From NCBI RefSeq assembly GCF_024223415.1, contig NZ_CP100500.1: a DNA stretch of 64,000 bases. One strand, given 5' to 3'. Of this stretch, positions 1-64,000 are shown piece after piece. The stretch comes from Escherichia coli (GTDB taxonomy: Bacteria > Pseudomonadota > Gammaproteobacteria > Enterobacterales > Enterobacteriaceae). The position numbers were made by a program, and so were the translations under genes. How positions within the stretch are numbered: position 1 is the stretch's first letter; each line of letters starts with the position of its first letter. The notes below the pieces were generated by a model. The model searched no databases. It was not told where the DNA came from and saw only the letters and a list, made by a program, of their open reading frames with translations.

Positions 1-74
1 TTTGCAGTGGCATGAGGGCACCACTTTATATGTCAGAAAAGTTTCACTCTCCCGACATATTCTTACAAAACAAA

Positions 75-1178
75 TCAGAACTGATAAGTCAAACCAACAG
101 CGACAATATCATCGGTTAATACATCAGTTCTTTCAGTGAATTGATTCTTATCAAGCAGGTTGATTTTATAGTCTACGTATGTAGACATATTTTTGTTGAA
201 GTAATAAGCAGCACCGACTTCAATGAATTTTTCAATGTATCCGTCATTATGTTTTTCAGGGATACCAGTTTTGGTGGAAAGGTCTTTGGCTTTCGACTGG
301 ATATAAGCAAGAGACGGGCGCAAACCAAAGTCGAACTGATACTGTGCAACTACAGCGAAATCTTCAGTTTTATTGGCTACACCGTTGTAGCCGCCGGGCG
401 AGTACTTGATTGCGCGGGTATTACGTGTTTCACCATAAGTGGCTGCCAGGTACAGATTATTCGCGTCATATTTTACGCTGGTAGCCCACTGTTCAGCTTT
501 TTTACCTTTACCAAAAGTCGTCGCTTCCTGTGCATTGGTGCGATCGGCTGCACCATATGCAGCTACAAAACCAAAGCCTTCATATTCATAACTGACAGAG
601 CCGCCAACACCGTCGCCGTTTGAAGTGCCTGCATTGTCACGCTCATTTTTACCCAGATACTGAACCGCAAAGTTCAGTCCATCAACCAGACCGAAGAAGT
701 CGGTATTACGGTAAGTGGCAACACCACCTACACGACCCACGAAGAAGTTATCCCCGTTAACAGAACCAGGCCCAAATTCAGGGAGGACATCAGTATAGCT
801 TAATGCGTCATACACCACGCCATAGTTACGACCATAATCCAGAGAGCCAATATTTTCTAGTTTCAGGCCAGCGTATGCCAGACGGGTTTTGTCTCCTGCA
901 GAGCCATCTTTTTCTGCCTTGTTGCCTTTGAATTCATATTCCCATTGACCAAAACCAGTTAACTGATTGTTGATTTGGGTTTCACCTTTGAATCCAAGAC
1001 GGGCATAAGTTCCATCACCTTCTTCTTTGGCGTTAGAAGAAAAGTAATGTTTACCCACTACTTTGCCATATAAATCCAGTTTATTACTGTTTTTATTATA
1101 TATTTCTGCTGCATTTGCAGACATTGCCAGAAATACTGATGCTGCTACAGCAGAAAGTGCCACTGTTAAATTTTTCAT
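75..1178 (-). CDS. Outer-membrane porin, OmpC/OmpF/PhoE family (NmpC/OmpD-like prophage moron)
   Basis: 367 aa with signal peptide [23 protein letters not shown] and C-terminal beta-barrel ending GLTYQF; SD GAGGA 5 nt upstream; sits upstream of the lysis genes as nmpC does in DLP12. Confidence 0.9.
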
Positions 1179-1776
1179 TTTTTATCCTCTGGTGGGAGTT
1201 AATTGGACGACAAAATGCTATCAGGATGAAAATTTAATTTCTGTGTATAATGTATACAAGGAAAATTAAGGAGTCCGATTCTTTATATGTGACCACCATC
1301 ACAAAATAAGAAGTCATGCAAGCTAATAAATAGATGGCTATCTTTCACTCAAAAAATTAAGATCAATCTTTTTTATTAGAAGTGCTAAATATATTTAATT
1401 ATTTGGGGTTGTGAGTTATTTATATAACCTTAATAAAGACATTACTTTTGAAGAAAAATACGTGCATAGAAGAATGCATAATCTTTAATTACATCTTGCC
1501 AAGCGTCGCAACAATCCAGAGATTGTATGTGGGGTGAATCATGCAGCATGCAGGGTATGAACAAACACTTTACGATCGTAAAAGTATGCATATCATGGTA
1601 AGAGTGGTTCCTACGCCACACAACTTAAACCCGCAGCCAGGCGGTTTTTTACATCGAAAATCTGCACCGGACATTAAGCTCTTTGGCGGACCAGATAAGA
1701 GGTGCGCTTAGTTGGGTTTGTCGGGCTTTCTCTGAGATTTGCGGTATTAATCCCGTAACGTTATTATGCTGCTCGA

Positions 1777-1852
1777 GGCCCTTTAGCTCAGTGGTGAGAG
1801 CGAGCGACTCATAATCGCAAGGGCGCTGGTTCAAATCCAGCAAGGGCCACCA
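1777..1852 (+). tRNA. tRNA-Ile2 (anticodon CAT, lysidine type; ileX/ileZ-like)
   Basis: Cloverleaf with 7-bp acceptor ggccctt/aagggcc, D stem gctc/gagc, anticodon loop ctCATaa, T loop ttcaaat, encoded CCA; close to E. coli ileX. Confidence 0.85.
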
Positions 1853-1853
1853 A

Positions 1854-1927
1854 CCGCCACTAGCTCATCAGTACAGAGCATCAGCCTTCTAAGCAGACGG
1901 TGCGGGGTTCGAGTCCTCGGTGGCGGA
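1854..1927 (+). tRNA. tRNA-Arg (anticodon TCT)
   Basis: Acceptor ccgccac/gtggcgg, D stem gctc/gagc, anticodon loop ctTCTaa, T arm cgggg-ttcgagt-cctcg; one A-A mismatch in the anticodon stem; no encoded CCA. Confidence 0.75.
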
Positions 1928-1933
1928 TATCAT

Positions 1934-2009
1934 GCCGACTTAGCTCAGCAGGCAGAGCAGTTGATTTGTAATCATCAGGTCACCAGTTCGAACCCGGTAG
2001 TCGGCACCA
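1934..2009 (+). tRNA. tRNA-Thr (anticodon TGT), thrU-like, possibly slightly degenerate
   Basis: Acceptor gccgact/agtcggc plus ACCA, D stem gctc/gagc, anticodon loop ttTGTaa, T loop ttcgaac; one mismatch each in anticodon and T stems. Confidence 0.6.
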
Positions 2010-2017
2010 TATTTTCA

Positions 2018-2040
2018 GGCTCGCATTTGCGGGCCTTTTT
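2018..2040 (+). terminator. Rho-independent terminator after the tRNA cluster
   Basis: Hairpin ggctcgc-attt-gcgggcc followed by TTTTT; a second weaker hairpin plus T7 follows at ~2059-2078. Confidence 0.5.
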
Positions 2041-2404
2041 CATATCTGAACAATACAGCCGCTTTGTGCGGTTTTTTTCATTTGCACAACAGGTAAGAGT
2101 ATTGAATCCGCAGACCTCGCGGAACTGGTGAAAGGTGCCGCGCAGTGCTCTTATCGTTGTGGTGAAGCTCAATGGCGAGCTAGCAGATAGGCGACAGTGA
2201 AAATACTAGTCATGTATCTGACCGCCGCGCGTACTGCAATCGGCAGCGCACCGATGGAAGCCGGTTCGATTCCGGCCGCCACAACCCAAACTGAGCCGTA
2301 GCCACTGGCTGTCCTGAACTCCTCAGTGATAGTTACGCTGCGGCCTTCTTTTTCCCCTTCCTAATACAAGAACTACGCAATCCGTTACTGGCGGAGGCGT
2401 TGCT

Positions 2405-2620
2405 ATGAAATCCATGGATAAGATAACAACGGGTGTCGCCTATGGCACCTCGGCAGGCAGTGCCGGGTACTGGTTTTTGCAGTGGATTGATCAGGTCAGT
2501 CCGTCACAGTGGGCTGCTATTGGTGTGCTGGGGAGTCTGGCACTGGGCTTTCTGACTTATCTGACGAATCTGTACTTCAAAATAAGAGAAGACAAGCGTA
2601 AGGCTGCACGGGGAGAGTAA
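2405..2620 (+). CDS. S: Class II holin (pinholin, phage 21 S21-like) with dual-start motif
   Basis: 71 aa, [30 protein letters not shown]... matches S21 as recalled; two TM segments; SD GGAGG upstream; M1-K-S-M4 dual start. Confidence 0.9.
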
Positions 2621-2624
2621 TTCA

Positions 2625-3176
2625 ATGACTCAAAACTATGAACTGATTGTGAAAGGGATCCGCAATTTTGAGAATAAAGTTACGGTAACTTTAGCGTTAC
2701 GGGACAAAAAACGCTTTGACGGTGAAATTTTTGACCTGGACATCTCGCTGGACCGTGTTGAAGGTGCCGCGCTGGAGTTTTATGAGTCAGCAGCCAGAAG
2801 GAGCATCAGACAGGTCTTCCTGGATGTTGTTGCCGGGTTATGTGAAGGGGATGAGCAGTCGCCGGAAAAGCGCCCCGTAATTTTAGAGGCGCAGAATGTG
2901 TGGATAACCTACAAAGGAAAGCTACCGGGAAGAATTACTGGTTCTCTGAAGACGCCACCGACGGCATTGCGGTCAGAAAAAGATGATATTGAATCGCCCA
3001 TTGAAAAACTGGAGGGCAGCGTAGCTGATCTGAATAAAAAATTGTCGGTGCTGATCCCTTCTGAAGATGAAAAAAAACGCCGCGATGAGCAGTTTGCGGC
3101 GTTTTACGATTATTGCATTGAAGTTACTCGCAGGAATTTTGTGAAGATTTTTGAGGAGGGTAAATCTCTTCAGTAA
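2625..3176 (+). CDS. Hypothetical protein (moron inserted between holin and endolysin)
   Basis: 183-aa ORF starting 4 nt after the holin stop with SD GGGGAGAG; no family recognised; AT-richer than flanking lysis genes. Confidence 0.6.
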   Translation: MTQNYELIVKGIRNFENKVTVTLALRDKKRFDGEIFDLDISLDRVEGAALEFYESAARRSIRQVFLDVVAGLCEGDEQSPEKRPVILEAQNVWITYKGKLPGRITGSLKTPPTALRSEKDDIESPIEKLEGSVADLNKKLSVLIPSEDEKKRRDEQFAAFYDYCIEVTRRNFVKIFEEGKSLQ

Positions 3177-3384
3177 GCTTAATGGCGGACGCTGCAATTA
3201 ATTCAGGAAGGTCCGCAAGGTCATCTGTCAGTGGATATGATGAAAAATCGGCGGCAGTTCTGTTAAGAATCGCTTTAACTAATTCCTTTTCCTTCTCCGG
3301 CAACAAGTTGATTAGAGCTACGACTGCTTGCCTGAGTGCGATTAAATCAGCAAAAGTTTGTTTTGGTAGATTTGTGTAATCCAT
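3124..3384 (-). CDS. Hypothetical small acidic protein, convergent with and 3'-overlapping the previous ORF
   Basis: 86 aa from ATG at 3384 (MDYTNLPKQTF...) with SD GAGGTG 3 nt upstream; the six-frame ORF extends to 3507 but that part overlaps the endolysin start and lacks an RBS. Confidence 0.5.
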   Translation of the reverse strand: MDYTNLPKQTFADLIALRQAVVALINLLPEKEKELVKAILNRTAADFSSYPLTDDLADLPELIAASAIKLTEEIYPPQKSSQNSCE

Positions 3385-3497
3385 AGTCACCTCTGTGTTT
3401 ATCAGATTGACATCCTCCTCCCGCCAGTGCCCATCACTGGTGAGGTAAGATTTAACATATCCAGGGTTCAGAAACCGATAAATCCTGATAAATATCC

Positions 3498-4031
3498 ATG
3501 AGCGCAAAAATCAAATACGGCCTGTCAGCTGCTGTTCTGGCGCTGATTGCTGCAGGCGCGTCTGCTCCTCAAATACTTGACCAGTTTCTGGATGAAAAAG
3601 AGGGTAACCACACTACGGCATACCGCGATGGTTCCGGTATATGGACCATCTGTCGTGGTGCCACAATGGTGGATGGTAAGCCCGTCATACCGGGAATGAA
3701 GCTGTCGAAGGAAAAATGCGACCAGGTTAACGCTATTGAACGTGATAAGGCGCTGGCATGGGTGGAGCGCAATATTAAAGTACCACTGACCGAACCACAA
3801 AAAGCGGGTATAGCGTCATTCTGTCCCTATAACATTGGCCCCGGTAAGTGTTTCCCGTCGACGTTTTATAAGCGGCTTAATGCCGGTGATCGTAAAGGTG
3901 CCTGTGAGTCGATTCGCTGGTGGATTAAGGACGGTGGGCGTGATTGCCGCACACGTTCAAATAACTGCTACGGACAGGTTATTCGTCGTGACCAGGAAGC
4001 AGCACTTGTGTGCTGGGATATCGACAGATGA
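3498..4031 (+). CDS. R: SAR endolysin (phage lysozyme, R21-like)
   Basis: 177 aa; N-terminal signal-anchor LSAAVLALIAAGASAP followed by lysozyme-like motifs (EGNHTTAYRDGSGIWTICRG); paired with a pinholin. Confidence 0.9.
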   Translation: MSAKIKYGLSAAVLALIAAGASAPQILDQFLDEKEGNHTTAYRDGSGIWTICRGATMVDGKPVIPGMKLSKEKCDQVNAIERDKALAWVERNIKVPLTEPQKAGIASFCPYNIGPGKCFPSTFYKRLNAGDRKGACESIRWWIKDGGRDCRTRSNNCYGQVIRRDQEAALVCWDIDR

Positions 4032-4125
4032 GCAGAATATTTTGCTGAAAAATGACGTTGGCCAACGCGGACGGATAACACGATATTCGACATAAATGAA
4101 TTTAAATAGTGAATAAAAGCAGAAA

Positions 4126-4154
4126 CCCCGATTGTTGGTCGCAATCGGGGTTTT
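4126..4154 (+). terminator. Rho-independent terminator immediately downstream of R
   Basis: 9-bp stem ccccgattg/caatcgggg, 7-nt loop, then TTTT. Confidence 0.6.
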
Positions 4155-4216
4155 GTGTTTCTGGCAGTAAGTTATGGGAGGCTGCCTTGATTAATTTTAG
4201 CGGAGGAGACTGGATT

Positions 4217-4354
4217 GTGGAAGCTCTGAAATTGCTCGAAAGAAGTCCGGTTCTGAGAAGAATGTTTTATATAGCTCTTATAGTTATCGGAGCATTCGCC
4301 GTTGCGAAATCACTTCCGGGAATAGCTGAAATCATAAAGGCGCTGAATGCATAA
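4217..4354 (+). CDS. Small membrane protein (45 aa, GTG start), part of the insertion between R and Rz
   Basis: SD GGAGGA 9 nt upstream of GTG; one predicted TM helix MFYIALIVIGAFAVA; alternative ATG start at 4262. Confidence 0.35.
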   Translation: MEALKLLERSPVLRRMFYIALIVIGAFAVAKSLPGIAEIIKALNA

Positions 4355-4520
4355 AGAATACCTGGCTGAGGCTGACAAACAGGTCTCTGAATTGAAAGCT
4401 CCGGTAACCGATGACATCAGCGGAGCGGTGGCTTTTGCCATTAAGTGGGTGGCAGTCGGCGTTGCTATATCACCGGTACTGTATGGGCTGGCAAAGCTGG
4501 TTATTGCGTTGAAATCATAA
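4347..4520 (+). CDS. Small membrane protein (57 aa), start overlaps the stop of the previous small ORF
   Basis: MHKEYLAEADKQVSELK... with C-terminal TM helix AFAIKWVAVGVAISPVLYGLAKLVIAL; below the 60-aa cutoff of the ORF track. Confidence 0.4.
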   Translation: MHKEYLAEADKQVSELKAPVTDDISGAVAFAIKWVAVGVAISPVLYGLAKLVIALKS

Positions 4521-4583
4521 CTGTTACGGCCAGGTGATTCGTCGTGACCAGGAAAGTGCATTAGCCTGTTGGGGGATAGATCA

Positions 4584-5051
4584 GTGAGCAGAGTCGCCGC
4601 GATTATTTATGCTCTGGTTATCTGCATCATCGTCTGCCTGTCGTGGGCGGTCAATCATTACCGTGATAACGCCATCGCCTACAAAGAACAGCGTGATAAA
4701 AAAGTCAGTGAGCTGAAGCAGGCGACCGCCACCATTACTGACATGCAGCAACGCCAGCGTGCTGCTGATGTACTCGATGCTAAATACACGAAGGAGTTGG
4801 CTGATGCGAAAGCTGAAAATGATGCTCTTCGGCGCAAGCTTGATAATGGTGGTCGGGTGCTCGTCAAAGGAAAATGCCCTGTGCCATCCTCAGCCGAAAC
4901 CTCCAGCGCCTCCGGCATGGGCAATGATGCCACCGTCGAACTCTCTCCAGTTGCTGGACGAAACGTTCTCGGTGTCCGGGACGGAATTATCCGCGACCAA
5001 ACAGCACTGAGAACGCTTCAGGAATACATCAGGACGCAATGCCTTCGATGA
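4584..5051 (+). CDS. Rz: Rz i-spanin
   Basis: GTG start, [40 protein letters not shown]... closely matches lambda Rz as recalled; N-terminal TM anchor. Confidence 0.85.
4804..5010 (+). CDS. Rz1: Rz1 o-spanin lipoprotein, embedded in the +1 frame of Rz
   Basis: [21 protein letters not shown]... with lipobox VVGC and proline-rich mature part; entirely inside Rz. Confidence 0.8.
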
Positions 5052-5191
5052 TAGCGATAATTTTACTCATCATCCTTCACATCTGGCTGTGTAGACAGGG
5101 TGGTGATCACTTCTGGAGTGAATCCAGATTAAACATCTCATTGCTGATGCTTGAAGTTGAGCATCTGGCGCGCGGTAAGGGGCTGCGTTGA
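5048..5191 (+). CDS. Possible small membrane protein (47 aa), ATG overlaps the Rz stop
   Basis: ATGA overlap with Rz stop; N-terminal hydrophobic [15 protein letters not shown]; followed by a terminator at 5226-5248. No homology support. Confidence 0.3.
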
Positions 5192-5225
5192 AATAAGAGC
5201 CAGTCATTAAAAATACCTGGATTTA

Positions 5226-5248
5226 GCCTCGCATTCGCGGGGCTTTTT
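5226..5248 (+). terminator. Rho-independent terminator
   Basis: Hairpin gcctcgc-attc-gcggggc followed by TTTTT. Confidence 0.5.
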
Positions 5249-5546
5249 ATTGCCATTACAAAAGCCACTCCCTACAGAGTGGCTTTGATAATGGCTTATA
5301 CCCTACACGGGATAACTTAACTGATATCCCTTTTAACGGATAAAGGTATTCAAGCCTGACACATCATGCGCTGTATCGTCGCCGTATTCCCGTATTAACA
5401 GAGACCGTAGCCCGACGGGGAACTCCTTCTGCGCGAGTGTGCGGGAATAATCAAAAACGATGCACACCGGGTTTTACTGTGCTGACAGACGCAGGGTTAC
5501 CCTCATAGTCGCTTTTCCGGTGCGATGGTGGAAGAAACCGGGATGT

Positions 5547-5741
5547 TTATTCATCATCTCTTTGGATTGATGTATATGCTCTCTTTTCTGACGTTAGTCT
5601 CCGACGGCAGGCTTCAATGACCCAGGCTGAGAAATTCCCGGACCCTTTTTGCTCAAGAGCGATGTTAATTTGTTCAATCATTTGGTTAGGAAAGCGGATG
5701 TTGCGGGTTGTTGTTCTGCGGGTTCTGTTCTTCGTTGACAT
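5547..5741 (-). CDS. YlcI/YnfO-family small protein (DUF3950, ribbon-helix-helix-like)
   Basis: 64 aa with motif NIRFP...NFSAWV..AC; paralogous to the ORF at 63486-63683; this family sits before the terminase genes in DLP12 and Qin. Confidence 0.7.
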   Translation of the reverse strand: MSTKNRTRRTTTRNIRFPNQMIEQINIALEQKGSGNFSAWVIEACRRRLTSEKRAYTSIQRDDE

Positions 5742-5899
5742 GAGGTTGCCCCGTATTCTGTGTCGCTGATTTGTATTGTCTGAAGTTGTTTTTACGTTAA
5801 GTTGATGCAGATCAATTAATACGATACCTGCGTCATAATTTATTATTTGACGTGGTTTGATGGCGTAGATGCACGTTGTGACATGTAGATGATAATTAT

Positions 5900-6060
5900 T
5901 ATCATTTTGCGGGTCCTTTCCGGCATGTGGACCCGTTACGGGGCGTCGACCTCGCGGTTTTTCGCTATTTATGAGATTTTTTGAGGGGGTGGTTGTTGTT
6001 TAATTGTTTGGTATATCTAATTGATAAGTAAGGTGAAAATAAAATAAATACAACAACCTT
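5900..6060 (+). other. cos site (cosN cohesive-end sequence at 5941-5952, flanked by cosQ and cosB regions)
   Basis: gttacg|GGGCGTCGACCT|cgcggtttttcgctatttatga matches the lambda cos sequence GGGCGGCGACCTCGCGGGTTTTCGCTATTTATGA with one mismatch in the 12-nt overhang. Confidence 0.75.
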
Positions 6061-6168
6061 ACGATGTGCTTTGATGTCATTAATGTGAAAAAATTAAATG
6101 ATATCAAATGGTTTTGTAAAAACACATGGTTGTTGTATCGCTTTTTATCGATGACTTATGGAGAGGAG

Positions 6169-6675
6169 ATGGCCTTTTTATTGAATAAAAGTGATATGGC
6201 CTCCTCCATCGGTATCTCTGTTCAGGCATTTGATAAATGGGGCGTTCCTCCTGTCGAGCGTCGGGGGAGGGAAGTTTTTTATGACGTTAAAACTGTACTG
6301 GAGATAGATCGCGAGCGGCGACAACACAATCATAGAACACCTGATGACGGGGGCGATCTGGAGGAAAGGCTGCTTCGGGCCAGAGCTGAACTGACAGAAG
6401 AACAGGCCGTAGCTCAAAAACTTAAAAATCAGGTAACCGAAGGTAAGCTCATCGATTCAGACTTCTGCGTTTTCGCCCTCAGCAAGCTGGCAATGGCGTT
6501 ATCCAGTACGCTTGATTCCATCCCTTTATCCATGCAACGACAGTTTCCTGATTTAACACCGCGCCATCTTGACCATCTGAAAACCCTTATTGCGAAGGGG
6601 GCAAATCAGTGTGCGCGGGCAGGGGATAAATTACCGGATTTACTCGATGAATATATCAGAGCAACAACTGAATAA
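6169..6675 (+). CDS. Nu1: Terminase small subunit (Nu1-like)
   Basis: N-terminal HTH region NKSDMASSIGISVQAFDKWGVPP aligns with lambda Nu1; exact start uncertain (6151, 6169 or 6196 all in frame). Confidence 0.8.
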   Translation: MAFLLNKSDMASSIGISVQAFDKWGVPPVERRGREVFYDVKTVLEIDRERRQHNHRTPDDGGDLEERLLRARAELTEEQAVAQKLKNQVTEGKLIDSDFCVFALSKLAMALSSTLDSIPLSMQRQFPDLTPRHLDHLKTLIAKGANQCARAGDKLPDLLDEYIRATTE

Positions 6676-8575
6676 TATGATGAGTGCTGTCACAACAGCA
6701 TTACAGCCCCTGATAAGGGCATTGCCGGTGACGGCAGTTGAATGGGCTGACCAGTATTATTATCTGCCTAAAGAATCCTCATACGGTGACGGCGAATGGA
6801 AAACGCTGCCGTTCCAGATCGCCATCATGAACAGTATGGGTAATGACCTGATCCGCACTGTTAATCTGATTAAATCTGCCCGTATTGGTTATACAAAGAT
6901 GTTGCTGGGGGTGGTCGGGTATTTTATTGAGCATAAATCCCGAAACAGTCTGCTTTTTCAGCCCACGGATTCTGCCGCTGAAGATTTTATGAAGTCTCAC
7001 GTGGAGACGACGATTAGGGACGTGCCATGCCTGAAAGACCTTTCCCCATGGCTGGGTCGTAAACATCGTGATAATACCCTCACGCTGAAACGCTTTTCAT
7101 CGGGCGTCGGTTTCTGGTGCCTGGGCGGCGCTGCCGCCAAAAACTACCGTGAAAAATCCGTGGACGTGGTCTGCTATGACGAACTCTCATCGTTTGAACC
7201 TGATGTTGAAAAAGAGGGCTCGCCAACCCTGCTGGGGGATAAGCGTATTGAGGGCTCTGTATGGCCAAAATCCATTCGCGGCTCGACGCCTAAAATCAAA
7301 GGCTCCTGCCAGATCGAAAAAGCCGCTAACGAGTCGGCACATTTCATGCGTTTTTATGTGCCCTGTCCGCACTGTGGGGAGGAGCAGTATCTGAAATTTG
7401 GTGATGATGCCTCGGCTTTCGGTCTTAAGTGGGAGAAGAATAAGCCAGAAAGTGTTTTCTACCTTTGTGAGCATCATGGCTGTGTGATCCATCAGTCTGA
7501 GCTTGACCAGAGTAACGGGCGGTGGATCTGTGAAAACACGGGGATGTGGACCCGTGACGGTCTGACGTTTTTCAGCGCCCGGGGTGATGAAATTCCGCCG
7601 CCGCGCTCCATCACTTTCCATATCTGGACGGCGTACAGTCCGTTCACCACCTGGGTACAGATAGTCTATGACTGGCTGGATGCACTGAAAGATCCCAACG
7701 GCCTGAAAACCTTTGTGAACACCACGCTGGGCGAGACCTGGGAAGAGGCCGTGGGCGAAAAACTCGATCACCAGGTACTGATGGATAAGGTTGTGCGTTA
7801 CACGGCGGCGGTGCCTGCCCGGGTGGTTTATCTGACGGCGGGCATTGACTCGCAGCGAAACCGTTTTGAGATGTATGTCTGGGGATGGGCTCCGGGAGAG
7901 GAAGCCTTTCTGGTGGATAAAATCATCATTATGGGACGTCCCGATGAGGAAGAGACGCTGTTACGTGTGGATGCGGCGATCAACAAAAAATACTGCCATG
8001 CAGACGGAACCGAAATGACCATTTCCCGTGTCTGCTGGGACATCGGGGGGATCGATGGCGAAATCGTTTATCAGAGGTCAAAAAAACACGGTGTTTTCCG
8101 GGTGCTGCCGGTAAAAGGCGCATCTGTCTATGGCAAGCCGGTGATCACCATGCCAAAAACCCGCAATCAGCGGGGCGTGTATCTGTGTGAAGTGGGGACG
8201 GACACCGCAAAAGAAATTCTCTATGCCCGTATGAAAGCCGCTCCCACGCCTGCGGATGAATCCACGTCGTATGCCATCCGTTTTCCTGATGATCCGGAGA
8301 TTTTTTCGCAGACAGAGGCGCAGCAACTGGTCGCGGAAGAGCTTGTGGAGAAGTGGGAAAAAGGAAAGATGCGTCTGCTGTGGGATAACAAAAAGCGGCG
8401 TAACGAAGCGCTGGACTGCCTGGTGTATGCCTACGCGGCATTACGTGTGTCCGTGCAACGCTGGCAGCTTGATCTGGCTGTACTGGCAAAATCCCGGGAA
8501 GAAGAGACGACCCGGCCAACCCTTAAAGAACTGGCAGCGAAGCTGTCCGGAGGAGTGAATGGTTACAGTCGCTGA
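6647..8575 (+). CDS. A: Terminase large subunit (gpA-like)
   Basis: 642 aa; MNISEQQLNN...TAVEWADQYYYLPKESSYGDGEWKTLPFQIAIMNSMG closely parallels lambda gpA. Confidence 0.95.
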   Translation: MNISEQQLNNMMSAVTTALQPLIRALPVTAVEWADQYYYLPKESSYGDGEWKTLPFQIAIMNSMGNDLIRTVNLIKSARIGYTKMLLGVVGYFIEHKSRNSLLFQPTDSAAEDFMKSHVETTIRDVPCLKDLSPWLGRKHRDNTLTLKRFSSGVGFWCLGGAAAKNYREKSVDVVCYDELSSFEPDVEKEGSPTLLGDKRIEGSVWPKSIRGSTPKIKGSCQIEKAANESAHFMRFYVPCPHCGEEQYLKFGDDASAFGLKWEKNKPESVFYLCEHHGCVIHQSELDQSNGRWICENTGMWTRDGLTFFSARGDEIPPPRSITFHIWTAYSPFTTWVQIVYDWLDALKDPNGLKTFVNTTLGETWEEAVGEKLDHQVLMDKVVRYTAAVPARVVYLTAGIDSQRNRFEMYVWGWAPGEEAFLVDKIIIMGRPDEEETLLRVDAAINKKYCHADGTEMTISRVCWDIGGIDGEIVYQRSKKHGVFRVLPVKGASVYGKPVITMPKTRNQRGVYLCEVGTDTAKEILYARMKAAPTPADESTSYAIRFPDDPEIFSQTEAQQLVAEELVEKWEKGKMRLLWDNKKRRNEALDCLVYAYAALRVSVQRWQLDLAVLAKSREEETTRPTLKELAAKLSGGVNGYSR

Positions 8576-8765
8576 ACTGCAGGCGCTGCGTCAGGCGCGC
8601 CTTGATTTATTAACCGGTAAACGGGTGGTGTCTGTCCAGAAAGATGGTCGCAGAATTGAATATACGGCGGCTTCTCTGGATGAGCTTAACCGGGCGATCA
8701 ATGATGCGGAGTCGGTACTGGGGACAACCCGACGTCGCCGTCGTCCGCTGGGAGTGAGGTTATGA
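8559..8765 (+). CDS. W: Head-tail joining protein W
   Basis: 68 aa, ...LTGKRVVSVQKDGRRIEYTAASLDEL... resembles lambda gpW; SD GGAGG. Confidence 0.9.
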   Translation: MVTVAELQALRQARLDLLTGKRVVSVQKDGRRIEYTAASLDELNRAINDAESVLGTTRRRRRPLGVRL

Positions 8766-10354
8766 AAAGAACGCCTGTCCTGATTGATGTGAACGGCGTT
8801 CCGCTTCGTGAGAGTCTCAGCTACAACGGGGGCGGCGCAGGATTTGGCGGGCAAATGGCGGAGTGGTTGCCACCGGCGCAGAGTGTCGATGCGGCCCTGC
8901 TGCCCGCGTTGCGTCTGGGGAATGCCCGGGCAGATGATCTGGTGCGCAATAACGGAATAGCGGCTAATGCGGTGGCCCTGCATAAGGATCACATAGTCGG
9001 GCATATGTTTCTGATCAGCTACCGTCCGAACTGGCGCTGGCTGGGGATGCGGGAGACCGCAGCAAAAAGCTTTGTCGATGAGGTGGAGGCGGCCTGGTCG
9101 GAATACGCCGAAGGGATGTCTGGCGAGATCGACGTGGAAGGAAAACGCACGTTCACGGAATTTATCCGGGAAGGCGTGGGCGTTCATGCGTTTAACGGCG
9201 AAATCTTTGTGCAGCCGGTCTGGGATGCGGAGACTACGCAGCTGTTTCGTACGCGTTTTAAAGCCGTGAGTCCGAAACGGGTGGACACGCCAGGATACGG
9301 TTTGGGGAACCGCTTTCTGCGGGCCGGGGTGGAGGTCGATCGGCATGGACGGGCCGTTGCGTACCATATCTGTGAGGATGATTTTCCGCTCTCTGGTAGT
9401 GGACGATGGGAACGGATCCCGCGTGAACTTCCCACCGGGCGTCCGGCCATGCTGCATATTTTCGAGCCGGTTGAGGACGGGCAGACCCGTGGGGCTAATC
9501 AGTTTTACAGCGTCATGGAACGGCTGAAAATGCTCGATTCCCTGCAGGCAACACAGCTTCAGTCAGCCATAGTGAAGGCGATGTATGCAGCGACGATTGA
9601 AAGTGAACTTGATACCGAAAAGGCCTTTGAATATATCGCCGGTGCGCCGGAGGGGCAGAAGGATAATCCGCTTATTAATATTCTGGAGAAGTTCTCCAGC
9701 TGGTATGACACGAATAACGTGACACTGGGCGGTGTCAAAATTCCGCACCTTTTCCCCGGTGATGATCTGAAACTACAGACTGCGCAGGATTCAGACAATG
9801 GATTTTCTGCGCTTGAACAGGCGCTGCTGCGGTATATCGCCGCCGGTCTTGGCGTTTCCTACGAACAGTTGTCCCGTGATTACTCGAAGGTCAGCTATTC
9901 AAGTGCCCGCGCCTCCGCCAATGAGTCGTGGCGCTATTTTATGGGGCGGCGAAAATTTATTGCGGCCCGGCTGGCCACGCAGATGTTTTCCTGCTGGCTG
10001 GAAGAGGCTCTTCTGCGGGGGATTATTCGTCCGCCACGGGCGCGTTTTGATTTTTATCAGGCGCGTTCATCCTGGTCACGGGCAGAGTGGATTGGAGCCG
10101 GAAGAATGGCCATTGACGGGCTCAAGGAGGTCCAGGAATCGGTGATGCGCATTGAGGCCGGACTGAGCACGTATGAGAAAGAGCTGGCGCTGATGGGTGA
10201 GGATTATCAGGACATTTTCCGCCAGCAGGTCAGGGAATCTGCAGAGCGGGAAAAAGCCGGACTCTCACGTCCGGTGTGGATAGCGCAGGCGTATCAGCAG
10301 CAGATAGCGGCGAGTCGCAGGCCGGAAGAGGAGACAACACCACGTGAGACGTAA
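8762..10354 (+). CDS. B: Portal protein (gpB-like)
   Basis: 530 aa, lambda-B length and position; start overlaps the W stop. Confidence 0.9.
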   Translation: MKRTPVLIDVNGVPLRESLSYNGGGAGFGGQMAEWLPPAQSVDAALLPALRLGNARADDLVRNNGIAANAVALHKDHIVGHMFLISYRPNWRWLGMRETAAKSFVDEVEAAWSEYAEGMSGEIDVEGKRTFTEFIREGVGVHAFNGEIFVQPVWDAETTQLFRTRFKAVSPKRVDTPGYGLGNRFLRAGVEVDRHGRAVAYHICEDDFPLSGSGRWERIPRELPTGRPAMLHIFEPVEDGQTRGANQFYSVMERLKMLDSLQATQLQSAIVKAMYAATIESELDTEKAFEYIAGAPEGQKDNPLINILEKFSSWYDTNNVTLGGVKIPHLFPGDDLKLQTAQDSDNGFSALEQALLRYIAAGLGVSYEQLSRDYSKVSYSSARASANESWRYFMGRRKFIAARLATQMFSCWLEEALLRGIIRPPRARFDFYQARSSWSRAEWIGAGRMAIDGLKEVQESVMRIEAGLSTYEKELALMGEDYQDIFRQQVRESAEREKAGLSRPVWIAQAYQQQIAASRRPEEETTPRET

Positions 10355-11849
10355 TCTTTCACACATTATTGCCGCAGCATTCAATGAACCGCTGCTTCTG
10401 GAGCCCGCCTATGCGCGGGTTTTCTTTTGCGCGCTCGGGCGCGAGATGGGGGCAGCAAGTCTTTCGGTACCACAACAGCAGGTACAGCTTGATGCTCCCG
10501 GAATGCTGGCTGAAACGGACGAGTACATGGCCGGAGGTAAACGACCGGCCCGTGTTTACCGGGTGGTGAACGGTATTGCTGTACTGCCGGTGACCGGCAT
10601 GCTGGTGCACCGGCTGGGTGGTATGCGGCCATTTTCCGGAATGACAGGCTATGACGGCATTGTCGCCTGTCTTCAGCAGGCAATGGCGGACACCGCTGTC
10701 CGGGGCGTACTGCTGGACATTGACAGTCCGGGCGGGCAGGTCGCAGGCGCGTTTGACTGCGCTGACATGATTTACCGCCTCCGTCAGCAGAAGCCGGTCT
10801 GGGCACTGTGCAATGACACGGCCTGTTCTGCAGCCATGCTGCTGGCGTCGGCCTGCTCCCGACGGCTGGTTACCCAGACATCCCGTATCGGCTCCATTGG
10901 CGTGATGATGAGCCATCTCAGCTATGCCGGTCATCTGGCGCAGGCCGGTGTGGATATCACGCTGATTTATGCCGGGGCGCACAAGGTGGATGGCAATCAG
11001 TTTGAAGCCTTACCGGAAGAGGTGCGTCAGGACATGCAGCAGCGCATTGATGCGGCACACCGGATGTTTGCCGAAAAAGTGGCGATGTATACCGGGCTGT
11101 CTGTGGATGTGGTCACGGGAACAGAGGCCGCCGTTTTTGAAGGTCAGTCCGGCATTGAGGCCGGGCTGGCGGATGAATTAGTCAATGCGTCGGATGCCAT
11201 CAGTGTGATGACCACGGCGCTGTACACACATGATACAGGAGGCACTATGCCGCAATTAACTGCAACGGAAGCCGCCGCGCAGGAGAACCAGCGAGTGATG
11301 GGGATCCTGACGAGTAAGGAAGCGAAAGGACGTGAACAGCTTGCCACGATGCTGGCGGGACAACAGGGCATGAGCGTTGAACAGGCCCGGGAGATCCTGG
11401 CCGCGGCGGCACCACAGCAGCCGGTGGCATCCGCGCAGAGTGAAGCCGATCGCATTATGGCGTGTGAAGAGGCGAAAGGTCGTGAACAACTGGCGGCAAC
11501 GCTGGCGGCGATGCCGGAGATGACGGTGGAAAAAGCCCGCCCGATCCTGGCAGCTTCACCGCAGGCGGATGCCGGACCATCACTCCGTGATCAGATCATG
11601 GCCCTGGATGAGGCAAAAGGGGCTGAGGCGCAGGCTGAACAGCTGGCTGCCTGCCCGGGAATGACCGTGGAGAACGCCCGGGCTGTGCTGGCTGCGGGAT
11701 CAGGTAAGGCAGAACCGGTCTCTGCATCCACAACCGCCATGTTTGAACATTTCATGGCGAACCATTCACCGGCAGCGGTACAGGGTGGCGTGCCACAGAC
11801 GTCAGCAGACGGTGATGCGGACGTGAAAATGCTCATGGCCATGCCATGA
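10344..11849 (+). CDS. C: Head maturation protease / scaffold (gpC with nested Nu3-like region)
   Basis: N-terminal half aligns with lambda C (ClpP-like protease); C-terminal part has three tandem ~40-aa EAKGREQLA repeats. Confidence 0.85.
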   Translation: MRRNLSHIIAAAFNEPLLLEPAYARVFFCALGREMGAASLSVPQQQVQLDAPGMLAETDEYMAGGKRPARVYRVVNGIAVLPVTGMLVHRLGGMRPFSGMTGYDGIVACLQQAMADTAVRGVLLDIDSPGGQVAGAFDCADMIYRLRQQKPVWALCNDTACSAAMLLASACSRRLVTQTSRIGSIGVMMSHLSYAGHLAQAGVDITLIYAGAHKVDGNQFEALPEEVRQDMQQRIDAAHRMFAEKVAMYTGLSVDVVTGTEAAVFEGQSGIEAGLADELVNASDAISVMTTALYTHDTGGTMPQLTATEAAAQENQRVMGILTSKEAKGREQLATMLAGQQGMSVEQAREILAAAAPQQPVASAQSEADRIMACEEAKGREQLAATLAAMPEMTVEKARPILAASPQADAGPSLRDQIMALDEAKGAEAQAEQLAACPGMTVENARAVLAAGSGKAEPVSASTTAMFEHFMANHSPAAVQGGVPQTSADGDADVKMLMAMP

Positions 11850-11885
11850 AGCCAGTGCTGACCATCAATAGGAGGTTTTTACAAT

Positions 11886-12233
11886 ATGGTAACGAAAACC
11901 ATCACTGAACAGCGTGCGGAAGTACGTATTTTTGCCGGTAATGATCCGGCTCATACCGCCACAGGCAGCAGCGGGATTTCCTCGCCAACACCGGCACTGA
12001 CGCCCCTGATGCTGGATGAAGCCACCGGGAAACTGGTGGTCTGGGACGGACAGAAAGCCGGTAGTGCGGTTGGCATACTGGTACTGCCGCTTGAAGGCAC
12101 AGAGACGGTGCTGACGTATTACAAGTCGGGAACCTTTGCGACGGAGGCAATCCGCTGGCCTGACAGTGTGGATGAACACAAAAAGGCCAACGCCTTTGCC
12201 GGTAGTGCCCTGAGTCACGCGGCGCTGCCGTAA
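11886..12233 (+). CDS. D: Head decoration protein D
   Basis: 115 aa; NDPAHTATGSSGIS...PLMLDEATGKLVVWDG...YKSGTF matches lambda gpD; strong SD. Confidence 0.9.
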   Translation: MVTKTITEQRAEVRIFAGNDPAHTATGSSGISSPTPALTPLMLDEATGKLVVWDGQKAGSAVGILVLPLEGTETVLTYYKSGTFATEAIRWPDSVDEHKKANAFAGSALSHAALP

Positions 12234-12290
12234 CACGTTATCAGGCCACCGCGGTGGCCTGACTGATTTCTGAATGAAAGGAACTGATTT

Positions 12291-13220
12291 ATGGGATTGT
12301 TTACGACCCGCCAGTTACTCGGTTATACCGAACAAAAAGTGAAATTTCGTGCGCTGTTTCTGGAGCTGTTTTTCCGTCGTACGGTGAATTTCCATACCGA
12401 AGAGGTGATGCTGGACAAAATTACCGGAAAAACGCCGGTGGCGGCCTATGTCTCCCCGGTTGTTGAAGGAAAAGTGCTGCGTCATCGTGGTGGTGAAACC
12501 CGCGTGTTGCGTCCGGGCTACGTCAAGCCGAAACACGAATTTAATTCCCGGCAGGCGGTTGAGCGCCTTCCTGGTGAAGATCCGGCTCAACTGAACGATC
12601 CGGCTTACCGCCGTCTGCGTATCATTACCGATAACCTCAAACAGGAAGAGCACGCGATTGTCCAGGTGGAAGAAATGCAGGCGGTAAATGCCGTGCTGTA
12701 TGGCAAATACACCATGGAAGGAGACCAGTTCGAGAAAATTGAGGTCGATTTTGGCAGGTCGACGAAGAATAACATTACGCAGGCCAGTGGTAAAAAATGG
12801 TCTGAGCACGATCGTGACACGTTCGATCCTGCGCATGATATTGACCTCTACTGCGACCAGGCCAGCGGCCTTGTGAATATTGCCATTATGGACGGTACCG
12901 TCTGGCGTCTGCTGAATGGTTTTAAGCTGTTCCGCGAAAAACTGGATACCCGTCGCGGTTCAAATTCGCAACTCGAAACGGCAGTGAAAGACCTGGGGGC
13001 GGTGGTGTCTTTCAAAGGGTATTACGGTGATCTGGCCATTGTGGTGGCGAAAACGTCTTATGTGGCAGAGGACGGTACCGAAAAACGTTATCTGCCAGAC
13101 GGCACGCTGGTCCTGGGGAATACTGCTGCAGATGGGATCCGTTGTTACGGTGCCATTCAGGATGCACAGGCGTTGTCTGAAGGAGTGGTGCCTCTTCCCG
13201 TTATCCGAAACACTGGCTGA
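12291..13220 (+). CDS. E: Major capsid protein E, apparently frameshifted near 13186 (C-terminal 44 codons continue in another frame to 13318)
   Basis: N-terminal 300 aa align with lambda gpE; after ...QALSEGV the frame reaches a stop, while frame +2 encodes ASSRYPKHWLTVGDPAREFTMTQSAPLMVLPDPDEFVVVQVK, the expected gpE C-terminus. Confidence 0.75.
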   Translation: MGLFTTRQLLGYTEQKVKFRALFLELFFRRTVNFHTEEVMLDKITGKTPVAAYVSPVVEGKVLRHRGGETRVLRPGYVKPKHEFNSRQAVERLPGEDPAQLNDPAYRRLRIITDNLKQEEHAIVQVEEMQAVNAVLYGKYTMEGDQFEKIEVDFGRSTKNNITQASGKKWSEHDRDTFDPAHDIDLYCDQASGLVNIAIMDGTVWRLLNGFKLFREKLDTRRGSNSQLETAVKDLGAVVSFKGYYGDLAIVVAKTSYVAEDGTEKRYLPDGTLVLGNTAADGIRCYGAIQDAQALSEGVVPLPVIRNTG

Positions 13221-13327
13221 CGGTGGGGGATCCCGCCCGTGAATTTACCATGACGCAGTCCGCGCCGCTGATGGTGTTGCCGGACCCGGATGAGTTTGTG
13301 GTGGTACAGGTGAAATAATCCGTGAGC

Positions 13328-13355
13328 GGGGGCGAAATGCCCCCGTGTCTTTTTT
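13328..13355 (+). terminator. Hairpin plus T-run between capsid gene E and FI
   Basis: gggggc-gaaat-gccccc, 5 nt, then TTTTTT. Confidence 0.5.
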
Positions 13356-13369
13356 CACAGGGGGCTGAT

Positions 13370-13732
13370 ATGGCAACGAAAGAGCAAAATCTGAAACGGC
13401 TTGATGAACTGGCCCTGATTCTGGGGCGTGAGCCGGATATATCCGGGAGTGCCGCAGAGATAGCGCAGCGGGTGGCGGAATGGGAAGAGGAAGCAGAGGA
13501 CAAAAACCAGGAGAGTGATGAGAACGAAAGGCATTTGATGACGTATAGCCACTCCACTGGCGGGGATGAAATGAGCACTGTTCGTGTACTCAAAACCCTG
13601 CATGTGGCGGGAAAACATCCGCATGATGACAGTGATATGGAGATTGTTGTTACAGGTATGACTGTCAGAGTTGATCCAGTGAATGTTGCGGAACTTGTCC
13701 TGGAGGGGCTTGTTACAGATGAAAGTTATTAA
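13370..13732 (+). CDS. FI: DNA-packaging protein FI-like
   Basis: Position after E, lambda FI-like size, acidic; SD AGGGGG. Confidence 0.7.
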   Translation: MATKEQNLKRLDELALILGREPDISGSAAEIAQRVAEWEEEAEDKNQESDENERHLMTYSHSTGGDEMSTVRVLKTLHVAGKHPHDDSDMEIVVTGMTVRVDPVNVAELVLEGLVTDESY

Positions 13733-14081
13733 TATCAGGGATAACGGTTTTGATACAGCCATTGCCCGGGCTGATGAAACGATACGCGGGCATATGGGAA
13801 CGTCAGCCACCATTACATCCGGTGAGCAGCCCGGCGCAGTAATACGTGGTGTTTTTGATGACCCTGAAAATATCAGCTATGCCGGACAGGGCGTGCGCGT
13901 TGAAGGCTCCAGCCCGTCCCTGTTTGTCCGGACTGATGATGTGCGGCAACTGCGGCGTGGAGACACGCTGACCATCGGTGAGGAAAACTTCTGGATAGAC
14001 CGGGTTTCGCCGGATGATGGCGGAAGCTGTCATCTCTGGCTTGGGCGGGGCGTACCGCCTGCCGTTAATCGTCGCCGCTGA
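13719..14081 (+). CDS. FII: Head completion protein FII
   Basis: ...FDTAIARADETIRGHMGTSATITSGEQPGAVIRGVFDDPENISYAGQGVRVEGSSPSLFVRTDDVRQLRRGDTLTIGEENFW... near-identical to lambda FII as recalled. Confidence 0.9.
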   Translation: MKVINIRDNGFDTAIARADETIRGHMGTSATITSGEQPGAVIRGVFDDPENISYAGQGVRVEGSSPSLFVRTDDVRQLRRGDTLTIGEENFWIDRVSPDDGGSCHLWLGRGVPPAVNRRR

Positions 14082-14092
14082 AAGGGGGATGT

Positions 14093-14668
14093 ATGGCCAT
14101 ACAGGGTCTTGAGCAGGCCGTTGAAAACCTCAGCCGTATCAGCAGAACGGCGGTGCCTGGTGCCGCCGCAATGGCCATTAACCGCGTGGCCACAACGGCG
14201 ATTAATCAGTCTTCGTCTCAGGTCGCCCGTGAAACCCGGGTGCCGAGAAAACTTGTTAAAGAGCGATCCAGACTGAAACGGGCTACGGTCAGAAATCCGA
14301 ACGCAAAAATTATCGTTAACCGCGGCGATCTTCCTGTGATTAAGCTGGGGATCAGGATGCTGGGACGTCGCCCGAACAGCATACTCAAAGCCGGTCAGCA
14401 TCGTTATCAGCGGGCATTCATCCAGCGACTGAATAATGGGCGCTGGCATGTTATGCAACGTCTGCCAGAAGCCAGGTATGCGAAGGGCAATGACGATAAG
14501 GGAAGGAAAAAGCGTAATCGTCTTCCCATTCAGGTGGTGAAAATTCCGATGTCGGCCCCACTGAAACAGGCTTTTGATGAGAACGTTAACCGTATCCGAC
14601 GCGAACGTCTGCCAAAAGAACTGAGCTATGCGCTGAAACAACAACTGAGGATTGTGATAAAGCGATGA
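14093..14668 (+). CDS. Z: Minor tail protein Z
   Basis: 191 aa, lambda Z position and size. Confidence 0.85.
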   Translation: MAIQGLEQAVENLSRISRTAVPGAAAMAINRVATTAINQSSSQVARETRVPRKLVKERSRLKRATVRNPNAKIIVNRGDLPVIKLGIRMLGRRPNSILKAGQHRYQRAFIQRLNNGRWHVMQRLPEARYAKGNDDKGRKKRNRLPIQVVKIPMSAPLKQAFDENVNRIRRERLPKELSYALKQQLRIVIKR

Positions 14669-15060
14669 AAAATACTGATATCCGTACAGCCGTACTGGAT
14701 GCACTGGAGAAGCATGACACCGGGGCGACGTTTTTTGATGGTCGCCCCGCTGTTTTTGATGAGGCGGATTTTCCGGCAGTTGCCGTTTATCTCACCGGCG
14801 CTGAATACACGGGCGAAGAGCTGGACAGCGATACCTGGCAGGCGGAGCTGCATATTGAAGTTTTCCTGCCTGCTCAGGTGCCGGATTCAGAGCTGGATTC
14901 GTGGATGGAGTCCCGGATTTATCCGGTGATGAGCGATATCCCGGCACTGTCAGATTTGATCACCAGTATGGTGGCCAGTGGCTATGACTACCGGCGCGAC
15001 GATGATGCGGGCCTGTGGAGTTCAGCCGATCTGACTTATGTCATTACCTATGAAATGTGA
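14665..15060 (+). CDS. U: Minor tail protein U (tail terminator)
   Basis: 131 aa, near-identical to lambda gpU (…[46 protein letters not shown]…). Confidence 0.95.
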
Positions 15061-15067
15061 GGACGAT

Positions 15068-15808
15068 ATGCCAACACCAAATCCTCTGGCACCGGTGAAA
15101 GGGGCCGGGACCACACTGTGGGTTTATAAGGGGAACGGTGACCCTTATGCGAACCCGCTTTCAGACAATGACTGGTCGCGTCTGGCTAAAGTTAAAGACC
15201 TGACGCCCGGCGAACTGACCGCAGATTTCTATGACGACAGCTATCTCGATGATGAAGATTCGGACTGGGCCGCGACCGGACAGGGGCAGAAATCCGCCGG
15301 AGATACCAGCTTCACGCTGGCGTGGATGCCCGGAGAGCAGGGGCAGCAGGCGCTGCTGGCGTGGTTTAATGAAGGTGATACCCGTGCCTATAAAATCCGC
15401 TTCCCGAACGGCACGGTCGATGTGTTCCGCGGCTGGGTCAGCAGCATCGGTAAGGCGGTGACAGCGAAGGAAGTGATCACCCGCACGGTGAAAGTCACCA
15501 ACGTGGGACGTCCGTCGATGGCAGAAGATCGCAGCACGCTAACAGCGGCAACCGGCATGACCGTGACGCCTGCCAGCACCTCGGTGGTGAAAGGGCAGAG
15601 CACCACGCTGACCGTGGCATTCCAGCCGGAAGGCGCAACCGACAAGAGCTTCCGTGCGGTGTCTGCGGATAAAACAAAAGCCACCGTGTCGGTCAGTGGT
15701 ATGACCATCACCGTGAAGGGCGTTGCTGCAGGCAGGGTCAACATTCCGGTCGTATCCGGTAATGGTGAACTTGCTGCGGTTGCAGAAATCAACGTCACCG
15801 CCAGTTAA
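15068..15808 (+). CDS. V: Major tail protein V
   Basis: 246 aa, lambda V length; C-terminal Ig-like region. Confidence 0.9.
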
Positions 15809-15823
15809 TCCGGAGAGTCAGCG

Positions 15824-16246
15824 ATGTTCCTGAAAAACGAATCATTTGAACATAACGGCGTGACCGTCACGCTTTCTGAACTGTCAGCCCTGCAGCGTAT
15901 TGAGCATCTTGCCTGGTTGAAAGAGCAGGAAAAAAAGGCTGAATCCAGTGGCAACCTGCAGGTGTCTGTAGAGGATCTTATCAGAGGCGGGGCGTTTCTG
16001 GTGGCGATGTCTCTGTGGCATAACCATCCGCAGAAGACAAAGCTGCTGCCCATGAATGAAGCCATTACGCAGATTGAGCAGGAAGTGCTTACCACCTGGC
16101 CCACGGAGGCAATTGCTCAGGCTGAAAACGTGGTGTTACGTCTGTCCGGAATGTCTGAGTTTGTTGTGAATAATGCCCCTGAACAGGCAGATGACGCCGG
16201 GCCTGCAGAGCCTGTTTCTGCGGGAAAGTGTTCGACGGTGAGCTGA
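15824..16246 (+). CDS. G: Tail assembly chaperone G
   Basis: 140 aa; ends just after the slippery heptamer GGGAAAG. Confidence 0.9.
   Translation: MFLKNESFEHNGVTVTLSELSALQRIEHLAWLKEQEKKAESSGNLQVSVEDLIRGGAFLVAMSLWHNHPQKTKLLPMNEAITQIEQEVLTTWPTEAIAQAENVVLRLSGMSEFVVNNAPEQADDAGPAEPVSAGKCSTVS
16222..16228 (+). promoter_or_regulatory. Programmed -1 ribosomal frameshift slippery site (G GGA AAG) producing the G-T fusion
   Basis: Exact lambda G/GT heptamer located 6 codons before the G stop; the T frame opens here. Confidence 0.8.
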
Positions 16247-16662
16247 GTTTTGCCCTGAAACTGGCGCGTGAGATGGGGCGACCCGACTGGCGCGCCATGC
16301 TTGCCGGGATGTCATCCACGGAGTATGCCGACTGGCACCGCTTTTACAGTACCCATTATTTTCATGATGTTCTGCTGGATATGCACTTTTCCGGGCTGAC
16401 GTACACCGTGCTCAGCCTGTTTTTCAGCGATCCGGATATGCATCCGCTGGATTTCAGTCTGCTGAACCGGCGCGAGGCTGACGAAGAGCCTGAAGATGAT
16501 GTGCTGATGCAGAAAGCGGCAGGGCTTGCCGGAGGCGTCCGCTTTGGCCCGGACGGGAATGAAGTTATCCCTGCATCCCCGGATGTGGCGGACATGACGG
16601 AGGATGACGTAATGCTGATGACAGTATCAGAAGGGATCGCAGGAGGAGTCCGGTATGGCTGA
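16228..16662 (+). CDS. T: Tail assembly protein T (made only as a G-T fusion by -1 frameshift)
   Basis: -1 frame ORF extending from the slippery site to the start of H. Confidence 0.8.
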   Translation: MFDGELSFALKLAREMGRPDWRAMLAGMSSTEYADWHRFYSTHYFHDVLLDMHFSGLTYTVLSLFFSDPDMHPLDFSLLNRREADEEPEDDVLMQKAAGLAGGVRFGPDGNEVIPASPDVADMTEDDVMLMTVSEGIAGGVRYG

Positions 16663-19216
16663 ACCGGTAGGCGATCTGGTCGTTGATTTAAGTCTGGATG
16701 CGGCCAGGTTTGACGAGCAGATGGCCAGAGTCAGGCGTCATTTTTCCGGTACGGAAAGTGATGCGAAAAAAACAGCGGCAGTCGTTGAACAGTCAATGAA
16801 CCGGCAGGCGCTGGCTGCACAGAAAGCGGGGATTTCCGTCGGACAGTATAAAGCCGCCATGCGTATGCTGCCTGCACAGTTCACCGACGTGGCCACACAG
16901 CTTGCAGGCGGGCAGAGTCCGTGGCTGATCCTGCTGCAACAGGGTGGTCAGGTGAAGGACTCCTTCGGCGGGATGATCCCCATGTTCAGGGGGCTTGCCG
17001 GTGCGATCACCCTGCCGATGGTCGGGGCCACCTCGCTGGCGGTGGCGACCGGTGCGCTGGCGTATGCCTGGTATCAGGGCAACTCAACCCTGTCCGATTT
17101 CAACAAAACGCTGGTCCTTTCCGGCAATCAGGCGGGACTGACGGCAGATCGTATGCTGGTCCTGTCCAGAGCCGGGCAGGCGGCAGGGCTGACGTTTAAC
17201 CAGACCAGCGAGTCACTCAGCGCACTGGTTAAGGCGGGGGTAAGCGGTGAGGCTCAGATTGCGTCCATCAGCCAGAGTGTGGCGCGTTTCTCCTCTGCAT
17301 CCGGCGTGGAGGTGGACAAGGTCGCTGAAGCCTTCGGGAAGCTGACCACAGACCCGACGTCGGGGCTGACGGCGATGGCGCGCCAGTTCCATAACGTGAC
17401 GGCGGAGCAGATTGCGTATGTTGCTCAGTTGCAGCGTTCCGGCGATGAGGCAGGGGCATTGCAGGCGGCGAACGAGGCCGCAACGAAAGGGTTTGATGAC
17501 CAGACCCGCCGCCTGAAAGAGAACATGGGCACGCTGGAAACCTGGGCAGACAGGACAGCACGGGCATTCAAATCCATGTGGGATGCGGTGCTGGATACTG
17601 GTCGTCCTGATACCGCGCAGGAGATGCTGATTAAGGCAGAGGCCGCGTTTAAGAAAGCGGACGATATCTGGAATCTGCGCAAGGATGATTATTTTGTTAA
17701 CGATGAAGCGCGGGCGCGTTACTGGGATGATCGTGAAAAGGCCCGTCTTGCGCTTGAAGCCGCCCGAAAGAAGGCTGAGCAGCAGAGTCAACAGGACAAA
17801 AATGCGCAGCAGCAGAGCGATACCGAAGCGTCACGGCTGAAATATACCGAAGAGGCGCAGAAGGCTTACGAACGCCTGCAGACACCGCTGGAGAAATATA
17901 CCGCCCGTCAGGAAGAACTGAACAAGGCACTGAAAGACGGAAAAATCCTGCAGGCAGATTACAACACGCTGATGGCGGCGGCGAAAAAGGATTATGAAGC
18001 GACGCTGAAAAAGCCGAAACAGTCCGGCGTGAAGGTGTCTGCGGGCGATCGTCAGGAAGACAGTGCTCATGCCGCCCTGCTGACGCTTCAGGCAGAACTC
18101 CGGACGCTGGAGAAGCATGCCGGAGCAAATGAGAAAATCAGCCAGCAGCGCCGGGATTTGTGGAAGGCGGAGAGTCAGTTCGCGGTACTGGAGGAGGCGG
18201 CGCAACGTCGCCAGCTGTCTGCACAGGAGAAATCCCTGCTGGCGCATAAAGATGAGACGCTGGAGTACAAACGCCAGCTGGCTGCACTTGGCGACAAGGT
18301 TACGTATCAGGAGCGCCTGAACGCGCTGGCGCAGCAGGCGGATAAATTCGCACAGCAGCAACGGGCAAAACGGGCCGCCATTGATGCGAAAAGCCGGGGG
18401 CTGACTGACCGGCAGACAGAACGGGAAGCCACGGAACAGCGCCTGAAGGAACAGTATGGCGATAATCCGCTGGCGCTGAATAACGTCATGTCAGAGCAGA
18501 AAAAGACCTGGGCGGCTGAAGACCAGCTTCGCGGGAACTGGATGGCAGGCCTGAAGTCCGGCTGGAGTGAGTGGGAAGAGAGCGCCACGGACAGTATGTC
18601 GCAGGTAAAAAGTGCAGCCACGCAGACCTTTGATGGAATTGCACAGAATATGGCGGCGATGCTGACCGGCAGTGAGCAGAACTGGCGCAGCTTCACCCGT
18701 TCCGTGCTGTCCATGATGACAGAAATTCTGCTTAAGCAGGCAATGGTGGGGATTGTCGGGAGTATCGGCAGCGTCATTGGCGGTGCTGCCGGTGGTGGCG
18801 CATCAGTGTCAGGCGGTACAGCCATTCAGGCTGCTGCGGCAAAATTCCATTTTGCGACCGGGGGATTTACGGGAACCGGCGGCAAATATGAGCCAGCGGG
18901 GATTGTTCACCGTGGTGAGTTTGTCTTCACGAAGGAGGCAACCAGCCGGATTGGCGTGGGAAATCTCTACCGGCTGATGCGCGGCTATGCCACTGGTGGT
19001 TATGTCGGTGGCACCGGAAGTCCGGCACAAATGCGGCGTTCAGAGGGTATCAGGTTTGAGCAGAACAACAACGTGGTGATTCAGAACGACGGTACGAATG
19101 GTCTGCCAGGTCCACAGATGCTGAAGGCGGTGTATGACATGGCCCGCAAGGGTGCCCGTGATGAAATTCAGACACAGATGCGTGATGGTGGTCTGTTCTC
19201 CGGAGGTGGACGATGA
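16655..19216 (+). CDS. H: Tail tape measure protein H
   Basis: 853 aa, the same length as lambda H; coiled-coil-rich with a Gly-rich C-terminal region. Confidence 0.9.
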   Translation: MAEPVGDLVVDLSLDAARFDEQMARVRRHFSGTESDAKKTAAVVEQSMNRQALAAQKAGISVGQYKAAMRMLPAQFTDVATQLAGGQSPWLILLQQGGQVKDSFGGMIPMFRGLAGAITLPMVGATSLAVATGALAYAWYQGNSTLSDFNKTLVLSGNQAGLTADRMLVLSRAGQAAGLTFNQTSESLSALVKAGVSGEAQIASISQSVARFSSASGVEVDKVAEAFGKLTTDPTSGLTAMARQFHNVTAEQIAYVAQLQRSGDEAGALQAANEAATKGFDDQTRRLKENMGTLETWADRTARAFKSMWDAVLDTGRPDTAQEMLIKAEAAFKKADDIWNLRKDDYFVNDEARARYWDDREKARLALEAARKKAEQQSQQDKNAQQQSDTEASRLKYTEEAQKAYERLQTPLEKYTARQEELNKALKDGKILQADYNTLMAAAKKDYEATLKKPKQSGVKVSAGDRQEDSAHAALLTLQAELRTLEKHAGANEKISQQRRDLWKAESQFAVLEEAAQRRQLSAQEKSLLAHKDETLEYKRQLAALGDKVTYQERLNALAQQADKFAQQQRAKRAAIDAKSRGLTDRQTEREATEQRLKEQYGDNPLALNNVMSEQKKTWAAEDQLRGNWMAGLKSGWSEWEESATDSMSQVKSAATQTFDGIAQNMAAMLTGSEQNWRSFTRSVLSMMTEILLKQAMVGIVGSIGSVIGGAAGGGASVSGGTAIQAAAAKFHFATGGFTGTGGKYEPAGIVHRGEFVFTKEATSRIGVGNLYRLMRGYATGGYVGGTGSPAQMRRSEGIRFEQNNNVVIQNDGTNGLPGPQMLKAVYDMARKGARDEIQTQMRDGGLFSGGGR

Positions 19217-19542
19217 AAACCTTCCGCTGGAAAGTGAAACCCGGTATGGATGTGGCTTCGGTCCCTTCTGTAAGAAAGGTGCGCTTTGGTGATGGCTATT
19301 CCCAGCGAGCGCCTGCCGGGCTGAATGCCAACCTGAAAACGTACAGCGTGACGCTTTCTGTCCCCCGTGAGGAGGCCACGGTACTGGAGTCGTTTCTGGA
19401 AGAGCACGGGGGCTGGAAATCCTTTCTGTGGACGCCGCCTTATGAGTGGCGGCAGATAAAGGTGACCTGCGCAAAATGGTCGTCGCGGGTCAGTATGCTG
19501 CGTGTTGAGTTCAGCGCAGAGTTTGAACAGGTGGTGAACTGA
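19213..19542 (+). CDS. M: Minor tail protein M
   Basis: 109 aa, lambda M size and position. Confidence 0.9.
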   Translation: MKTFRWKVKPGMDVASVPSVRKVRFGDGYSQRAPAGLNANLKTYSVTLSVPREEATVLESFLEEHGGWKSFLWTPPYEWRQIKVTCAKWSSRVSMLRVEFSAEFEQVVN

Positions 19543-20240
19543 TGCAGGATATCCGGCAGGAAACACTGAATGAATGCACCCGTGCGGAGCAGTCGGCCAG
19601 CGTGGTGCTCTGGGAAATCGATCTGACAGAGGTCGGTGGAGAACGTTATTTTTTCTGTAATGAGCAGAACGAAAAAGGTGAGCCGGTCACCTGGCAGGGG
19701 CGACAGTATCAGCCGTATCCCATTCAGGGGAGTGGTTTTGAACTGAATGGCAAAGGCACCAGTACGCGCCCCACGCTGACGGTTTCTAACCTGTACGGTA
19801 TGGTCACCGGTATGGTGGAAGATATGCAGAGTCTGGTCGGCGGAACGGTGGTCCGGCGTAAAGTTTATGCCCGTTTTCTGGATGCGGTGAACTTCGTCAA
19901 CGGAAACAGTGACGCCGATCCGGAGCAGGAGGTTATCAGCCGCTGGCGCATCGAGCAGTGCAGTGATTTGACAGCGGTCAGCGCGACCTTTGTACTGGCC
20001 ACGCCGACGGAAACGGACGGCGCTGTTTTTCCGGGACGTATCATGCTGGCCAACACCTGCACCTGGACCTATCGCGGCGATGAGTGCGGTTATAGCGGTC
20101 CGGCTGTCGCGGATGAATATGACCAGCCAACGTCCGATATCACGAAGGATAAATGCAGCAAATGCCTGAGTGGCTGTAAGTTCCGCAATAACGTCGGCAA
20201 CTTTGGCGGTTTTCTTTCCATTCACAAACTTTCGCAGTAA
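19542..20240 (+). CDS. L: Minor tail protein L
   Basis: 232 aa, lambda L size; C-terminal Cys cluster. Confidence 0.9.
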   Translation: MQDIRQETLNECTRAEQSASVVLWEIDLTEVGGERYFFCNEQNEKGEPVTWQGRQYQPYPIQGSGFELNGKGTSTRPTLTVSNLYGMVTGMVEDMQSLVGGTVVRRKVYARFLDAVNFVNGNSDADPEQEVISRWRIEQCSDLTAVSATFVLATPTETDGAVFPGRIMLANTCTWTYRGDECGYSGPAVADEYDQPTSDITKDKCSKCLSGCKFRNNVGNFGGFLSIHKLSQ

Positions 20241-20244
20241 TTCC

Positions 20245-20988
20245 ATGACAGAGACAGAATCAGCGATTCTGGCGCACGCCCGGCGATGTGCGCCAGCGGA
20301 GTCGTGCGGCTTCGTGGTGAGAGCGCCGGAGGGGGAAAGATATTTCCCCTGCGTGAATATCTCCGGTGAGCCGGAGGCGTATTTCCGGATGTCGCCGGAG
20401 GACTGGCTGCAGGCAGAGATGCAGGGTGAGATTGTGGCGCTGGTCCACAGTCACCCCGGTGGTCTGCCCTGGCTGAGTGAGGCCGACCGGCGGCTGCAGG
20501 TGCAGAGTGATTTGCCGTGGTGGCTGGTCTGCCGGGGGGCGATTCACAAGTTCCGCTGTGTGCCGCATCTCACCGGGCGGTGCTTTGAGCACGGGGTGAC
20601 GGACTGTTACACGCTGTTCCGGGATGCTTACCATCTGGCGGGAATTGAGATGCCGGATTTTCATCGCGGGGATGACTGGTGGCGTAACGGTCAGAATCTC
20701 TATCTTGACAATATGGAGGCGACTGGTTTTTACCGTGTCGCACTGACAGAGGCGCAGCCCGGCGACGTGCTGCTGTGCTGTTTTGGTTCATCGGTGCCGA
20801 ATCATGCCGCCATTTACTGCGGCGACGGCGGGCTGCTGCACCATATTCCTGAACAACTGAGCAAACGAGAGAGGTATACCGACAAATGGCAGCGACGCAC
20901 ACACTCCCTCTGGCGTCACCGGGCATGGCACGCATCTGCCTTTACGGGGATTTGCAACGATTTGGCCGCCGCATCGACCTTCGTGTGA
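20245..20988 (+). CDS. K: Tail assembly protein K (NlpC/P60 plus JAB-like domains)
   Basis: MTETESAILAHARRCAPAESCGFVV... matches lambda K as recalled. Confidence 0.9.
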   Translation: MTETESAILAHARRCAPAESCGFVVRAPEGERYFPCVNISGEPEAYFRMSPEDWLQAEMQGEIVALVHSHPGGLPWLSEADRRLQVQSDLPWWLVCRGAIHKFRCVPHLTGRCFEHGVTDCYTLFRDAYHLAGIEMPDFHRGDDWWRNGQNLYLDNMEATGFYRVALTEAQPGDVLLCCFGSSVPNHAAIYCGDGGLLHHIPEQLSKRERYTDKWQRRTHSLWRHRAWHASAFTGICNDLAAASTFV

Positions 20989-21533
20989 AAACGGGAGCCG
21001 AAGCCATCCGGGCGCTGGCCACGCAGCTCCCTGCGTTTCGTCAGAAACTGAGCGACGGCTGGTATCAGGTGCGTATTGCCGGGCGTGATACAGGCGAAAA
21101 CGAATTATCAGCCCGTCTTAATGAACCGCTGGCAAATGGTGCCGTGATCCACATCGTGCCGCGTCTGGCGGGAGCCAAACGTGGTGGTGTGTTTCAGGCA
21201 GTGCTGGGCGCGGCGCTGATTGCGGTGGCATGGTGGAACCCTGCAGGCTGGCTGGGGGCTGCGGCTTTATCGGGCATGTATGCGGCAGGGGCCAGTATGG
21301 TGCTCGGTGGTGTGGCGCAGATGCTGGCACCGAAAGCCAAAACCCCCCGCACACAGACAACGGATAACGGCAAACAGAACACCTATTTTTCTTCACTGGA
21401 TAACATGGTTGCCCAGGGGAATGCTCTGCCCGTTCTGTACGGTGAAATGCGCGTGGGGTCACGGGTAATTTCGCAGGAGATCAGCACAGCGGATGAGGGG
21501 GATGGCGTCCGGGTTGTGGTGATTGGTCGCTGA
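20886..21533 (+). CDS. I: Tail assembly protein I
   Basis: MAATHTLPLASPGMARICLYGDLQRFGRR... lambda I-like; overlaps the K 3' end. Confidence 0.85.
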   Translation: MAATHTLPLASPGMARICLYGDLQRFGRRIDLRVKTGAEAIRALATQLPAFRQKLSDGWYQVRIAGRDTGENELSARLNEPLANGAVIHIVPRLAGAKRGGVFQAVLGAALIAVAWWNPAGWLGAAALSGMYAAGASMVLGGVAQMLAPKAKTPRTQTTDNGKQNTYFSSLDNMVAQGNALPVLYGEMRVGSRVISQEISTADEGDGVRVVVIGR

Positions 21534-21593
21534 TGAAAAACGTTTTATGTGAAACCGCCTCCGGGCGGTTTTGTCGTTTATGGAGCGTGAGGA

Positions 21594-24500
21594 ATGGGTA
21601 AAGGCAGCAGTAAGGGGCATACCCCGCGCGAAGCGAAGGACAACCTGAAGTCCACGCAGTTGCTGAGTGTGATCGATGTCATCAGCGAAGGGCCGATACA
21701 AGGACCGGTGGATGGATTAAAAAGCGTGCTGCTGAACGGTACGCCGGTGCTGGACAGTGAGGGGAATACCAATATATCCGGCGTCACGGTGGTATTCCGG
21801 GCCGGTGAGCAGGAGCAGACGCCGCCGGAGGGATTTGAATCCTCCGGCTCCGAGACGGTGCTGGGTACGGAAGTGAAGTACGACACGCCGATTACCCGGA
21901 CCATCACGTCGGCAAACATCGACCGTCTGCGCCTGACCTTCGGTGTGCAGGCACTGGTGGAAACCACCTCAAAGGGGGACCGGAATCCGTCGGAAGTCCG
22001 CCTGCTGGTTCAGATACAGCGTAACGGTCGCTGGTTAACGGAAAAAGACATCACCATTAAGGGCAAAACCACTTCACAGTATCTGGCTTCGGTGGTGGTG
22101 GATAACCTGCCGCCGCGCCCGTTCAGTATCCGGATGCGCAGGATGACACCGGACAGCACCACAGACCAGCTGCAGAACAAAACGCTCTGGTCGTCATACA
22201 CCGAAATCATCGATGTGAAACAGTGCTACCCGAACACGGCACTGGTCGGTGTGCAGGTGGATTCGGAGGAGTTCGGCAGCCAGCAGGTGAGCCGTAATTA
22301 TCATTTTCGCGGGCGCATTCTGCAGGTGCCGTCGAACTATAACCCGCAGACGCGGCAATACAGCGGTATCTGGGACGGAACGTTTAAACCGGCATACAGC
22401 GATAACCCGGCCTGGTGTCTGTGGGATATGCTGACCCACCCGCGCTACGGCATGGGGAAACGTGTTGGCGCAGCGGATGTGGACAAATGGGCGCTGTATG
22501 TCATCGGCCAGTACTGCGACCAGTCGGTGCCGGACGGCTCTGGTGGCACGGAGCCGCGCATCACCTGTAATGCCTGGCTGACCAGGCAGCGTAAGGCGTG
22601 GGATGTGCTCAGTGATTTCTGCTCGGCGATGCGCTGTATGCCGGTATGGAACGGGCAGACGCTGACGTTCGTGCAGGACCGACCGTCGGATAAGGTGTGG
22701 ACCTATAACCGCAGTAATGTGGTGATGCCGGATGATGGCGCGCCGTTCCGCTACAGCTTCAGCGCCCTGAAGGACCGCCATAATGCCGTTGAGGTGAACT
22801 GGAGTGACCCGGATAACGGCCAGGAGACGGCGACAGAGCTTGTGGAGGACACGCAGGCCATTGCCCGTTACGGTCGTAACGTCACGAAGATGGATGCCTT
22901 TGGCTGTACCAGCCGGGGGCAGGCACACCGCGCCGGGCTGTGGCTGATTAAAACGGAGCTGCTGGAAACGCAGACCGTGGACTTCAGCGTGGGTGCCGAA
23001 GGGCTTCGCCATGTGCCGGGCGATGTCATTGAAATCTGTGATGATGACTATGCCGGTATCAGCACCGGTGGGCGCGTGCTGGCGGTGAACAGCCAGACCC
23101 GGACGCTGACGCTCGATCGTGAAATCACGCTGCCATCCTCCGGTACCACGCTGATAAGCCTGGTTGACGGAAGTGGCAATCCGGTCAGCGTGGAGGTTCA
23201 GTCCGTCACTGACGGCGTGAAGGTGAAAGTGAGCAGTGTTCCTGACGGCGTTGCTGAATACAGCGTGTGGGGGCTGAAGCTGCCGACGCTGCGCCAGCGC
23301 CTGTTCCGCTGCGTGAGTATCCGTGAGAACGACGACGGCACGTATGCCATCACTGCCGTGCAGCATGTACCGGAAAAAGAGGCCATCGTGGATAACGGGG
23401 CGCACTTTGACGGCGACCAGAGCGGAACGGTGAATGGTGTCACGCCGCCAGCGGTGCAGCACCTGACCGCAGAAGTCACCGCAGACAGCGGGGAATATCA
23501 GGTGCTGGCGCGCTGGGACACGCCGAAGGTGGTGAAGGGCGTGAGCTTCCTGCTTCGCCTGACCGTGGCAGCGGATGACGGCAGTGAGCGGCTGGTCAGC
23601 ACGGCCCGGACGACGGAAACCACATACCGCTTCAGGCAACTGGCGCTGGGGCGTTACACGCTGACGGTCCGGGCGGTAAATGCCCGGGGGCAGCAGGGAG
23701 ACCCGGCGTCGGTATCGTTCCGGATTGCCGCACCGGCAGCGCCGTCGCGGATTGAGCTGACGCCGGGCTATTTTCAGATAACCGCCACGCCGCATCTTGC
23801 GGTTTACGATCCGACGGTACAGTTTGAGTTCTGGTTTTCGGAAAAGCGGATTACCGATATCAGGCAGGTTGAAACCACAGCCCGTTATCTTGGTACCGGA
23901 AGGCAGTGGCTTGTCTCCGGCCAGAATATTAAACCTGGCCATGATTATTACTTTTATATCCGCAGTGTTAACACTGTCGGTAAATCGGCATTCGTGGAGG
24001 CAGTCGGTCGGGCGAGTAATGATCCTGCCGGTTACCTTAATTTTTTCAGGGGGGCGATAAATAAAACGCATCTGGGACGGGAGATCAATGAACGCATTGA
24101 TGCCTCTGCACGGCGCACTGAAGTTGAGCAACTGGAGAATGCGATTAACCGCGAAATGACGCAGCTGGAGAAAGATGTGAGGCAGCGTGCGGAGCGTGAT
24201 ATCGCAGAGGTGACGAAAAAAATCACGGCGTCTGAAAACAGCATAACGGAACTGGTGGCGAAAAAGAGCGGTGAACAGTCAATGGCCATTGCGGAAGTTG
24301 ACAGAAAAGTTGACAGGATGGGAAGCGAAATCCGGCAGACAGTAAGCAGGAGCACGGAGGAGAACAGCCGACAGATAGCGCAGATCAGACAGTATGTTGA
24401 TGATAAGGGAAGTCAGATCACACAGAGCACGGATAAAAAACTGGGATCCTGGAATGCCAGCATTGAGCAGATACAGAAAGTTCAGGAGGACACGCGCCGG

Positions 24501-25325
24501 AACCTGAACAGCATGTGGGCTGTGAAGCTGCAGCAGACACGGGATGGACGTCTCTATATTGCAGGTATTGGTGCCGGAATCGAAAATACGTCTGACGGAA
24601 TTCAGAGTCAGATCCTGATGCAGGCAGATCGTATTGCGATGATTAACCCGGAAAATGGCAATACAACACCTTTGTTTGTAGCTCAGGGTGATCAGCTGTT
24701 CATGAATGATGTTTTCATGAAGCGACTGTTTGCGGTGAGTATCACCTCATCCGGCAATCCCCCGGCATTTTCCCTGACACCGGACGGGCGTCTGACGGCG
24801 AAAAATGTCGATATCAGTGGTAACGTGAATGCGAATTCGGGCTCGCTCAACAACGTCACGATTAACGAGAACTGTCGGGTTCTGGGAAAACTGTCTGCAA
24901 ACCAGATTGAAGGCGATCTCGTTAAAACAGTGGGTAAGGCTTTCCCCCGTGACTCCCGTGCACCGGAGACGTGGCCATCAGGGACCATTACCGTCAGGGT
25001 TTATGACGATCAGCCGTTTGACCGGCAAATTGTTATTCCAGCGGTGGCTTTCAGGGGGGCCAGACATCCGCGGAAGGATAAGGAGCCTTATTCGTCATGC
25101 CGCCTGATAGTGAAGAAAAACGGGGCTGAAATTTATAACCGAACGGCTCTGGATAATACGCTGATATACACGGGTGTTATTGATATGCCTGCAGGCAGTG
25201 GCGTAATGACACTGGAGTTTTCGGTATCAGCATGGTGGGTAAATGGCTGGTATCCCTCAGCAAGTATCAGCGATTTGCTGGTTGTTGTGATGAAGAAAGC
25301 CACTGCAGGCATCACGATTAGCTGA
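21594..25325 (+). CDS. J: Central tail fibre / host specificity protein J
   Basis: 1243 aa with conserved J N-terminal domains; C-terminal ~350 aa is the receptor-binding region. Confidence 0.9.
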
Positions 25326-25343
25326 ATTTTATAACCCAGATAC

Positions 25344-25368
25344 GGGCGCCAGAAATGGCGCCTTTTTT
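25344..25368 (+). terminator. Rho-independent terminator after J
   Basis: ggcgcc-agaaat-ggcgcc followed by TTTTTT. Confidence 0.6.
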
Positions 25369-25383
25369 ATTTGTGGAGCGAGT

Positions 25384-27198
25384 ATGGCGGCTGTAAAAAT
25401 TTCAGGCGTGCTGAGGGACGGAACCGGAAAACCGGTACCGGGATGCATTATTGAGCTGAAAGCGAAGAGAACCAGCGAGACAGTCATCGCCACGACAGTG
25501 GCTTATGGCATGCCGGAAGAGACGGGGAGTTACAGTATGGATGTGGAGCCAGGAATATACAGGGTGACACTCAATACAGAAGGTTACCGTCCTTCGTATG
25601 TGGGAGATATCGTGGTCAGGGAGGATTCTTCACCGGGAACACTGAATAAATTTCTGATGGAGATGGAAGATGCTCCTTATTATCCGAAGGCGTTGTCAGA
25701 GCTGGAGGCTGTGGTGCAGTCCATACTGCACAGAGCAGAGTCCGCGGCATCTGAGGCGGAGGAAGCCCGGAAACGAGCTGCATCTGCCCGGGGACCACGA
25801 GGAGAGAAAGGGGATACTGGTGCTCGTGGTGAAAGAGGCATTACCGGGCCACAGGGGCCAAAAGGTGAAACAGGAGCACGTGGCCCGGCAGGACCACAGG
25901 GACCAAAAGGTGAAACAGGTGAACGCGGTCCGGCAGGTCCACAGGGACTAAAGGGCGATACAGGTGAACGCGGCCCGGCAGGTCCACAGGGACCAAAGGG
26001 TGAAACAGGTGCACGCGGCCCGGCAGGTCCACAGGGAGCAAAGGGCGAAACAGGTGAACGCGGCCCGGCAGGTCCACAGGGAGCAAAGGGCGAAACAGGT
26101 GCACGTGGTCCGGAAGGCCCTCAGGGTCTGAAGGGAGAAAAGGGTGAGCGAGGAGAAAAAGGCCCTAAGGGGGATAAAGGAGATCCGGGAGGTCCACAGG
26201 GACCAAAGGGGGATACAGGTGAACGCGGCCCGGCAGGTCCACAGGGATCAAAGGGCGATACAGGTGAACGTGGCCCGGCAGGTCCTCAGGGACCAAAGGG
26301 GGATACAGGTGAACGTGGCCCGGAAGGTCCACAGGGAGCAAAGGGTGAAACAGGTGAACGCGGCCCGGCAGGACCACAGGGACCAAAAGGTGAAACAGGT
26401 GAACGCGGTCCGACAGGTCCACAGGGAGCAAAAGGTGAAACAGGAGCACGCGGTCCGGCAGGTCCTCAGGGACCAAGAGGAGAGTCAGCCCGTGGACAAC
26501 TGCTGAATGGTGATCTGAACCGACTGGGACGAGTGACCGATCAGGGTGATTATTATCAGCCATCAGACAGTGGGGCTACACGAGAAAATAATTATCCGAT
26601 TCAGAGAGCGGGTTATCTTCAGGTAAGAGTTGGTGCATGGGGATATTGCCAGCATGAATATACAACCTGGAACCCACCACGAAAGTTCGTAAGAACTGTT
26701 ACTGGTAATTTTACCGGTAATGGCCCCTGGTCTGAATGGAAAGAGCTGGGAGCCCAGGGGGAGCGTGGTCCACAGGGACCAAAAGGTGAAACAGGTGCAC
26801 GCGGTCCGGCAGGTCCACAGGGGCCAAGAGGGTATACAGGTGAACGCGGGCAGACAGGTCTACAGGGGCCAAGAGGGTATACAGGTGAACGCGGTCCGGC
26901 AGGTCCACAGGGGCCAAGAGGAGAAGCGGGGCGGCCAGCGAGCGTCGGAAGTGTTTATTCCGTGGGGTCTTATGTTCTGGGGATCATAGAACGAAATCAT
27001 GAGATAACAAATACCCGTCAAATACCCGGGTATCGTATCAGACAGGCCGTTATTGTGTCGTCGTCATCGGATAAACTTACAGATATCCGCTTTTTATTTG
27101 GCAATCCTATGCTTGGTACATGGATGTTATGCACAACTAACATGACGGTGAATAATATCATTGGGACGATTTGGGGCCTGTTTCAGAGAATACGGTGA
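25384..27198 (+). CDS. stf: Side tail fibre protein with collagen-like Gly-X-Y repeats (Stf N-terminus)
   Basis: N-terminus [29 protein letters not shown] resembles lambda Stf; then long runs of [16 protein letters not shown]. Confidence 0.85.
25790..26490 (+). repeat. Collagen-like (Gly-X-Y)n coding repeats inside stf; second block at ~26750-26935
   Basis: Tandem 27-bp units encoding [16 protein letters not shown] and variants; these create spurious ORFs in other frames. Confidence 0.85.
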
Positions 27199-27212
27199 CA
27201 GGGGAGAAATGA

Positions 27213-27788
27213 ATGAAGGTCGATAAAATCACGTCACCAGTGTGGGCTGACAGGGGTCATACGACCATAAACTGTATAGTGAAGTTTTCAGACGCGGAAA
27301 CAGAATGTGTATTTACAGCAAGTGCGGATGATCCTGAGTCTTACGGTCGTGAAATATTTGAAGCCTGCATAAGAGGTGATGCAGGGCCGGTAGGTGAGTA
27401 CCGGGCAAATGATGATATGGCTGTGGAAGAAGCACGCAGGATGAAAAACGCGGAGATAAATGCCTGGCGTGATGCGATGGAGGCGTCAGGGTATGTTTTT
27501 GAGCACAGAGGACGGAAATGGGATTATGGAAAGGAAACCATGACACGTCTTGGAATGTCGGCATCAGCGGCCAGAGGCGGTGTGTTGCCGGAAGGATTTT
27601 TCTGGACGGACGCAGAGAATAATGATGTACCGATGACGGCAGATGAACTGATATCCCTGAGTGATGCTGCTGGTAAAGCGATGTTCAGGAAAGGCCTTGA
27701 AATACATATAAGGCAAAGGGAGATGAAAAAGGCAATAGCAGAACTGAGTGACAGTGAAACCATTCTGGCGTACAGGGTTGGATGGTGA
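27213..27788 (+). CDS. Hypothetical protein downstream of stf (possible tail-fibre assembly or accessory protein; not lambda Tfa-like)
   Basis: 191 aa with SD GGGGAG; sits where tfa would be but lacks the Tfa sequence pattern. Confidence 0.6.
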   Translation: MKVDKITSPVWADRGHTTINCIVKFSDAETECVFTASADDPESYGREIFEACIRGDAGPVGEYRANDDMAVEEARRMKNAEINAWRDAMEASGYVFEHRGRKWDYGKETMTRLGMSASAARGGVLPEGFFWTDAENNDVPMTADELISLSDAAGKAMFRKGLEIHIRQREMKKAIAELSDSETILAYRVGW

Positions 27789-28534
27789 AACTGATAAAAA
27801 AACCCCTCTGAAAATTCTGTCAGAGGGGGGCAAGGATCTATATTTATTATGCAGTAATGCTTTCACTCCGGTAATTAATTTCCGTGATTAACTGCTTTCG
27901 ATCAATAAAGGAATTGCAAAAAGGTGATCTTGTTCACGACATCGTGGATGATAATATGCCTGATGTCTGAATCCGGAAACAGTGATCTGGCGGGTTTCAT
28001 GTGAAGTTGACGGATAAAAAAATCCGCACGACCAGACAGACGTGCGGTTTACGAAATTCGTAACAAGAGGCTTTTCTACGGATCACGTGGTGCGTGCCAC
28101 GTGAAATTTTTGTAGCGCAAAATGTGTAATGTGTAAATACAAGGAAGGAAAAAGTTAAATCGGTGGAAGTCCATGCCTGCCACATGTATGTCTGCATTCC
28201 TCGTTTTGAACAGAATTCTCACCAGACATCGTGAATTTCTCATTCAATCATCAGAGATATTAACCAGGATTTTTATTGTTTTGTGATATCAGCAGTGCAG
28301 GTATACAGACATTAAAGTAATCAGGTTTATTATAACCACCTTTACAAAGTTGTATGTGTTTATAATTTAAGGATTTTAATCCCAGTCGTTTTCTGCTGCT
28401 TAAATTGAGGGCGCATATTATACACAATAATATTCCTGGCATTATTAAATTAATAAAAGAGGATTCTTATCACTGTATTTTTGCTCCGCACTACCGTTCT
28501 GGCTGGTGAAGTAATAATACAGGAGAATAACAGA

Positions 28535-29644
28535 ATGCTTAAAAGACGTGATGCTTTTTTAAAGAAAAGCGCGCTGGCAGTGAGTGTGGCCCTGCTGCTC
28601 TCATCTCAGGCTTCGGCTCATAAAACAATTACTGATTCAACGGCGGGTATTATCTGGATTGATGGTGGCGGTCAGTCACTTGAAAAAGTAGCTGTGATTG
28701 ACCGTCAACTAAATGATACAGGATATAATTTTGCCGTAGGTAGTGGTGCAGCAATTCTGGATGCGGATAAATCCATGGCAACAGGAAATAATACAGCTGT
28801 TTTTAATGCAGACAACAGTGTCGCTCTGGGGTATGGCTCTCAGGTGAATGGAGAAAGCAATGTACTTTCTGTAGGGGCCGGTCCTTCAGGATATGGATTT
28901 TCAGTTGATGGTGCACCGGAAACCCGCCGGATTATAAATGTTTCAGATGGTGTTAAGGATAGTGATGCGGCCACAAAAGGACAGATGGACAACGCCATTG
29001 CAGATGCTGTACGGGAGTCGGGGGATGCCCTGCGCGGTGAGATAGGAGCTGTCTACCGTGATGCTGTTGCTGATGCTAAGAGTCGAGTGGAATCGGCAGA
29101 AAACAGACTTAACGGTAATATTACAGCTGCCAGGGCTTCTGCGCAGGAATACACGGATGCGGTGAAGTCGGATGTTCTGGACGAGACGCGTACATATACA
29201 GACAGCAGTGTGCGTACTGTCCGTAACGAGGTGAAAAGCCAGGCAGAACATCTCAGCGATGTGCTTGTGAAGAACAGGGCGCAGACGGATGCAGCAATAG
29301 CCTCAAATACAGCAGCGATAAGGAATAACAGTCATCGTCTGGATTTGACGGAAGCCTGGCAGAAGATGGCGACAGAGAGAATGAATAATATGCAGGAGCA
29401 GATTAAAGAGAACCGGAAGGAGTTAAGGGAGAGTGCAGCCCAGAGCGCGGCACTGGCCGGTCTTTTCCAGCCATACAGTGTTGGAAAATTTAACGCGACA
29501 GCAGCCGTTGGTGGTTACCGTGATGAGCAGGCCATTGCGGTGGGCGTGGGCTACCGTTTCACAGAGAATGTGGCAGGAAAAGTTGCAGTTGCTGCAGGTG
29601 GGTCATCCGCATCGTGGAATGCTGGTGTGAATTTTGAGTTCTGA
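28535..29644 (+). CDS. Trimeric autotransporter adhesin, YadA-like (Eib-family-like)
   Basis: Signal peptide, head/neck motifs (INVSDGVKDSDAATKGQMDNAIAD), coiled-coil stalk and C-terminal anchor ending AGVNFEF; SD AGGAGA. Confidence 0.8.
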   Translation: MLKRRDAFLKKSALAVSVALLLSSQASAHKTITDSTAGIIWIDGGGQSLEKVAVIDRQLNDTGYNFAVGSGAAILDADKSMATGNNTAVFNADNSVALGYGSQVNGESNVLSVGAGPSGYGFSVDGAPETRRIINVSDGVKDSDAATKGQMDNAIADAVRESGDALRGEIGAVYRDAVADAKSRVESAENRLNGNITAARASAQEYTDAVKSDVLDETRTYTDSSVRTVRNEVKSQAEHLSDVLVKNRAQTDAAIASNTAAIRNNSHRLDLTEAWQKMATERMNNMQEQIKENRKELRESAAQSAALAGLFQPYSVGKFNATAAVGGYRDEQAIAVGVGYRFTENVAGKVAVAAGGSSASWNAGVNFEF

Positions 29645-29704
29645 CAGGTCAGGATTTAGATATCTGTCCCGGGGGAGTCCCCCGGGATATAATGAGGTAC
29701 AGAG

Positions 29705-30160
29705 ATGCTGGATATAATCCTGGCGACGAGAGATATTTATTTTGAAAAAGCCCTGCGAGAGATATTTGGAACCGTAAGCAGTCGAATCAGATATATAGAA
29801 GATGCCATATCAGACAGAAGAAGGGTGCAGTCAGGCAGGTCATTCAGATATTATTTTGTATTCTGTGATGATGAGTATACAGATATTGTTCGTATTCTTT
29901 TTACCGGAGAGGCCTGCTGTATTCTGAATAAGTCGATGCTGAATCTGAGAGCGGCCGGAGGTGTGTTGACGCTGGAAGAGCGCAGAGCGGTACTGAACCG
30001 GTATTACAGAGGTTTAAGTATTGCGGAGATTACAGAAGAGACGGGGCAGAATGACAAGACGGTATACGGTCATCTTCGTCGTGCACTGCAGCGGTCTGGA
30101 TTCCGGAAGGGGCGTTTTATAAAGGGGAGAGAAGCTGCGGGGGATTCAGGTGTTGAATAA
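29705..30160 (+). CDS. Putative transcriptional regulator with sigma-70 region-4/LuxR-type HTH
   Basis: C-terminal LTLEERRAVLNRYYRGLSIAEITEETGQNDKTVYGHLRRALQR; preceded by palindrome cccgggggagtcccccggg. Confidence 0.6.
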   Translation: MLDIILATRDIYFEKALREIFGTVSSRIRYIEDAISDRRRVQSGRSFRYYFVFCDDEYTDIVRILFTGEACCILNKSMLNLRAAGGVLTLEERRAVLNRYYRGLSIAEITEETGQNDKTVYGHLRRALQRSGFRKGRFIKGREAAGDSGVE

Positions 30161-30543
30161 TGTATCTTATATTGTGATATCGGTGCTGCTGCTGTTATTT
30201 TTTGTTGTATTTGTGACGAATGGTTAAGAATAAAACATGAGCTGGTGATTATCAGGACAGGTTGCTTGTATATGAAGATAACAAAGGCGGCATTTATTTT
30301 TGCGCTGTCAGTGTGGAGTGTTGCTGTGATATGTCTTTTATTATTTGTACTGGTTGTTCTGGGATAGCTATAGTGGAATTATTATTTTTTTAAGACTATG
30401 GTTTATATTTTTATTCGGCAATATTTCTGTAAACAATTAAATATCAGAAAGGCGTGTTGTATGCGTGAACACGCCTGAGTATGTATACAGAGATTGTTAA
30501 TTTGGAGAGAATAATTACAGTTGTTATTTATTTGACGTCCTGA

Positions 30544-30792
30544 TTAGTGAAAAAACCAGTCATCAGCAGTTTCCCAGACTTCCTGCAGCGTTTCCTGTAT
30601 GAACTTCTGAGCGTTTTCTTTATCTACGGCTCTTAAAATGGTCAGTCCGTCATTACTGGCGGATTTTACTATAACCTCCACATCGTCATATCGTTTTCTG
30701 ATACGGCGAGACATTTCCTGTTGTAGAGCAGGTACAGAGCCTTTTGGCATTTTGCTGAATTTTTCTTTAGCGATACAGATCTCAACACGCAT
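30544..30792 (-). CDS. DinI-like protein
   Basis: 82 aa [16 protein letters not shown]...[14 protein letters not shown] resembles DinI; SD GGAGGG. Confidence 0.85.
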
Positions 30793-31005
30793 AACCCCCT
30801 CCTGTAACTGTAGTTATGTACAGGTGTTATTTTTAGCTGTGTGGATAACCAGTGTCAATTGGTAATATTGCCTATGGGGCATGTATGGGACACTTTTTAT
30901 CGGCGAAATCCGTCGAAGTTCGTCGACATCGAAAACGAATCATCTGTCCAACCCTTGAAAAATGGCGCTCCTGGACGATCTTCGTCGATTTTTAAAAATG
31001 TTGCG

Positions 31006-31074
31006 TCACGCGCGTAACGTGACAGGATTAATATCACAAAGCAACGCCACTTCACCAATTGTGTAAAGCGCCAT
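31006..31074 (-). pseudogene. mlrA: mlrA (yehV) 5' fragment, truncated after codon 23 by prophage insertion
   Basis: Minus-strand ATG at 31074 encodes MALYTIGEVALLCDINPVTLRA then a stop; this matches the MerR-type MlrA N-terminus as recalled, and the sequence to the left is phage. Confidence 0.7.
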
Positions 31075-31295
31075 CGTCTCACCCTTGCTCGCGAGGTCCC
31101 GGTTTAACTTTAGACGCAGTTTTGCGAACCAGGTAGTTTTGCCCGTTTTTTGTGCATCTATAGGGTGATTTTATTTTTGCCAGGCGATTTTGAGTGATCG
31201 TACTCACGAATTCTCATTTTTCTGCAAGAGTTCAAAGAAAGTTAAACGCAGGCAATGTATGTTACGCGTTTTAAAGGGAAGTGTGGTTTGCGGGT

Positions 31296-32981
31296 ATGTA
31301 CGATTTTAATCTGGTGTTGCTGCTGCTTCAGCAGATGTGCGTTTTTTTAGTCATTGCATGGTTAATGAGTAAAACGCCATTATTCATACCGTTAATGCAG
31401 GTCACGGTTCGTCTGCCGCATAAATTTCTCTGCTACATCGTCTTTTCCATCTTCTGCATCATGGGCACCTGGTTTGGGTTGCACATTGACGATTCTATTG
31501 CCAATACCCGTGCGATAGGCGCGGTAATGGGCGGCTTACTCGGCGGTCCGGTCGTCGGTGGGCTGGTTGGGCTGACCGGCGGCTTACATCGATATTCGAT
31601 GGGGGGCATGACCGCGTTAAGTTGCATGATCTCGACCATCGTTGAAGGATTACTCGGTGGCCTGGTACACAGCATCCTGATCCGCCGCGGGCGCACTGAT
31701 AAAGTCTTTAACCCCATTACCGCCGGTGCCGTCACGTTCGTCGCTGAAATGGTGCAAATGCTGATCATCCTTGCGATCGCCCGACCTTATGAAGATGCGG
31801 TGCGTCTGGTGAGTAATATTGCTGCGCCAATGATGGTCACCAATACCGTCGGCGCGGCGCTGTTTATGCGTATATTGCTCGATAAACGCGCGATGTTTGA
31901 AAAATACACTTCGGCTTTTTCTGCCACTGCGCTGAAAGTGGCAGCCTCGACGGAAGGCATTTTGCGCCAGGGGTTTAACGAAGTGAACAGCATGAAAGTG
32001 GCTCAGGTGCTGTATCAGGAACTGGATATTGGTGCAGTCGCGATTACCGATCGAGAGAAATTGCTGGCCTTTACCGGAATTGGTGACGACCACCATTTAC
32101 CCGGCAAACCGATTTCTTCAACTTATACTTTAAAAGCGATTGAAACCGGTGAAGTGGTCTACGCTGATGGCAACGAAGTACCTTACCGTTGCTCTTTGCA
32201 TCCGCAATGCAAACTGGGGTCGACGCTGGTAATTCCGTTGCGTGGTGAAAATCAGCGGGTGATGGGCACCATCAAATTGTATGAAGCCAAAAACCGTTTA
32301 TTCAGTTCAATCAACCGCACGTTGGGTGAGGGGATTGCGCAATTGCTTTCGGCGCAGATCCTTGCCGGGCAATATGAGCGGCAAAAAGCGATGCTCACCC
32401 AGTCAGAGATCAAACTGCTTCACGCCCAGGTGAATCCCCATTTTTTGTTTAATGCGCTTAACACCATTAAAGCGGTGATCCGCCGCGACAGCGAACAGGC
32501 CAGCCAGCTGGTGCAGTATCTTTCCACTTTTTTCCGCAAAAACTTAAAGCGGCCTTCGGAGTTTGTTACTCTCGCCGACGAAATTGAACATGTGAATGCT
32601 TATCTGCAAATTGAAAAGGCGCGCTTCCAGTCGCGGTTGCAGGTCAACATTGCTATTCCGCAAGAATTATCCCAGCAGCAATTGCCCGCGTTTACCCTGC
32701 AACCGATAGTGGAAAACGCCATTAAACATGGGACATCACAACTGCTGGATACAGGGCGAGTGGCAATCAGCGCCCGACGTGAGGGGCAACATTTGATGCT
32801 GGAGATCGAAGACAATGCCGGTTTGTATCAACCGGTAACCAATGCCAGTGGGCTGGGGATGAATCTGGTGGATAAGCGTTTACGTGAACGGTTTGGCGAT
32901 GACTATGGAATAAGCGTCGCCTGTGAGCCTGATAGTTACACCCGAATAACGTTACGACTACCATGGAGGGACGAGGCATGA
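31296..32981 (+). CDS. btsS: Sensor histidine kinase BtsS (YehU), LytS family
   Basis: 561 aa; 5TM-LytS, GAF and HisKA_3/HATPase domains; followed by a LytTR regulator. Confidence 0.95.
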
Positions 32982-33697
32982 TTAAAGTCTTAATTGTCGA
33001 TGATGAACCGTTAGCACGGGATAACCTGCGTGTATTTTTGCAGGAGCAGAGCGATATTGAAATCGTTGGAGAGTGTTCAAACGCCGTGGAAGGGATCGGC
33101 GCGGTGCATAAACTGCGCCCGGATGTGCTGTTTCTCGATATCCAGATGCCGCGCATCAGTGGTCTGGAAATGGTGGGGATGCTTGACCCGGAACATCGCC
33201 CGTATATTGTTTTTCTCACTGCGTTTGACGAATACGCAATTAAAGCCTTTGAAGAACATGCCTTTGATTATCTGCTGAAGCCAATTGATGAAGCGCGACT
33301 GGAGAAAACGCTGGCGCGATTGCGTCAGGAGCGCAGCAAGCAGGATGTTTCGCTGTTACCGGAAAATCAACAGGCGCTGAAATTTATCCCTTGTACGGGG
33401 CATAGTCGGATTTATTTGCTGCAAATGAAAGATGTGGCATTTGTCAGCAGTCGGATGAGCGGTGTCTACGTTACCAGCCACGAAGGGAAAGAGGGCTTTA
33501 CCGAATTGACATTACGTACCCTGGAAAGTCGTACACCACTACTGCGCTGCCATCGTCAGTATCTGGTTAACCTCGCGCATTTACAGGAGATTCGTCTGGA
33601 AGATAACGGCCAGGCCGAGTTGATTTTGCGTAATGGCTTAACCGTGCCGGTCAGCCGCCGTTATCTGAAAAGCTTAAAAGAGGCGATTGGCCTGTAA
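32978..33697 (+). CDS. btsR: Response regulator BtsR (YehT), LytTR family
   Basis: 239 aa; receiver domain [18 protein letters not shown] plus LytTR DNA-binding domain. Confidence 0.95.
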
Positions 33698-33743
33698 AAG
33701 ACTGCTAAAATGGCTTTTTGCCTCATCAACACCTGAAGGCCTC

Positions 33744-34214
33744 ATGCTAAGTAACGATATTCTGCGCAGCGTGCGCTACATTTTGAAAGCCAATAATAAT
33801 GACCTGGTGCGTATTCTGGCGCTGGGTAATGTCGAAGCCACCGCGGAACAGATCGCCGTCTGGCTACGTAAAGAAGACGAAGAGGGTTTTCAGCGTTGTC
33901 CGGACATTGTTTTGTCGTCATTCCTCAATGGCCTGATTTATGAAAAACGCGGCAAGGATGAGTCTGCTCCGGCACTGGAGCCGGAACGTCGCATTAATAA
34001 CAACATCGTGCTGAAAAAATTACGCATCGCGTTTTCGCTGAAAACCGATGACATTCTGGCTATCCTCACCGAACAGCAGTTCCGCGTTTCGATGCCGGAA
34101 ATTACAGCGATGATGCGCGCACCGGATCATAAAAACTTCCGCGAATGCGGCGATCAATTTTTACGTTATTTTCTGCGTGGACTGGCAGCGCGCCAGCATG
34201 TGAAAAAAGGCTAA
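33744..34214 (+). CDS. yehS: YehS (DUF1456)
   Basis: 156 aa; conserved position after btsR. Confidence 0.85.
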   Translation: MLSNDILRSVRYILKANNNDLVRILALGNVEATAEQIAVWLRKEDEEGFQRCPDIVLSSFLNGLIYEKRGKDESAPALEPERRINNNIVLKKLRIAFSLKTDDILAILTEQQFRVSMPEITAMMRAPDHKNFRECGDQFLRYFLRGLAARQHVKKG

Positions 34215-34220
34215 AAAATT

Positions 34221-34247
34221 GGCGGTCATGTTTAGAGCATGACCGCC
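34221..34247. terminator. Bidirectional terminator hairpin between yehS and yehR
   Basis: ggcggtcatg-tttagag-catgaccgcc flanked by A-run and T-run. Confidence 0.55.
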
Positions 34248-34253
34248 AACCGA

Positions 34254-34715
34254 TTATTTCACTTCTTTAAAACCAGCGGCTTTCATCACCAGTTCCATTT
34301 GCGCCATAGTGATACCTTTTTTGGCATCTTCAGCAGAAACGTTGATTCCTGAAATACCCTGCAGGGCTTTAAAATCCACTTTTTCCATATCGATAGTCAC
34401 GTTTTCCTGCGCGTAGGTATCGGTATAGGTTAATTTTTCTTCAACACCCGCGATGTTTTTGTATTTGGCGCTTAACGGCTCAAGTGTCTTGGCAGCATCT
34501 TCTTTGGTGGTTGCACCAATGGAGGCAAATTGAATTTTGGTTTCAGAAGATTGCTTAAGCACCTTGTCACCTTTGTAGACATAGGTAATGGCAATTTCAG
34601 TGCCGTTCAGATTGGCGCTGAATTTCTTCGATTCTTCTTTGTCACCGCAGCCAGCAAGAGAGAAAACCAGAACAGATGCAACAACGAGGGAAAACAGCTT
34701 ATTGAAAGCCTTCAT
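34254..34715 (-). CDS. yehR: Lipoprotein YehR (DUF1307)
   Basis: 153 aa with lipobox LAGC. Confidence 0.85.
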   Translation of the reverse strand: MKAFNKLFSLVVASVLVFSLAGCGDKEESKKFSANLNGTEIAITYVYKGDKVLKQSSETKIQFASIGATTKEDAAKTLEPLSAKYKNIAGVEEKLTYTDTYAQENVTIDMEKVDFKALQGISGINVSAEDAKKGITMAQMELVMKAAGFKEVK

Positions 34716-34839
34716 GTAAAACTCCATTTTATTTAATCAAGGAACTGGTGACTCTCACCAGGGGCTATATAGGATATGCCTAATACCGTGGCGTGAGCAG
34801 TCCGGAACTGGAGTAGAACTCTTAGTAAAAAGCACTATT

Positions 34840-36840
34840 TCATCCTTGTTGCTGAAGCATGGGGAATAATTGTTCGCAAAGCAAAACACCGTTATTCATT
34901 GCTTCTACCCGTGCCTCGCTTTCTGTATTACGAAATTGTCCCAACACATGTGCCAGCCGATAAAAACCCACCGCGGTGAGGTCATTCGCCAGCAACTCTG
35001 CCTGACCAATAGCACTCTGTTCCTGATAGCGCCAGCCGTTATGGAGCAGTTGAATAAGTAACGCCTGGCAGCGTATCAGCAACTGATGAGCAGTAGACGG
35101 CACAGGCAAAACGCTGGCAGAAGGTAGCGGTGCCACAGGCGTAGTTTCTGCGTCCAGCGCCCAGGCACGGGTTTTTGTCATCATCACCCGTGGTTCCAGT
35201 GTCAATTGCCCTTCAACAAAACTGACAAAGCCAGAAACCAGACACACGGGGTCGTCTGTTTGTTGCAAAAGCGCCGCCATGCGTTCAACGGCATAAGGTG
35301 CGCTGGCTGAGGCTGGTAATGATAACGTCAGCACATTATCTTCCCCTTCGCCGCTAATGACCTGCGCATCCAGCGTCTGGCGGCTGCTGTCCCAACCGAG
35401 CGAAATACACTCAGCGACCGGCAGAATAAATAAGTTATCGACCTGATTAAGAGGCCGTATGCAGGCGGGGGGACGCTGGCGTAAATATTCCCGCAAAGCC
35501 ACAATGCCCGGCTGGCGTAACGGCGCGCTCAACATTTGCCAGGCATCAGGCGACAGCGGCACAACGCTGCTTAAGCGGTTGCGGGTAGCTAACAGCAGCT
35601 CGCCATCGGCACTGCGTTTTGCTGCTTGTGAAACAATTTGCCCGCCCGCCAGTGCGCCAGCCTGAAAACTAAACAGCCGACGCGTAGCTGCCGGTGAGTT
35701 TTCCTGTTCACTTCGCGGCCAACTGCGCGAAAGGTGCAAAATACTGCCGGTGTCGGGATCGGTAAACCAGATGCGTAAACCATAATGCTCAATATCCTGC
35801 CAGCAACGCATACCTAAAGACACCAGCCGCAGATGATCAAGCTTTGCTTCTCCGGCAATGCCAGAGCCAACGACCGTGCGCCACGGCACAGGAGGAACTT
35901 CACCAATACTGTCGCGCCGGGCCATCTCTTGTGCGCAATTTAATCGACTGTTTAATGCCGCAAGCTGATGTAAGCATTCTCCGGCATTATAGTGGCTGGC
36001 GCGGGCGTGGAAGGCATCAACGCTGGCGCGCAGTTGCCGTAGCGATTCACTCACCCAGCGCCAGTTGCAGGTCTCTGCCGCCTGCAATGCGCGGTTGAAT
36101 GCTGCCTCGTAATGGATGAGCGGCTGGCTGATGCCGCCAAGCCATAATGTCTGGCTTAATTGCTGAACATATTGACGACACGCGTTGCCTTCTTCGCTGG
36201 CAAACGGATCGTCAGATGATGTGACGTGTTCGCTGCGCATCTGCCAGATTAAATGGTTAAATTCTGCTTGCTGCGCTTTGGCCTCGACGAAGGCCTGTAC
36301 CGCCAGTACGACATGTTCGCAAAGTGTGCCTTCAATACAATCACAACGGGCGAAACGAATACTGCTGCGGGAATAAAAACGCACATCGCTCATCGGTAAG
36401 CGGGCAGAGGGAATTTCACCCGGCGCACAGAACAACTCAATGGTGATGCCTTTAGCGACCAGCGCCTGTGCGCGTTTGCGGGTAGCATCGGGAAGGGTAG
36501 CCAGTTCTTCCAGCCAGATTGCCGGATCCCACTCTTCTTCTTTTTCCGTAGACTGAGTGGTGGCACAAAGTCGTTGATAACTTAACACCAGCATCACGCG
36601 ATGACGGCACATACCGTTGGCCCCGCAACTGCACTGAGCCTCTTTCAGTGCCTGGCCGTTCGCCAGCTGGGTACGGACACCGTCACTGAAGGTGGCGATT
36701 AAAGCGTCGTTCTCATGGCTGATCTCCGGGACGTTGCCATTTTCCAGTTCCTTAAGACTGCGCTTAACAAAACCGGCATTGCTTAACGCCGTCAGGGCCT
36801 GCGGTGTCAGTTCTAATAATTCCGGACGTAGTGAATTCAT
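34840..36840 (-). CDS. yehQ: YehQ (SWIM zinc-finger protein), last gene of yehLMPQ
   Basis: Start overlaps the yehP stop (ATGA); SWIM-like Cys/His motif CSCGANGMCRH. Confidence 0.8.
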   Translation of the reverse strand: MNSLRPELLELTPQALTALSNAGFVKRSLKELENGNVPEISHENDALIATFSDGVRTQLANGQALKEAQCSCGANGMCRHRVMLVLSYQRLCATTQSTEKEEEWDPAIWLEELATLPDATRKRAQALVAKGITIELFCAPGEIPSARLPMSDVRFYSRSSIRFARCDCIEGTLCEHVVLAVQAFVEAKAQQAEFNHLIWQMRSEHVTSSDDPFASEEGNACRQYVQQLSQTLWLGGISQPLIHYEAAFNRALQAAETCNWRWVSESLRQLRASVDAFHARASHYNAGECLHQLAALNSRLNCAQEMARRDSIGEVPPVPWRTVVGSGIAGEAKLDHLRLVSLGMRCWQDIEHYGLRIWFTDPDTGSILHLSRSWPRSEQENSPAATRRLFSFQAGALAGGQIVSQAAKRSADGELLLATRNRLSSVVPLSPDAWQMLSAPLRQPGIVALREYLRQRPPACIRPLNQVDNLFILPVAECISLGWDSSRQTLDAQVISGEGEDNVLTLSLPASASAPYAVERMAALLQQTDDPVCLVSGFVSFVEGQLTLEPRVMMTKTRAWALDAETTPVAPLPSASVLPVPSTAHQLLIRCQALLIQLLHNGWRYQEQSAIGQAELLANDLTAVGFYRLAHVLGQFRNTESEARVEAMNNGVLLCEQLFPMLQQQG

Positions 36841-37973
36841 GACTGAAGATTCTCCGCAAGCCATGATGCCAGCTCGCCCGGCGTCATGGCGGCTATTTGT
36901 GCGCCGACATTAACCAGCGCCTGGGCCGTATCGCGGTCATAGCAAGGTGTTGCGGTGCTATCGAGCGCTGCCAGTCCCAGCACTTTGATGCCGCTCTGGA
37001 CACACTTTTTCACCTGATGCGTCAGTAATGATGATGAACCCCCTTCGTAAAAATCGCTCACGAGGATAATGACGCTTTTCGCTGGTTGTTCAATAAGTTG
37101 CCGACCATACTCCACGGCACTGGCGATATTGGTCCCGCCGCCCAACTGTACTTTCATTAATAACTCTACCGGATCGGCAACGTCTGCCGTGAGATCAACG
37201 ACGCTTGTGTCAAACGCCACCAGATGGGTACGAATGCCGGGTAACTGCCACAAACAGGCCGCCATCACCGCAGAGTGGATCACCGAATCGACCATCGATC
37301 CGCTTTGATCAACCAGTAAGACCAGTTGCCATTGTTCGCTTTGGCGTTTAATGCGGCTGTTAAAGCGGGGGGATTCGATATACAACTTGCCGTGTTGCGG
37401 GTGCCAGTGTTGCAGGTTGGCGCGCAGAGTACTTTTGAAATCAAAGTTTCGCGCCAGTGGAATAAATGAACGGCGACGGCGATCGCGGACACCAGAAAAA
37501 GCCTGACGAACTTCCTTTGCCAGTCGAGCCATAATTTCTTCAACAACCTGGCACACTATCCGGCGGGCGGCAGCCAGTACTTCGGGGTTCATCAGATGTT
37601 TGGTGTGCAAAACAGCGCGTAGCAGGCTTTCAGAAGGCTGCATACGTTCCAGCACGTCGAGATTCGTCACCACATCTTCAATGCCGTAGCGCAGCACGGC
37701 ATCGCTTTCCAGCCGCTCAATCACCTGCTGCGGAAACAGCGTGTGAATACTGTTGATCCACTCAGGGGTGGTGAGATTTGAGCCACCTAATCCACCGGAA
37801 CGTTCACCACGCTGGAGCCGTTCAGGATCGCGCCCATACAGCCACTCCAGCGCGTGGTCTATCTGCCGGGCGTTGTCATCCAGCCCACAAAGCGTCGTTT
37901 CTGCCGCTTCGCCAAGAATTAATCGCCAGCGTTGTAGCTCACGGGTGGTCAGAAGATCGTTCAGTTCAGACAT
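36837..37973 (-). CDS. yehP: YehP (von Willebrand factor A domain protein)
   Basis: 378 aa; VWA motif LLVDQSGSM. Confidence 0.85.
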   Translation of the reverse strand: MSELNDLLTTRELQRWRLILGEAAETTLCGLDDNARQIDHALEWLYGRDPERLQRGERSGGLGGSNLTTPEWINSIHTLFPQQVIERLESDAVLRYGIEDVVTNLDVLERMQPSESLLRAVLHTKHLMNPEVLAAARRIVCQVVEEIMARLAKEVRQAFSGVRDRRRRSFIPLARNFDFKSTLRANLQHWHPQHGKLYIESPRFNSRIKRQSEQWQLVLLVDQSGSMVDSVIHSAVMAACLWQLPGIRTHLVAFDTSVVDLTADVADPVELLMKVQLGGGTNIASAVEYGRQLIEQPAKSVIILVSDFYEGGSSSLLTHQVKKCVQSGIKVLGLAALDSTATPCYDRDTAQALVNVGAQIAAMTPGELASWLAENLQS

Positions 37974-40245
37974 GGAAAACTCCCCAGTTTTGCAGCGATG
38001 CCAGTGCCTGCTGTTCGAGTTGTTGATGATGTGCAATGGCCTGTGGTGGACAATGCAACGGCATTTGCAGCGCCGAAACGGGAAGTTGCGCCAGTTGATA
38101 ATGCTCAAGCACCTGATGCGCCAGCGTCCCGCGTTCTCGTGGTGGTAGCCAGGCCATCGCCGCGCGTAAATCGGGCAGGGCGTTAATAAAATCGGCTTCA
38201 CTCAGTTGATTTAAATGACTGCTGAAACCAGCGATAAATGCCGGCTGACAGGCCAGTTGATGGCGGGCCAGCGCCAGCAAACCGTGCAGCGCCTCACCAG
38301 ATTGTGCCGGGGATAACTGCGCCAGCATCGTCAGCGCCGCTTCGGCACTGGCGTTGGGATGTTCCAGACGCATTAGTGCGCCAAGAGCCGCGCCGCGATC
38401 CAGCGCCGGGGCATGAATTGCCTGACTGCGTCGCTCCAGTAAGGCTACCGCCGCAGAAAGAGAAACGCCGGGTAAATTAACGCCGCTATGTAGATCGCGC
38501 AGAATATGGCAAAGCGCTTGCCAGCTATGCAGGTGAGCGTGAAACTCCTTTTCATCCGGTCTGCCGTTAGATTCACACAGCCACAGCGTGCGATCGATAG
38601 TCGCGCATAACGTCGTTTGTAATATCTGCGCGCCTTGCATACCGCTAATTTCATCCAGCCGCCATAAGGCATAAAGCACTTCCAGCGCCTGGCCCATTTC
38701 GGCAAATTGATTTTCCTGGGCGATTAATAGTGTGAGTTGCTCCAGTAATTGTTGACTGAAGGACGCCAGACCCGCTAACGCCGCCTGGCTAAGACATGTG
38801 GTGATACTGCCGATTCCGCCCGCGTCCAGCATATCGGCTTCTAATTTATTGCGTGCGGCTTCCTGGAGTGTGGCACCAAAACAGGCGGCCTCAATCAATG
38901 CCGCATGCTGGCTAAGCGGGCGGGTTAATTTCCAGCGTTCTTCACCGTTGCCTGCAAGTGTCAGTGTACTTCCCTGCTGGCGTACAATCCCAGGGATCTC
39001 CAGTATTGCCAGCCGATGTAACACCTGACTTTGCGCCAGCCCATCGGGGGTAAAGCGATTTAAGGTAAGCTCCGCCGGAAGGGAGATTGCGGTACGTTCC
39101 AGTTCGCAGGTGACATCTTTTGGCAGAGGCGGTTGTGGCGTAGAAGGGGCAAGTTTACCGAATCCGTCACCCGCTAATGTGTCTATCAACGTTAGCAGAA
39201 TCGGATCGGTATCGGGATGAATAACGCCGCGATAGCTCCACGGCAACGGCGCGTTCAGGGCTTCTTTAATCAGCGAGCCTGCTATGGCATCCAGCCAGTC
39301 AGTGCGTAACGGTAGTGTATGACCGCGCAACTGTGCCAGCGCCATCGCATGCAGATGAGCGGCAGCCATATCCGCGGTAGAAGCGGGCAATTTGTGCTGG
39401 CGCAAACGGGTAAGGATAGTTTTTAGCAGTTGTTCACCGGCCTTCTGCAAGCCCCACTGCCAGCACCAGTTTTGCCATACCGGGGCAGGCATTCCTGAAA
39501 GGTATCCTGCCAGCACATCAAGGCGCTTTTCACTGTAGGGTGTGAGATAACAACCTGTAACGGCATCTGCCAGCGAGGGCAATTCTGGCTTGTTAATTTT
39601 CTGAGGGCATTCGCGCCACATCTTTGCCAGTGCCGGAGCGTGCCAGCCACCGCAGACAACTAACACGTCGCCATTATTTTGCTGCATCGCCCATCCAATC
39701 CAGCGGGCCATAAAGGCTTCGCGCTGACGATTGAGCGCATCGCCGGAGGCGTCGCCCCGCAGTTGGGCAAAATAGTGCGCCAGCGCAGAGGGTAATGCAG
39801 TTTGCTGGCTTTCATCTTCGAACAAGTGATCCCACAGGGTATCGCTGTTATCCATGCGGGTGGCACGCAGCAGTAAGGCCTGGCTTTCATCTTGCGTATC
39901 AGGCGAATCGTCCTCTTCTTCACTCTGCGCCCAGCAAGGCAAATCGATGAAGTAAGTTTGTGCCTGAATGCGACGTGCGGCTTGTAGCGCCTGCCACTCC
40001 GGCGAAAATTCAGCAAATGGCGTCCAGGCACCACGCCCGGGGGCTGCACCGTCCTGATACTGGCAATAACTGTAAATAGCTACCGGAAGCTGGTGGGCTA
40101 AAAACAGTTCGTCTACCCGGTCATTAAAATCAGCCGGGCCTTCAATCAACACGTATCGTGGCCGCTGGCTTTCGATTAACGATTTCACCAGCCGGGCGCA
40201 GGCCGGACTATGATGCCGGATGCCGACAATTAACGGCTCGCTCAT
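37966..40245 (-). CDS. yehM: YehM
   Basis: 759 aa from MSEPLIVGIRHH...; operon context. Confidence 0.85.
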   Translation of the reverse strand: MSEPLIVGIRHHSPACARLVKSLIESQRPRYVLIEGPADFNDRVDELFLAHQLPVAIYSYCQYQDGAAPGRGAWTPFAEFSPEWQALQAARRIQAQTYFIDLPCWAQSEEEDDSPDTQDESQALLLRATRMDNSDTLWDHLFEDESQQTALPSALAHYFAQLRGDASGDALNRQREAFMARWIGWAMQQNNGDVLVVCGGWHAPALAKMWRECPQKINKPELPSLADAVTGCYLTPYSEKRLDVLAGYLSGMPAPVWQNWCWQWGLQKAGEQLLKTILTRLRQHKLPASTADMAAAHLHAMALAQLRGHTLPLRTDWLDAIAGSLIKEALNAPLPWSYRGVIHPDTDPILLTLIDTLAGDGFGKLAPSTPQPPLPKDVTCELERTAISLPAELTLNRFTPDGLAQSQVLHRLAILEIPGIVRQQGSTLTLAGNGEERWKLTRPLSQHAALIEAACFGATLQEAARNKLEADMLDAGGIGSITTCLSQAALAGLASFSQQLLEQLTLLIAQENQFAEMGQALEVLYALWRLDEISGMQGAQILQTTLCATIDRTLWLCESNGRPDEKEFHAHLHSWQALCHILRDLHSGVNLPGVSLSAAVALLERRSQAIHAPALDRGAALGALMRLEHPNASAEAALTMLAQLSPAQSGEALHGLLALARHQLACQPAFIAGFSSHLNQLSEADFINALPDLRAAMAWLPPRERGTLAHQVLEHYQLAQLPVSALQMPLHCPPQAIAHHQQLEQQALASLQNWGVFHV

Positions 40246-40255
40246 GCATCTTTCC

Positions 40256-41344
40256 TCACGGCAGGCGGTGGCGGGCTTGATAATAAGCCTGCCAGTGAGC
40301 TTCTTTATGTGTGGCGACACGCTGTTCGAAGTAACGGCGCAGACGCGCGCGATCTTCTTCGTTATCTTTGACGATGGTTCCGGCAATACATTCCACCAGG
40401 TCGGCAGGCTCCCCCGCGCGATTCGCTAAAAACCAGGCGCGGACGCCCACAGCATGGGCCACGTTCACGGCTTCAGCGGTGGACATAATCGCTGTCAGTG
40501 TATCCATTGACGTTTTCTTTTCGCCGTTGGCACGCAGATCGCGGAAGGTGCGGACCAGTAATTCCAGTACCGCGTCAGGCACTTTATGCGGAATACCGCT
40601 ATGGGCCAGCAAACGCGCCGAAGCACTGGCGACCAGTTCCAACTCCTGGGCGAAATCCATAATCGGAAAAACCGTTTCAAAATCGAAGCGACGCTTTAGC
40701 GCAGCACTCATTTCATTGACGCCGCGATCGCGGGTATTGGCAGTGGCAATAATATTAAAGCCTTCTCGCGCATAGAGCTGACTGGCTTCACCAGTGAGTT
40801 CCGGCACCGTCATCACCCTGTCAGAAAGCATACCTAACAGACAGTCCTGCACTTCCAGCGGTGTACGCGTTATCTCTTCGAAACGGACGATTTTGCCGTC
40901 GCGCATTCCCTGATAAAGCGGGGCAGGGACCAGCGCTTCCGTTGACGGACCATGATTGATAAGCAAGGCGTAGTTCCAGCCATACTTGATTTGATCTTCG
41001 GTGGTAGATGCCCCGCCCTGGATGGTTAACCCGGCATCGCCGCTAATAGCGGTTGCCAGTAATTCAGAAAGAAGAGATTTTGCGGTACCCGGTTCCCCCA
41101 CCAACATCAAACCGCGGCCGGTAGCAAGAGTGACTAACATACGTTCGACAGCGGAGGGGCTAATCACCACTTTACGGCTGATATTTTGCGCTTCGTCGCC
41201 AAGGATAAAAGCACGGGCCGCAGGCAAACTTAACTGCCAACCGGGCGGGCAAGGTGCGTTATCATTTTGTTTTAATTTTGCCAGTTCATCGGCGTATAAC
41301 ACAGCAGCAGGCGGACGCTGCAGATGATTATTCTGCGGTGACAT
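40256..41344 (-). CDS. yehL: YehL, MoxR-like AAA+ ATPase
   Basis: 362 aa; Walker A GEPGTAKS. Confidence 0.85.
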   Translation of the reverse strand: MSPQNNHLQRPPAAVLYADELAKLKQNDNAPCPPGWQLSLPAARAFILGDEAQNISRKVVISPSAVERMLVTLATGRGLMLVGEPGTAKSLLSELLATAISGDAGLTIQGGASTTEDQIKYGWNYALLINHGPSTEALVPAPLYQGMRDGKIVRFEEITRTPLEVQDCLLGMLSDRVMTVPELTGEASQLYAREGFNIIATANTRDRGVNEMSAALKRRFDFETVFPIMDFAQELELVASASARLLAHSGIPHKVPDAVLELLVRTFRDLRANGEKKTSMDTLTAIMSTAEAVNVAHAVGVRAWFLANRAGEPADLVECIAGTIVKDNEEDRARLRRYFEQRVATHKEAHWQAYYQARHRLP

Positions 41345-41650
41345 ATATTCATCCCTGAAATGTATTAATGAAATAAACGATATTTTACGCGCAATAAATG
41401 TTTGGCGCATTAGTTGTTTGAGCGAAAAATATCTGGAAAGCAGATCACAGTAAATAAAAAAACCTGCTGGTGAGGCAGGTTCTTTTATTTACTATTTTCA
41501 GGCCTAACACCACAGCCTGTGCAACATCGTGTTCCAACGAACGAATTATAACCACGGCTGGACCCCGTTGCAATTAAGATAATGAGATTTATAATCCAGG
41601 CCATTGGGACGTTGCGCCGGATCGGACCAATTTGAATTATTTAGAGTATA

Positions 41651-41968
41651 TTATTCTATTTCTTGGTTGAATATATTCTGTAGTTCACGATTAAAAATTG
41701 CTATTACAGTTTCAGGTGATTCACCTCGTAATTTCCGCTCATCAATACACTCATCTCTTATATAAATCAACGCATCATTTATTAGCGGGTCAGCATCTTC
41801 TCGATCACGTTGATGAAATGTTGGACGTAGCCGGAATCGCTCCAGTCGATAGACGGAACCTGTAAATAATTCAGAGCATTTATGGATCTCAAGTCTGAAG
41901 GAAAACGGATCTTCAGGTACAGGGACCTCATAATCGTAAATAGCAACCAGCTCTTTTTGCACGATCAT
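41651..41968 (-). CDS. yehK: YehK
   Basis: 105-aa conserved small protein. Confidence 0.8.
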   Translation of the reverse strand: MIVQKELVAIYDYEVPVPEDPFSFRLEIHKCSELFTGSVYRLERFRLRPTFHQRDREDADPLINDALIYIRDECIDERKLRGESPETVIAIFNRELQNIFNQEIE

Positions 41969-42028
41969 CGCTTTCCCCGCTGGTAAGTCGTGTTGATAAC
42001 GGGCAGTTGCATCACTGCCCGCTGTGTT

Positions 42029-45000
42029 TTAATGGAAAATGACGTCAGGTGCGCTTAACGCCTCACTCAAATCAAACACATCAAGTTCGGCAAAGGTGAC
42101 GGATTTATTGTCACGGTACACTCGAAGAGAACGGAAGCTCATTAGCGCTTTGCTATCAACATTGTAGTGGTTAAAACCGGGTGAAAACTTAAGGACCAGC
42201 CGGTACTCACCCAGGTTATAGACAAATGCGTCCTCATAGCCTGACTCCCAGCCTTTGTATCGCATTCCCATAAGTTGCCCAACGGTAGCGGATTTACCTT
42301 CCCAGCGAGTCAGGCTGTTACTGGTTGACTCGTCAGGTGTGAGCAGCACCGTGCGGCGCGACAACTGGCGAAAAGGCGGCATAATTTCGTAATCGGCAAA
42401 AAGCTGTGCAAATTCACTGCGCATTTCTGCTGTCATTTCTAACGGGTGGGCAATGCCAATCAGAGCGTCCGCAGGCAGGTCAATTGGCTCATCTTGCGCA
42501 TTGCAGAACTCCCCCTCTGCGGCCACACGAAAGGCTTTGAGTAAACAACGCGGTTCATTTGCCGGATAAACCCCCCATATTAATCGCTGGGTAACCAGAC
42601 GGGTAAAGGGATGATTAACAAACAGAGAATGAAAATCTGCCAGCGACCAGCGTCGGGTGGTACGTAGGGCCGTTTCAAGACGCGGGAGCAGGTTTTTGCT
42701 CACCTGAGTAGCATCTTTTTTTAGCCCTTTTAGTCGGGCCAGTGCCTCGGGCGCTTTCAGTTGATCGTCATCGGCGCGCAAACGGGGAACGCTTTTCTGG
42801 CGAACGTTTTGCTGATCAAAGATAACCGGGTTGAGATTTTCATCGAAGCGAACGGTAAACTGCCGGGGACCAAAATCAAAACTCAACGCCTGCGGATCAT
42901 CAAGGCCCAGGGTTGGGACTAATCTGTCCGCTAGCTCTTCCTGGCTTAGCCCGCGATTTTCTGCGACCACCTGAAGAAATTCCGCCGCGTTATCACGTAA
43001 GGGGCGGGATTTAGCCCGTTGCGATATATGATGCAGCTGTATCAGCGCCATATCATTATTCATCAGGGTAAGGATGTTCAGGCCGCTGACAGCACGGGCA
43101 GATTTGCCTTCTTGTGGCCAGGCGAGGATCTGTGTCGTCAGATCCCGTGCCGTGCTTTCGTCACCAAAGAGACTTAACGCCAGAAATGCCCAGTTGTCTT
43201 TTGCGGGGGCACCAGCTTGTTGCCACGCAGTGAAGAGATCCCAAGCAAAAGCTGCCAGCGTTTGTGGCTGGCAGAACGTTTTCAGTTGTTCCAGCCCGCT
43301 ATAAAAACGTCCCCCCTGGGTAAAGCGCAGCATTTCGCCGATAATTTCCAGAGCGTCATTGGTAACAGTTTGATTATTAGTGATAAGGCGCGGCCTGGAC
43401 CACATTTGCGGATGCCAGAAATCAGGGGCTTTTGGAATGCGTGCCGGGTAAATGTCCATTGGACCCTGTTTAAGCAACTGCTCCAGGGCAGACCATACAT
43501 CTGTACGCTGCCAGCGGTTTGCCACGGTTTGTAGCAATTCGCCATGTCCCTGTTCGTACAGTAAACGCAGGGCAAGTAATGCGGCTTCGCTATTATCGCT
43601 GGGTTTGGTAAAGACAAGAGGGATAAGTGCACTAGCCGTATGTTCCGGCCATTGTAAAATCCACTGGCGAGCCAGATCACGCTGCGCCGCGAAACGTCGC
43701 CAGACGTGGGCAACAGGCAGCGCCAGTTCTGTTGCGCCAAAATTTAAAATTAACGGAAATGTTTCTTTTGGACGATGTGAAAAAGCCAACAGCAGACCTG
43801 GTAGCGCATCCAATCCGAGGATACTGAGAAAATAGTCCTCACCCGCGAACAGATGCTTTTTCTCATTGATACGCAGCCAGAAGGTCAAAGCCATCTCACG
43901 CGGCAACTGTGCCAATAAATACAGGTTCCAGACACTCTTTTCCGGACGATAATGTGAGTAGTTGTCATTTTCCCATATGTTAATTAACGCTTCTATGTGA
44001 CCGCTGCGGAGCGCCTGTTCTGCTAATTGTGCTTCCGGGGAGTTCCAGCCATTCAGGATCTCTTCAACCCGCCCCTGGTAGTAATGCCACTGAACAAAGA
44101 GTGAATTGCGTGCAGCATCCAGTTTTCCGGGGAGTATATAATTCAGAAACAGCCATACATCATCCCCAAAACCCAGTTCCTGTAATACAACTCGTCCACT
44201 TTTTTGTTCCATGCGTTGCGCAAGAGATTCCGTGCTGAAATAACGGGCAGGCTCAGTGGCGGCAAGCCTCTCTTGTTCGCCTGGTTGCCAGTAAACTTGC
44301 GGAGTTAATTCGAGCGGTGCCAAATCAAGACGTGGAGCTGTCATTTTTTTCTTACTACGCCACGGTGGTGAAACGAGGATTTCTGGCAGATTGCTGTTAT
44401 CGGTGCCATCAATAACCGGTTTGGGCGGTGCCGATAAATAACTCTTCAGCACTGACTGGGGTTGAGTACTTAACCACGGCATCACTTCTGCTGCCAGTTG
44501 TGGCTGCGATGCCATCAGCGTTTGTAACAGCGCACGCCAGTATTCATCGCGTGCTTTTTGCTGTGCAGGCAGCTTTTTGTCTTCGATGATTGGATAACCA
44601 GGGCGGGCTGGTGGTTCTGTTAACGCCAGCAGTTCTGCCAGTGCGGCGAGCGTCGCATGGGGGAAGTTTTTATGGTATTTAGCTACACGTTGCAGGCTGG
44701 GTTTGTTTTTATCAGCCACCAGTAGCAAGGTGCGGATGACTTGCGGATGGTTAATTTGTACCAGCAGACTGCCGCAATCTTCTTTATGGGCATACATCGC
44801 GAGGCGCGGAATGGCTGCCAGTCCTTGTTCGCGCAAAAGGGCGGCGCAGGCCGCGTAGCCGAAGTGGTTTTCATGCGACATGTAGCTGGCTTCTCGATCG
44901 CTAAATATATCCTGGCTCCAGTAGTGTTCGAGTTTTCTCACCGCTGTGGGGTCATTAGCAACAACTTTTAACCACTCCTTAGAATGAAAATGAGTTCGCG

Positions 45001-45661
45001 GGCATTCAAGGCCTACCAACTCATTGGCTATTTCTGGTTTTTCCGGGAGGATCAGCGCAATAAAAGGGCGGCGAACTTTGGTTATTCCTGGTAGTGCGGC
45101 AATGAGTTTGTCGGCGCAACGCTGCCAGCAGCTTTCCTCTGCCAGAGAGAGATGCTTACGCAGTCGGAGATCGAATTCGTTATAGGTTTCTGAGCGATAA
45201 CCATAGCCATAATCCTCGTCCTGATACTGCAATGTCACTACCAGAGGATCACTCTCATAACACCGCGCAATAAACTGGCGTGCAATCACCACCTCAGTCG
45301 CATATTCCAGCCCCTCTTGTTGGACGATTTCGTCGAGCAACTGTTGGCTGTCATTTTGCGCGATACAGGCTAGCGCCGCCATTGTCCGGTCCGGGATTGA
45401 GGGTTTGTGTTCGCCGATCAAGTTGATGGCCTGCGTGATGGCGGACTGCCACTCCAGTGAAAAATTCTCATAACGCCAGACAATGTTTTTTTTCTTCTCA
45501 GCTTTTTGTAGCAATTCATCACCCAATGTCTGGATGAGACTTCCAGTGATAACGGACACTGGTTCGCCCGGCCAGCGACGATGACTGAGCGGCGTTTTGC
45601 CTTTTTTATATTTCAGTTCCAGTTGGGCGTTATCCGCCAGCCACGGTAATTCCTTGTCCAT
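42029..45661 (-). CDS. yehI: YehI (DUF4132 protein)
   Basis: 1210 aa; paralogous to MolR over much of its length. Confidence 0.85.
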   Translation of the reverse strand: MDKELPWLADNAQLELKYKKGKTPLSHRRWPGEPVSVITGSLIQTLGDELLQKAEKKKNIVWRYENFSLEWQSAITQAINLIGEHKPSIPDRTMAALACIAQNDSQQLLDEIVQQEGLEYATEVVIARQFIARCYESDPLVVTLQYQDEDYGYGYRSETYNEFDLRLRKHLSLAEESCWQRCADKLIAALPGITKVRRPFIALILPEKPEIANELVGLECPRTHFHSKEWLKVVANDPTAVRKLEHYWSQDIFSDREASYMSHENHFGYAACAALLREQGLAAIPRLAMYAHKEDCGSLLVQINHPQVIRTLLLVADKNKPSLQRVAKYHKNFPHATLAALAELLALTEPPARPGYPIIEDKKLPAQQKARDEYWRALLQTLMASQPQLAAEVMPWLSTQPQSVLKSYLSAPPKPVIDGTDNSNLPEILVSPPWRSKKKMTAPRLDLAPLELTPQVYWQPGEQERLAATEPARYFSTESLAQRMEQKSGRVVLQELGFGDDVWLFLNYILPGKLDAARNSLFVQWHYYQGRVEEILNGWNSPEAQLAEQALRSGHIEALINIWENDNYSHYRPEKSVWNLYLLAQLPREMALTFWLRINEKKHLFAGEDYFLSILGLDALPGLLLAFSHRPKETFPLILNFGATELALPVAHVWRRFAAQRDLARQWILQWPEHTASALIPLVFTKPSDNSEAALLALRLLYEQGHGELLQTVANRWQRTDVWSALEQLLKQGPMDIYPARIPKAPDFWHPQMWSRPRLITNNQTVTNDALEIIGEMLRFTQGGRFYSGLEQLKTFCQPQTLAAFAWDLFTAWQQAGAPAKDNWAFLALSLFGDESTARDLTTQILAWPQEGKSARAVSGLNILTLMNNDMALIQLHHISQRAKSRPLRDNAAEFLQVVAENRGLSQEELADRLVPTLGLDDPQALSFDFGPRQFTVRFDENLNPVIFDQQNVRQKSVPRLRADDDQLKAPEALARLKGLKKDATQVSKNLLPRLETALRTTRRWSLADFHSLFVNHPFTRLVTQRLIWGVYPANEPRCLLKAFRVAAEGEFCNAQDEPIDLPADALIGIAHPLEMTAEMRSEFAQLFADYEIMPPFRQLSRRTVLLTPDESTSNSLTRWEGKSATVGQLMGMRYKGWESGYEDAFVYNLGEYRLVLKFSPGFNHYNVDSKALMSFRSLRVYRDNKSVTFAELDVFDLSEALSAPDVIFH

Positions 45662-45670
45662 GCTCTTTCC

Positions 45671-48600
45671 TTATTCAAACAGGGCTTCAATATCGTTAAT
45701 TAGCTCGCTGGCGGTGATGGCATCGATTACGGAGAACTGCGCTTCCTGTGTTGAATTACTCCCCCAGCCATATCTTTCTGCTTTGCCTTCCCATAGCCAC
45801 AGCTTGCTTAAGAGCTGCTCAGCGCTGAGTTCGGCTGGCGACATGCCTACCGCAAAGCCTTCATCGATTTCCATGATTAACGACCAGCGACCCAAAGGTT
45901 TGATCATCCATCCGATCCAGCCTCCATCCTGTGGTTCGCCCTTTATCCAGCCTTTATTCGCCAGCCCCATGACCCGACCACTCGGGCATTTTCTGCCTGC
46001 CCAGCGGGTCAGTTCACTGGCATTGCGCTCGGCTTCTGTCAGGGCGTAGCTGTTACGGTCGATCTGGCGGAACGGTGGTAGCAGTTCGTAGTCGGCAAAA
46101 AGCTGACCAAAGGCGGCAGCATCCGTTGGTGATATTTCCAGAACGTGAGGAGTGCCGATAGAGATATCGCCTTCCGGCAGGGTGAAAAGATCATCGTCAG
46201 CGGTGCTGGAGCTGTTATCTTCTGCTACGCGAAAGCAAGCCAGTAGCTGGTTTTCGGCGCTATAAACGCCCCAAATCAGACGGCGGGTTAAGTGACGAAC
46301 CAGCGGATGCTCAACCAGGAAGAGCTGGAAGTTTTCCAGCGACCAGCGGCGGCGCAGGCACATGGCGGATTCCAGCCTTGCTACCTGCTGGGCGGCGATG
46401 GTACGCGCATCTTTTTTCAGCAATTTGTAGCGGTTAACCGCATCGTTCGCCCGCGTTTCATCATCGCTTTTGTTCGGTTTGGGCAGGTCTTTCAGGCGGC
46501 TGCCGGAAACATCACGCACAAACGGTTTTAAGGTTTCATCAAAGCTGACGGTGAACTGCCGTGGGCCAAAATCCAGCAGCAGCGAACCGTTATCATCCAG
46601 ACCGAGATCCGGTGCTAACCGATCTTCAAGCTCCGCCACCGTGAGTTCGCGGCTCTCGGCAATGTCGGCAATTTTTTCTTTTGCCCGCTCCTGTAATGCT
46701 TTGAATTTCAGTTTCTGGGCGATGCCGTTAAGCTGCATAAGGGCGATATCACTACCGATAGCAGCGAGAATATCCAACCCAACGGTGGCGCGTTTATGCT
46801 GGGATTCACCAGGCCAGGCGCGTATTAATGGCGTCAGTTTGCGGGCGGTGTCATCGTTACCGAGAACGCCTAACGCAGTGAACGCCCAACTCTCTTTCGA
46901 CGGCGCGCCAGCGGTCTGCCAGGCGGTAAACAGATCCCAGGCAAATCCCGCCAGTGAGTCGGCGGAACAGACGTCTTTCACCTGCAATAATCCCGGATAC
47001 AGAGCCTCTTCCTGAGGGAAGCGGAGCATTTCACCGAGGTGGAGGAGGGCGCTATCTGGCAGTGATTGGGCATTTGCTTTTAATACCGGGCGCGTCCAGA
47101 GCGATGGCTGATAAAAGGCCGGAAGAGTGGGGATTTTTGTCGGGTGATTATCTAAGGGATCGAGCGCAAGCAGAGCGTTCACCGCATCGGTTACTTCCGG
47201 CTGGTTATAACGTCGGGCGATTTCTTGCAGTAATGGCTGATGACCGTTTTCGGTAAGCATACGCAAGGCAGCGCGGGCGTTATCCTGGGCTTCACCGGCT
47301 TTGCCGAGCGCCGCAGGCAGCAGGCCGGTAAGGGCATGTTCCGGGTATTTCAACAGCCAGCTACGGGCGTTTTCGCGTAGCGTTTTCAGTTTGTTGAAGG
47401 CACGGGCGACGGCAGGAGCCAGCTCACTCGCTGCGAAGTAATTCGTGATGGGCAAGGCTTCTTGTGGATAGCGTGCAAGTGAGTTTACTAACCCAGGTAA
47501 CCCTTTGAGTCCAAAATGTAACATGGAGTATTCGGTATCGGTATGTGGAGATAGGGTAAGGGCATTCCATGCTTTTACTGCTTTCTCCAGCGGCAATGTT
47601 GTCAAAATCCCCAACTGCCAATAATGCCCGGTAGGTGAATGAAACACCTTAAATTCACTTAGTAAGGTTGAATAATCTTCATTTAGCCATGCCTCAACTA
47701 CCGCTTCGGGAGCTTTAATATATGTACCAGCGATCCGTCGTTGAAAACCCATCCTTGCCAACAGGTTGGTAGTACTTTCTTCATGGCTAACCGTGATGTG
47801 TTTTGAATACCAGATATATTTCGCCAAAAGTTGATTACTGATTTCTTCTGTCAGATAACAGATTGGCTCAATGCCTAATGGCGCTAAATCCAGCACCGGA
47901 ATCGGCGATTTTTTCTTTTTCGAAAGCCAGGGAGGGGAGACTACTACGGCTGGCAGTAGATCGGCGCTGGCATGGTTTGAGGGCTGTGTCAGTTGTTGCT
48001 GGCATGATTTCAGTACGGCAACTGCGGGTGTCGAGAGCCAGGGAATGACCTGTTCTGCCAGTGCTGGTTGTGAGATAAGCATTGTCATTAGCATAATGCG
48101 CCAACTGTTCTCTTCTTTTTGCCCAAGAAGTTCCGTCAGTGCCGCCATTGCTGCATGTGGGAACGCAGCAATGGCTTTCGTCATCCGATCGTGACAGCGT
48201 TTAGTTTGCCCGGCTACACGTATAAGCAGTGTCAATGCGAACGGATGATTGATATGACGCAACACATCGGCGCAGTAGTCACTTGCGGCATAGGGAGCAA
48301 ATCGGGGCAGGGCTGCAACACCTTGCTCCTGTAATACGGTGGCTGACCATATCGCACCACAATAGTAATCATCAAAAATGGCATATGGTTCGTGATATTT
48401 TTCTAATGAGGCAAGAATGTGCTCATCAGTCGCCACTATTTTTAACCACTCAAGCGAGGGTAATTTTTTTTGCCCCAGTAGACGCTGGGCAATTTCATGT
48501 GCAATTTCTGGTTTTTCGGGTAATAACAAAGCAATTAATGGTTGCCGCCATTCTGGAATATGTGGAATTGCTGCAATAAGTTTTTGTGCACATTTTTGCC

Positions 48601-49465
48601 AGAGAGACTCTTCCGTCAGTGATAAATGTTTACGTAGGCGTAATTCAAATCTGGAATATTGCTCCAAGTAGCTAGGTGCAATGCCAGACGGCAGAATAAT
48701 AATGACATTATTCGCATAATCCCATTCAATATCAATCTGTTGAAGGTGTGTTATTACATCAGTAGCATATTCCAGACCGCCTTCCTGGACGATCTGATCC
48801 ATAACATCCTCACGCACTTTATATCTTGTGCATTTCATTTCAAGTGCCGTGAGTACAGCCATTACTGGTGATGGTAACTGTGTTGTTTTCAGGCCGTCGA
48901 TCTGACTGATCGCCTGGGCGACGGTGTTTTGCCATTCTAAAGAACAGGCGCTGAAGTCAAATGTGGCTGTTTTATTATCCCGTTGCGACACACTACAGGC
49001 TAAGCGACGTAATTGGGTCAATTTGTCTGCTTGCTGAACAGGAACTCCGGGAAAGCGGCGATGACTTAACGTGGTGTGTACAACTTCGGGCGGAAAAACG
49101 ACAGCAATATCTTTCGCCAGCCACGGTAAAACAGCATCTGTATTTTTGTCAGGCGCACGGGTTTCTGCTACGAAAGAGGGTTGTTCCTGAATAATGGTGG
49201 ATAAGTCCGCTACCTTGAGAGAGCCCGTTACCGTTTGGGAAGGTTGCAAAGAATTATCCTTCGCTTGCTCCACATACCCCTTCTTCACCTTCTCCGCAAT
49301 CAGCTTAAGTTCCGCTTTTTCCGCTGCCGCAGCATCTGAAAAACTTTTTATCTGACTTTGCCCTTTGGTGCCAACTTTTCCCCAACTGATATGCAACTCG
49401 TTTCCCTGTTGCTCCACCGCCCAGAATTTATGTGATTTTTCGTCCTGATAGATAAAGTGTCTCAT
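45671..49465 (-). CDS. molR: MolR, intact (WGR domain N-terminus plus DUF4132)
   Basis: Single 1264-aa ORF; N-terminal WGR-like HKFWAVEQQGNELHISWGKVGTKGQ. Confidence 0.8.
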   Translation of the reverse strand: MRHFIYQDEKSHKFWAVEQQGNELHISWGKVGTKGQSQIKSFSDAAAAEKAELKLIAEKVKKGYVEQAKDNSLQPSQTVTGSLKVADLSTIIQEQPSFVAETRAPDKNTDAVLPWLAKDIAVVFPPEVVHTTLSHRRFPGVPVQQADKLTQLRRLACSVSQRDNKTATFDFSACSLEWQNTVAQAISQIDGLKTTQLPSPVMAVLTALEMKCTRYKVREDVMDQIVQEGGLEYATDVITHLQQIDIEWDYANNVIIILPSGIAPSYLEQYSRFELRLRKHLSLTEESLWQKCAQKLIAAIPHIPEWRQPLIALLLPEKPEIAHEIAQRLLGQKKLPSLEWLKIVATDEHILASLEKYHEPYAIFDDYYCGAIWSATVLQEQGVAALPRFAPYAASDYCADVLRHINHPFALTLLIRVAGQTKRCHDRMTKAIAAFPHAAMAALTELLGQKEENSWRIMLMTMLISQPALAEQVIPWLSTPAVAVLKSCQQQLTQPSNHASADLLPAVVVSPPWLSKKKKSPIPVLDLAPLGIEPICYLTEEISNQLLAKYIWYSKHITVSHEESTTNLLARMGFQRRIAGTYIKAPEAVVEAWLNEDYSTLLSEFKVFHSPTGHYWQLGILTTLPLEKAVKAWNALTLSPHTDTEYSMLHFGLKGLPGLVNSLARYPQEALPITNYFAASELAPAVARAFNKLKTLRENARSWLLKYPEHALTGLLPAALGKAGEAQDNARAALRMLTENGHQPLLQEIARRYNQPEVTDAVNALLALDPLDNHPTKIPTLPAFYQPSLWTRPVLKANAQSLPDSALLHLGEMLRFPQEEALYPGLLQVKDVCSADSLAGFAWDLFTAWQTAGAPSKESWAFTALGVLGNDDTARKLTPLIRAWPGESQHKRATVGLDILAAIGSDIALMQLNGIAQKLKFKALQERAKEKIADIAESRELTVAELEDRLAPDLGLDDNGSLLLDFGPRQFTVSFDETLKPFVRDVSGSRLKDLPKPNKSDDETRANDAVNRYKLLKKDARTIAAQQVARLESAMCLRRRWSLENFQLFLVEHPLVRHLTRRLIWGVYSAENQLLACFRVAEDNSSSTADDDLFTLPEGDISIGTPHVLEISPTDAAAFGQLFADYELLPPFRQIDRNSYALTEAERNASELTRWAGRKCPSGRVMGLANKGWIKGEPQDGGWIGWMIKPLGRWSLIMEIDEGFAVGMSPAELSAEQLLSKLWLWEGKAERYGWGSNSTQEAQFSVIDAITASELINDIEALFE

Positions 49466-49605
49466 TCTGCATCCCTGTAATTTTATCCAGTTGAATGCAG
49501 ATGCTACCAGTATTTATGCGGGTTAGAGAGAGACAAAATCGCAAGAAAACAACTTTAGGAATTTATAAAGAAAAGGCGCTGTCGATGCAGCGCCTTGAAG
49601 GGGGA

Positions 49606-51639
49606 TTATTTCACCTGATGACCCGGTTTAGCACCAGCATCCGGGCTTAGCAGGAAGATATCTTTCCCGCCTGGACCGGCAGCCATCACCATGCCTTCGG
49701 AGATTCCAAAGCGCATTTTACGTGGTGCCAGGTTAGCCACCATAATGGTGTGACGACCAATCAGTGCCTGCGGATCCGGGTAGGCAGAACGAATACCGGA
49801 GAAGACATTGCGTTTTTCACCGCCGAGATCCAGTGTCAGGCGCAGCAGTTTGTCAGAACCTTCAACAAACTCTGCGTTTTCGATCAGCGCTACGCGCAGG
49901 TCAACTTTGGCGAAGTCGTCAAAGGTGATGGTTTCCTGAATCGGATCATCTGCCAGTGGGCCAGTAACTGGCGCGGCAGCTGCTTTCACTTCTTCTTTAG
50001 AGGCTTCCACCAGAGCTTCAACCTGTTTCATATCGATGCGGTTATACAGCGCCTTGAACGGATTCACTTTGTGGCCCAGCAGCGGTTGCTGGATACCATC
50101 CCAGGTCAGTTCCGTATTGAGGAAGGCTTCTGCACGCTCGGTCAGTTTCGGCAGTACCGGCTTCAGGTAAGTCATCAGCACGCGGAACAGGTTGATGCCC
50201 ATTGAGCAAATCGCCTGCAGGTCAGCATCGCGACCTTCCTGTTTTGCGACTACCCACGGAGCCTGTTCATCGACATAGCGGTTAGCCAGATCAGCCAGCG
50301 CCATGATTTCGCGCACAGCTTTACCAAATTCACGGCTTTCCCACGCTTCACCAATCACTTCAGCGGCATCAGTGAAGGTTTTGTACAACTGCGGGTCAGC
50401 CAGTTCGTTTGCCAGCACGCCGTCAAAACGTTTGTTGATAAAGCCCGCGTTACGGGAGGCCAGGTTAACCACTTTGTTAACGATATCGGCATTCACGCGC
50501 TGAACGAAATCCTCCAGGTTGAGATCGATATCATCAATGCGCGAAGAGAGTTTCGCAGTGTAGTAGTAACGCAGGCTGTCAGCGTCAAAATGATTCAGCC
50601 AGGTGCTGGCTTTAATAAAGGTGCCGCGAGACTTGGACATCTTCGCGCCGTTCACCGTCACATAGCCATGAACAAACAGGTTGGTCGGCTTGCGGAAGTT
50701 GCTGCCTTCCAGCATGGCAGGCCAGAACAGGCTGTGGAAGTAAACGATATCTTTACCGATGAAGTGGTACAGCTCGGCGGTGGAGTCTTTCTTCCAGTAT
50801 TCATCGAAGCTTACGCTGTCGCCGCGCTTGTCGCACAGATTCTTGAAAGAACCCATGTAGCCAATCGGTGCGTCCAGCCAGACGTAGAAATATTTGCCCG
50901 GCGCGTTCGGAATTTCAAAACCGAAGTAAGGGGCGTCGCGGGAGATATCCCACTGTTGCAGGCCAGATTCAAACCACTCCTGCATTTTATTTGCCACCTG
51001 CTCCTGCAACGCACCGCTGCGGGTCCATGCCTGCAACATTTCGCTGAAAGAGGGCAGATCAAAGAAGAAGTGTTCAGAATCACGCATTACCGGCGTAGCG
51101 CCAGAAACCACCGATTTCGGCTCGATCAATTCAGTCGGGCTGTAGGTCGCGCCGCAGACTTCGCAGTTATCGCCGTATTGATCCGGGGATTTACATTTCG
51201 GGCAGGTGCCTTTCACAAAACGGTCCGGCAGGAACATGCCTTTTTCCGGATCGTACAGCTGAGAGATGGTGCGGTTTTTAATAAAACCGTTTTCTTTCAG
51301 GCGAGAGTAGATAAGTTCTGACAACTGGCGGTTCTCTTCGCTGTGCGTCGAGTGATAGTTGTCATAGCTGATGTTAAAGCCTGCGAAATCAGTCTGATGC
51401 TCCTGACTCATTTCGCCAATCATCTGCTCCGGTGTGATACCAAGCTGCTGAGCTTTCAGCATGATCGGTGTACCGTGGGCATCGTCGGCGCAGATGAAGT
51501 TGACCTCGTGGCCGCGCATTCGCTGGTAACGGACCCAGACATCAGCCTGGATGTGCTCCAGCATATGGCCGAGGTGGATTGAGCCGTTAGCGTACGGCAG
51601 TGCGCACGTCACCAGAATTTTCTTCGCGACTTGAGTCAT
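49606..51639 (-). CDS. metG: Methionine--tRNA ligase
   Basis: 677 aa; HIGH motif (ANGSIHLGH), KMSKS, Zn knuckles CPKC/CEVC. Confidence 0.97.
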
Positions 51640-51770
51640 AGTAGGCATTACTTCTTAATAGTGAAAAGGGGTTAGATAGTACCAAATGGGAAAATGTTAA
51701 GTAAGTACTTCTCTATATTCTTCAGGTAAACTATCAGCTGATGGTTTATCTATACAAAAAAGGAGTCGGG

Positions 51771-52880
51771 ATGAACGAACAATCCCAGGCCAAATCACCA
51801 GAAGCCTTGCGCGCAATGGTCGCCGGGACACTGGCCAATTTTCAGCACCCAACCCTGAAGCATAACCTCACCACGCTGAAAGCGTTGCACCATGTCGCCT
51901 GGATGGACGACACGTTGCATGTGGAACTGGTTATGCCATTCGTCTGGCATAGCGCGTTTGAAGAGTTAAAAGAGCAATGTAGCGCCGAACTGCTGCGTAT
52001 CACCGGGGCGAAAGCTATCGACTGGAAACTGTCGCACAATATCGCCACCTTAAAACGCGTGAAGAATCAGCCGGGTATTAATGGCGTGAAGAACATCATT
52101 GCGGTCAGTTCCGGTAAAGGCGGCGTGGGTAAATCCTCCACGGCGGTAAACCTGGCACTGGCGCTGGCGGCAGAAGGGGCGAAAGTCGGCATTCTGGACG
52201 CCGATATCTACGGCCCATCAATCCCAACAATGTTGGGCGCAGAAAATCAGCGTCCAACTTCGCCGGACGGTACCCATATGGCACCGATTATGTCTCATGG
52301 CCTGGCAACCAATTCAATTGGTTATCTGGTCACTGACGACAATGCGATGGTGTGGCGTGGACCGATGGCGAGCAAGGCGTTAATGCAGATGTTGCAGGAA
52401 ACCTTGTGGCCGGATCTCGACTATCTGGTGCTTGATATGCCGCCAGGCACCGGTGACATTCAATTGACGCTTGCGCAAAACATTCCAGTAACTGGTGCAG
52501 TCGTGGTCACCACCCCGCAGGACATCGCGTTGATCGATGCGAAAAAAGGCATTGTGATGTTCGAGAAAGTCGAGGTTCCGGTGCTTGGTATTGTCGAGAA
52601 CATGAGTGTGCATATTTGCAGTAACTGTGGTCACCATGAACCGATTTTCGGTACCGGTGGTGCAGAGAAACTGGCTGAAAAATACCACACACAGCTGCTG
52701 GGGCAGATGCCGTTACACATCTCCTTACGTGAGGATCTCGATAAAGGCACGCCAACGGTTATCAGCCGTCCGGAGAGCGAATTTACCGCTATCTACCGCC
52801 AGCTGGCTGACCGCGTTGCAGCTCAGCTCTACTGGCAGGGTGAAGTCATTCCAGGCGAGATTTCCTTCCGCGCGGTCTAA
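51771..52880 (+). CDS. apbC: Fe-S cluster carrier ATPase ApbC (Mrp)
   Basis: 369 aa; P-loop GKGGVGKS, CxxC motif; divergent from metG. Confidence 0.95.
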   Translation: MNEQSQAKSPEALRAMVAGTLANFQHPTLKHNLTTLKALHHVAWMDDTLHVELVMPFVWHSAFEELKEQCSAELLRITGAKAIDWKLSHNIATLKRVKNQPGINGVKNIIAVSSGKGGVGKSSTAVNLALALAAEGAKVGILDADIYGPSIPTMLGAENQRPTSPDGTHMAPIMSHGLATNSIGYLVTDDNAMVWRGPMASKALMQMLQETLWPDLDYLVLDMPPGTGDIQLTLAQNIPVTGAVVVTTPQDIALIDAKKGIVMFEKVEVPVLGIVENMSVHICSNCGHHEPIFGTGGAEKLAEKYHTQLLGQMPLHISLREDLDKGTPTVISRPESEFTAIYRQLADRVAAQLYWQGEVIPGEISFRAV

Positions 52881-53142
52881 CGCCTATTAACCATTCTGGT
52901 TATTCTTCATACACCGCAGAGATGTTACATTGATGCGGTGTATTAGTTTTTGCCGCATTAATGAACACTTATTTAATACTGCGAATATTCTGCGGACCTT
53001 CGTCCGAAACTCTACAAAGTCGATTGATCATACAGGCAATGCTTCATTATCATCCTTCGTGGCTGTGTAGTGGATGTACAGCTATAGTTTGTTATGCACT
53101 CATTCTATCCAGGCATAACCTTTACTACAGGGATAACGTTCA

Positions 53143-53424
53143 ATGAATAAGTATTGGCTGTCAGGAATTATTTTTCTTGCCTATGGATTGGCTTCTCCCG
53201 CATTCTCTTCAGAGACTGCCACATTAGCGATTAATGGCAGGATCAGTCCCCCAACATGCAGTATGGCTATGGTTAATGGTCAACCTCAACAGCATTGTGG
53301 TCAGTTAACGTATAATGTTGACACCCGTCATCTGTTTTCTTCGCCCGTCAAAGGTGTAACGACAGAAGTGGTTGTTGCAGGTAGCGATAGCAAACGTCGA
53401 ATCGTGTTAAATCGCTACGATTAA
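53143..53424 (+). CDS. yehE: YehE (DUF2574)
   Basis: 93 aa with signal peptide; upstream of the yeh fimbrial operon. Confidence 0.8.
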   Translation: MNKYWLSGIIFLAYGLASPAFSSETATLAINGRISPPTCSMAMVNGQPQQHCGQLTYNVDTRHLFSSPVKGVTTEVVVAGSDSKRRIVLNRYD

Positions 53425-53716
53425 TTTGGCAACCTGATTTTAATTGCATTTAGAAAGCCGAAATCATTTATATAAATGATTTCGGCTTTTTTATTGATAT
53501 CAACAATACCATTTACATAAATCTACATTAATTGATAGATGCGATAAATAGTTAATACTCTTAAATATTTGTTGTATTTATATTGCAATGGTTAATTTGT
53601 TTTAAATCAATAAAACAATGTGTTTACATTGCGGCAACTTTTTTGATGTGAGAAATTTGTTTCCAAGAGATACAGACTCTTAACAACCAAAAATAAATTT
53701 TATTAAGGAACATATT

Positions 53717-54259
53717 ATGAAACGTTCAATTATTGCTGCCGCTGTCTTTTCTTCTTTTTTTATGAGCACTGGAGTATTTTCTGCAGACGTTGATACCGGA
53801 ACATTAACTATTAAGGGGAATATTGCAGAATCTCCGTGTAAATTCGAAGCGGGTGGTGATTCAGTAAGTATTAATATGCCGACTGTACCAACCACTGTCT
53901 TTGAAGGTAAAGCTAAATATTCTACCTATGATGATGCAGTCGGTGTAACCAGCAGCATGTTAAAAATTAGCTGCCCGAAAGAAGTTGCTGGTGTAAAACT
54001 CTCGTTGATTACCAACGATAAAATAACCGGTAACGATAAGGCGATAGCCAGTAGCAACGATACCGTGGGGTACTATCTCTATTTAGGTGATAACAGCGAT
54101 GTCCTGGATGTTTCTGCACCTTTTAACATTGAGAGTTATAAAACAGCGGAAGGTCAATATGCTATTCCGTTTAAAGCAAAATACCTGAAACTGACAGATA
54201 ACTCAGTGCAATCAGGTGATGTGTTATCTTCTCTGGTTATGCGTGTGGCGCAGGATTAA
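53717..54259 (+). CDS. yehD: Fimbrial major subunit YehD
   Basis: 180 aa; signal peptide, conserved Cys pair, fimbrial C-terminal strand. Confidence 0.9.
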   Translation: MKRSIIAAAVFSSFFMSTGVFSADVDTGTLTIKGNIAESPCKFEAGGDSVSINMPTVPTTVFEGKAKYSTYDDAVGVTSSMLKISCPKEVAGVKLSLITNDKITGNDKAIASSNDTVGYYLYLGDNSDVLDVSAPFNIESYKTAEGQYAIPFKAKYLKLTDNSVQSGDVLSSLVMRVAQD

Positions 54260-54338
54260 TAAATAAAATTGTAAGTTTCTCCAGGTAATAAACATGGCCG
54301 CTATCCCATGGCGGCCTTTTAATTTAAGAGGCATTAAA

Positions 54339-55013
54339 ATGAAAGGATTATTATCTTTACTCATTTTTTCTATGGTCCTTCCTGCACATGCCGGAATTGT
54401 TATCTACGGGACGCGCATTATTTACCCGGCAGAAAATAAAGAAGTGATGGTGCAGTTGATGAACCAGGGAAACCGTTCTTCGCTGCTGCAGGCGTGGATT
54501 GATGATGGCGATACGTCATTACCACCAGAAAAAATTCAGGTTCCTTTCATGTTAACGCCACCAGTGGCAAAAATAGGGGCAAATTCCGGGCAGCAAGTAA
54601 AAATCAAAATTATGCCGAATAAACTGCCCACTAATAAAGAAAGCATTTTTTATCTGAATGTTCTGGATATTCCACCAAATAGTCCAGAGCAAGAAGGTAA
54701 GAATGCACTGAAGTTTGCGATGCAAAACAGAATTAAGTTGTTTTACCGGCCAGCGGGTATTGCTCCGGTAAATAAAGCGACATTTAAAAAATTGCTGGTA
54801 AATCGCAGTGGCAATGGTTTGGTGATAAAAAATGACTCAGCTAATTGGGTGACGATTTCGGATGTCAAAGCTAATAATGTTAAAGTCAATTATGAAACTA
54901 TTATGATTGCCCCCTTAGAAAGTCAGAGTGTTAATGTCAAAAGTAATAATGCAAATAACTGGTATCTGACCATTATCGATGACCACGGCAACTATATTAG
55001 TGACAAAATTTAA
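54339..55013 (+). CDS. yehC: Fimbrial periplasmic chaperone YehC
   Basis: PapD-like; start at MKGLLSLL with SD AAGAGG. Confidence 0.85.
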   Translation: MKGLLSLLIFSMVLPAHAGIVIYGTRIIYPAENKEVMVQLMNQGNRSSLLQAWIDDGDTSLPPEKIQVPFMLTPPVAKIGANSGQQVKIKIMPNKLPTNKESIFYLNVLDIPPNSPEQEGKNALKFAMQNRIKLFYRPAGIAPVNKATFKKLLVNRSGNGLVIKNDSANWVTISDVKANNVKVNYETIMIAPLESQSVNVKSNNANNWYLTIIDDHGNYISDKI

Positions 55014-55028
55014 TTGCAGGAGCTGCCT

Positions 55029-57509
55029 ATGTTGAGAATGACCCCACTTGCATCAGCAATCGTAGCGTTATTGCTCGGCATTGAAGCTTATGCAGCTGAA
55101 GAAACCTTTGATACCCATTTTATGATAGGTGGAATGAAAGACCAGCAGGTTGCAAATATTCGTCTTGATGATAATCAACCCTTGCCGGGGCAGTATGACA
55201 TCGATATTTATGTCAATAAGCAATGGCGCGGGAAATATGAGATCATTGTTAAAGACAACCCGCAAGAAACATGTTTATCAAGAGAAGTTATCAAGCGGTT
55301 AGGCATTAATAGCGATAACTTCGCCAGCGGTAAGCAATGTTTAACATTTGAGCAACTTGTTCAGGGGGGGAGCTATAGCTGGGATATCGGGGTTTTTCGT
55401 CTCGATTTCAGTGTCCCGCAGGCTTGGGTGGAAGAACTGGAAAGTGGCTATGTTCCACCGGAAAACTGGGAGCGGGGTATTAATGCGTTTTATACCTCTT
55501 ATTATGTGAGTCAGTATTACAGCGACTATAAAGCGTCGGGTAATAACAAGAGTACATATGTACGTTTTAACAGCGGGTTAAATTTACTGGGGTGGCAACT
55601 GCATTCTGATGCCAGTTTCAGTAAAACAAATAACAATCCAGGGGTGTGGAAAAGCAATACCCTGTATCTGGAACGTGGATTTGCCCAACTTCTCGGCACG
55701 CTTCGCGTGGGTGATATGTACACATCAAGCGATATTTTTGATTCTGTTCGCTTCAGCGGTGTGCGGTTGTTTCGTGATATGCAGATGTTGCCTAACTCGA
55801 AACAAAATTTTACGCCACGGGTGCAGGGGATTGCTCAGAGTAACGCGCTGGTAACTATTGAACAGAATGGTTTTGTGGTTTATCAGAAAGAGGTTCCTCC
55901 TGGCCCGTTTGCGATTACAGATTTGCAGTTGGCCGGTGGTGGAGCGGATCTTGATGTCAGCGTGAAAGAGGCGGACGGTTCGGTAACCACCTATCTGGTG
56001 CCTTATGCAGCGGTGCCAAATATGCTGCAACCCGGCGTGTCGAAATATGATTTTGCGGCGGGTCGTAGCCATATTGAAGGGGCGAGCAAACAAAGTGATT
56101 TTGTCCAGGCGGGTTATCAGTATGGTTTTAATAACTTATTGACGCTGTATGGTGGCTCGATGGTTGCTAATAATTACTATGCCTTTACTTTGGGGACTGG
56201 CTGGAATACACGCATTGGTGCCATTTCCGTCGATGCCACGAAGTCGCATAGTAAACAAGACAACGGCGATGTGTTTGACGGGCAAAGTTATCAAATTGCC
56301 TACAACAAATTTGTGAGCCAAACGTCGACGCGTTTTGGTCTGGCGGCCTGGCGTTATTCGTCGCGTGATTACCGGACATTTAACGATCACGTTTGGGCAA
56401 ACAATAAAGATAATTATCGCCGTGATGAAAACGATGTCTATGACATTGCCGATTATTACCAGAATGATTTTGGTCGCAAAAATAGCTTTTCCGCCAATAT
56501 GAGCCAGTCATTGCCAGAAGGTTGGGGGTCTGTGTCATTAAGTACGTTATGGCGAGATTACTGGGGGCGTAGCGGCAGTAGTAAGGATTATCAGTTGAGT
56601 TATTCCAACAACCTGCGACGGATAAGCTATACCCTCGCGGCAAGCCAGGCTTATGACGAGAATCATCATGAAGAGAAACGTTTTAATATTTTTATATCGA
56701 TTCCCTTTGATTGGGGTGATGACGTTTCGACGCCTCGTCGGCAAATATATATGTCTAACTCAACGACGTTTGATGATCAGGGGTTTGCCTCAAATAATAC
56801 GGGATTATCAGGAACAGTAGGGAGTCGGGATCAGTTCAATTATGGTGTCAACCTGAGTCATCAACATCAGGGAAATGAAACGACAGCTGGGGCGAATTTG
56901 ACCTGGAACGCGCCGGTTGCGACAGTGAATGGCAGTTATAGTCAGTCGAGTACTTATCGACAGGCTGGAGCCAGTGTTTCAGGGGGCATTGTCGCCTGGT
57001 CGGGTGGCGTTAATCTGGCGAACCGTCTTTCCGAAACGTTTGCTGTGATGAATGCGCCAGGAATTAAAGATGCTTATGTCAATGGGCAAAAATATCGCAC
57101 AACAAACCGTAATGGAGTGGTGATATACGACGGAATGACACCTTATCGGGAAAATCACCTGATGCTGGATGTGTCGCAAAGCGATAGCGAAGCAGAATTA
57201 CGTGGCAACCGGAAAATTGCCGCCCCTTATCGCGGCGCGGTTGTACTGGTTAATTTTGATACCGATCAGCGCAAGCCCTGGTTTATTAAAGCGTTAAGAG
57301 CGGATGGTCAACCATTAATGTTTGGTTATGAAGTCAATGATATCCATGGTCATAATATTGGCGTTGTCGGCCAGGGAAGCCAGTTATTTATTCGCACCAA
57401 TGAAGTACCGCCATCGGTTAATGTGGCAATTGATAAGCAACAAGGACTTTCATGCACAATCACCTTCGGTAAAGAGATTGATGAAAGTAGAAATTATATT
57501 TGCCAGTAA
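55029..57509 (+). CDS. yehB: Fimbrial outer-membrane usher YehB
   Basis: 826 aa usher-family protein; SD AGGAG. Confidence 0.9.
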   Translation: MLRMTPLASAIVALLLGIEAYAAEETFDTHFMIGGMKDQQVANIRLDDNQPLPGQYDIDIYVNKQWRGKYEIIVKDNPQETCLSREVIKRLGINSDNFASGKQCLTFEQLVQGGSYSWDIGVFRLDFSVPQAWVEELESGYVPPENWERGINAFYTSYYVSQYYSDYKASGNNKSTYVRFNSGLNLLGWQLHSDASFSKTNNNPGVWKSNTLYLERGFAQLLGTLRVGDMYTSSDIFDSVRFSGVRLFRDMQMLPNSKQNFTPRVQGIAQSNALVTIEQNGFVVYQKEVPPGPFAITDLQLAGGGADLDVSVKEADGSVTTYLVPYAAVPNMLQPGVSKYDFAAGRSHIEGASKQSDFVQAGYQYGFNNLLTLYGGSMVANNYYAFTLGTGWNTRIGAISVDATKSHSKQDNGDVFDGQSYQIAYNKFVSQTSTRFGLAAWRYSSRDYRTFNDHVWANNKDNYRRDENDVYDIADYYQNDFGRKNSFSANMSQSLPEGWGSVSLSTLWRDYWGRSGSSKDYQLSYSNNLRRISYTLAASQAYDENHHEEKRFNIFISIPFDWGDDVSTPRRQIYMSNSTTFDDQGFASNNTGLSGTVGSRDQFNYGVNLSHQHQGNETTAGANLTWNAPVATVNGSYSQSSTYRQAGASVSGGIVAWSGGVNLANRLSETFAVMNAPGIKDAYVNGQKYRTTNRNGVVIYDGMTPYRENHLMLDVSQSDSEAELRGNRKIAAPYRGAVVLVNFDTDQRKPWFIKALRADGQPLMFGYEVNDIHGHNIGVVGQGSQLFIRTNEVPPSVNVAIDKQQGLSCTITFGKEIDESRNYICQ

Positions 57510-57524
57510 TAGTCAGGTGGTTCT

Positions 57525-58559
57525 ATGGAAATTCGCATAATGCTATTTATATTAATGATGATGGTTATGCCTGTGAGCTATGCGGCATGTTATAGTGAGT
57601 TATCTGTTCAGCACAATTTGGTTGTTCAGGGGGATTTTGCACTTACTCAAACACAAATGGCGACATATGAGCATAATTTTAATGATTCGTCATGCGTGAG
57701 TACAAATACTATCACCCCTATGAGCCCGTCGGATATTATTGTTGGACTTTATAACGATACCATTAAATTAAATTTACATTTTGAATGGACCAATAAAAAC
57801 AACATCACGTTGTCAAATAATCAGACCAGTTTCACCAGTGGTTATTCAGTTACGGTGACACCTGCGGCCAGTAATGCAAAAGTGAATGTTTCTGCGGGGG
57901 GCGGCGGTTCAGTGATGATTAATGGTGTTGCGACATTATCCAGTGCTTCATCATCGACACGCGGGAGTGCCGCAGTACAATTTCTACTGTGTTTATTAGG
58001 TGGCAAGTCATGGGATGCATGTGTAAATAGCTACAGAAATGCATTGGCACAAAATGCAGGTGTCTATTCCTTTAATCTGACATTGTCATACAACCCGATA
58101 ACCACAACCTGCAAACCGGACGATTTATTAATTACTTTAGACAGTATTCCCGTTTCACAATTACCAGCCACAGGTAACAAAGCAACAATAAATAGTAAAA
58201 AAGAGGATATTATTCTGCGTTGTAAAAATTTATTAGGTCAACAAAATCAAACATCACGGAAAATGCAGGTGTATTTATCAAGTTCTGACTTGTTAACCAA
58301 CAGCAACACAATACTGAAAGGTGCGGAAGATAATGGCGTAGGATTTATTCTTGAAAGTAATGGTTCGCCAGTCACACTTTTAAATATCACTAACAGCAGT
58401 AAAGGATACACAAATTTAAAAGAAATTGCGGCAAAGTCAAAACTTACAGATACAACGGTTTCAATTCCGATAACAGCCAGTTACTACGTCTACGATACAA
58501 ATAAAATTAAATCTGGCGCACTGGAGGCAACCGCATTAATCAACGTGAAATACGACTAA
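57525..58559 (+). CDS. yehA: Fimbrial adhesin-like protein YehA
   Basis: 344 aa; last gene of the chaperone-usher operon. Confidence 0.85.
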   Translation: MEIRIMLFILMMMVMPVSYAACYSELSVQHNLVVQGDFALTQTQMATYEHNFNDSSCVSTNTITPMSPSDIIVGLYNDTIKLNLHFEWTNKNNITLSNNQTSFTSGYSVTVTPAASNAKVNVSAGGGGSVMINGVATLSSASSSTRGSAAVQFLLCLLGGKSWDACVNSYRNALAQNAGVYSFNLTLSYNPITTTCKPDDLLITLDSIPVSQLPATGNKATINSKKEDIILRCKNLLGQQNQTSRKMQVYLSSSDLLTNSNTILKGAEDNGVGFILESNGSPVTLLNITNSSKGYTNLKEIAAKSKLTDTTVSIPITASYYVYDTNKIKSGALEATALINVKYD

Positions 58560-58640
58560 TAACAAGCAAGACGAGCAAGTGGCTAATAATAAAAAATAAC
58601 AAGGTGTCTGCATTTCCCCCTCATGATGAGGGGGCTTTTT

Positions 58641-58979
58641 TTAGCGATGATAAAAAATCTCACCGTCGTAGGCTTTAATGATTTTACCGTCGGTGTCGCT
58701 GATCAACACGTACGCGCCACCCATATAGGTCCAGTGCGTCCCGGCATCAGGCGCGGGCAGGTTACGTAACTGCCACTGCTTAATGTTGTACTCATCGGTG
58801 CGGTACATCTCTGGGACGGTATCACCTGGTTTGAAATGCTTAAAGTCAGCAATGAAACTACTTAACTCATACTTAGAAATTCCCGAGGTATTGGTCGAAC
58901 CCGCGGTGGCTGGTGCGGCCCAGGCGGCACTGGTAACCAGCAAAAGCACACCCAGCAACATCTTATTTTTAATGGTCAT
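58641..58979 (-). CDS. rcnB: Periplasmic Ni/Co homeostasis protein RcnB (YohN)
   Basis: 112 aa from MTIKNKMLLGVLLL; downstream of rcnA. Confidence 0.9.
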   Translation of the reverse strand: MTIKNKMLLGVLLLVTSAAWAAPATAGSTNTSGISKYELSSFIADFKHFKPGDTVPEMYRTDEYNIKQWQLRNLPAPDAGTHWTYMGGAYVLISDTDGKIIKAYDGEIFYHR

Positions 58980-59197
58980 AAACTCTCCACTTTGGGGATC
59001 TGTAATATCAGTCGCATATCTTTCCTGCCATACAATATAACTGACAAGCGATATTTTGTTAGTGATCCCATGATTTCGTAAAAAGTGTAAATGAAAGGAT
59101 GCCCTAAAAGCATCCTTAGCGAGCAGAGAGTCAGCGGAAATAGCTGATTTAAGAATCATCCTGGGCTGAAGATAACATGCAAGCCTAAAGGATTGAG

Positions 59198-60022
59198 TTA
59201 TCGCATTATGCCCATGAAGCCATGTACGCCCATATACACACCGACTAAGCCAATCAACAGACTGGAAAAATAGGGGGCGCGTTTAGCGAGAGTGTTAAAT
59301 CCGCTCCAGCGTTTTGCGACCTGCTGAACGCTGATTGCTGCGCCAACGCCTACGGTGACAAGCGTTAACGCCAGGCCAATGCTGAAACTGACGACCAGTG
59401 TTGCGCCCAGTGTCAGGGCTTTCAACTGAATGCAAATCAACAGCACGGTAATTGCTGCCGGACAGGGGATAAGACCACCTGTTAAGCCAAATAACAAAAT
59501 TTGCCAGTTGGTGACCTCTCTACCATCAAAGCGTCGTTTAATATCATTGGCATGGGCTCGTGCATGGGCATCCTGATACTCGCCATGTTCGTGATGGTGA
59601 TGATGTCCATGGTCGTGGTGATCTTCGTGATCGTGGTGATGATGTTCATGATCATACTCGTGCATATTCTCCAGCCAGTTGCGTTCGCCGCGCCAGGTAC
59701 GCCAGAACATCCAGAACGCGGTGCCAATAATGATCACTGCGGAAATCAGCTGGAGCCACGGTTCTGCTGATTGAGCAGTAAAGCGCTTGCTGATCACCAT
59801 CCCGCCAAAGGCAATTAACCAGACCACTGCGGTATGCGAAATAGTTGCTGCCAGTCCGAGCATCACCGCCTGTTTAATGGTGCCTTTGATGGCGATGATA
59901 AACGCCGCCATCATCGTTTTTGAGTGCCCTGGTTCCAGGCCATGAAGCGCACCAAGTAAGATGGCGCTGGGGATGAAGAACCAGGCGTTTCCTTGCTGAA
60001 GAAGAGTTGTAAATTCGGTCAT
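59198..60022 (-). CDS. rcnA: Nickel/cobalt efflux permease RcnA
   Basis: 274 aa with His-rich loop (HEYDHEHHHHDHEDHHDHGHHHHHEHGEYQDAH). Confidence 0.95.
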   Translation of the reverse strand: MTEFTTLLQQGNAWFFIPSAILLGALHGLEPGHSKTMMAAFIIAIKGTIKQAVMLGLAATISHTAVVWLIAFGGMVISKRFTAQSAEPWLQLISAVIIIGTAFWMFWRTWRGERNWLENMHEYDHEHHHHDHEDHHDHGHHHHHEHGEYQDAHARAHANDIKRRFDGREVTNWQILLFGLTGGLIPCPAAITVLLICIQLKALTLGATLVVSFSIGLALTLVTVGVGAAISVQQVAKRWSGFNTLAKRAPYFSSLLIGLVGVYMGVHGFMGIMR

Positions 60023-60143
60023 GATAATAATTCTTAGTATTAATTCGGCAATCTGATTCTACTCCCCCCCCAGTACCTGATACTACCCCCCAGTAGATTA
60101 ATAGTGCTATGATTTTTCATATTCTTGTTAACCAGGTGTTGCC

Positions 60144-60416
60144 ATGTCTCATACAATCCGTGATAAACAGAAACTGAAAGCGCGTGCCAGTAAGATTCAG
60201 GGCCAGGTCGTGGCGCTCAAGAAAATGCTCGACGAGCCGCACGAATGCGCTGCAGTTTTACAACAGATTGCTGCTATCCGTGGCGCGGTAAACGGTCTGA
60301 TGCGGGAAGTGATTAAAGGTCATCTGACGGAACACATCGTTCACCAGGGGGATGAGCTAAAACGTGAAGAAGATCTGGATGTCGTTCTGAAGGTGCTGGA
60401 TTCATATATCAAATAA
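60144..60416 (+). CDS. rcnR: Metal-responsive repressor RcnR (CsoR/RcnR family)
   Basis: 90 aa; divergent from rcnA. Confidence 0.95.
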
Positions 60417-60505
60417 TTTATTAACGCGATTGTAAAACTGCCGTTTTTCCTCGTTTACAACGCGTGCGCTGGACATTACCATCCTCCTCTGCGATTTATC
60501 ATCGC

Positions 60506-60557
60506 AACCAAACGACTCGGGGTGCCCTTCTGCGTGAAGGCTGAGAAATACCCGTAT
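60506..60557 (+). promoter_or_regulatory. thiM TPP riboswitch aptamer, 5' portion only, truncated by insertion
   Basis: AACCAAACGACTCGGGGTGCCCTTCTGCGTGAAGGCTGAGAAATACCCGTAT matches the E. coli thiM leader as recalled, then diverges (expected CACCTGATCTGG..., found TTTCTCATTTAG...). Confidence 0.75.
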
Positions 60558-60745
60558 TTTCTCATTTAGTGTTTTTTGTGGTTCGGGGTTGTTCGTGGTT
60601 GTTTGTGTATGTGTTTGATATATATTGAATTATTGTGTTTTCTTGTTTGTTGTTGTTCGTCGTTGTTCGTAGAGCTTCAACAAAATGTGTGGTCAGTTGT
60701 GTGGTCAGTTTTTTGAGGCTGGAGGACTGAAAAGAGGATCTGATA

Positions 60746-61969
60746 GTGGGAAAAGCACTAAACAAACTGAGCGATTCGACGTTAAAAAAATTGGCGTCTG
60801 TCCAAGCAGAAAAAGAGCGTTTTTACTCCGACGGGGGCGGGCTGGAGATTAAACACTCAAAGGGCGGCAAATTAACCTGGTATTTCCGGTACCGAACGGG
60901 AGGCCGTGAGGTTGCCGCAGAGCGGTTAAAGCTGGGGGCTTACCCTGAATTGTCGCTGAAAGCTGCAAGGGAAAAACGCGCACAGTGCCGGGCATGGCTG
61001 GCTGAGGGTAAAAACCCCCGTTATGAGTTGTGCGCCACAGTACAGGAAGCGCTAAAACCCGTTACGGTGAAGGAGGCGATTAACTACTGGCTGGATGAAT
61101 ATGCGAAGGATAACCGCAAAGACTACATAAAGCTGGTGCAACGTATGGATAAGCACATCATTTGCCATATAGGGGCAATTCCCCTTGATAAGTGTGATAC
61201 AAGGCAGTGGATCGCATGTTTTGACCGTGTACGAAAAAAAGCACCAGTAGCAGCAGGGCACGTCATGCAAACCTGCAAACAGGCGCTAAAGTTCTGCCGC
61301 AGGAGACGCTACGCGTTCAGTAATGCCCTGGACGATTTGATCGTCAGCGATGTGGGTAAGAGAGCAGAAATTCGCGAGAGGGTGCACAGCAACAGCGAAT
61401 TAAAGGAAATTTTACGCGCTATTGATGGTGATGTGTTCGCGCCTTACTACAGCGCGTTAATGCGCTTGCTGATTGTGTTCGGGTGCAGAACGGCAGAGGT
61501 CAGACTTTCAGAGATCAAAGAATGGGATCTGAAAGAAATGTTGTGGACAGTGCCAAAAGAGCATAGCAAAACGAAGGTAACGATATTCAGGCCAATCCCC
61601 GATGGCATTTTGCCGTTCATTCAGAAGCTGGTGGAGCAGAACCGGCATACAGGGTTATTACTCGGAGAACTGAAAAAAGATACCACGGTAGCGCAATATG
61701 GGCGAAATGCGCATAAGCGGCTTAACCAGGAACACTGGACGCTGCATGACTTTCGCCACACGTTTACAACGATGCTGAACGATTTAGGTGTCGATCCGCA
61801 TATCGTGGAGCACATCACAGCGCATCAGATGCCCGGTCAGCAAAAAACCTATAACCATTCACGCTATTTACAGGCGAAGCGAGACGCTCTGAATCTGTGG
61901 GTTGAGCGCCTCGATGTGCTGGCTGGAAATCATGAAAATATTGTCATATTAAGGGCTGAAAATGAATAA
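60746..61969 (+). CDS. int: Tyrosine recombinase, P4/CP4-57-type integrase
   Basis: 407 aa; C-terminal catalytic motifs (HDFRHTF...HITAH...Y); GTG start. Confidence 0.9.
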   Translation: MGKALNKLSDSTLKKLASVQAEKERFYSDGGGLEIKHSKGGKLTWYFRYRTGGREVAAERLKLGAYPELSLKAAREKRAQCRAWLAEGKNPRYELCATVQEALKPVTVKEAINYWLDEYAKDNRKDYIKLVQRMDKHIICHIGAIPLDKCDTRQWIACFDRVRKKAPVAAGHVMQTCKQALKFCRRRRYAFSNALDDLIVSDVGKRAEIRERVHSNSELKEILRAIDGDVFAPYYSALMRLLIVFGCRTAEVRLSEIKEWDLKEMLWTVPKEHSKTKVTIFRPIPDGILPFIQKLVEQNRHTGLLLGELKKDTTVAQYGRNAHKRLNQEHWTLHDFRHTFTTMLNDLGVDPHIVEHITAHQMPGQQKTYNHSRYLQAKRDALNLWVERLDVLAGNHENIVILRAENE

Positions 61970-62747
61970 TCTGGGCCGTGTATATCATACGCTGCCAATG
62001 GCAGCTAAAAAAATGGGATGTACTGTAGAGGATATTCTACATTTTGGTGCAACTAACCGACTTGAAATATGTGCGTATATTGATGATATTGAACAGAGAA
62101 AAGATTATTGCACTTTTAATGTGTTTTTTGATAATGAAGATAGCGAGAATAGTTTTTCTAAAACTATAAATAAATATAATTCCATATTTACTGACATGTA
62201 TGAAATATCATTGTTTAATTATAATGATGAGTTTTGTGTTGATGATGAGCGTATGGTTATTGAAGGTTTGTATGCTAATCATATGAAAGGCTTTTTTGCA
62301 ATACCATCTGAATTTCTTGTCGAAGTTGAATTGTCAAGTGCCTGTGAAATCATAAATCTATCGCCTCGTTATTTATATACACCGAAAGGTTATGGTGATT
62401 ATATTCGGTTGGATAGTATAGAAGGTCTTTCTATTCCAGAAAACAGGCTCGTGATATTCGATAGTGAGATATCGGGTTTTAATTATCAAAAGAAACCTAA
62501 ATATGCCGGAGGTGAAAGAGAATCACCTAAAACCAGAGCTAAAAAAGCCGAGATAATACCTGCTCTCATAAAACTGATCCCTGAGATGCAAGATGTGGAT
62601 TTGGAGGATACACCCGTATCCAAAATTGCAGAAATGATAGAGGTTATTGCTGCACAAAGAGGGGTTGAGTTACCTAGCACTCACAGGCAGACATGGCAGA
62701 AATATTTAGGGCGTGATGCTGGTGACGTTCCAAAACGTCAAAAGTGA
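61962..62747 (+). CDS. Hypothetical protein, low GC, start overlaps the integrase stop
   Basis: 261-aa ORF overlapping the int stop (ATGAATAA); AT-rich codon usage; no family recognised. Confidence 0.6.
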   Translation: MNNLGRVYHTLPMAAKKMGCTVEDILHFGATNRLEICAYIDDIEQRKDYCTFNVFFDNEDSENSFSKTINKYNSIFTDMYEISLFNYNDEFCVDDERMVIEGLYANHMKGFFAIPSEFLVEVELSSACEIINLSPRYLYTPKGYGDYIRLDSIEGLSIPENRLVIFDSEISGFNYQKKPKYAGGERESPKTRAKKAEIIPALIKLIPEMQDVDLEDTPVSKIAEMIEVIAAQRGVELPSTHRQTWQKYLGRDAGDVPKRQK

Positions 62748-62837
62748 TATCACGTACAGATAGTGTGATATCACACAAACGGCATTTTACCACCGCCTAG
62801 AATCGTCCTCGTTCGGCAACGTTCGAGGACGTTTTTT

Positions 62838-63062
62838 ATGAATCAAAATACACAATTTCAATCACTATCAGATCGCGTAATCCGTGAGGATGAATGCCGT
62901 AAGTTAACAGGAGTGTGCCGCACTACACGCTACGAACTGGAGAAAAAAGGGAGCTTTCCGTCTCGCCGTAATCTTGGTGGGCGTTCTGTAGGTTGGCTGC
63001 TGTCCGAGGTTATGGAATGGGTTAAAAGCCGGGATCGCATTAATTCAGGCAAGGCAGCGTAA
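62838..63062 (+). CDS. alpA: AlpA-family phage transcriptional regulator
   Basis: 74 aa; HTH region RKLTGVCRTTRYELEKKGSFPSRRNLGGRSVGWLLSEVMEWV typical of AlpA. Confidence 0.85.
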   Translation: MNQNTQFQSLSDRVIREDECRKLTGVCRTTRYELEKKGSFPSRRNLGGRSVGWLLSEVMEWVKSRDRINSGKAA

Positions 63063-63200
63063 AGGGGAGTATATGACACATAAAACAAAGGCGACCGGGG
63101 GCGGTCGCCAATGGGAAAACACTAAACATAAGCCCGGCCATCATAGCGATTTGCTGGCTGGTGGGCAATGTGTCCAGTGTGGTGGCTTGCTGGTGGATTG

Positions 63201-63428
63201 TCAGCCAGGCGGTCGGTTTTTGCCGGATTTAAGCCGCCGTGGGTATTTATCGACAAAATCTTCAAGGGCAAATTTTTCTGGTGGCACTAAGCGCGGCGCT
63301 GGTGGTGGTATTTTTGTTCTGGTTAGTTCTTCCTCAAGTCTGGCGCAGGCTTCTGACTGCCTTTGCCGGATGATTTCATCATCTTGCGTTTGCGTGTCTT
63401 GTATTGGTGATAGTGTGTTGTTGGTCAT
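63201..63428 (-). CDS. Hypothetical protein
   Basis: 75-aa ORF downstream of the RHH-like gene on the same strand. Confidence 0.45.
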   Translation of the reverse strand: MTNNTLSPIQDTQTQDDEIIRQRQSEACARLEEELTRTKIPPPAPRLVPPEKFALEDFVDKYPRRLKSGKNRPPG

Positions 63429-63485
63429 GATACTGCCCTGTAAAGCAATGCGCCGTAGTACCTCACACCACGGCGCTGATAGTGA

Positions 63486-63683
63486 TTATTCTGATTCTTT
63501 GGCCTTGCGGCGCTGTTCATATTTTAATTTGCGTCCACAGGCATCTAAGACCCATGCGGAAAAATTAGCACTAGGATTAGTTAATTTTTCTTGTTCAACG
63601 CTGGCATCAATCCCATCTATAAGCTCATGTGGGAATCGAATATTTTTCTTTGCTGATTTGTTGTTTGTGTTACCACTAGACAT
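63486..63683 (-). CDS. YlcI/YnfO-family ribbon-helix-helix-like small protein, candidate repressor
   Basis: 65 aa with NIRFP...NFSAWV..AC motif; SD GAGGTG; divergent from an operator-containing promoter. Confidence 0.7.
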   Translation of the reverse strand: MSSGNTNNKSAKKNIRFPHELIDGIDASVEQEKLTNPSANFSAWVLDACGRKLKYEQRRKAKESE

Positions 63684-63751
63684 TGATGCACCTCACTTAA
63701 ATGGACTTTATGGGCGCACACAATACAGCAAAAAAAGTGAGAAGTTAAGTA

Positions 63752-63790
63752 TTGACATGTGCGCACACATGATTCTAATCTGTGCGCACA
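63752..63790 (+). promoter_or_regulatory. Sigma-70-type promoter (TTGACA, 16 nt, TCTAAT) overlapped by two TGTGCGCACA palindromic operators
   Basis: -35 at 63752-63757, -10 at 63774-63779; perfect 10-bp palindromes at 63758-63767 and 63781-63790; related half-sites at ~63711-63720 and 63911-63920. Confidence 0.55.
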
Positions 63791-63883
63791 GTTTGGGTTG
63801 CATTGCTCAAATTAAGCAACGCCCCGCAGTGCTCGCAACACATGCAGGGCGTCTAACCAAACCGTTAATAGGAGTAACGATTA

Positions 63884-64000
63884 TGGCTGGAACACAGCAT
63901 ACCCCACGCCTTGCGCACACACAAACCGCCTTTGTGTGGCGTTTTCTGGCACTGAGTGCCGGAGAATCTCAAATTATCCACGTAACCGCCTGGACGGAAC
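63884..64000 (+). CDS. Hypothetical protein, 5' end only (runs off the window)
   Basis: ATG with SD AGGAG downstream of the operator-controlled promoter. Confidence 0.5.

Follow-up and report, generated by a model that had tools for sequence, protein, structure and literature searches.

Near the two ends of the 64,000-nucleotide stretch of Escherichia coli DNA analysed here (the window), two small genes of the same family are carried by two different mobile elements, a lambda-like prophage and an island. The question that this raises is what such a protein does in each element and, in particular, whether the island copy controls the genes that lie beside it. The two genes are the following.

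5547..5741, minus strand: prophage YlcI/YnfO-family gene, 64 aa, from the ORF listing and family HMM matches; the protein begins MSTKNRTRRTTTRNIRFPNQMIEQINIALEQKGSGNFSAWVIEACRRRL
63486..63683, minus strand: island YlcI/YnfO-family gene, 65 aa, predicted RHH repressor; the protein begins MSSGNTNNKSAKKNIRFPHELIDGIDASVEQEKLTNPSANFSAWVLDACGRKL

An earlier note on this DNA had placed the pair at these positions, and the ORF listing agrees exactly, with both reading frames on the minus strand. It had also described a shared NIRFP...NFSAWV..AC core, to be checked by pairwise alignment; BLASTP recovers this core within a match of 25 identities over 58 positions (43%), with 71% positives and an E-value of 2e-18. 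The hydrophobic and dimer-core positions I15, F17, I25, F41, V45, A48 and C49 are near-invariant in the phage and island types, and the residues predicted to read DNA are TTTRN in the phage copy as against SAKKN in the island copy. Both proteins pass the curated HMM cut-offs of 25 bits for PF13132 (DUF3950) and 30 bits for NF041551 (YlcI_YnfO_N), the prophage copy scoring 72.8 and 37.7 bits and the island copy 28.3 and 59 bits, respectively. Both also match phrog_949, with E-values of 1.6e-35 for the prophage copy and 1.4e-27 for the island copy. The two genes are plain members of the YlcI/YnfO (DUF3950) family. The description of this family as uncharacterised is borne out by a full-text literature search for YlcI, YnfO and DUF3950, which gave incidental mentions only, in mutation tables and gene lists. 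PADLOC found no known defence system for either protein or for any of their neighbours.

The island-type subfamily is found throughout Enterobacterales. Some distant family members are longer: in P0305, P0324, P0344, P0354 and P0372 (116-147 aa), the YlcI-like domain is N-terminal and is followed by weak matches to the Pfam entry ‘Recombinase’ (PF07508), and these proteins may be fusions or truncated recombinase-associated regulators. In P0246, a protein of 3145 aa, 23 separate stretches match the family profile, all at profile positions 26-45, which is probably a repeat or low-complexity artefact.

The island is a phage satellite of the PICI/cf-PICI type adjoining rcnR. Its visible part contains, in order, an integrase gene, a 261-aa ORF, alpA, a 75-aa ORF, the YlcI-like gene and an Icd-like gene, of which only the 75-aa ORF and the YlcI-like gene run leftward. 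The features that frame the YlcI-like gene are listed below.

60746..61969, plus strand: tyrosine integrase beside rcnR, marking the satellite's left end (Pfam Arm-DNA-bind_3 and Phage_integrase)
62838..63062, plus strand: alpA (Phage_AlpA, PF05930, E 4.4e-16), convergent with the leftward unit
63080..63109, minus strand: terminator-like hairpin with a T-run; stem 63109-63090, 8 pairs (7 G-C), tail TTTGTTTTAT
63201..63428, minus strand: variable 75-aa ORF downstream of the island YlcI-like gene, in the same leftward unit (ORF listing)
63883..64000, plus strand: 5' part of the first rightward gene (Icd-like), truncated where the window stops; presumed first repressed gene

The hairpin at 63080..63109 would end the leftward unit before alpA. 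The 75-aa ORF has no Pfam or PADLOC match; in a related island (L001) and in CFT073 its place is taken by a basic ORF of 57 aa that is unrelated to it, and the Serratia, Dickeya, Klebsiella and Yersinia relatives lack it. The L001 island (E. coli JNE170426, 95% identical) is located between rcnR and thiM, and the translation of the window's Icd-like gene is 82% identical to the L001 gene annotated ‘host cell division inhibitor Icd-like protein’. The window ends inside this gene, and the packaging module was read in L001, which extends beyond the visible island of the window. There, the element continues with DUF4222, RepA helicase, SSB and PerC, and then capsid, protease, portal, connector, HNH, TerS and TerL. 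This gene set is the content of a capsid-forming PICI (compare 10.1101/2022.09.08.507074).

The earlier note had placed palindromic operators next to the island gene and took them to suggest a DNA-binding regulatory role. The boxes are present in the DNA, three of them within 80 bp, and they fall on the candidate promoters of two divergent units.

63711..63720: box O3, TGGGCGCACA (one mismatch), abutting the TATTGT -10-like element of the leftward promoter
63752..63779, plus strand: candidate rightward promoter TTGACA-16 nt-TCTAAT of the icd-like/replication operon, read from sequence
63758..63767: box O1, TGTGCGCACA, directly after the TTGACA -35 (63752-63757), filling the spacer of the rightward promoter
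63781..63790: box O2, TGTGCGCACA, right after the -10-like TCTAAT (63774-63779), covering the expected rightward transcription start

Two of the three boxes thus sit on the divergent rightward promoter and one at the island gene's own, where O3 is a putative autoregulation site. At one mismatch or fewer, TGTGCGCACA has exactly three matches in the 64-kb window, all within these 80 bp, against a chance expectation of about 3.7 over the whole window. A consensus promoter scanner missed the rightward promoter because position 2 of its -10 element is C. In relatives, the -35 is kept as TTGAC(A/G), and the TATTGT -10-like element of the leftward promoter is conserved. A gene of this kind, divergent from an excision/replication operon and with a regulatory region between, as is characteristic of the repressor class, is found in the window, in L001, in EcCICFT073 and in the Serratia, Dickeya, Klebsiella and Yersinia elements.

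We gathered relatives from Serratia, Dickeya, Klebsiella and Yersinia genomes, a 16.5-kb record (L004), 31 IMG/VR loci and EcCICFT073. In these relatives, the YlcI-like gene lies on the opposite strand, between the int-alpA module and a set of small ORFs with primase/helicase. They share a plan in which one box adjoins TTGAC (an equivalent box does so in 13 of 15 related elements), a second lies about 23 bp off and a third is near TGTAT(T/G)GT. Each related element has repeated boxes, mostly three, at the same positions, and the core is specific to the element: we observed GCGC, TTTAAA, GTAGAC, GCACCC, GCGGCC, TTGGGG and GGGGTA. The box sequences seen were GTGCGCAC, GTTTAAAC, GTGTAGACA, GTGTAAACA, GTGCACCCAC, GTGCGGCCAC, GTGTTGGGGCAC and GGTGGGGGTACAC. 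EcCICFT073 (L043 5931-16655; CFT073 1377930-1388654) carries its YlcI/YnfO-family gene at precisely this position and has two GGTGTGGCCCAC boxes with the same promoter layout; its protein is a divergent member in which RVP replaces RFP and SQFII replaces FSAWV.

The cores follow a particular part of the protein. Across 15 distinct elements, the distance between box cores correlates with the distance between the six residues N-terminal to IRFP (Mantel r 0.23, p 0.04) and not with that between the rest of the proteins (r -0.06, p 0.58); this covariation is modest, and because gene and boxes are adjacent, linkage inflates their co-inheritance. One IMG/VR locus, L030, encodes a protein 81% identical to that of the window in which, apart from N-terminal S2A and S3T, the only change in the arm and strand is N14H; its box is GTGCACCCA as against GTGCGCACA, N14H accompanying a change of core from GCGC to GCACCC. 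There are exceptions: L038 combines a KKN strand with a different box, L031 has KKG with GCGC, and L032 and L030 have the same box with differing strands. Two phage contigs (L039 and L040) encode a homologue 50-54% identical, next to terL and outside any PICI context, with the same AKKN strand and a GTGTGCGCAC box that touches the ATG.

Loci with a 100%-identical gene and identical boxes encode AlpA proteins 55-100% identical and Icd-like proteins 48-100% identical to those of the window, and they include two leader/first-gene types and differing downstream ORFs. Since identical gene-plus-boxes sets occur with such divergent AlpA, Icd-like and downstream ORFs, the gene and its boxes travel as a cassette. 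These comparisons tie the boxes to the YlcI-like protein and not to a neighbour, and binding of the boxes by this protein is likely. Of 5426 complete E. coli genomes, 68 carry the GCGC-type cassette.

The number of operators varies among otherwise identical cassettes, as seen in two loci: upstream of the gene in L015 (IMG/VR), a tandem duplication adds an extra copy of the unit ...GTGCGCACAGATTAAAATCATAT..., and in L025 one box has been lost. The L004 record (LR881103.1, ‘Escherichia phage vB_KppS-Ant’, 16.5 kb) is deposited as a phage and encodes the gene set of a cf-PICI-like satellite (integrase, primase, capsid, portal and terminase). A mis-called ORF of 975 nt on the opposite strand masks the YlcI-like gene of this record.

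The earlier note had proposed structure prediction for an RHH fold as a check on its suggestion. A monomer AlphaFold model built on an alignment of 46 sequences (pLDDT 72) predicts an extended segment at residues 13-18 followed by helices at 19-32 and 37-62. Foldseek neighbours of this model are mostly RHH proteins, among them CopG-family and TacA antitoxins, and none of the matches is significant. RHH domains require a dimer for folding, and because they fold only as dimers we also built a tethered-dimer model of the island protein, from an alignment in which each of 55 family members was joined to a second copy of itself by a 30-residue Gly/Ser linker. In both halves of this AF2 model, a strand at residues 10-18 is followed by helices at 19-35 and 41-62, with a core pLDDT of 87-90 and a disordered linker. 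The model thus has the strand-helix-helix topology of an RHH protein within a domain of about 45 residues, and it forms an intertwined homodimer with a two-stranded antiparallel ribbon, the dimer being imposed by the linker. With this predicted fold, the strand-helix-helix arrangement that had been looked for is recovered, and the suggested DNA-binding regulatory role gains support, the fold being of a DNA-binding kind.

In profile searches, no significant match to a curated RHH family was obtained, and the sub-threshold RHH matches were to HicB_lk_antitox (E 0.22), HicB-like phrogs (E 0.019-0.039) and an Arc-like phrog (E 0.23). A sequence search of the PDB with the single protein and with a first family profile returned nothing relevant; matches of the single protein to ribosomal L16 structures (E 0.09-1.5) were taken as chance. 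With a more diverse profile, the best PDB match was the RHH protein CdbA, with an E-value of about 0.07. From the models, both genes are predicted to encode RHH proteins of about 65 residues. These proteins would dimerise through the N-terminal strand (K-x-IRFP) and the two helices (NFSAWV..AC), and the paired strands would insert into the major groove of DNA.

The prophage copy can be traced to a known phage. Its counterpart in lambda lies at 48109-48303 on the minus strand of J02459 (2710-2904 in L003, located by tblastn), 200 bp away from lambda's right cohesive end, and is unannotated in that record. The prophage protein is identical to the product of the lambda ORF at 61 of 64 aa, and the gene with its upstream DNA up to cos hardly differs from that of lambda (mean column identity 91%, taken across the full alignment). 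By sequence, the prophage copy is the conserved small ORF that lambda itself has between Rz and cos. In the window, its flanks are Rz (4569-5051) and a Nu1-type small terminase gene, terS (about 6169-6675), and two further features lie between the gene and terS.

5889..5905: perfect 17-bp (8-1-8) palindrome ATGATAATTATTATCAT, between the prophage gene and cos
5941..5952, plus strand: cosN-like cohesive end GGGCGTCGACCT, read from sequence; the right end of lambda aligns up to here

The cosN-like sequence is about 200 bp from the start codon of the prophage gene. The cosN of the CFT073 prophage, like that of lambda, is GGGCGGCGACCT; GGGCGTCGACCT differs from it by one base, which creates a GTCGAC site. 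The palindrome sits about 35 bp to the left of cosN and is imperfect in lambda (ATGATAATCATTATCAC), where the matching region carries cosQ/R4. A plus-strand promoter-like site, GTGACA-16-TATCAT, overlaps it. Besides this single palindrome, no repeated operator box was found near the prophage copy, and ATGATAATTATTATCAT is absent from the context of the same protein type in Stx phages, where the identical strand sequence RTTTRNIRFPN faces unrelated upstream DNA.

Proteins of this type are also encoded by a CFT073 prophage, in which ynfO is followed by ydfO (DUF1398), and by Stx phages with an HNH/PBSX-type packaging module. The position of the gene is the same in every case, with lysis genes on one side, packaging genes on the other and late transcription using the opposite strand, and the N-terminal ~50 residues are 85-100% conserved among lambda, the CFT073 prophage and Stx phages with differing terminase types. 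The prophage copy is a direct member of the group formed by YlcI (DLP12) and YnfO (Qin) of E. coli K-12 and the lambda ORF, and the ynfO of the CFT073 prophage occupies the same place, between the lysis genes and the terminase small subunit. The ydfO (DUF1398) gene that follows in Qin-like prophages is absent after the window's copy, for which no downstream partner was found in the window. K-12 ylcI has been listed among transcribed convergent pairs; in the literature on transcription of lambda lysogens, we found nothing on this ORF. Because the prophage copy shares the predicted fold and the conserved core, a DNA-binding role is the default for it as well, and it is probably also a DNA-binding regulator; its gene is monocistronic and runs antisense to late transcription.

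The reading that we prefer, with a probability of roughly 0.6, is that the two genes encode RHH proteins, that the island copy is a Mnt-like maintenance repressor acting on the boxes, and that the prophage copy is lambda's ORF. It draws on homology, family membership, gene order, box positions and covariation, together with the predicted fold, and from these we infer box binding, repression, autoregulation and a switch by AlpA read-through. One dimer would bind each 10-bp palindromic box. Occupancy of O1 and O2 would block the rightward promoter and silence the icd-like/replication operon. Autoregulation would come from O3, which sits where the leftward promoter begins. Since alpA, encoded upstream, points towards the repressor gene, AlpA-driven read-through would run antisense over that gene and into the rightward operon.

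AlpA is the known activator of Gram-negative PICIs and is switched on by the helper phage, and its over-expression alone induces EcCICFT073 (PMC6092414). Read-through of this kind would explain why AlpA alone suffices for induction; by the same observation, a repressor is not strictly required by the existing data. For Gram-negative PICIs, the capsid-forming cf-PICIs among them, the literature describes no repressor as known and calls it unclear whether one exists, with the phage inducer likewise given as unknown (PMC6092414); among the later papers searched, we found none that names a Gram-negative PICI repressor. As the repressor missing from this satellite class, the island copy is a good candidate.

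Another protein might, of course, own the boxes: AlpA, the Icd-like product, an integrase or excisionase, or a host factor could use them as operators, while the YlcI-like protein has some other role, for example in binding a protein or an RNA. Such islands are known to be activated by the DNA-binding protein AlpA, the adjacency of gene and boxes means that linkage could explain much of their co-inheritance, and the covariation, with its exceptions, is modest. Against this, identical cassettes are found with AlpA and Icd-like proteins of widely differing identity and with both leader/first-gene types, and the same strand residues occur together with a GTGCGCAC box in a phage contig that has no PICI neighbours. 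Moreover, the box core follows the predicted DNA-reading residues and not the remainder of the protein, and the predicted fold is a DNA-binding one; we consider ownership of the boxes by another protein unlikely. It is rather less probable again that the prophage carries its copy as a hitch-hiker ORF, in decay or without function, whose likeness to the island gene has no current functional meaning. Such an ORF would account for the fact that no operator, partner or published phenotype was found and that the classic lambda record leaves it unannotated, but not readily for the conservation of its N-terminal ~50 residues across lambda, the CFT073 prophage and Stx phages, for its constant position opposite the late genes, or for the transcription of K-12 ylcI. 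A further proposal, in which the island gene encodes an RHH antitoxin that forms a type II TA pair with the ORF at 63201-63428 and the boxes only autoregulate that pair, has the slimmest chance of all. The weak HMM matches to HicB-like RHH antitoxins fit this proposal, as does the gene order, in which a small ORF follows the putative antitoxin gene within one unit; TA pairs also typically have palindromic operators in their own promoter. However, the downstream ORF is unconserved and matches nothing in Pfam or PADLOC, two of the three boxes are on the divergent promoter, the prophage copy has no partner, and no conserved, adjacent, co-transcribed toxin gene was found in the window or its relatives.

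A different kind of explanation couples the two copies, the phage protein either forming inactive mixed dimers with the island protein, as an inducer, or occupying the satellite's operators, as an anti-satellite factor. The dimer-core positions are nearly invariant in both types, lambda, a helper of EcCICFT073, itself carries the phage copy, and the literature names no phage-encoded inducer. Yet phi80 induces alpA of EcCICFT073 and its whole genome has no homologue (HMM search at E<=1), and the cf-PICI helpers HK106 and HK446 have none in the 4.5 kb of their right ends or the 1.5 kb of their left ends. The DNA-reading residues also differ between the copies, TTTRN against SAKKN, and the island box TGTGCGCACA is missing from the visible prophage DNA. 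We regard such coupling as very improbable. No more credence goes to the most far-reaching version, in which the family serves helpers and satellites as a common regulatory currency: Gram-negative PICIs and cf-PICIs would have the island protein as their master repressor, with operators specific to each element, and its phage paralogue, sharing the dimer core, would swap subunits or compete with it, for induction or for anti-satellite defence. As a universal PICI inducer, phage YlcI is excluded, the phi80 genome and the HK106 and HK446 ends being without the gene, while an interaction specific to lambda may still occur.

In addition to the boxes, the rightward operon has a leader in which RNAalifold on 18 elements predicts a conserved hairpin.

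63822..63858, plus strand: conserved 5' leader hairpin of the rightward operon; compensatory changes in 6 of its 12 predicted pairs

At 63862-63878 on the plus strand, another, smaller hairpin exposes the Shine-Dalgarno AGGAG as part of its loop, and covariation is seen in its stems (CGTTA/TAACG, CGATA/TATCG and TGTAA/TTACA). Neither leader hairpin was matched by Rfam at E<=1; the hairpins could represent a second layer of control at the RNA level. A P4-like immunity RNA has been reported in some GN-PICIs (PMC10111431). We rejected P4-type RNA immunity as the regulator here, since the Rfam search gave no C4 or isrK match at E<=1 in positions 60000-64000 of the window; in five related loci, only tRNA was found at the Rfam gathering score.

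How does the proposed maintenance repressor compare with known systems? By function, we propose that the island copy is like Mnt of P22, or like SaPI Stl in a Gram-negative PICI. To the Mnt/Arc proteins of P22 immI there is no significant sequence-profile relation (hhalign gave probabilities of 18% for Arc and <1% for Mnt); the six residues before IRFP align with the base-contacting Q9, N11 and R13 of Arc. The operators differ as well: the island has three separate palindromes of 10-12 bp, 23 and 47 bp apart and each sized for one dimer, whereas P22 Mnt/Arc use a single operator of ~17-21 bp bound by a tetramer. The controlled operon is the icd-like/primase replication operon in the island and ant in P22. 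RHH proteins of the MetJ/CopG type bind one dimer per short palindromic box (8-13 bp), with boxes repeated along the promoter; unlike these, the island protein has no evident co-repressor or metabolite link, and no membership was detected at the sequence level. Stl is a different and much larger protein than the island YlcI-like protein. The position and logic are nevertheless those of SaPI Stl/Rpr, a lone gene divergent from the excision/replication operon and so placed that it would hold the island silent pending the action of a helper phage (PMC6092414). In contrast to SaPIs with Stl, Gram-negative PICIs have an activator as well, AlpA, whose over-expression is enough for induction. The proposal involves no new mechanism, and the putative regulator would be of a known kind.

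PICIs move virulence and defence genes between bacteria, and a master repressor is central to the biology of those in Gram-positive cocci. For the acknowledged gap in this picture, we offer as a candidate a predicted RHH protein of 65 aa with three 10-bp boxes on the promoter of the replication operon. The candidate is present in the prototype EcCICFT073 and across the satellites of Enterobacterales, with box specificities that define ‘immunity types’. The predicted structures also assign a fold and a likely biochemical activity to a family of y-genes (ylcI and ynfO), and an overlooked ORF of phage lambda, left unannotated in the classic GenBank record, belongs to this YlcI/YnfO family.

Follow-up and report, generated by a model that had tools for sequence, protein, structure and literature searches.

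A prophage cos site in Escherichia coli with probable N15/Monarch-type packaging specificity, a rare overhang allele and a satellite-type spacer

The cos site described here belongs to a lambdoid prophage of an E. coli host and lies in the left part of the 64,000-nucleotide stretch of DNA that we analysed, hereafter the window. Gene order across the site is that of lambda, running lysozyme-Rz-ylcI-cos-terS-terL-W-portal, and the head and tail ORFs that follow are full-length and in lambda order up to ~27.8 kb. The prophage ends at ~30.9 kb, and just 5.9 kb of its other arm falls inside the window. The features of the locus are collected in Table 1, where signed positions are counted from the cohesive end's initial base. 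The small terminase gene, terS, starts at +229 with GGAGAGGAG upstream of its ATG. Its product is 48% identical overall to N15 gp1, with a near-identical N-terminal winged helix-turn-helix, and 99% identical to the TerS of EC332, a lambdoid prophage that is the closest relative of the one in the window. A PDB sequence search with TerS returned no match at E<=0.01. The large subunit, TerL, shares 66% identity with N15 gp2 across 639 aa.

Table 1. Features of the cos region and its neighbours, with mismatch counts to a sibling prophage (O121 RM8352) and a satellite (GF4) for four consecutive segments.
Feature	Position	Relative to first overhang base	Strand	Remarks
Lysozyme and Rz-like genes	3498-5051
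ylcI/DUF3950 gene	5547-5741		-
Segment left of cosQ	5701-5907			mismatches 3/207 vs O121 RM8352 prophage, 156/207 vs GF4 satellite
Core segment	5908-5960			mismatches 10/53 vs O121 RM8352 prophage, 0/53 vs GF4 satellite
Segment with cosB	5961-6145			mismatches 8/185 vs O121 RM8352 prophage, 7/185 vs GF4 satellite
Segment right of R1	6146-6200			mismatches 1/55 vs O121 RM8352 prophage, 42/55 vs GF4 satellite
cos module, cosQ through R1	5905-6141		+	97.9% over 237 bp to E. coli GF4 island
Entire cos	~5911-6136
cosQ (GGGTCCT), packaging-termination subsite	5911-5917	-30..-24	+	same distance as in lambda
cosQ-cosN spacer patch, satellite (PICI) type	5925-5934		+	ATGTGGACCC here vs GATCCGACAG in phages
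cosN	5941-5952		+	nicks predicted by lambda analogy at 5940/5941 (+ strand) and 5952/5953 (- strand)
Right flank of cosN	5953-5981	+13..+41	+	26/29 identical to lambda, 26/29 to phage 21
R3-like putative TerS box	5991-5999	+51..+59	+	GGTTGTTGT, same motif as N15 R3 (N15 bp 50-58)
I1-like candidate IHF site	6014-6026	+74..+86	-	TATCAATTAGATA, one mismatch to WATCAANNNNTTR; A/T-rich tract beside it
R2-like putative box	6050-6058	+110..+118	-	reads ACAACAACC on the + strand; orientation opposite to R3
R1-like putative box	6128-6136	+188..+196	+	GGTTGTTGT; ~35 bp to the right of its place in lambda or phage 21
terS, Nu1 family, N15-type winged helix-turn-helix	6169-6675		+	Pfam Phage_Nu1 1e-20
terL, gpA family	6647-8575		+	GpA_ATPase 5.6e-54, GpA_nuclease 2.9e-70; 29-nt overlap with terS
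gpW-like head-tail joining gene	8559-8765		+	Pfam gpW 1.2e-22
Lambda-family portal gene	8762-10354		+	Phage_portal_2 1.1e-99

The initial annotation placed a cos site here with an overhang differing from that of lambda at one position, and alignment to lambda cos bore this out: the 12-mer GGGCGTCGACCT shares 11 of 12 bases with lambda GGGCGGCGACCT, the sole difference being G6->T (hereafter T6). Taken by itself the 12-mer is a weak marker. A search of the window at up to 2 mismatches gave 3 matches where 5.0 were expected, which is not above chance, and at up to 1 mismatch the expectation was 0.28 matches per window. A second one-mismatch copy at 45066, inside a 1,210-aa host ORF and lacking cosQ or cos flanks, was rejected as a clear chance match. 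The identity of the site is certain because its flanks and gene context match those of known cos regions. The 282 bp from 5700 to 5981 align at 92-95% identity (E ~1e-112) with their counterparts around cos in lambda, DE3, HK629/630, 434 and numerous lambdoid phages of E. coli, and the exact spacing of cosQ is retained, leaving the probability that the 12-mer is a chance resemblance negligible. We conclude that the window holds a real lambda-family cos site, and that cos-type packaging with fixed, predicted ends stands. By analogy with lambda, the virion ends are predicted to lie at 5940/5941 on the top strand and 5952/5953 on the bottom strand.

The immediate surroundings of the overhang are conserved. 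The cosQ heptamer is identical at 7/7 positions to those of lambda, phage 21, PhiR12_1, EC332 and the O121 prophage, and the hexamer directly left of the predicted nick, GTTACG, matches lambda at 6/6. CG dinucleotides at 5939-5940 and 5953-5954 bracket both predicted nicks, and the T6 substitution generates a SalI site (GTCGAC) at 5945-5950. The conserved stretch to the right of cosN overlaps most of the phage 21 IHF site I2 (+30..+44, as annotated in M81255). A PICI-like island starts at ~60.7 kb in the same window. No second cos, for this island or otherwise, came from a search of the window for cosQ, which gave only the copy at 5911.

Further to the right the resemblance to lambda stops. 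The sequence flanking the overhang had been described as cosB-like and conserved, and this part of the description fails, as homology ends at ~5981 (+41), before R3. Between +42 and +228, 52/187 positions (28%) are shared with lambda and 51/187 with phage 21, which is background level. The lambda R-box consensus, written as CGTTTCC.TTCT or CGTTTCC(G/T)TTCT, was not found in cosB of the window, where the boxes are GGTTGTTGT. This motif occurs five times in the 64-kb window against 0.59 expected. As shown in Table 1, three copies fall within cosB as putative TerS boxes, and the R2-like and R3-like boxes form a perfect inverted repeat. A copy at 5706-5714 was considered as an R4-type box and rejected: it occupies the identical place in lambda, whose R sequence differs, and is therefore conserved ylcI-region sequence and no element of cos. 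The R boxes of lambda begin at +53 (R3, plus strand), +109 (R2, minus strand) and +154 (R1, plus strand), and those of phage 21 at +50, +107 and +150. The coordinates of R3 and R2 in the window match these values, and both boxes therefore sit in canonical places and orientations.

Between R3 and R2 lies the candidate IHF site, which coincides with the annotated I1 in phage 21 (+72..+86) and takes in the midpoint between the two boxes (+84.5). Matches to the IHF consensus with one mismatch are common in AT-rich DNA (70 in the window against 58 expected), and the site stands as a candidate; its conservation among relatives is described below. No rR2-like box was present at up to 1 mismatch within 6137-6700, a span that covers the whole of terS. 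The span first annotated, 5900-6060, reaches from cosQ through cosN, R3 and the IHF-like site to R2; it leaves out R1. Together, these features indicate a cosB that has the R3-I1-R2-R1 layout of lambda, its I1 a candidate, made from the R sequence of N15.

Lambda-like phages fall into three packaging specificities, those of lambda, 21 and N15 (PMC4669245), and the anatomy of the site bears directly on which of these the prophage would have. The features shared with lambda comprise the place of cosQ, the GTTACG hexamer, 11/12 bases of the overhang, 26/29 bases from +13 to +41, R boxes in plus, minus and plus orientation, and the terS-terL-W-portal gene order. If the site had lambda specificity, a lambda-like cosB would be recognised by a lambda-type Nu1; the conserved overhang, cosQ and right flank, as well as the match of TerS to Pfam Phage_Nu1, agree with this. 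However, only 28% of the bases from +42 to +228 are those of lambda, the boxes are GGTTGTTGT, and the recognition helix of TerS reads ISVQAFDKWGV, as in N15 gp1, where lambda has IRTIQNWQEQG. N15 specificity is documented as a separate one, and N15-specific DNA is no substrate for packaging by lambda terminase (PMC4669245). Since both the R-box sequence and the TerS helix are unlike those of lambda, the expected specificity differs, and we consider lambda specificity very unlikely. The earlier proposal of packaging by a Nu1/A terminase thus survives in part: Nu1-family and gpA-family genes are intact beside cos, but the lambda-like recognition that it implied is replaced by boxes and a helix of N15 type. 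R1 and the start of terS also lie ~35-39 bp further right than in lambda, and the cosQ-cosN spacer matches lambda at 9/17 positions. Phage 21 (M81255, annotated with R4/I2/R3/I1/R2/R1/I0) has the same order and coordinates of subsites (R3 at +50, I1 at +72..86, R2 at +107), an identical cosQ and an overhang that agrees at 11/12 bases, as does that of lambda. It differs in its R boxes, which are of the TGTCGG/CCGACA type, and in its TerS helix, VDPRTIERWQSQ.

N15 itself (NC_001901) has the same box at ~+50, GGTTGTTGT(TTAAT), and the same TerS helix as the window; the box with its flank, GGTTGTTGTTTAAT, is at +51 in the window and +50 in N15. The extent of N15 R3, bp 48-59, was delimited by mutagenesis (PMC4669245). 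The cosB of N15 is simple, with R3 only, gene 1 at +89 and rR2 inside gene 1 (ACTACAACC at 250), whereas in the window R3 is followed by an I1-like site, R2 and R1, with terS at +229 and no rR2. The overhang of N15, GGGCGGCGTCCG, differs from that of lambda at bp 9 and 12, and that of the window at bp 6. A group of prophages termed Monarch has been reported to combine the N15 R3 and recognition helix with three R boxes, an IHF site and no rR2 (PMC4669245). As described (Feiss et al. 2015, PLoS One 10:e0141934; Virology 482:260), Monarch sites have the R3 of N15, an N15 helix, and the series R3, inverted R2 and R1 with an IHF site separating the first two; they lack rR2, and their cosQ and cosN resemble those of lambda. 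The window shows each of these features, the IHF site as a candidate. Neither G6->T nor the satellite-type spacer of the window is mentioned for Monarch. We file the site as Monarch-type because its R boxes, recognition helix, candidate IHF site and lack of rR2 match the published description; the likeness is to that verbal description. On these grounds, 5911-6136 is very probably the cos of a lambdoid E. coli prophage with N15 packaging specificity and a complex, Monarch-type cosB.

The same arrangement is found in a wider family. A scan of IMG/VR for the R3 region, with the pattern CGCTATWTATGA N14-16 GGTTGTTGTTTAAT, returned 52 loci. These split in two. Complex loci have three boxes, which lie at +50/51, +109/110 and +187/188, and in simple loci of the N15 type there is R3 only, with terS at ~+89. 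In 29 distinct complex sites there is little or no variation in cosQ, G1, G2, C11, R1 and the TTGAT.AA core, while the DNA between them drifts. More specifically, GGGTCCTT is invariant, as are G-1, G1, G2, C11 and C13 around the overhang, and the TTGAT.AA core of the candidate IHF site is largely conserved. R1 is also invariant, though it lies outside both the search pattern and the filter.

From this anatomy, and by analogy with lambda, a course of packaging can be proposed. In it, dimeric TerS would bind the inverted R3 and R2 boxes, joined by an IHF-induced bend at ~6014-6026, with R1 playing an accessory part. Bound TerS would then anchor TerL over cosN, where nicks staggered by 12 nt are predicted at 5940/5941 and 5952/5953, and the virion left end would open with the overhang 5'-GGGCGTCGACCT. 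If cosQ acts as in lambda, it would signal the downstream cos cut that ends each round of packaging. The site as a whole would probably be active.

The T6 overhang is a rare allele. To count it independently of the spacer, we used the 30-mer at 5935-5964, searched for exactly in a set of complete genomes of E. coli, 5,426 in number. It was present in 7 of the 4,644 E. coli records that have a lambda-like cos (10,389 places), and an exact T6 23-mer was absent from 100,044 GTDB species-representative genomes, one per species. Three IMG/VR contigs, L006-L008, also carry it. Six of the seven E. coli carriers were examined, and five of these proved to be PICIs of the type of EcCICFT073, the sixth being the sibling prophage EC332, whose cosB is identical to that of the window at 187/187 positions. 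EcCICFT073 is the archetypal E. coli PICI; it has two cos sites and codes for a capsid as well as a head-decoration homologue (PMC6092414). The five PICI carriers (GF4, Ch1, AR_0085, 135 and B771) are ~10-kb int-alpA-primase/helicase-capsid-decoration islands without terminase genes, and T6 PICIs occupy three chromosomal sites, roxA/phoQ, allC and yejO. In PKF11 and PKF4, T6 is found in a satellite with its own TerS. The allele is thus heritable and no error, judging from its presence in several records and elements.

Whether T6 is compatible with packaging is a separate matter. The left half of the overhang is reported to be under selection, and mutations there can be severe, as with G2C, which lowers yield ~10-fold (PMC4669245). 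As a left-half change, T6 could lower the efficiency of cutting. One explanation is therefore that the site is an inactive relic, in which G6->T and a foreign spacer reflect decay in a cryptic prophage and inefficient cutting. The selection reported on the left half (PMC4669245), the great rarity of the allele (7/4,644 E. coli records and none of the GTDB species representatives), the frameshifted terL of the sibling prophage in O121 RM8352 and the position of most of the left arm beyond the window would all fit such decay. However, every cos subsite is intact, as are terS, terL, W and portal, and other members of the family tolerate much larger changes to the overhang, left half included. T6 is also present in PICIs at three sites and in a second prophage lineage, an unlikely spread for an allele dead for packaging. 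We regard a relic as unlikely. Because T6 persists in a number of mobile elements reliant on packaging, we infer that it is functional.

EcCICFT073-family PICIs (Fillol-Salom 2018, 2019; Murialdo & Feiss 2022) have a lambda-like cosQ and cosN, as in the window, and the GF4, Ch1 cos2, AR_0085, 135, B771 and L006 islands further share its Monarch-type cosB and T6. The cos1 of EcCICFT073 has a spacer of the CATATGGACCC family, as in the patch at 5925-5934, but its cosB is Rpp-specific with rpp at +102. The site in the window is bordered by phage lysis genes and by a terS and terL of its own. EcCICFT073-type cos sites, unlike that of the window, lie in ~10-kb int-alpA-primase-capsid-decoration islands without terminase genes. 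As shown in Table 1, similarity along the region switches between the sibling prophage and the GF4 satellite from one segment to the next, and in a comparison of the whole window 5905-6141 was the sole similarity to the GF4 island in the prophage part. The cos module thus acts like a portable cassette within a pool common to phages and satellites.

Given a 53-bp core that is 100% identical to the GF4 PICI and 98% identity over 5905-6141, the site might be that of a PICI lodged here within the prophage, which would then not own it. We found no satellite genes that would go with it. The DNA that precedes cosQ is of lambda type, from ylcI and the right arm (3/207 mismatches to the sibling), the cognate terS follows R1 (1/55 mismatches), and both flanks are unrelated to the satellite. 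In place of the PICI-type setting, a terminase-less int-alpA-rep-capsid/decoration island, lysis genes and ylcI lie to the left of the site, and to its right come terS, terL, W and portal. A nested PICI is therefore extremely improbable, and we take the site as that of the prophage.

Within the core, the satellite-type sequence has a narrow location. Seven of the ten mismatches to the O121 sibling in 5908-5960 fall at 5925-5929, 5933 and 5934, inside the spacer between cosQ and cosN. Spacers of the form CAT[AG]TGGACCC are otherwise seen only in satellites, namely GF4, Ch1 cos1, PKF11, L010/L023/L054/L056 and EcCICFT073 cos1. We considered the entire 5908-5960 core, T6 included, as one satellite import and rejected this, as EC332, the closest prophage, has T6 next to a spacer of the ordinary phage type, CGATCCGACAGG. 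T6 and the spacer therefore have separate histories, with T6 going with the overhang-plus-cosB side. Only the spacer can be called satellite-type, as a separate patch at 5925-5934. Most parsimoniously, a satellite was the source of the spacer, which the phage acquired through a short conversion tract with the homologies at cosQ and cosN as its limits. More generally, the patterns compared here point to a cos core that is shuffled by recombination in a pool common to lambdoid phages and satellites.

A bolder reading, which we put forward tentatively and consider possible though doubtful, is that the cos module at 5905-6141 is a cassette that moves between lambdoid helpers and EcCICFT073-family satellites, with the cos2 of the satellites serving as a packaging site matched to a helper and the prophage of the window acting as a natural helper of Monarch specificity. 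This cos2 is the second, inverted site of the satellites and has no role in transfer mediated by lambda or phi80; it is of PhiR12 type in CFT073 and of Monarch/N15 type in Ch1, AR_0085, 135, B771 and L006. Some islands, such as GF4, may use such a site alone, without Rpp, and the chimeric core of the window, with its satellite spacer and T6, may be a scar of traffic between helper and satellite.

The newness of the site is modest: it falls in the Monarch/N15 class, its overhang has a rare allele in the left half, and its chimeric core is common to satellites. For the phage, the virion ends can now be annotated by prediction and the specificity class corrected, so that it should package N15/Monarch-type and not lambda-type DNA. 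Specificity class decides which resident prophages and satellites the phage can mobilise or be disrupted by. For the study of packaging, the window supplies a natural cosN allele in the left half (G6->T), at a position where changes are regarded as unusual. The comparisons also give the subsites of cos (left flank, spacer, and overhang plus cosB) separate histories, at base resolution, that are common to phages and PICIs. Should the cassette reading be true, cos2 as a helper-matched site would account for the two cos sites of EcCICFT073-type islands, and the set of helpers expected to spread these virulence-associated islands would be wider.

Through the G-to-T change at the sixth overhang position (T6 in place of the canonical G6), the cohesive-end sequence gains a site for SalI (GTCGAC), and SalI cutting is a handy restriction diagnostic for both the T6 allele and annealed cos. 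Two further cos-like matches in the window were weighed and rejected. A fourth copy of the R box GGTTGTTGT stands at a place where lambda carries the identical sequence, and we therefore regard it as coincidental coding sequence rather than a cos box. The second match, GGGCGGCGAACT, is the lambda overhang with one mismatch. Because it falls within a 1,210-aa host ORF, and neither cosQ nor cos flanks were found around it, we consider it a chance match. Positions are collected in the table, where gene labels for the prophage right end were taken from the annotation of close relatives.

Positions of cos-related and neighbouring features in the window and compared loci
Feature	Sequence	Position	Remark
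tRNA cluster, three genes	window	1777-2009	Met-CAT, Arg-TCT, Thr-TGT; upstream of prophage lysis genes
Fourth GGTTGTTGT copy	window	5706-5714	within ylcI/DUF3950 gene
SalI site	window	5945-5950	made by G6 to T
Prophage right end	window	27000-30860	tail-fibre, DUF4376, YadA-like, sigma-factor-like HTH and DinI-like genes
GGGCGGCGAACT match	window	45066-45077	host ORF 42029-45661, minus strand
PICI-like island	window	60700-64000	integrase-led; adjoins rcnR
cos and frameshifted terL	O121 RM8352 (L004)	2298-3851	canonical G6
Short cosQ-cosN spacer	L007	7500-7555	GGCATGTGGA-CCGTTACG
T6 cosN core, then satellite terS	PKF11 (L060)	886-1600	184-aa TerS
cos pair	CFT073 (L067)	19559-19570 (+) and 20298-20309 (-)	
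cos pair	Ch1 (L059)	886-927 (+) and 1676-1716 (-)	

EC332 excepted, the closest complete-genome sibling of the window prophage is that of E. coli O121 RM8352. Its cos has the canonical G6, but this copy is probably defective, since its terL is frameshifted. For the terS of this genome, RefSeq places the start 27 nt later than the ATG, preceded by an SD sequence, that was adopted for the window analysis.

Among relatives from IMG/VR, nine loci with Monarch-type complex sites (L016, L017, L021, L022, L028, L030, L038, L039 and L053) have intact cosQ and R boxes. If the nick positions are assumed to be unchanged, the sequence at the overhang position is strongly divergent in all nine, including in its left half (GGTCGGTGGACG, GGTGCGTATACC, GGTCAGAGGACG, GGTCTGTAGACG), which is at odds with the published view that selection acts on the left half of cosN. 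Of the two IMG/VR relatives that are nearly identical to the window, L007 has a spacer between cosQ and cosN that is shorter by 1 bp, either a true spacing variant or an assembly error.

Satellites of the EcCICFT073 family carry a convergent pair of cos sites, cos1 and an inverted cos2. The cosB at cos1 is of the Rpp type, and a gene resembling rpp lies at about +102; cos2 has a full tripartite, phage-style cosB whose type differs between islands: PhiR12_1-type in CFT073, with boxes CATGTCCGG, and Monarch/N15-type in Ch1, AR_0085, 135, B771 and L006. In GF4, the cos1 slot holds a Monarch-type site and rpp is absent. The publications consulted on this family state no more than that cos2 is dispensable in lambda- and phi80-mediated transfer and that a lambda cosB was not found. 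The capsid/decoration satellite of E. coli PKF11 encodes its own TerS, with an N15-like variant helix (SATAFDKWGV), and has boxes GGTGGTGGT and CACCAACC where Monarch-type sites have GGTTGTTGT; these boxes may represent an additional packaging specificity.

No stx-sized ORF was found between the tRNA genes and the lysozyme gene of the window prophage. After about 30.86 kb the core chromosome of E. coli begins, which most genomes share at 99% identity, and the large ORFs beyond presumably belong to the yeh gene region, judging by ORF sizes. The island at the window end follows, as far as it is covered, the same order as the left end of PICI satellites of the GF4/EcCICFT073 type, its remainder, including any cos, lying beyond 64000. 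Its integrase shares 68.6% nucleotide identity with theirs, and patches within 63160-63859 are 81-100% identical to their left end. With this island and a Monarch-type prophage in the same window, one chromosome may therefore hold both a helper prophage and a PICI-like satellite, about 30 kb apart.

Follow-up and report, generated by a model that had tools for sequence, protein, structure and literature searches.

What are the tandem repeats in the C-terminal half of the prohead protease gene of an Escherichia coli prophage, how old are they, and what may they do in head assembly? We analysed a window of 64,000 nucleotides from contig NZ_CP100500.1 (assembly GCF_024223415.1; all positions below are those of the window), in which a first-pass annotation made from the sequence alone had drawn attention to the repeats.

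The head gene cluster of a phage-21-type prophage

Sequence comparison shows that the locus belongs to a lambdoid E. coli prophage of the phage 21 type, in which it encodes the head protease and the nested scaffold. As in lambda and phage 21, the protease/scaffold gene is placed between a lambda-type portal gene and the genes of the decoration and major capsid proteins (Table 1). It starts with GTG, and its first 11 nucleotides are also the last of the portal gene. Genes 5 and 6 of phage 21 (GenBank M81255; complete genome OL657228) are 96.5% identical in nucleotides and 95% in amino acids. In phage 21 and the window prophage alike the long protein has 501 residues, the same internal start gives a 200-residue product, the three repeats stand at matching positions, and the gene order is portal, protease/scaffold, decoration, major capsid. 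The window prophage differs from phage 21 by 25 amino-acid substitutions in this protein and by an apparently frameshifted major capsid gene, which in an alignment to phage 21 and CP033635 is broken by a deletion of one nucleotide near 13189/13190. The protease/scaffold copy in the window prophage may therefore no longer be in use.

Table 1. Coordinates of the head genes, the repeats (boxes) and associated features in the window
Feature	Position	Strand	Basis
Portal protein gene, lambda family (phage 21 gene 4, lambda B)	8762..10354	+	Pfam Phage_portal_2, E = 1e-99
Prohead protease/scaffold fusion CDS, 501 aa	10344..11849	+	ORF; orthologue of phage 21 gene 5 and lambda C
Peptidase S49 domain (SppA/ClpP-like), aa 146-291	10779..11216	+	Pfam PF01343, E = 6.3e-36; SppA structures, E = 4e-16
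Shine-Dalgarno AGGAGG of the nested scaffold gene	11237..11242	+	Sequence; sits within Gly-Gly codons
Nested in-frame scaffold gene, 200 aa	11247..11849	+	Orthologue of phage 21 gene 6 and lambda Nu3; gene 6 CDS maps to the same start
Box 1 (Tri1 box), aa 317-357: RVMGILTSKEAKGREQLATMLAGQQGMSVEQAREILAAAAP	11292..11414	+	M81255 'Tri1 box' maps to 11314-11417
Box 2 (Tri box), aa 367-408: EADRIMACEEAKGREQLAATLAAMPEMTVEKARPILAASPQA	11442..11567	+	M81255 'Tri box' maps to 11454-11564
Box 3 (Tri3 box), aa 414-453: LRDQIMALDEAKGAEAQAEQLAACPGMTVENARAVLAAGS	11583..11702	+	M81255 'Tri3 box' maps to 11595-11708
C-terminal tail common to protease and scaffold	11727..11846	+	AF2 helix 161-173 of the 200-aa model; conserved in the alignment and in named phages
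Head decoration protein gene (phage 21 shp, lambda D)	11886..12233	+	Pfam HDPD, E = 2e-24
Major capsid protein gene (phage 21 gene 7, lambda E)	12291..13319	+	Pfam Phage_cap_E

The protein had been called a homologue of lambda gpC, and its S49 domain and its 53% amino-acid identity to lambda C over the protease and box 1 region bear this out. The protease domain is homologous to SppA (S49; PDB 3rst, 4kwb and 3bf0), which has neither the box nor a nested scaffold gene nor a role in capsid assembly. Ser162 (CSAAM) is aligned with the Ser of the AASGG motif in Bacillus subtilis SppA (PDB 3rst), which we take to be the catalytic nucleophile; the alignment to SppA gave no confident placement of the catalytic Lys.

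Within the protease gene, the ATG at 11247, the codon of Met302, follows an AGGAGG, and a ribosome-binding site is annotated at the matching place in M81255 and OL657228. The predicted 200-residue scaffold (gp6, the Nu3 homologue) would thus have its C-terminus in common with the protease (gp5, the C homologue). This part has family matches only in PHROG, to clusters 53, 1999, 8399 and 8940, described as head scaffolding protein and head maturation protease. Lambda shares the nested-gene logic, with AGGAGG and ATG at the homologous position, and its protein likewise has the box and, at the C-terminus, the helix and tail. It has one box where there are three here, and its scaffold has 131 residues from the start supported by a Shine-Dalgarno sequence, at position 5342 of the lambda record, against 200 here; the RefSeq nu3 has 201 residues from an upstream ATG at 5132. 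The C-terminal tail consists of a conserved helix (TAMFEHFMANHSP; ALDRLMQGAP in lambda) and a hydrophobic end, KMLMAMP, and both come after the last box whatever the number of boxes.

Three diverged copies of one box

The C-terminal part common to protease and scaffold holds three diverged copies of a box of about 42 residues, with 'EAKG' at residues 326, 376 and 423. The first-pass annotation had described three repeats of about 40 residues with the motif EAKGREQLA. The repeats are real and there are three of them; the period is longer than stated, at 50 and 47 residues (the core plus a linker), and the motif holds for boxes 1 and 2, box 3 reading EAKGAEAQAEQLA. In pairwise local alignments the box pairs have 21/34, 18/34 and 23/36 identical residues (53-64%); measured against 2000 shuffles that preserve composition, their z values are 15.8, 11.3 and 16.7. 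As DNA, box 1 and box 2 share 70% identity along 97 nucleotides and are spaced 150 nucleotides apart. The copies have diverged too far for Tandem Repeats Finder, which reported no repeat there; the boxes were detected instead by protein-level alignment and shuffling.

That silence, together with an Ala-rich region, is what might be expected if the repeat were a chance effect of low-complexity composition rich in Ala, Gln and Glu. We give this explanation practically no weight, since the alignment scores lie 11-17 standard deviations over composition-matched shuffles, a profile search with the unit brings up hundreds of protease and scaffold proteins of phages, with E down to 1e-53, and the box is predicted as a confident folded domain. 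On these grounds a chance product of composition was ruled out.

The three repeats are already known, because the feature table of M81255, a phage 21 GenBank record from the 1990s, annotates them as 'Tri1 box / Tri box / Tri3 box', 'function unknown'. These boxes overlap the three that we found independently. The earlier 'Tri box' annotation is absent from the first-pass annotation, and the literature that was searched in full text gave no description of the boxes. What the window shows is thus nothing out of the ordinary for this prophage gene, which is common in E. coli and whose repeats had been described before. Among the domain models, Pfam and NCBIfam searches with residues 302-501 gave no NCBIfam match and a best Pfam match of E = 0.078, all far under the curated cut-offs, and when the box profile was run against PDB sequences, all matches were at chance level.

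Alignment to lambda C places the repeats within the Nu3-like part, where lambda has a single unit. Lambda C has 439 residues, as the first-pass annotation stated, and the window protein is longer by 62. The attribution of this extra length to the repeats is only roughly right, the difference being the net of several changes: a count of aligned residues gives about +94 for two extra boxes with their linkers, +11 in the tail, -35 in the linker before box 1 and -8 in the N-terminal part. In lambda the linker before the box is accordingly about 35 residues longer, and it is rich in Thr, Ser and Ala.

An old triplication kept at the protein level

The boxes are 58-67% identical in nucleotides, with the differences gathered at third codon positions: at codon positions 1 and 2 the boxes agree in 67-81% of sites, at position 3 in 39-47%. 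Different codons are used at about half of the residues that are identical between boxes. The pattern of substitution argues that the boxes are under selection on the protein and not on the DNA. Each box is 59-79% identical to the box at the same position in Salmonella and other homologues, against 50-55% to its sister boxes. STM2605, the gpC homologue of the Salmonella prophage Gifsy-1, has 498 residues and three boxes in the same order, each closest to the same-position box of the window protein, while its scaffold part is only 56% identical. By this comparison the triplication is old in the phage 21 / Gifsy-1 lineage. It arose by internal tandem duplication and was then maintained by selection on the protein sequence, and occasional unequal crossovers between boxes still give in-frame alleles with 2, 2.5 or 4 boxes.

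The repeat might instead act at the DNA or RNA level, through CII-binding sites, internal promoters or as a recombination device, the protein repeat being a by-product. In its favour, gene 6 in the complete genome record of phage 21 has two minus-strand pattern matches annotated as 'CII binding site', the window has both of them (11252-11265 and 11486-11499), and recombination between boxes does happen. Just one of the two matches lies inside a box, however, leaving boxes 1 and 3 without a counterpart, and chance alone would give 15.9 occurrences of the motif TTGYN6TTGY in the window, where 10 are present. The limited nucleotide identity of the boxes and its loss mostly at third codon positions also speak against such a role, which we consider very improbable. 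A role through the annotated CII sites in particular was rejected, as the motif is no commoner than chance.

Box number among homologues and alleles

In a representative library of 1.84 billion proteins the box profile matched 907 clusters at 50% identity. Among the best 150 of these 907 clusters, 138 have one box, nine have two and three have three. An S49 domain was present in all of the long profile matches tested (10/10). One box is found in lambda, phi80 and phiARM81ld, and three in phage 21, Gifsy-1 and the window prophage. By these comparisons the box is an added part found widely among the S49 prohead proteases of phages, usually in single copy as in lambda. Homologues of the box extend to the proteases of cyanophages.

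The protease/scaffold gene is present in about one third of complete E. coli genomes, and about 97% of the 1869 that carry it have kept three boxes. The expectation that repeat number may vary thus holds among homologues, which have 1 to 4 boxes and not one number throughout, while box number hardly changes in the phage-21 lineage. The rare E. coli alleles with 2, 2.5 or 4 boxes correspond to an in-frame 150-nucleotide deletion, a 57-nucleotide deletion and a 150-nucleotide duplication, on a background that is about 95.6% identical elsewhere; box 2 is wholly or partly absent in some of them. The natural 2-box allele encodes 451 residues and the 4-box allele 551. Most variant alleles are located in head gene clusters that look intact. 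The 482-residue allele, in which box 2 is half deleted, is indexed as the exact protein in 3592 blocks of an assembly collection, and its junction was found in 56 complete genomes by a census with 100-nucleotide megablast queries (E <= 1e-25), whose counts are lower bounds for diverged alleles. Since this allele persists, either at least one box is not strictly required or the prophages that carry it are not selected for head assembly. The survey of box number is based on a full-length query and the profile search of the representative library; a homologue search with the 200-residue scaffold returned mostly gene fragments, yet with 2- and 4-box variants among them.

Predicted structure of the boxes

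A single box (residues 306-364), modelled with AF2 on an alignment of 74 box sequences, is predicted as three helices with pLDDT 91.2 and pTM 0.72. The AF2 model of the whole 200-residue scaffold has three such units joined by low-confidence linkers; its pTM of 0.28 indicates no fixed packing between boxes. From these models each box is probably an autonomous three-helix mini-domain, and the linkers, which are rich in Pro, Ala and Gln, are predicted to be flexible. The best fold matches of the box in BFVD are other phage S49 prohead proteases (TM 0.85-0.88). Foldseek with the whole 200-residue model gave zero matches at E < 1, a result that says little given the low pTM of that model, and no PDB entry covers the box. 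The likeness to the three-helix repeats of protein A, the GA module and Ebh/Embp is generic, with no sequence similarity and with scores under the homology threshold.

What the boxes may do

P22 scaffolding protein binds coat through a small C-terminal helix-turn-helix, and it is by analogy with this that an interaction role of the boxes is proposed. The boxes differ from the P22 domain in being repeated three-helix units followed by a 48-residue tail, and no sequence or fold match was found between them and a P22-type helix-turn-helix or other capsid-binding helices at scaffold C-termini. Scaffold and protease would both have to enter the procapsid and later be degraded, and it is in their shared segment that the boxes are found. 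The boxes most likely serve as interaction modules, through which the scaffold binds itself, the major capsid protein or the portal. With three of them, binding would be multivalent and of longer reach, compared with the single box of lambda behind its longer disordered linker. In lambda, Nu3-Nu3, Nu3-C, Nu3-E and Nu3-B links are recorded in a map drawn from yeast two-hybrid and literature data (PMC3224144).

The capsid-binding element could, by analogy, be the conserved C-terminal helix and tail instead of the boxes. Other phage scaffolds, those of P22, phi29 and 80alpha, bind coat protein via their extreme C-termini. The boxes would then be a passive spacer or filler that sets how long or bulky the scaffold is, or that offers material for cleavage by the protease. 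The conservation of the helix (A/F-D/E-x-F/L-M) and hydrophobic end past the last box at any box number is consistent with this, as are the natural range of 1 to 4 boxes, with propagated phages known that have one (lambda) and three (phage 21), the commonness of the allele with box 2 half deleted, and the apparent exchange of boxes for a longer disordered linker in lambda. Unlike a mere spacer, the box has nearly invariant E, G, R, A and L positions across the 907 clusters and as far as the cyanophage proteases. The strong purifying selection on the boxes, whose third codon positions are saturated, and the retention of exactly three boxes in nearly all carrier genomes, also argue against a passive role, which we regard as unlikely.

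The explanation that we favour as a whole, with a probability of roughly three in four, is thus a nested protease/scaffold gene pair of the phage 21 type in which old, triplicated boxes act as interaction modules. A broader proposal, which we advance only tentatively and hold to be somewhat doubtful, is that the box is a widespread, uncurated docking domain that recruits scaffold and S49 protease into lambda-like procapsids by attaching to the major capsid protein, the portal or another box, its copy number tuning avidity or reach.

As a discovery the repeats matter little, the boxes having been annotated in phage 21 some three decades ago. What is added here is that the S49 protease/scaffold proteins of phages contain the box as a conserved module of three helices, probably autonomous, for which Pfam and NCBIfam have no model, and that the single copy of lambda is the usual state and the three copies an old and stably retained expansion. 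The rare natural alleles with other box numbers could serve to test the role of the shared C-terminal region of the scaffold. If the docking proposal is true, the natural 1-, 2-, 2.5-, 3- and 4-box alleles would be a ready series for the study of scaffold valency and capsid assembly.

The protease/scaffold gene and its repeats

A Peptidase_S49 domain spans aa 146-291 of the 501-aa protein (E = 6e-36). SppA structures are also matched (E = 4e-16), and the serine of the SppA AASGG motif aligns with Ser162. The C-terminal part of the protein has EAKG three times, at residues 326, 376 and 423, each within a repeated unit, or box. Pairwise local alignments of the three boxes give 21/34, 18/34 and 23/36 identities, with scores 15.8, 11.3 and 16.7 standard deviations above those of 2000 shuffles of the same residues. 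The tandem repeats that the first-pass annotation noticed in this gpC homologue are therefore real, although they recur at intervals of 50 and 47 aa, not of about 40 aa, and the literal EAKGREQLA is found in two of the three copies but is absent from the other. DNA-level likeness is recognisable for boxes 1 and 2 only (70% over 97 nt, spacing 150 nt), and Tandem Repeats Finder reported nothing in the repeat region. Between boxes, identity is 67-81% at codon positions 1 and 2 and 39-47% at position 3, and different codons lie behind about half of the identical residues. The conservation of the boxes is thus at the protein level, not the DNA level.

Positions in the window of the protease/scaffold gene, its repeats and other features
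Feature	Coordinates	Strand	Remarks
OmpC/NmpC-like porin gene	75-1178	-	upstream of prophage lysis and packaging genes
Three-tRNA cluster	1777-2009	+	anticodons CAT, TCT, TGT; upstream of prophage lysis and packaging genes
Portal gene, lambda family	8762-10354		neighbour of protease/scaffold gene
ORF, 501 aa	10344-11849	+	GTG start; 11-nt overlap with upstream gene end
CII-site pattern TTGYN6TTGY	11252-11265, 11486-11499	-	pattern annotated in complete phage 21 record
Box 1, aa 317-357	11292-11414	+	in-register alignment
M81255 Tri1 box	11314-11417
Box 2, aa 367-408	11442-11567	+	in-register alignment
M81255 Tri box	11454-11564
Box 3, aa 414-453	11583-11702	+	in-register alignment
M81255 Tri3 box	11595-11708
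Decoration gene, lambda D family	11886-12233		neighbour of protease/scaffold gene
Major capsid gene, lambda E family	12291-13319		neighbour of protease/scaffold gene

In a megablast search of phage genomes, phage 21 and about 18 other coliphages matched at 96.5% identity across all 1506 nt, with the gene equal in length in nearly all of them, and phage 21 gp5 is 95% identical to the window protein without gaps. The phage 21 head operon record, M81255, annotates gene 5 and a gene 6 nested in frame, for which a separate ribosome-binding site is given. Within gene 6 it marks three repeat_region features, 'Tri1 box', 'Tri box' and 'Tri3 box', noted as 'function unknown; putative'. These map onto the three boxes of the window gene, so the repeats had been annotated before, as the Tri boxes of phage 21, and have here been found again. 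The complete phage 21 genome also annotates 'CII binding site' pattern matches (protein_bind) inside gene 6. The pattern occurs 10 times in the window against 15.9 expected, which is not above chance; these annotations are therefore probably without meaning.

The internal start is kept in the window (AGGAGG at 11237-11242, ATG at 11247), and a 200-aa scaffold is predicted from it. In lambda (NC_001416, our L001) the homologous site, record nt 5342 (L001 2843), has the same AGGAGG and ATG, with the Shine-Dalgarno sequence 5 nt upstream, and a start here would give 131 aa. RefSeq places the lambda nu3 start at an upstream ATG, record 5132 (L001 2633; 201 aa), without a good Shine-Dalgarno sequence. 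The Gly-Gly codons that bear this sequence are kept in lambda, phi80, phage 21 and Gifsy-1 but not in phiARM81ld. Judged from these sequences, the RefSeq start of lambda nu3 may be wrong.

The gene for the major capsid protein (gene 7 of phage 21) has a 1-nt deletion near 13189/13190, where the window has GGAGTGGTGCCTC and phage 21 and E. coli CP033635 have GTGGTGGCCTC. The capsid ORF stops at 13220 (309 aa vs 342 aa) and its final 43 codons are still readable in another frame, to 13319; this reflects either a head-assembly defect of the prophage or an error in sequencing. The porin gene and tRNA cluster are typical lambdoid late-region cargo, and the ORFs of 90 aa or more from the tRNAs to the lysozyme gene showed no Shiga toxin gene.

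Variation in box number

Lambda C (439 aa) is 53% identical to the window protein across the protease and box 1, and has one box (aa 362-401) where the window protein has three. In the main BLAST alignment box 1 is matched by the lambda box together with the sequence before it; in a second, box 3 and its tail are matched by the lambda box together with the tail that follows it. This is the pattern expected from internal tandem expansion. The excess of about 60 aa over lambda C that had been attributed to the repeats is indeed 62 aa, but it is a net figure to which several segments contribute. By residue count from the BLAST alignment, the two extra boxes with their linkers account for about +94 aa and a longer C-terminal tail for +11 aa, against -35 aa in a shorter linker from the internal Met to box 1 and -8 aa in the N-terminal part.

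A box profile built from 17 boxes matched 907 of 1.84 billion representative proteins at E <= 1e-3. Among the best 150 of the 907, one box is present in 138, two in nine and three in three. An S49 domain was found in all 10 long matches tested, and the median distance from the end of the last box to the C-terminus in long matches is 48 residues; short matches hit PHROG families whose annotation is head scaffolding or head maturation protease. Lambda, phi80 and Aeromonas phiARM81ld have one box, phage 21 and Gifsy-1 have three, and four boxes, mutually 81-86% identical, are present in P0033, a fragment of an E. coli protein. Repeat number thus varies between homologues, here from 1 to 4; the first-pass annotation had suggested that it might vary. 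Three small proteins of 194-223 aa in the representative library (P0122, P0213, P0215) contain two boxes each, of more diverged sequence. In P0122 and P0213 the C-terminal region is a different one, with repeated 'L-x-S-R-G-M/L' motifs, and the box may therefore be present in other scaffold architectures too.

The window boxes are 59-79% identical to the same-position boxes of Salmonella and other three-box homologues and 50-55% identical to their sister boxes, so the triplication is older than those lineages. Close E. coli relatives, at about 95.6% nucleotide identity outside the indel, include variant alleles, all in frame. A 451/452-aa allele lacks exactly one 150-nt period and keeps two boxes, a 482-aa allele (P0248; loci L007 and L008) has lost the second half of box 2 through a 57-nt deletion, and a 551-aa allele has four boxes through a 150-nt duplication. 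In the 657-aa allele (P0232), on the chromosome of E. coli O145:H28 RM12581, 156 aa are duplicated in frame, from the end of the protease domain through the internal start to boxes 1 and 2. Such a gene would have two internal scaffold starts, and the allele is either real or an assembly artefact. Junctions lie at homologous positions of different boxes (e.g. GMSVEQAR|PILAAS, CPGMT|EMTVEK), which identifies the alleles as products of unequal recombination. Head gene clusters look intact around most variants, including the 482-aa allele; the prophage with the two-box allele of O157:H7 is visibly degraded.

This is a very common gene in E. coli, present at >= 90% identity in 1869 of 5426 complete genomes. 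The 482-aa junction occurs in 56 genomes, all >= 99% identical and therefore one lineage, the two-box junctions in 1-2, and the four-box junction in none of the 5426. The exact 482-aa protein is very widespread, being indexed in 3592 blocks of the assembly collection. Copy number therefore varies between lineages and now and then inside one, and the phage-21 type strongly keeps three.

Predicted structure and possible role of the boxes

AlphaFold2, given a 74-sequence alignment, models the single box confidently (pLDDT 91.2, pTM 0.72) as three helices: a long one at the N-terminus and, after the EAKG turn, two shorter ones with the PGMT loop between them. The best three BFVD matches (Foldseek, TM 0.85-0.88) are other phage S49 prohead proteases, one from a cyanophage. 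The box profile found no credible match among PDB sequences, and Pfam and NCBIfam gave nothing near curated cut-offs on the scaffold part. In the model of the whole 200-aa scaffold the three boxes have pLDDT 70-85 and the linkers are of low confidence; a further helix (TAMFEHFMANHSP) and a disordered end follow. With a pTM of 0.28, no fixed arrangement between boxes is predicted.

Interactions of lambda Nu3 with itself, C, E and B have been reported (PMC3224144), and the common C-terminal region probably lets protease and scaffold co-assemble into the procapsid. Since the boxes are the only strongly conserved elements predicted to fold in this region, we suggest that they are repeated interaction modules. 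The main rival, in which the boxes are spacers and binding is by the conserved C-terminal helix and tail, seems to us unlikely. As interaction modules, three boxes could provide more valency or reach than the single lambda box on its longer linker.

The first observation of the repeats is borne out and its interpretation supported in part. The gene has a nested protease/scaffold architecture with a three-box modular region common to both products, which is evolutionarily stable and occasionally recombines. What is new is modest: the breadth of the box and its usual single-copy state, its predicted autonomous fold, for which there is no curated domain model, and a catalogue of natural copy-number alleles.

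Follow-up and report, generated by a model that had tools for sequence, protein, structure and literature searches.

A single missing G splits the major capsid gene in the record of a lambda/phage 21-type prophage lying in mlrA of an Escherichia coli chromosome

The window, i.e., the whole stretch of 64,000 nucleotides that was analyzed, is part of an E. coli chromosome, and its positions 31007-63174 align at 98.7% with the btsS-yeh-metG-rcn region of TUM9812. The right end of a prophage abuts a cut mlrA (yehV) gene within 30858-31074, where only the first 22 codons of mlrA are left (MALYTIGEVALLCDINPVTLRA, then a stop; 31074-31006, minus strand), and this reduction of mlrA at the prophage end indicates that the prophage is inserted in mlrA. 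Prophage insertions in this gene are reported to limit curli expression and biofilm formation (PMC3874044). A second integrase island begins beside rcnR, with an integrase gene at 60746-61969 followed by a reading frame at 61962-62747, and occupies the same place as an island of TUM9812 (window 60746-64000).

The prophage genes present in the window form a late operon of the lambda type. Its lysis and packaging part comprises an S21-type holin, endolysin and Rz, the terminase genes Nu1 and A, W and the portal gene, while the head and tail part comprises the S49 protease, decoration protein, capsid, FI, FII, Z, U, V, G/T, H, M, L, K, I, J and tail fibre genes. Upstream of the lysis genes are a 367-aa porin gene (75-1178, minus strand) and a tRNA cluster, Met(CAT)-Arg(TCT)-Thr(TGT), at 1777-2009, the latter preceding the S21-type holin gene of 71 aa (2405-2620); no toxin gene was found after the tRNA cluster (window 75-2620). 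An insert of about 550 bp (4032-4584) separates the endolysin gene (3498-4031) from Rz (4584-5051), two genes that overlap directly in the relatives. An ORF of 81 aa (4109-4354) lies in this insert, at whose end (4513-4584) the final 24 codons of the endolysin gene are repeated; the insert resembles a moron or a scar left by recombination. In the tail part, the J protein (1243 aa) is 58 aa shorter than that of DG342-2 owing to an in-frame difference near 24255-24406 (window 21594-27198), no lom gene was found between J and the tail-fibre gene (25384-27198), and the latter contains internally repeated collagen-like segments at 25846-26480. The tape-measure gene H (16655-19216, 853 aa) is intact; in DG342-2, which is the closest large-scale relative of the prophage, the annotation gives the tape-measure gene as a pseudogene, interrupted by a stop codon (L125, 17938-20517).

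The major capsid gene is read in two frames (Table 1). The frame-0 ORF starts with the ATG at 12291, behind a ribosome-binding site, counts 309 codons and ends in ...QALSEGVVPLPVIRNTG* with the TGA at 13218-13220, its out-of-frame tail being PLPVIRNTG. The –1 frame is open from 13181, and from 13190 it codes ASSRYPKHWLTVGDPAREFTMTQSAPLMVLPDPDEFVVVQVK* to 13318. The product of the gene as recorded would thus consist of 300 native and 9 wrong residues, with the 42 native C-terminal residues gone, whereas restoring one G in silico yields a gene of 1029 nt encoding 342 aa. The ORF translations bear out the original prediction, according to which a gpE-like frame stops at 13220 and the expected C-terminus continues in the next frame to 13318.

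Table 1. Coordinates of the capsid gene, its lesion and the two adjacent genes in the window.
Feature	Position	Strand	Basis
Intact gene of the head decoration protein (D/SHP type), immediately upstream	11886..12233	+	PF02924 in identical proteins
Full span of the interrupted major capsid gene (lambda E / phage 21 gene 7 type)	12291..13318	+	1028 nt here vs 1029 nt in all homologues
Frame-0 ORF: native for 300 codons (to 13190), out of frame for the last 9	12291..13220	+	tblastn with intact homologue: residues 1-300 = 12291-13190, one frame
Lesion site: GTG/CC here vs GTG/GCC in homologues; one G of the GG pair absent	13188..13192	+	Alignments with homologues
–1 frame segment: native last 42 residues, A301-K342, and TAA 13316-13318	13190..13318	+	Aligns with lambda gpE residues about 300-340
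Intact FI gene (DNA packaging), immediately downstream	13370..13732	+	100% identical to FI of L129; PF14000

Judged by its sequence, the gene belongs to the Phage_cap_E family of major capsid proteins, which includes lambda gpE and phage 21 gp7. At the nucleotide level it shares 96% identity with gene 7 of phage 21; the repaired 342-aa protein covers positions 1-329 of the 329 of Pfam PF03864 (Phage_cap_E; E = 1.9e-66), and its residues 1-341 align with residues 1-340 of lambda gpE (PDB 7VI9; E = 3e-134). The genomic context is also that of the family, with the head gene order protease - decoration protein - capsid - FI present in the window and, as around phage 21 gene 7 and lambda gpE, the longer order portal - S49 protease - decoration protein - capsid - FI - FII - Z - U - V - G/T - H. 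The difference from these models is that in the window one G is missing and the coding sequence is divided between two frames, while the phage and prophage homologues examined are single ORFs of 342 codons. As written, the window gene is a pseudogene of the gpE/gp7 family, since the only family feature that it fails to show is an ORF that runs through about 341-342 codons without a break. Genes of this kind are widespread in the species: the segment 12291-13400 (1110 nt) matches sequences annotated as “major capsid protein” and “gpFI” in 1,910 of 5,426 complete E. coli genomes, with up to five copies of the capsid gene per genome.

Alignment of positions 13100-13330 with AR_0085, Ch1, 14EC047 and phage 21 contains exactly one gap in the window, GTGGT-GCC facing GTGGTGGCC, so that the homologous string GTGGTGGCC is reduced to GTGGTGCC at 13185-13192. 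The missing base adjoins G13190; it can be counted as the base that opens codon 301 (GCC, Ala) or, with the same result, as the one that closes codon 300. The loss of a single G with a change to the –1 frame, as originally proposed, agrees with more than 30 independently retrieved homologues, including an alignment check against intact gpE homologues; the site proposed for it needs correction, because the string GTGGGTGCC quoted for 13183-13188 is absent from the sequence, the true one being GTGGTGCC at 13185-13192.

Apart from this G, the capsid gene is a common allele. The nearest match among complete genomes, AR_0085, is 99.9% identical over the 1110 nt, with the G gap as the sole difference, and over the capsid gene itself four independent assemblies (AR_0085, L133, L134 and L140) are identical to the window save for the missing G, i.e., 0 mismatches and one gap. 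All of the 153 loci covering the site read GTGGTGGC(C/T), a sample that is biased in that about 120 of them were retrieved by the intact pattern and unbiased for the about 30 reached via neighboring proteins. The latter set consists of 30 loci fetched by exact identity to the FI, decoration or portal proteins of the window, and all of its members that cover the site read GTGGTGGC(C/T) as well; prophages with an FI, D or portal protein identical to that of the window are 95-99.5% identical, and the GG is intact in all of them.

The deleted allele was not found in any other sequence searched. Its exact 38-nt pattern gave 0 matches in IMG/VR, in GTDB (one genome per species) and in the JGI metagenomes, while the intact pattern gave at least 120 matches in IMG/VR. 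With a 70-nt megablast query across the site, 1,396 of the 5,426 complete E. coli genomes were found to hold the site and none matched at ≥99%, the best matches spanning 71 bases, as the intact allele does. In exact-protein look-ups, the truncated 309-aa capsid protein was not on record, nor were the tape measure protein H and terminase A of the window. Within these collections the allele appears private to the window record, and its absence from all other public sequence searched makes it impossible to trace it via relatives. Related genomes sharing the lesion, which are the mark of an inherited pseudogene in a decaying prophage, were thus found neither in IMG/VR, GTDB and JGI nor among the 1,396 E. 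coli genomes. The literature retrieved provided context on defective prophages and on insertion in mlrA, and nothing specific to the lesion.

The surroundings of the lesion are intact. When 25 late proteins of intact relatives were compared with the window by tblastn, each was found full-length in a single frame, with the exception of the capsid protein, which splits at 13190; the original prediction, which also described the remaining head and tail genes as apparently intact, is therefore correct on this point inside the window. No additional degenerative lesion was seen among the 25 late genes, the early half of the prophage lying outside the window. Approximately 57 kb of the window was also aligned with DG342-2, TUM9812, AR_0085 and others, with no other private indel; the remaining gaps either are paired and lie within diverged mosaic segments or are intergenic, and none is an unpaired coding indel. 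In L154 and L156, about 12 kb align with 155-180 substitutions and one gap only, that of the capsid G. The two differences in run length, C8 at 60063 and G5 at 29670, are alleles found in other complete genomes; as these are shared and no other indel is private, the record does not look indel-prone, and general proneness to indels, which was considered as an explanation, was rejected. The lesion itself falls in a GG pair, and G5, A6 and the other runs of ≥5 in the gene agree with the relatives. The mark of an artefact, namely an indel in a homopolymer run accompanied by similar errors nearby, was therefore not seen at the capsid site.

Programmed recoding, by –1 ribosomal frameshifting or by slippage of transcription inside 13181-13220, was considered as a way in which the two frames might still yield full-length capsid protein, and the geometry allows it, because a –1 shift anywhere in this 40-nt overlap would join the frames. 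In this respect the capsid gene resembles the lambda G/GT gene pair, with its programmed –1 frameshift between two overlapping frames; it differs from it in that a slippery heptamer, a stimulatory structure and conservation of the split are all absent. Along the whole gene, frame 0 is free of X_XXY_YYZ heptamers, the overlap contains no homopolymer, and at –35.2 kcal/mol the minimum free energy of the 109 nt at 13192-13300 is close to the mean of shuffled sequences, –34.5 (z = –0.19). Moreover, the two-frame layout is not conserved, every homologue being one uninterrupted ORF of 342 codons, and the true programmed site of the prophage, GGGAAAG in G/T (16222-16228), looks quite different. This lambda-type heptamer is conserved, and lies just 5′ of the G stop codon (16244-16246), and the T frame (16228-16662) is open. 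Each head takes up hundreds of copies of its major capsid protein, 415 in the case of lambda, and a shift of low efficiency would not supply them. Programmed frameshifting and transcriptional slippage, with no heptamer, homopolymer run or structure to sustain them and with single-ORF homologues throughout, were rejected as exceedingly improbable. Equally far-fetched is that the truncated capsid protein is useful to the lysogen, e.g., as a dominant-negative subunit poisoning the head assembly of related superinfecting phages. Nothing direct speaks for such a role, although the ORF retains its ribosome-binding site and start codon and would be expressed from the late transcript; conservation of the allele in no other genome gives no sign of selection, and the late genes are silent in a lysogen, so that the product would be absent unless the late operon were trans-activated. 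A real deletion whose 309-aa protein is kept to hinder superinfecting lambdoid phages, or whose full-length product is made by a signal-less –1 shift at G13190, is very unlikely.

The explanations that carry weight are mainly two. The original prediction had proposed either an inactivating mutation or a sequencing error, and the single-G basis of this proposal stands. We incline, at a little better than an even chance, to a real and very recent mutation that knocked out the capsid gene. In this case, a lambda/phage 21-type prophage in mlrA would have lost one capsid G, translation would leave the native frame after residue 300, add nine wrong residues and stop, and the final 42 residues of the 342-aa protein of HK97 fold would be lost. 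The lost 42 residues align with the C-terminal end of lambda gpE; the truncated protein would presumably be unable to build a shell, and the prophage would be left without heads of its own; heads could still be produced via complementation by another lambdoid prophage or via recombination repair from it. The lesion would be very recent, because the remaining gene is a widespread allele and the neighboring late genes are all intact. The alternative, to which we give somewhat less than an even chance, is a sequencing or assembly artefact, in which the strain has GTGGTGGCC and an intact gene of 342 codons, and the G was lost at the base-calling, consensus or polishing stage.

Several of the observations reported above can be read both ways. 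The gene that differs from four relatives by one gap and no mismatch, and whose repaired protein is full-length with respect to lambda gpE and PF03864, fits a real deletion, but a pristine gene minus one base amid 25 intact late genes also resembles a base-calling error, and the uniqueness of the allele in the collections searched, where the intact one is abundant, points in the latter direction. With no other carrier, inheritance, which would be the best sign of a real mutation, cannot be demonstrated. The sequence context argues for a deletion present in the DNA of the cell: the lesion is in a run of two bases, whereas errors of long-read or flow-based sequencing concentrate in longer runs; these are all correct in the gene, and no other private or unpaired coding indel occurs in about 57 kb. 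The other broken copies of the gene in public sequence differ in their lesions. In Ch1 (QRM71_RS02215; L002) the G5 run of the capsid gene is reduced to G4 and the gene is annotated as “frameshifted,” and in NCTC contig UARY01000011 (L128) the same run is expanded to G6, together with a change of an A-run in FII. These look technical, and as likely sequencing frameshifts in public copies of the same gene they favor an artefact in the window too. Both share with the window a single-base indel near the 3′ end of the capsid gene within an otherwise intact head-tail cluster; by contrast, theirs arose independently in a G5 run lying 35 nt farther downstream, as is typical of homopolymer errors in long reads, and the window has this G5 correct. 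On the other side, genuine decay of the gene is seen in L141, where the capsid protein is cut after 54 aa beside an Rhs gene, and in L142, where a large deletion has produced a 1226-aa E-J fusion, and this speaks for a real deletion in the window.

Frameshifted prophage genes and single-base errors in records are both commonplace, so that nothing new in kind is described here, and the case matters little beyond annotation, as neither outcome bears on an open question. If the deletion is an error, the capsid gene should be annotated as intact. If it is real, the prophage would resemble the defective lambdoid prophages of E. coli treated in PMC3945230, where defective prophages and temperate phages are reported to exchange sequence by recombination: it would carry a single lethal lesion in a morphogenesis gene and could in principle donate or regain sequence, with the difference that one lesion is seen in the window and the early half of the prophage lies outside it. 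A real deletion would thus make this one more recently inactivated prophage, reparable by recombination with related prophages, and the inability of the prophage in mlrA to form heads of its own would be relevant to the question of phage release by the strain.

Follow-up and report, generated by a model that had tools for sequence, protein, structure and literature searches.

A lambda-like G-T slippery site in the tail gene module of an Escherichia coli prophage and its reading as a programmed −1 frameshift signal

The closest described system is the pair of overlapping tail genes G and T of bacteriophage lambda, for which a −1 frameshift was experimentally established by Levin et al. (1993), as cited in passages of PMC5009743, PMC3296357 and PMC7618472. 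According to the passages of PMC5009743 that deal with lambda, a low-level −1 shift near the 3′ end of G yields gpG and gpGT in a molar ratio of ∼30:1, which is crucial for tail assembly, and neither protein is present in the virion. The same passages, citing Xu, Hendrix & Duda (2013, 2014), relate that the G moieties bind the tape-measure protein and that the T domain binds the major tail protein. In E. coli few heptamers are as shift-prone as G_GGA_AAG, and the only tRNA-Lys of this species forms a better pair with AAA than with AAG (PMC5009743). In lambda ∼96% of ribosomes keep the frame and the rate of shifting is a few percent (PMC3296357), and loss of the 2-thiolation of tRNA-Lys (mnm5s2U34) leads to more slippage and to a lower phage yield (PMC3296357; PMC7618472).

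Related systems are known at different distances from this prototype. A tail chaperone frameshift is conserved in long-tailed dsDNA phages (Xu, Hendrix & Duda 2004, as cited in a passage of PMC5009743). Like the locus described here, this class has an overlapping ORF pair between the major tail and tape-measure genes, and low-level frameshifting towards the end of the first ORF gives a longer product; what defines the class is position and architecture, its members showing little sequence similarity to one another, whereas the present element is a close relative of the lambda prototype. Nearer to it are the G/T pairs of N15 (gene 14/15), mEp213, LLS and phi80-like phages, which are homologous to the present locus (47–55% identity to the fusion protein), share its overlap architecture and likewise carry the slip site 7 codons before the G stop in N15, mEp213 and LLS. 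They differ from it in two respects: their heptamer, G GAA AAG, departs from the strict X_XXY_YYZ pattern, and their T segment has only 113–115 amino acids (aa), without the second C-terminal LM...GGVRYG repeat. Outside the phages, E. coli dnaX (A_AAA_AAG) resembles the locus in its tandem −1 slip, in which tRNA-Lys on the A-site AAG re-pairs to AAA (PMC5009743). The two differ in outcome, the shifted product being shorter in dnaX and longer at a G-T site. Shifting in dnaX amounts to ∼50% and is driven by an upstream Shine–Dalgarno-like element together with a closely spaced 3′ stem-loop.

The locus considered here was found in the window, i.e. the whole stretch of 64,000 nucleotides (nt) that was analysed, where two overlapping ORFs are flanked, in the same way as in lambda, by the major tail gene V on one side and the tape-measure gene H on the other. 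All four genes lie on the + strand. V, the major tail tube gene, covers 15038–15808 (Pfam Phage_TTP_12, E = 3.5e-69, and Big_2) and aligns to lambda V; these limits are those of a mechanical ORF, and the lambda-equivalent start is at ∼15068. G, the tail assembly chaperone gene, covers 15824–16246, from the ATG at 15824 to the stop codon TGA at 16244–16246, and its zero-frame product has 140 aa. Its assignment is supported by Pfam PF06894 Phage_TAC_2 (E = 2.1e-51) and by the NCBIfam equivalog TIGR01674 phage_lambda_G (184.6 bits for a cutoff of 74.45), and its DNA is 93% identical to lambda G. The T segment follows in the −1 frame at 16228–16662 (144 codons plus stop) and would be read only as the C-terminal part of a G-T fusion; it matches Pfam PF06223 Phage_tail_T (‘Minor tail protein T’; E = 2.2e-14) and the NCBIfam equivalog TIGR01715 phage_lam_T (185.8 bits for a cutoff of 77.35). 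The T stop overlaps the start of H (ATGGCTGA at 16655–16662), likewise in lambda, and H itself encodes 853 aa at 16655–19216 (Pfam TMP_2, E = 7.4e-70; Tape_meas_lam_C, E = 2.1e-21). At its C-terminus (16495–16659), T contains an internal repeat, LMQKAAGLAGGVRFGPDG then LMTVSEGIAGGVRYG, in both the window and lambda; the shorter T segments of N15, CP-1639, mEp213 and LLS contain the first copy only.

The anatomy of the junction is read directly from the translations. The last −1-frame stop upstream is the TGA at 16192–16194, and from 16195 the −1 frame stays open as far as the TGA at 16660–16662. Between that upstream stop and the G stop, the two frames overlap over 52 nt (16195–16246, + strand), and nowhere else can a −1 shift lead from G into T. 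The overlap holds just one in-phase slippery heptamer, GGGAAAG at 16222–16228 (+ strand), identical in sequence and position to lambda 10109–10115. The codon boundaries of G at this place, GC[G GGA AAG], give the X_XXY_YYZ phase that tandem −1 slippage requires. Counted from the GGG of the post-shift reading GGG AAA, the −1 frame has 146 codons, and the dipeptide at the heptamer is Gly-Lys in both frames. The first-pass annotation had placed GGGAAAG at these very coordinates, at the end of G and with the T frame open downstream; its positions and description are exact. G stops 7 codons after the heptamer, which is in the required phase, and the open −1 frame matches the T families.

A fusion protein was built from G codons 1–135, through AAG, and the 144 −1-frame codons that begin with the GTG at 16228 (15824–16228 joined to 16228–16662). 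The predicted product has 279 aa, and it is matched by TIGR01674 on residues 1–136 and by TIGR01715 on residues 140–245, both far above cutoff. Its synthesis is envisaged as follows. Most ribosomes translating G would pass G GGA AAG without leaving the frame and terminate 7 codons further on, giving the 140-aa gpG. A small fraction would slip with a P-site tRNA-Gly on GGA and an A-site tRNA-Lys on AAG, both tRNAs moving back by one base to re-pair with GGG and AAA. [quoted passage not shown] On the lambda model, gpG and gpGT would coat the tape-measure protein H through their G moieties, and gpGT would recruit the tail tube protein V through its T moiety, while the slip frequency would set a fixed and high G:GT ratio.

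The likeness to lambda is close at every level of comparison. Over its 839 nt, the G-T segment shares 93.2% identity with lambda J02459 9711–10549, position 16222 of the window corresponding to lambda 10109, and in a four-way alignment a run of 87 consecutive nt spanning the heptamer is identical in the window, lambda, HK630 and one E. coli prophage. The same heptamer thus stands in the same place in both, 7 codons before the G stop, and the sizes of G (140 aa) and of the G-T fusion (279 aa) are shared as well, as is the gene order V-G-T-H. The differences are a nucleotide divergence of ∼7% elsewhere in G and T, an additional in-phase A AAA AAG in G (codons 36–38) that lambda G does not have, and the setting, the present element being a chromosomal prophage whose capsid gene is possibly broken. 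Similar G-T segments are widespread, being found in 3,690 of the 5,426 complete E. coli genomes of the collection, none of which carries an identical one (best match, 99.0%).

The heptamer by itself has no evidential weight. Bare GGGAAAG is not enriched in the 64 kb (9 copies, compared with 8.35 ± 2.8 in dinucleotide-preserving shuffles), and in-phase XXXYYYZ heptamers occur at the random rate over all stop-to-stop ORFs (156 seen, 150 expected). A mechanical scan of stop-to-stop ORFs of at least 80 codons, for an in-phase XXXYYYZ heptamer with a long −1 frame behind it, put the G-T site no higher than 11th when hits were ordered by the length of the open −1 frame. The ten cases with longer frames appear to be short spurious ORFs overlapping real genes in another frame, and such a scan, made without gene calls, cannot single out the G-T site. 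Because the bare motif is at chance level, the case rests on context and comparison.

Comparison was extended to the annotated relatives N15, PhiR12_1, CP-1639, mEp213, LLS and Klebsiella phage Kp4865-4, and to a further 80 loci from viral contigs, retrieved by a query built from eight aligned G-T fusions. An in-phase shift-prone heptamer was found inside the G/T overlap in 84 of the 85 complete G ORFs, in nearly every case at a distance of exactly 7 codons from the G stop, and its retention holds down to ∼47% protein identity. It is GGGAAAG in 77 of these ORFs, GGAAAAG in four and AAAAAAG in three. The remaining ORF, with no in-phase heptamer (IMGVR_UViG_2695420576_000005, 1501–2340), is a decayed copy in which an upstream indel truncates G to 124 aa and places the N-terminus of G in the T frame; GGGAAAG is still there, at 1903. 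The zero-frame dipeptide varies among homologues (Gly-Lys, Glu-Lys or Lys-Lys), and so do the flanking codons, but the last four bases, AAAG, which include the A-site AAG, are invariant. Since the dipeptide changes while the slippery bases stay, the constraint is on the nucleotides that re-pair and not on either protein sequence.

With the signal and its surroundings identical to those of lambda, the same mechanism is the best explanation here, and the site is very probably a lambda-type programmed −1 ribosomal frameshift of the G/T chaperone genes of a lambdoid prophage in the E. coli chromosome. This agrees on all sequence-level points with the first-pass annotation, which had described a conserved programmed G-T frameshift ‘as in lambda’: the gene order and the identity around the site bear out the comparison, the homologous loci bear out the conservation, and production of the G-T protein by this prophage would follow the lambda scheme. 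Slippage in this element, and its rate, we infer by analogy.

The alternative that retains most credit accepts the signal as genuine, yet regards it as a relic in a defective prophage that forms no virions and has no current use for it. We consider this possible, though on balance unlikely. It draws on the lambda E-like major capsid gene at 12291–13319, in which a 1-nt deletion was found at ∼13189/13190 relative to the closest homologue: the window reads GGAGTGGT-GCCTC where E. coli AR_0085, otherwise 99.9% identical, reads GGAGTGGTGGCCTC. As a consequence, the capsid ORF stops at 13220 after 309 aa, and the conserved C-terminus (SSRYPKHWLTVGDPAREFTMTQSAPLMVLPDPDEFVVVQVK) runs on in another frame to 13319. 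The gap is shared by none of the 10 best-listed matches among complete E. coli genomes. Either the prophage is defective and the gene a pseudogene, or the gap is a sequencing error; were the gap real, head formation would be prevented. The lack of an identical G-T segment in the complete E. coli genomes points the same way. Against this, none of the other head and tail ORFs that were checked (portal, 1593 nt; protease, 1506 nt; Z, 576 nt; U, 396 nt; and G, T and H) differs in length from its counterpart in the intact relative. An isolated one-base gap may be an error of sequencing or assembly, and the tail genes could still be expressed and complement other phages. Moreover, a relic concerns the present use of the site and not the identity of the signal, so that the reading as a lambda-type frameshift site is left as it stands.

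Some further features of the element and its neighbourhood were recorded. A Gram-negative porin gene lies at 75–1178 on the − strand (Pfam Porin_1, E = 2.7e-127), a cluster of three tRNA genes (Met-CAT, Arg-TCT and Thr-TGT) at 1777–2009 on the + strand, and a phage lysozyme gene at 3498–4031 on the + strand, upstream of the terminase and head genes; all three are taken to be putative accessory or late-region cargo of the prophage. At 28481–29644 (+ strand), an ORF of 387 aa combines a YadA-like membrane anchor with a stalk, in the manner of a trimeric autotransporter adhesin. It sits just after the tail fibre and tail fibre assembly genes and before host genes, and may represent cargo carried close to the right end of the prophage. 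The host genes in question, a btsS/btsR-like two-component pair (31281–33697), come after the prophage tail fibre genes, and the region 40000–44000 is 100% identical to the yehI-yehM region of several E. coli strains.

Stimulatory elements were sought on both sides of the heptamer. No AGGAGG-like element, i.e. no Shine–Dalgarno-like stimulator, is evident in the 30 nt upstream of it, and no 3′ stem-loop or pseudoknot at ∼5–9 nt after it is supported by the z-score of the minimum free energy (MFE) fold or by the fold of 14 homologues. The 102 nt that follow the heptamer (16229–16330) have an MFE fold of −42.7 kcal/mol, with a z-score of −2.0 (9 of 200 shuffles fold as well). The RNAalifold consensus of 14 diverse homologues, which reach down to ∼47% protein identity, contains a candidate GC-rich hairpin (TGGCGCGTGAG...GACTGGCGCGCCA) at 16262–16297 (+ strand), in the T coding sequence and 33 nt 3′ of the heptamer. 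This hairpin falls in the most conserved part of T (LAREMGRPDWRAM), and its stem is either nearly invariant, synonymous positions included, or changed on one side only, a compensatory change being seen in just 1 of 31 pairs among the 14 homologues. Synonymous variation, estimated from 75 distinct G-T sequences, is lowest at 16205–16260, over the overlap and just beyond it (observed/expected, 0.33–0.62); as it is also low over the whole T core (0.4–0.8), no separate RNA element can be claimed from synonymous sites. The hairpin was accordingly rejected as a demonstrated stimulator: a distance of 33 nt is too far, compensatory support is lacking and the z-score is only −2.0. It probably lies outside the frameshift signal. 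Levin and colleagues are said to have found in 1993 that a simple downstream hairpin is not required for the lambda frameshift. No stimulator is demonstrated here, in which the site differs from the stimulated cassettes of dnaX or IS type, and the heptamer alone is the supported signal.

The additional heptamer inside G was considered as well. A AAA AAG at 15931–15937 (codons 36–38) is in phase and has the sequence of the dnaX shift site; it is present in 14 of the 85 G homologues and absent in lambda. A −1 shift at this place would end after 3 codons (KKG*) and give a truncated peptide of ∼39 aa, and the heptamer is probably a tolerated, non-programmed site. That the hairpin at 16262–16297, this inner heptamer or both tune the output of G and G-T in this lineage is quite improbable; if it were so, either feature would represent a second layer of recoding control above the classical slip site.

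In public records T mostly appears as a CDS of its own, 144 aa long and beginning with the GTG that overlaps the heptamer (16228–16662 in the window; 10115–10549 in lambda J02459; also PGAP), and these annotations are what speaks for T as an independent gene that is initiated at the GTG at 16228 without any frameshift, the heptamer being incidental. Such initiation is very hard to credit. The GTG directly abuts the heptamer and has no Shine–Dalgarno sequence at a workable distance; the −1 frame opens just 9 codons upstream of the heptamer, and that stretch contains no ATG. At the position of this GTG, right after the heptamer, homologues have GCC, GCA, GCG, GTC or GTA and no start codon. An independent T would moreover not require that slipperiness be kept, through three different heptamers, in 84 of 85 homologues. 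T sequence is reported only within gpGT (PMC5009743), and the few records that mark the frameshift include the curated ones of N15 and LLS, in which the homologous heptamer is annotated as a −1 frameshift site (with a joined CDS in LLS), as well as HK630, which lists ‘GT’. As judged from sequence, T is without a plausible translation initiation signal of its own; the free-standing T would be a systematic annotation artefact and the real product the 279-aa G-T fusion predicted here.

It can also be argued that the heptamer is kept only by dual coding, in that the same bases encode the C-terminus of G and the N-terminus of T while slippage is not selected. The depressed synonymous variation over the overlap is what dual coding predicts, but the residues encoded at the site vary in both frames (AGK, AEK, VEK or SKK in the zero frame; GK or KK in the −1 frame), the codons on either side change freely as well, and yet every variant of the site is a known shift-prone heptamer, X_XXA_AAG or G_GAA_AAG. 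None of the 84 intact copies has an overlap devoid of a shift-prone sequence, and without a shift the T frame would have no route to translation at all, which makes this account no more credible than independent initiation. The weakest alternative, in which G and T are joined by RNA polymerase slipping on the A run and not by the ribosome, could appeal to the six A residues of AAAAAAG in some homologues, but it is extremely improbable given that the window and lambda have only 3 A residues at the site, bacterial transcriptional slippage being described on runs of ∼9 A or T (PMC5009743), and that the dependence of the lambda event on tRNA-Lys modification points to the ribosome (PMC3296357).

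The lambda-type programmed frameshift is thus the reading retained, and as such the site is a further copy of the textbook lambda G-T frameshift, which is already known and brings nothing biologically new. Its value lies mainly in annotation, where the predicted 279-aa fusion, in place of a free-standing T, would correct the proteome of the prophage and mark its V-G-T-H tail module as lambda-like.
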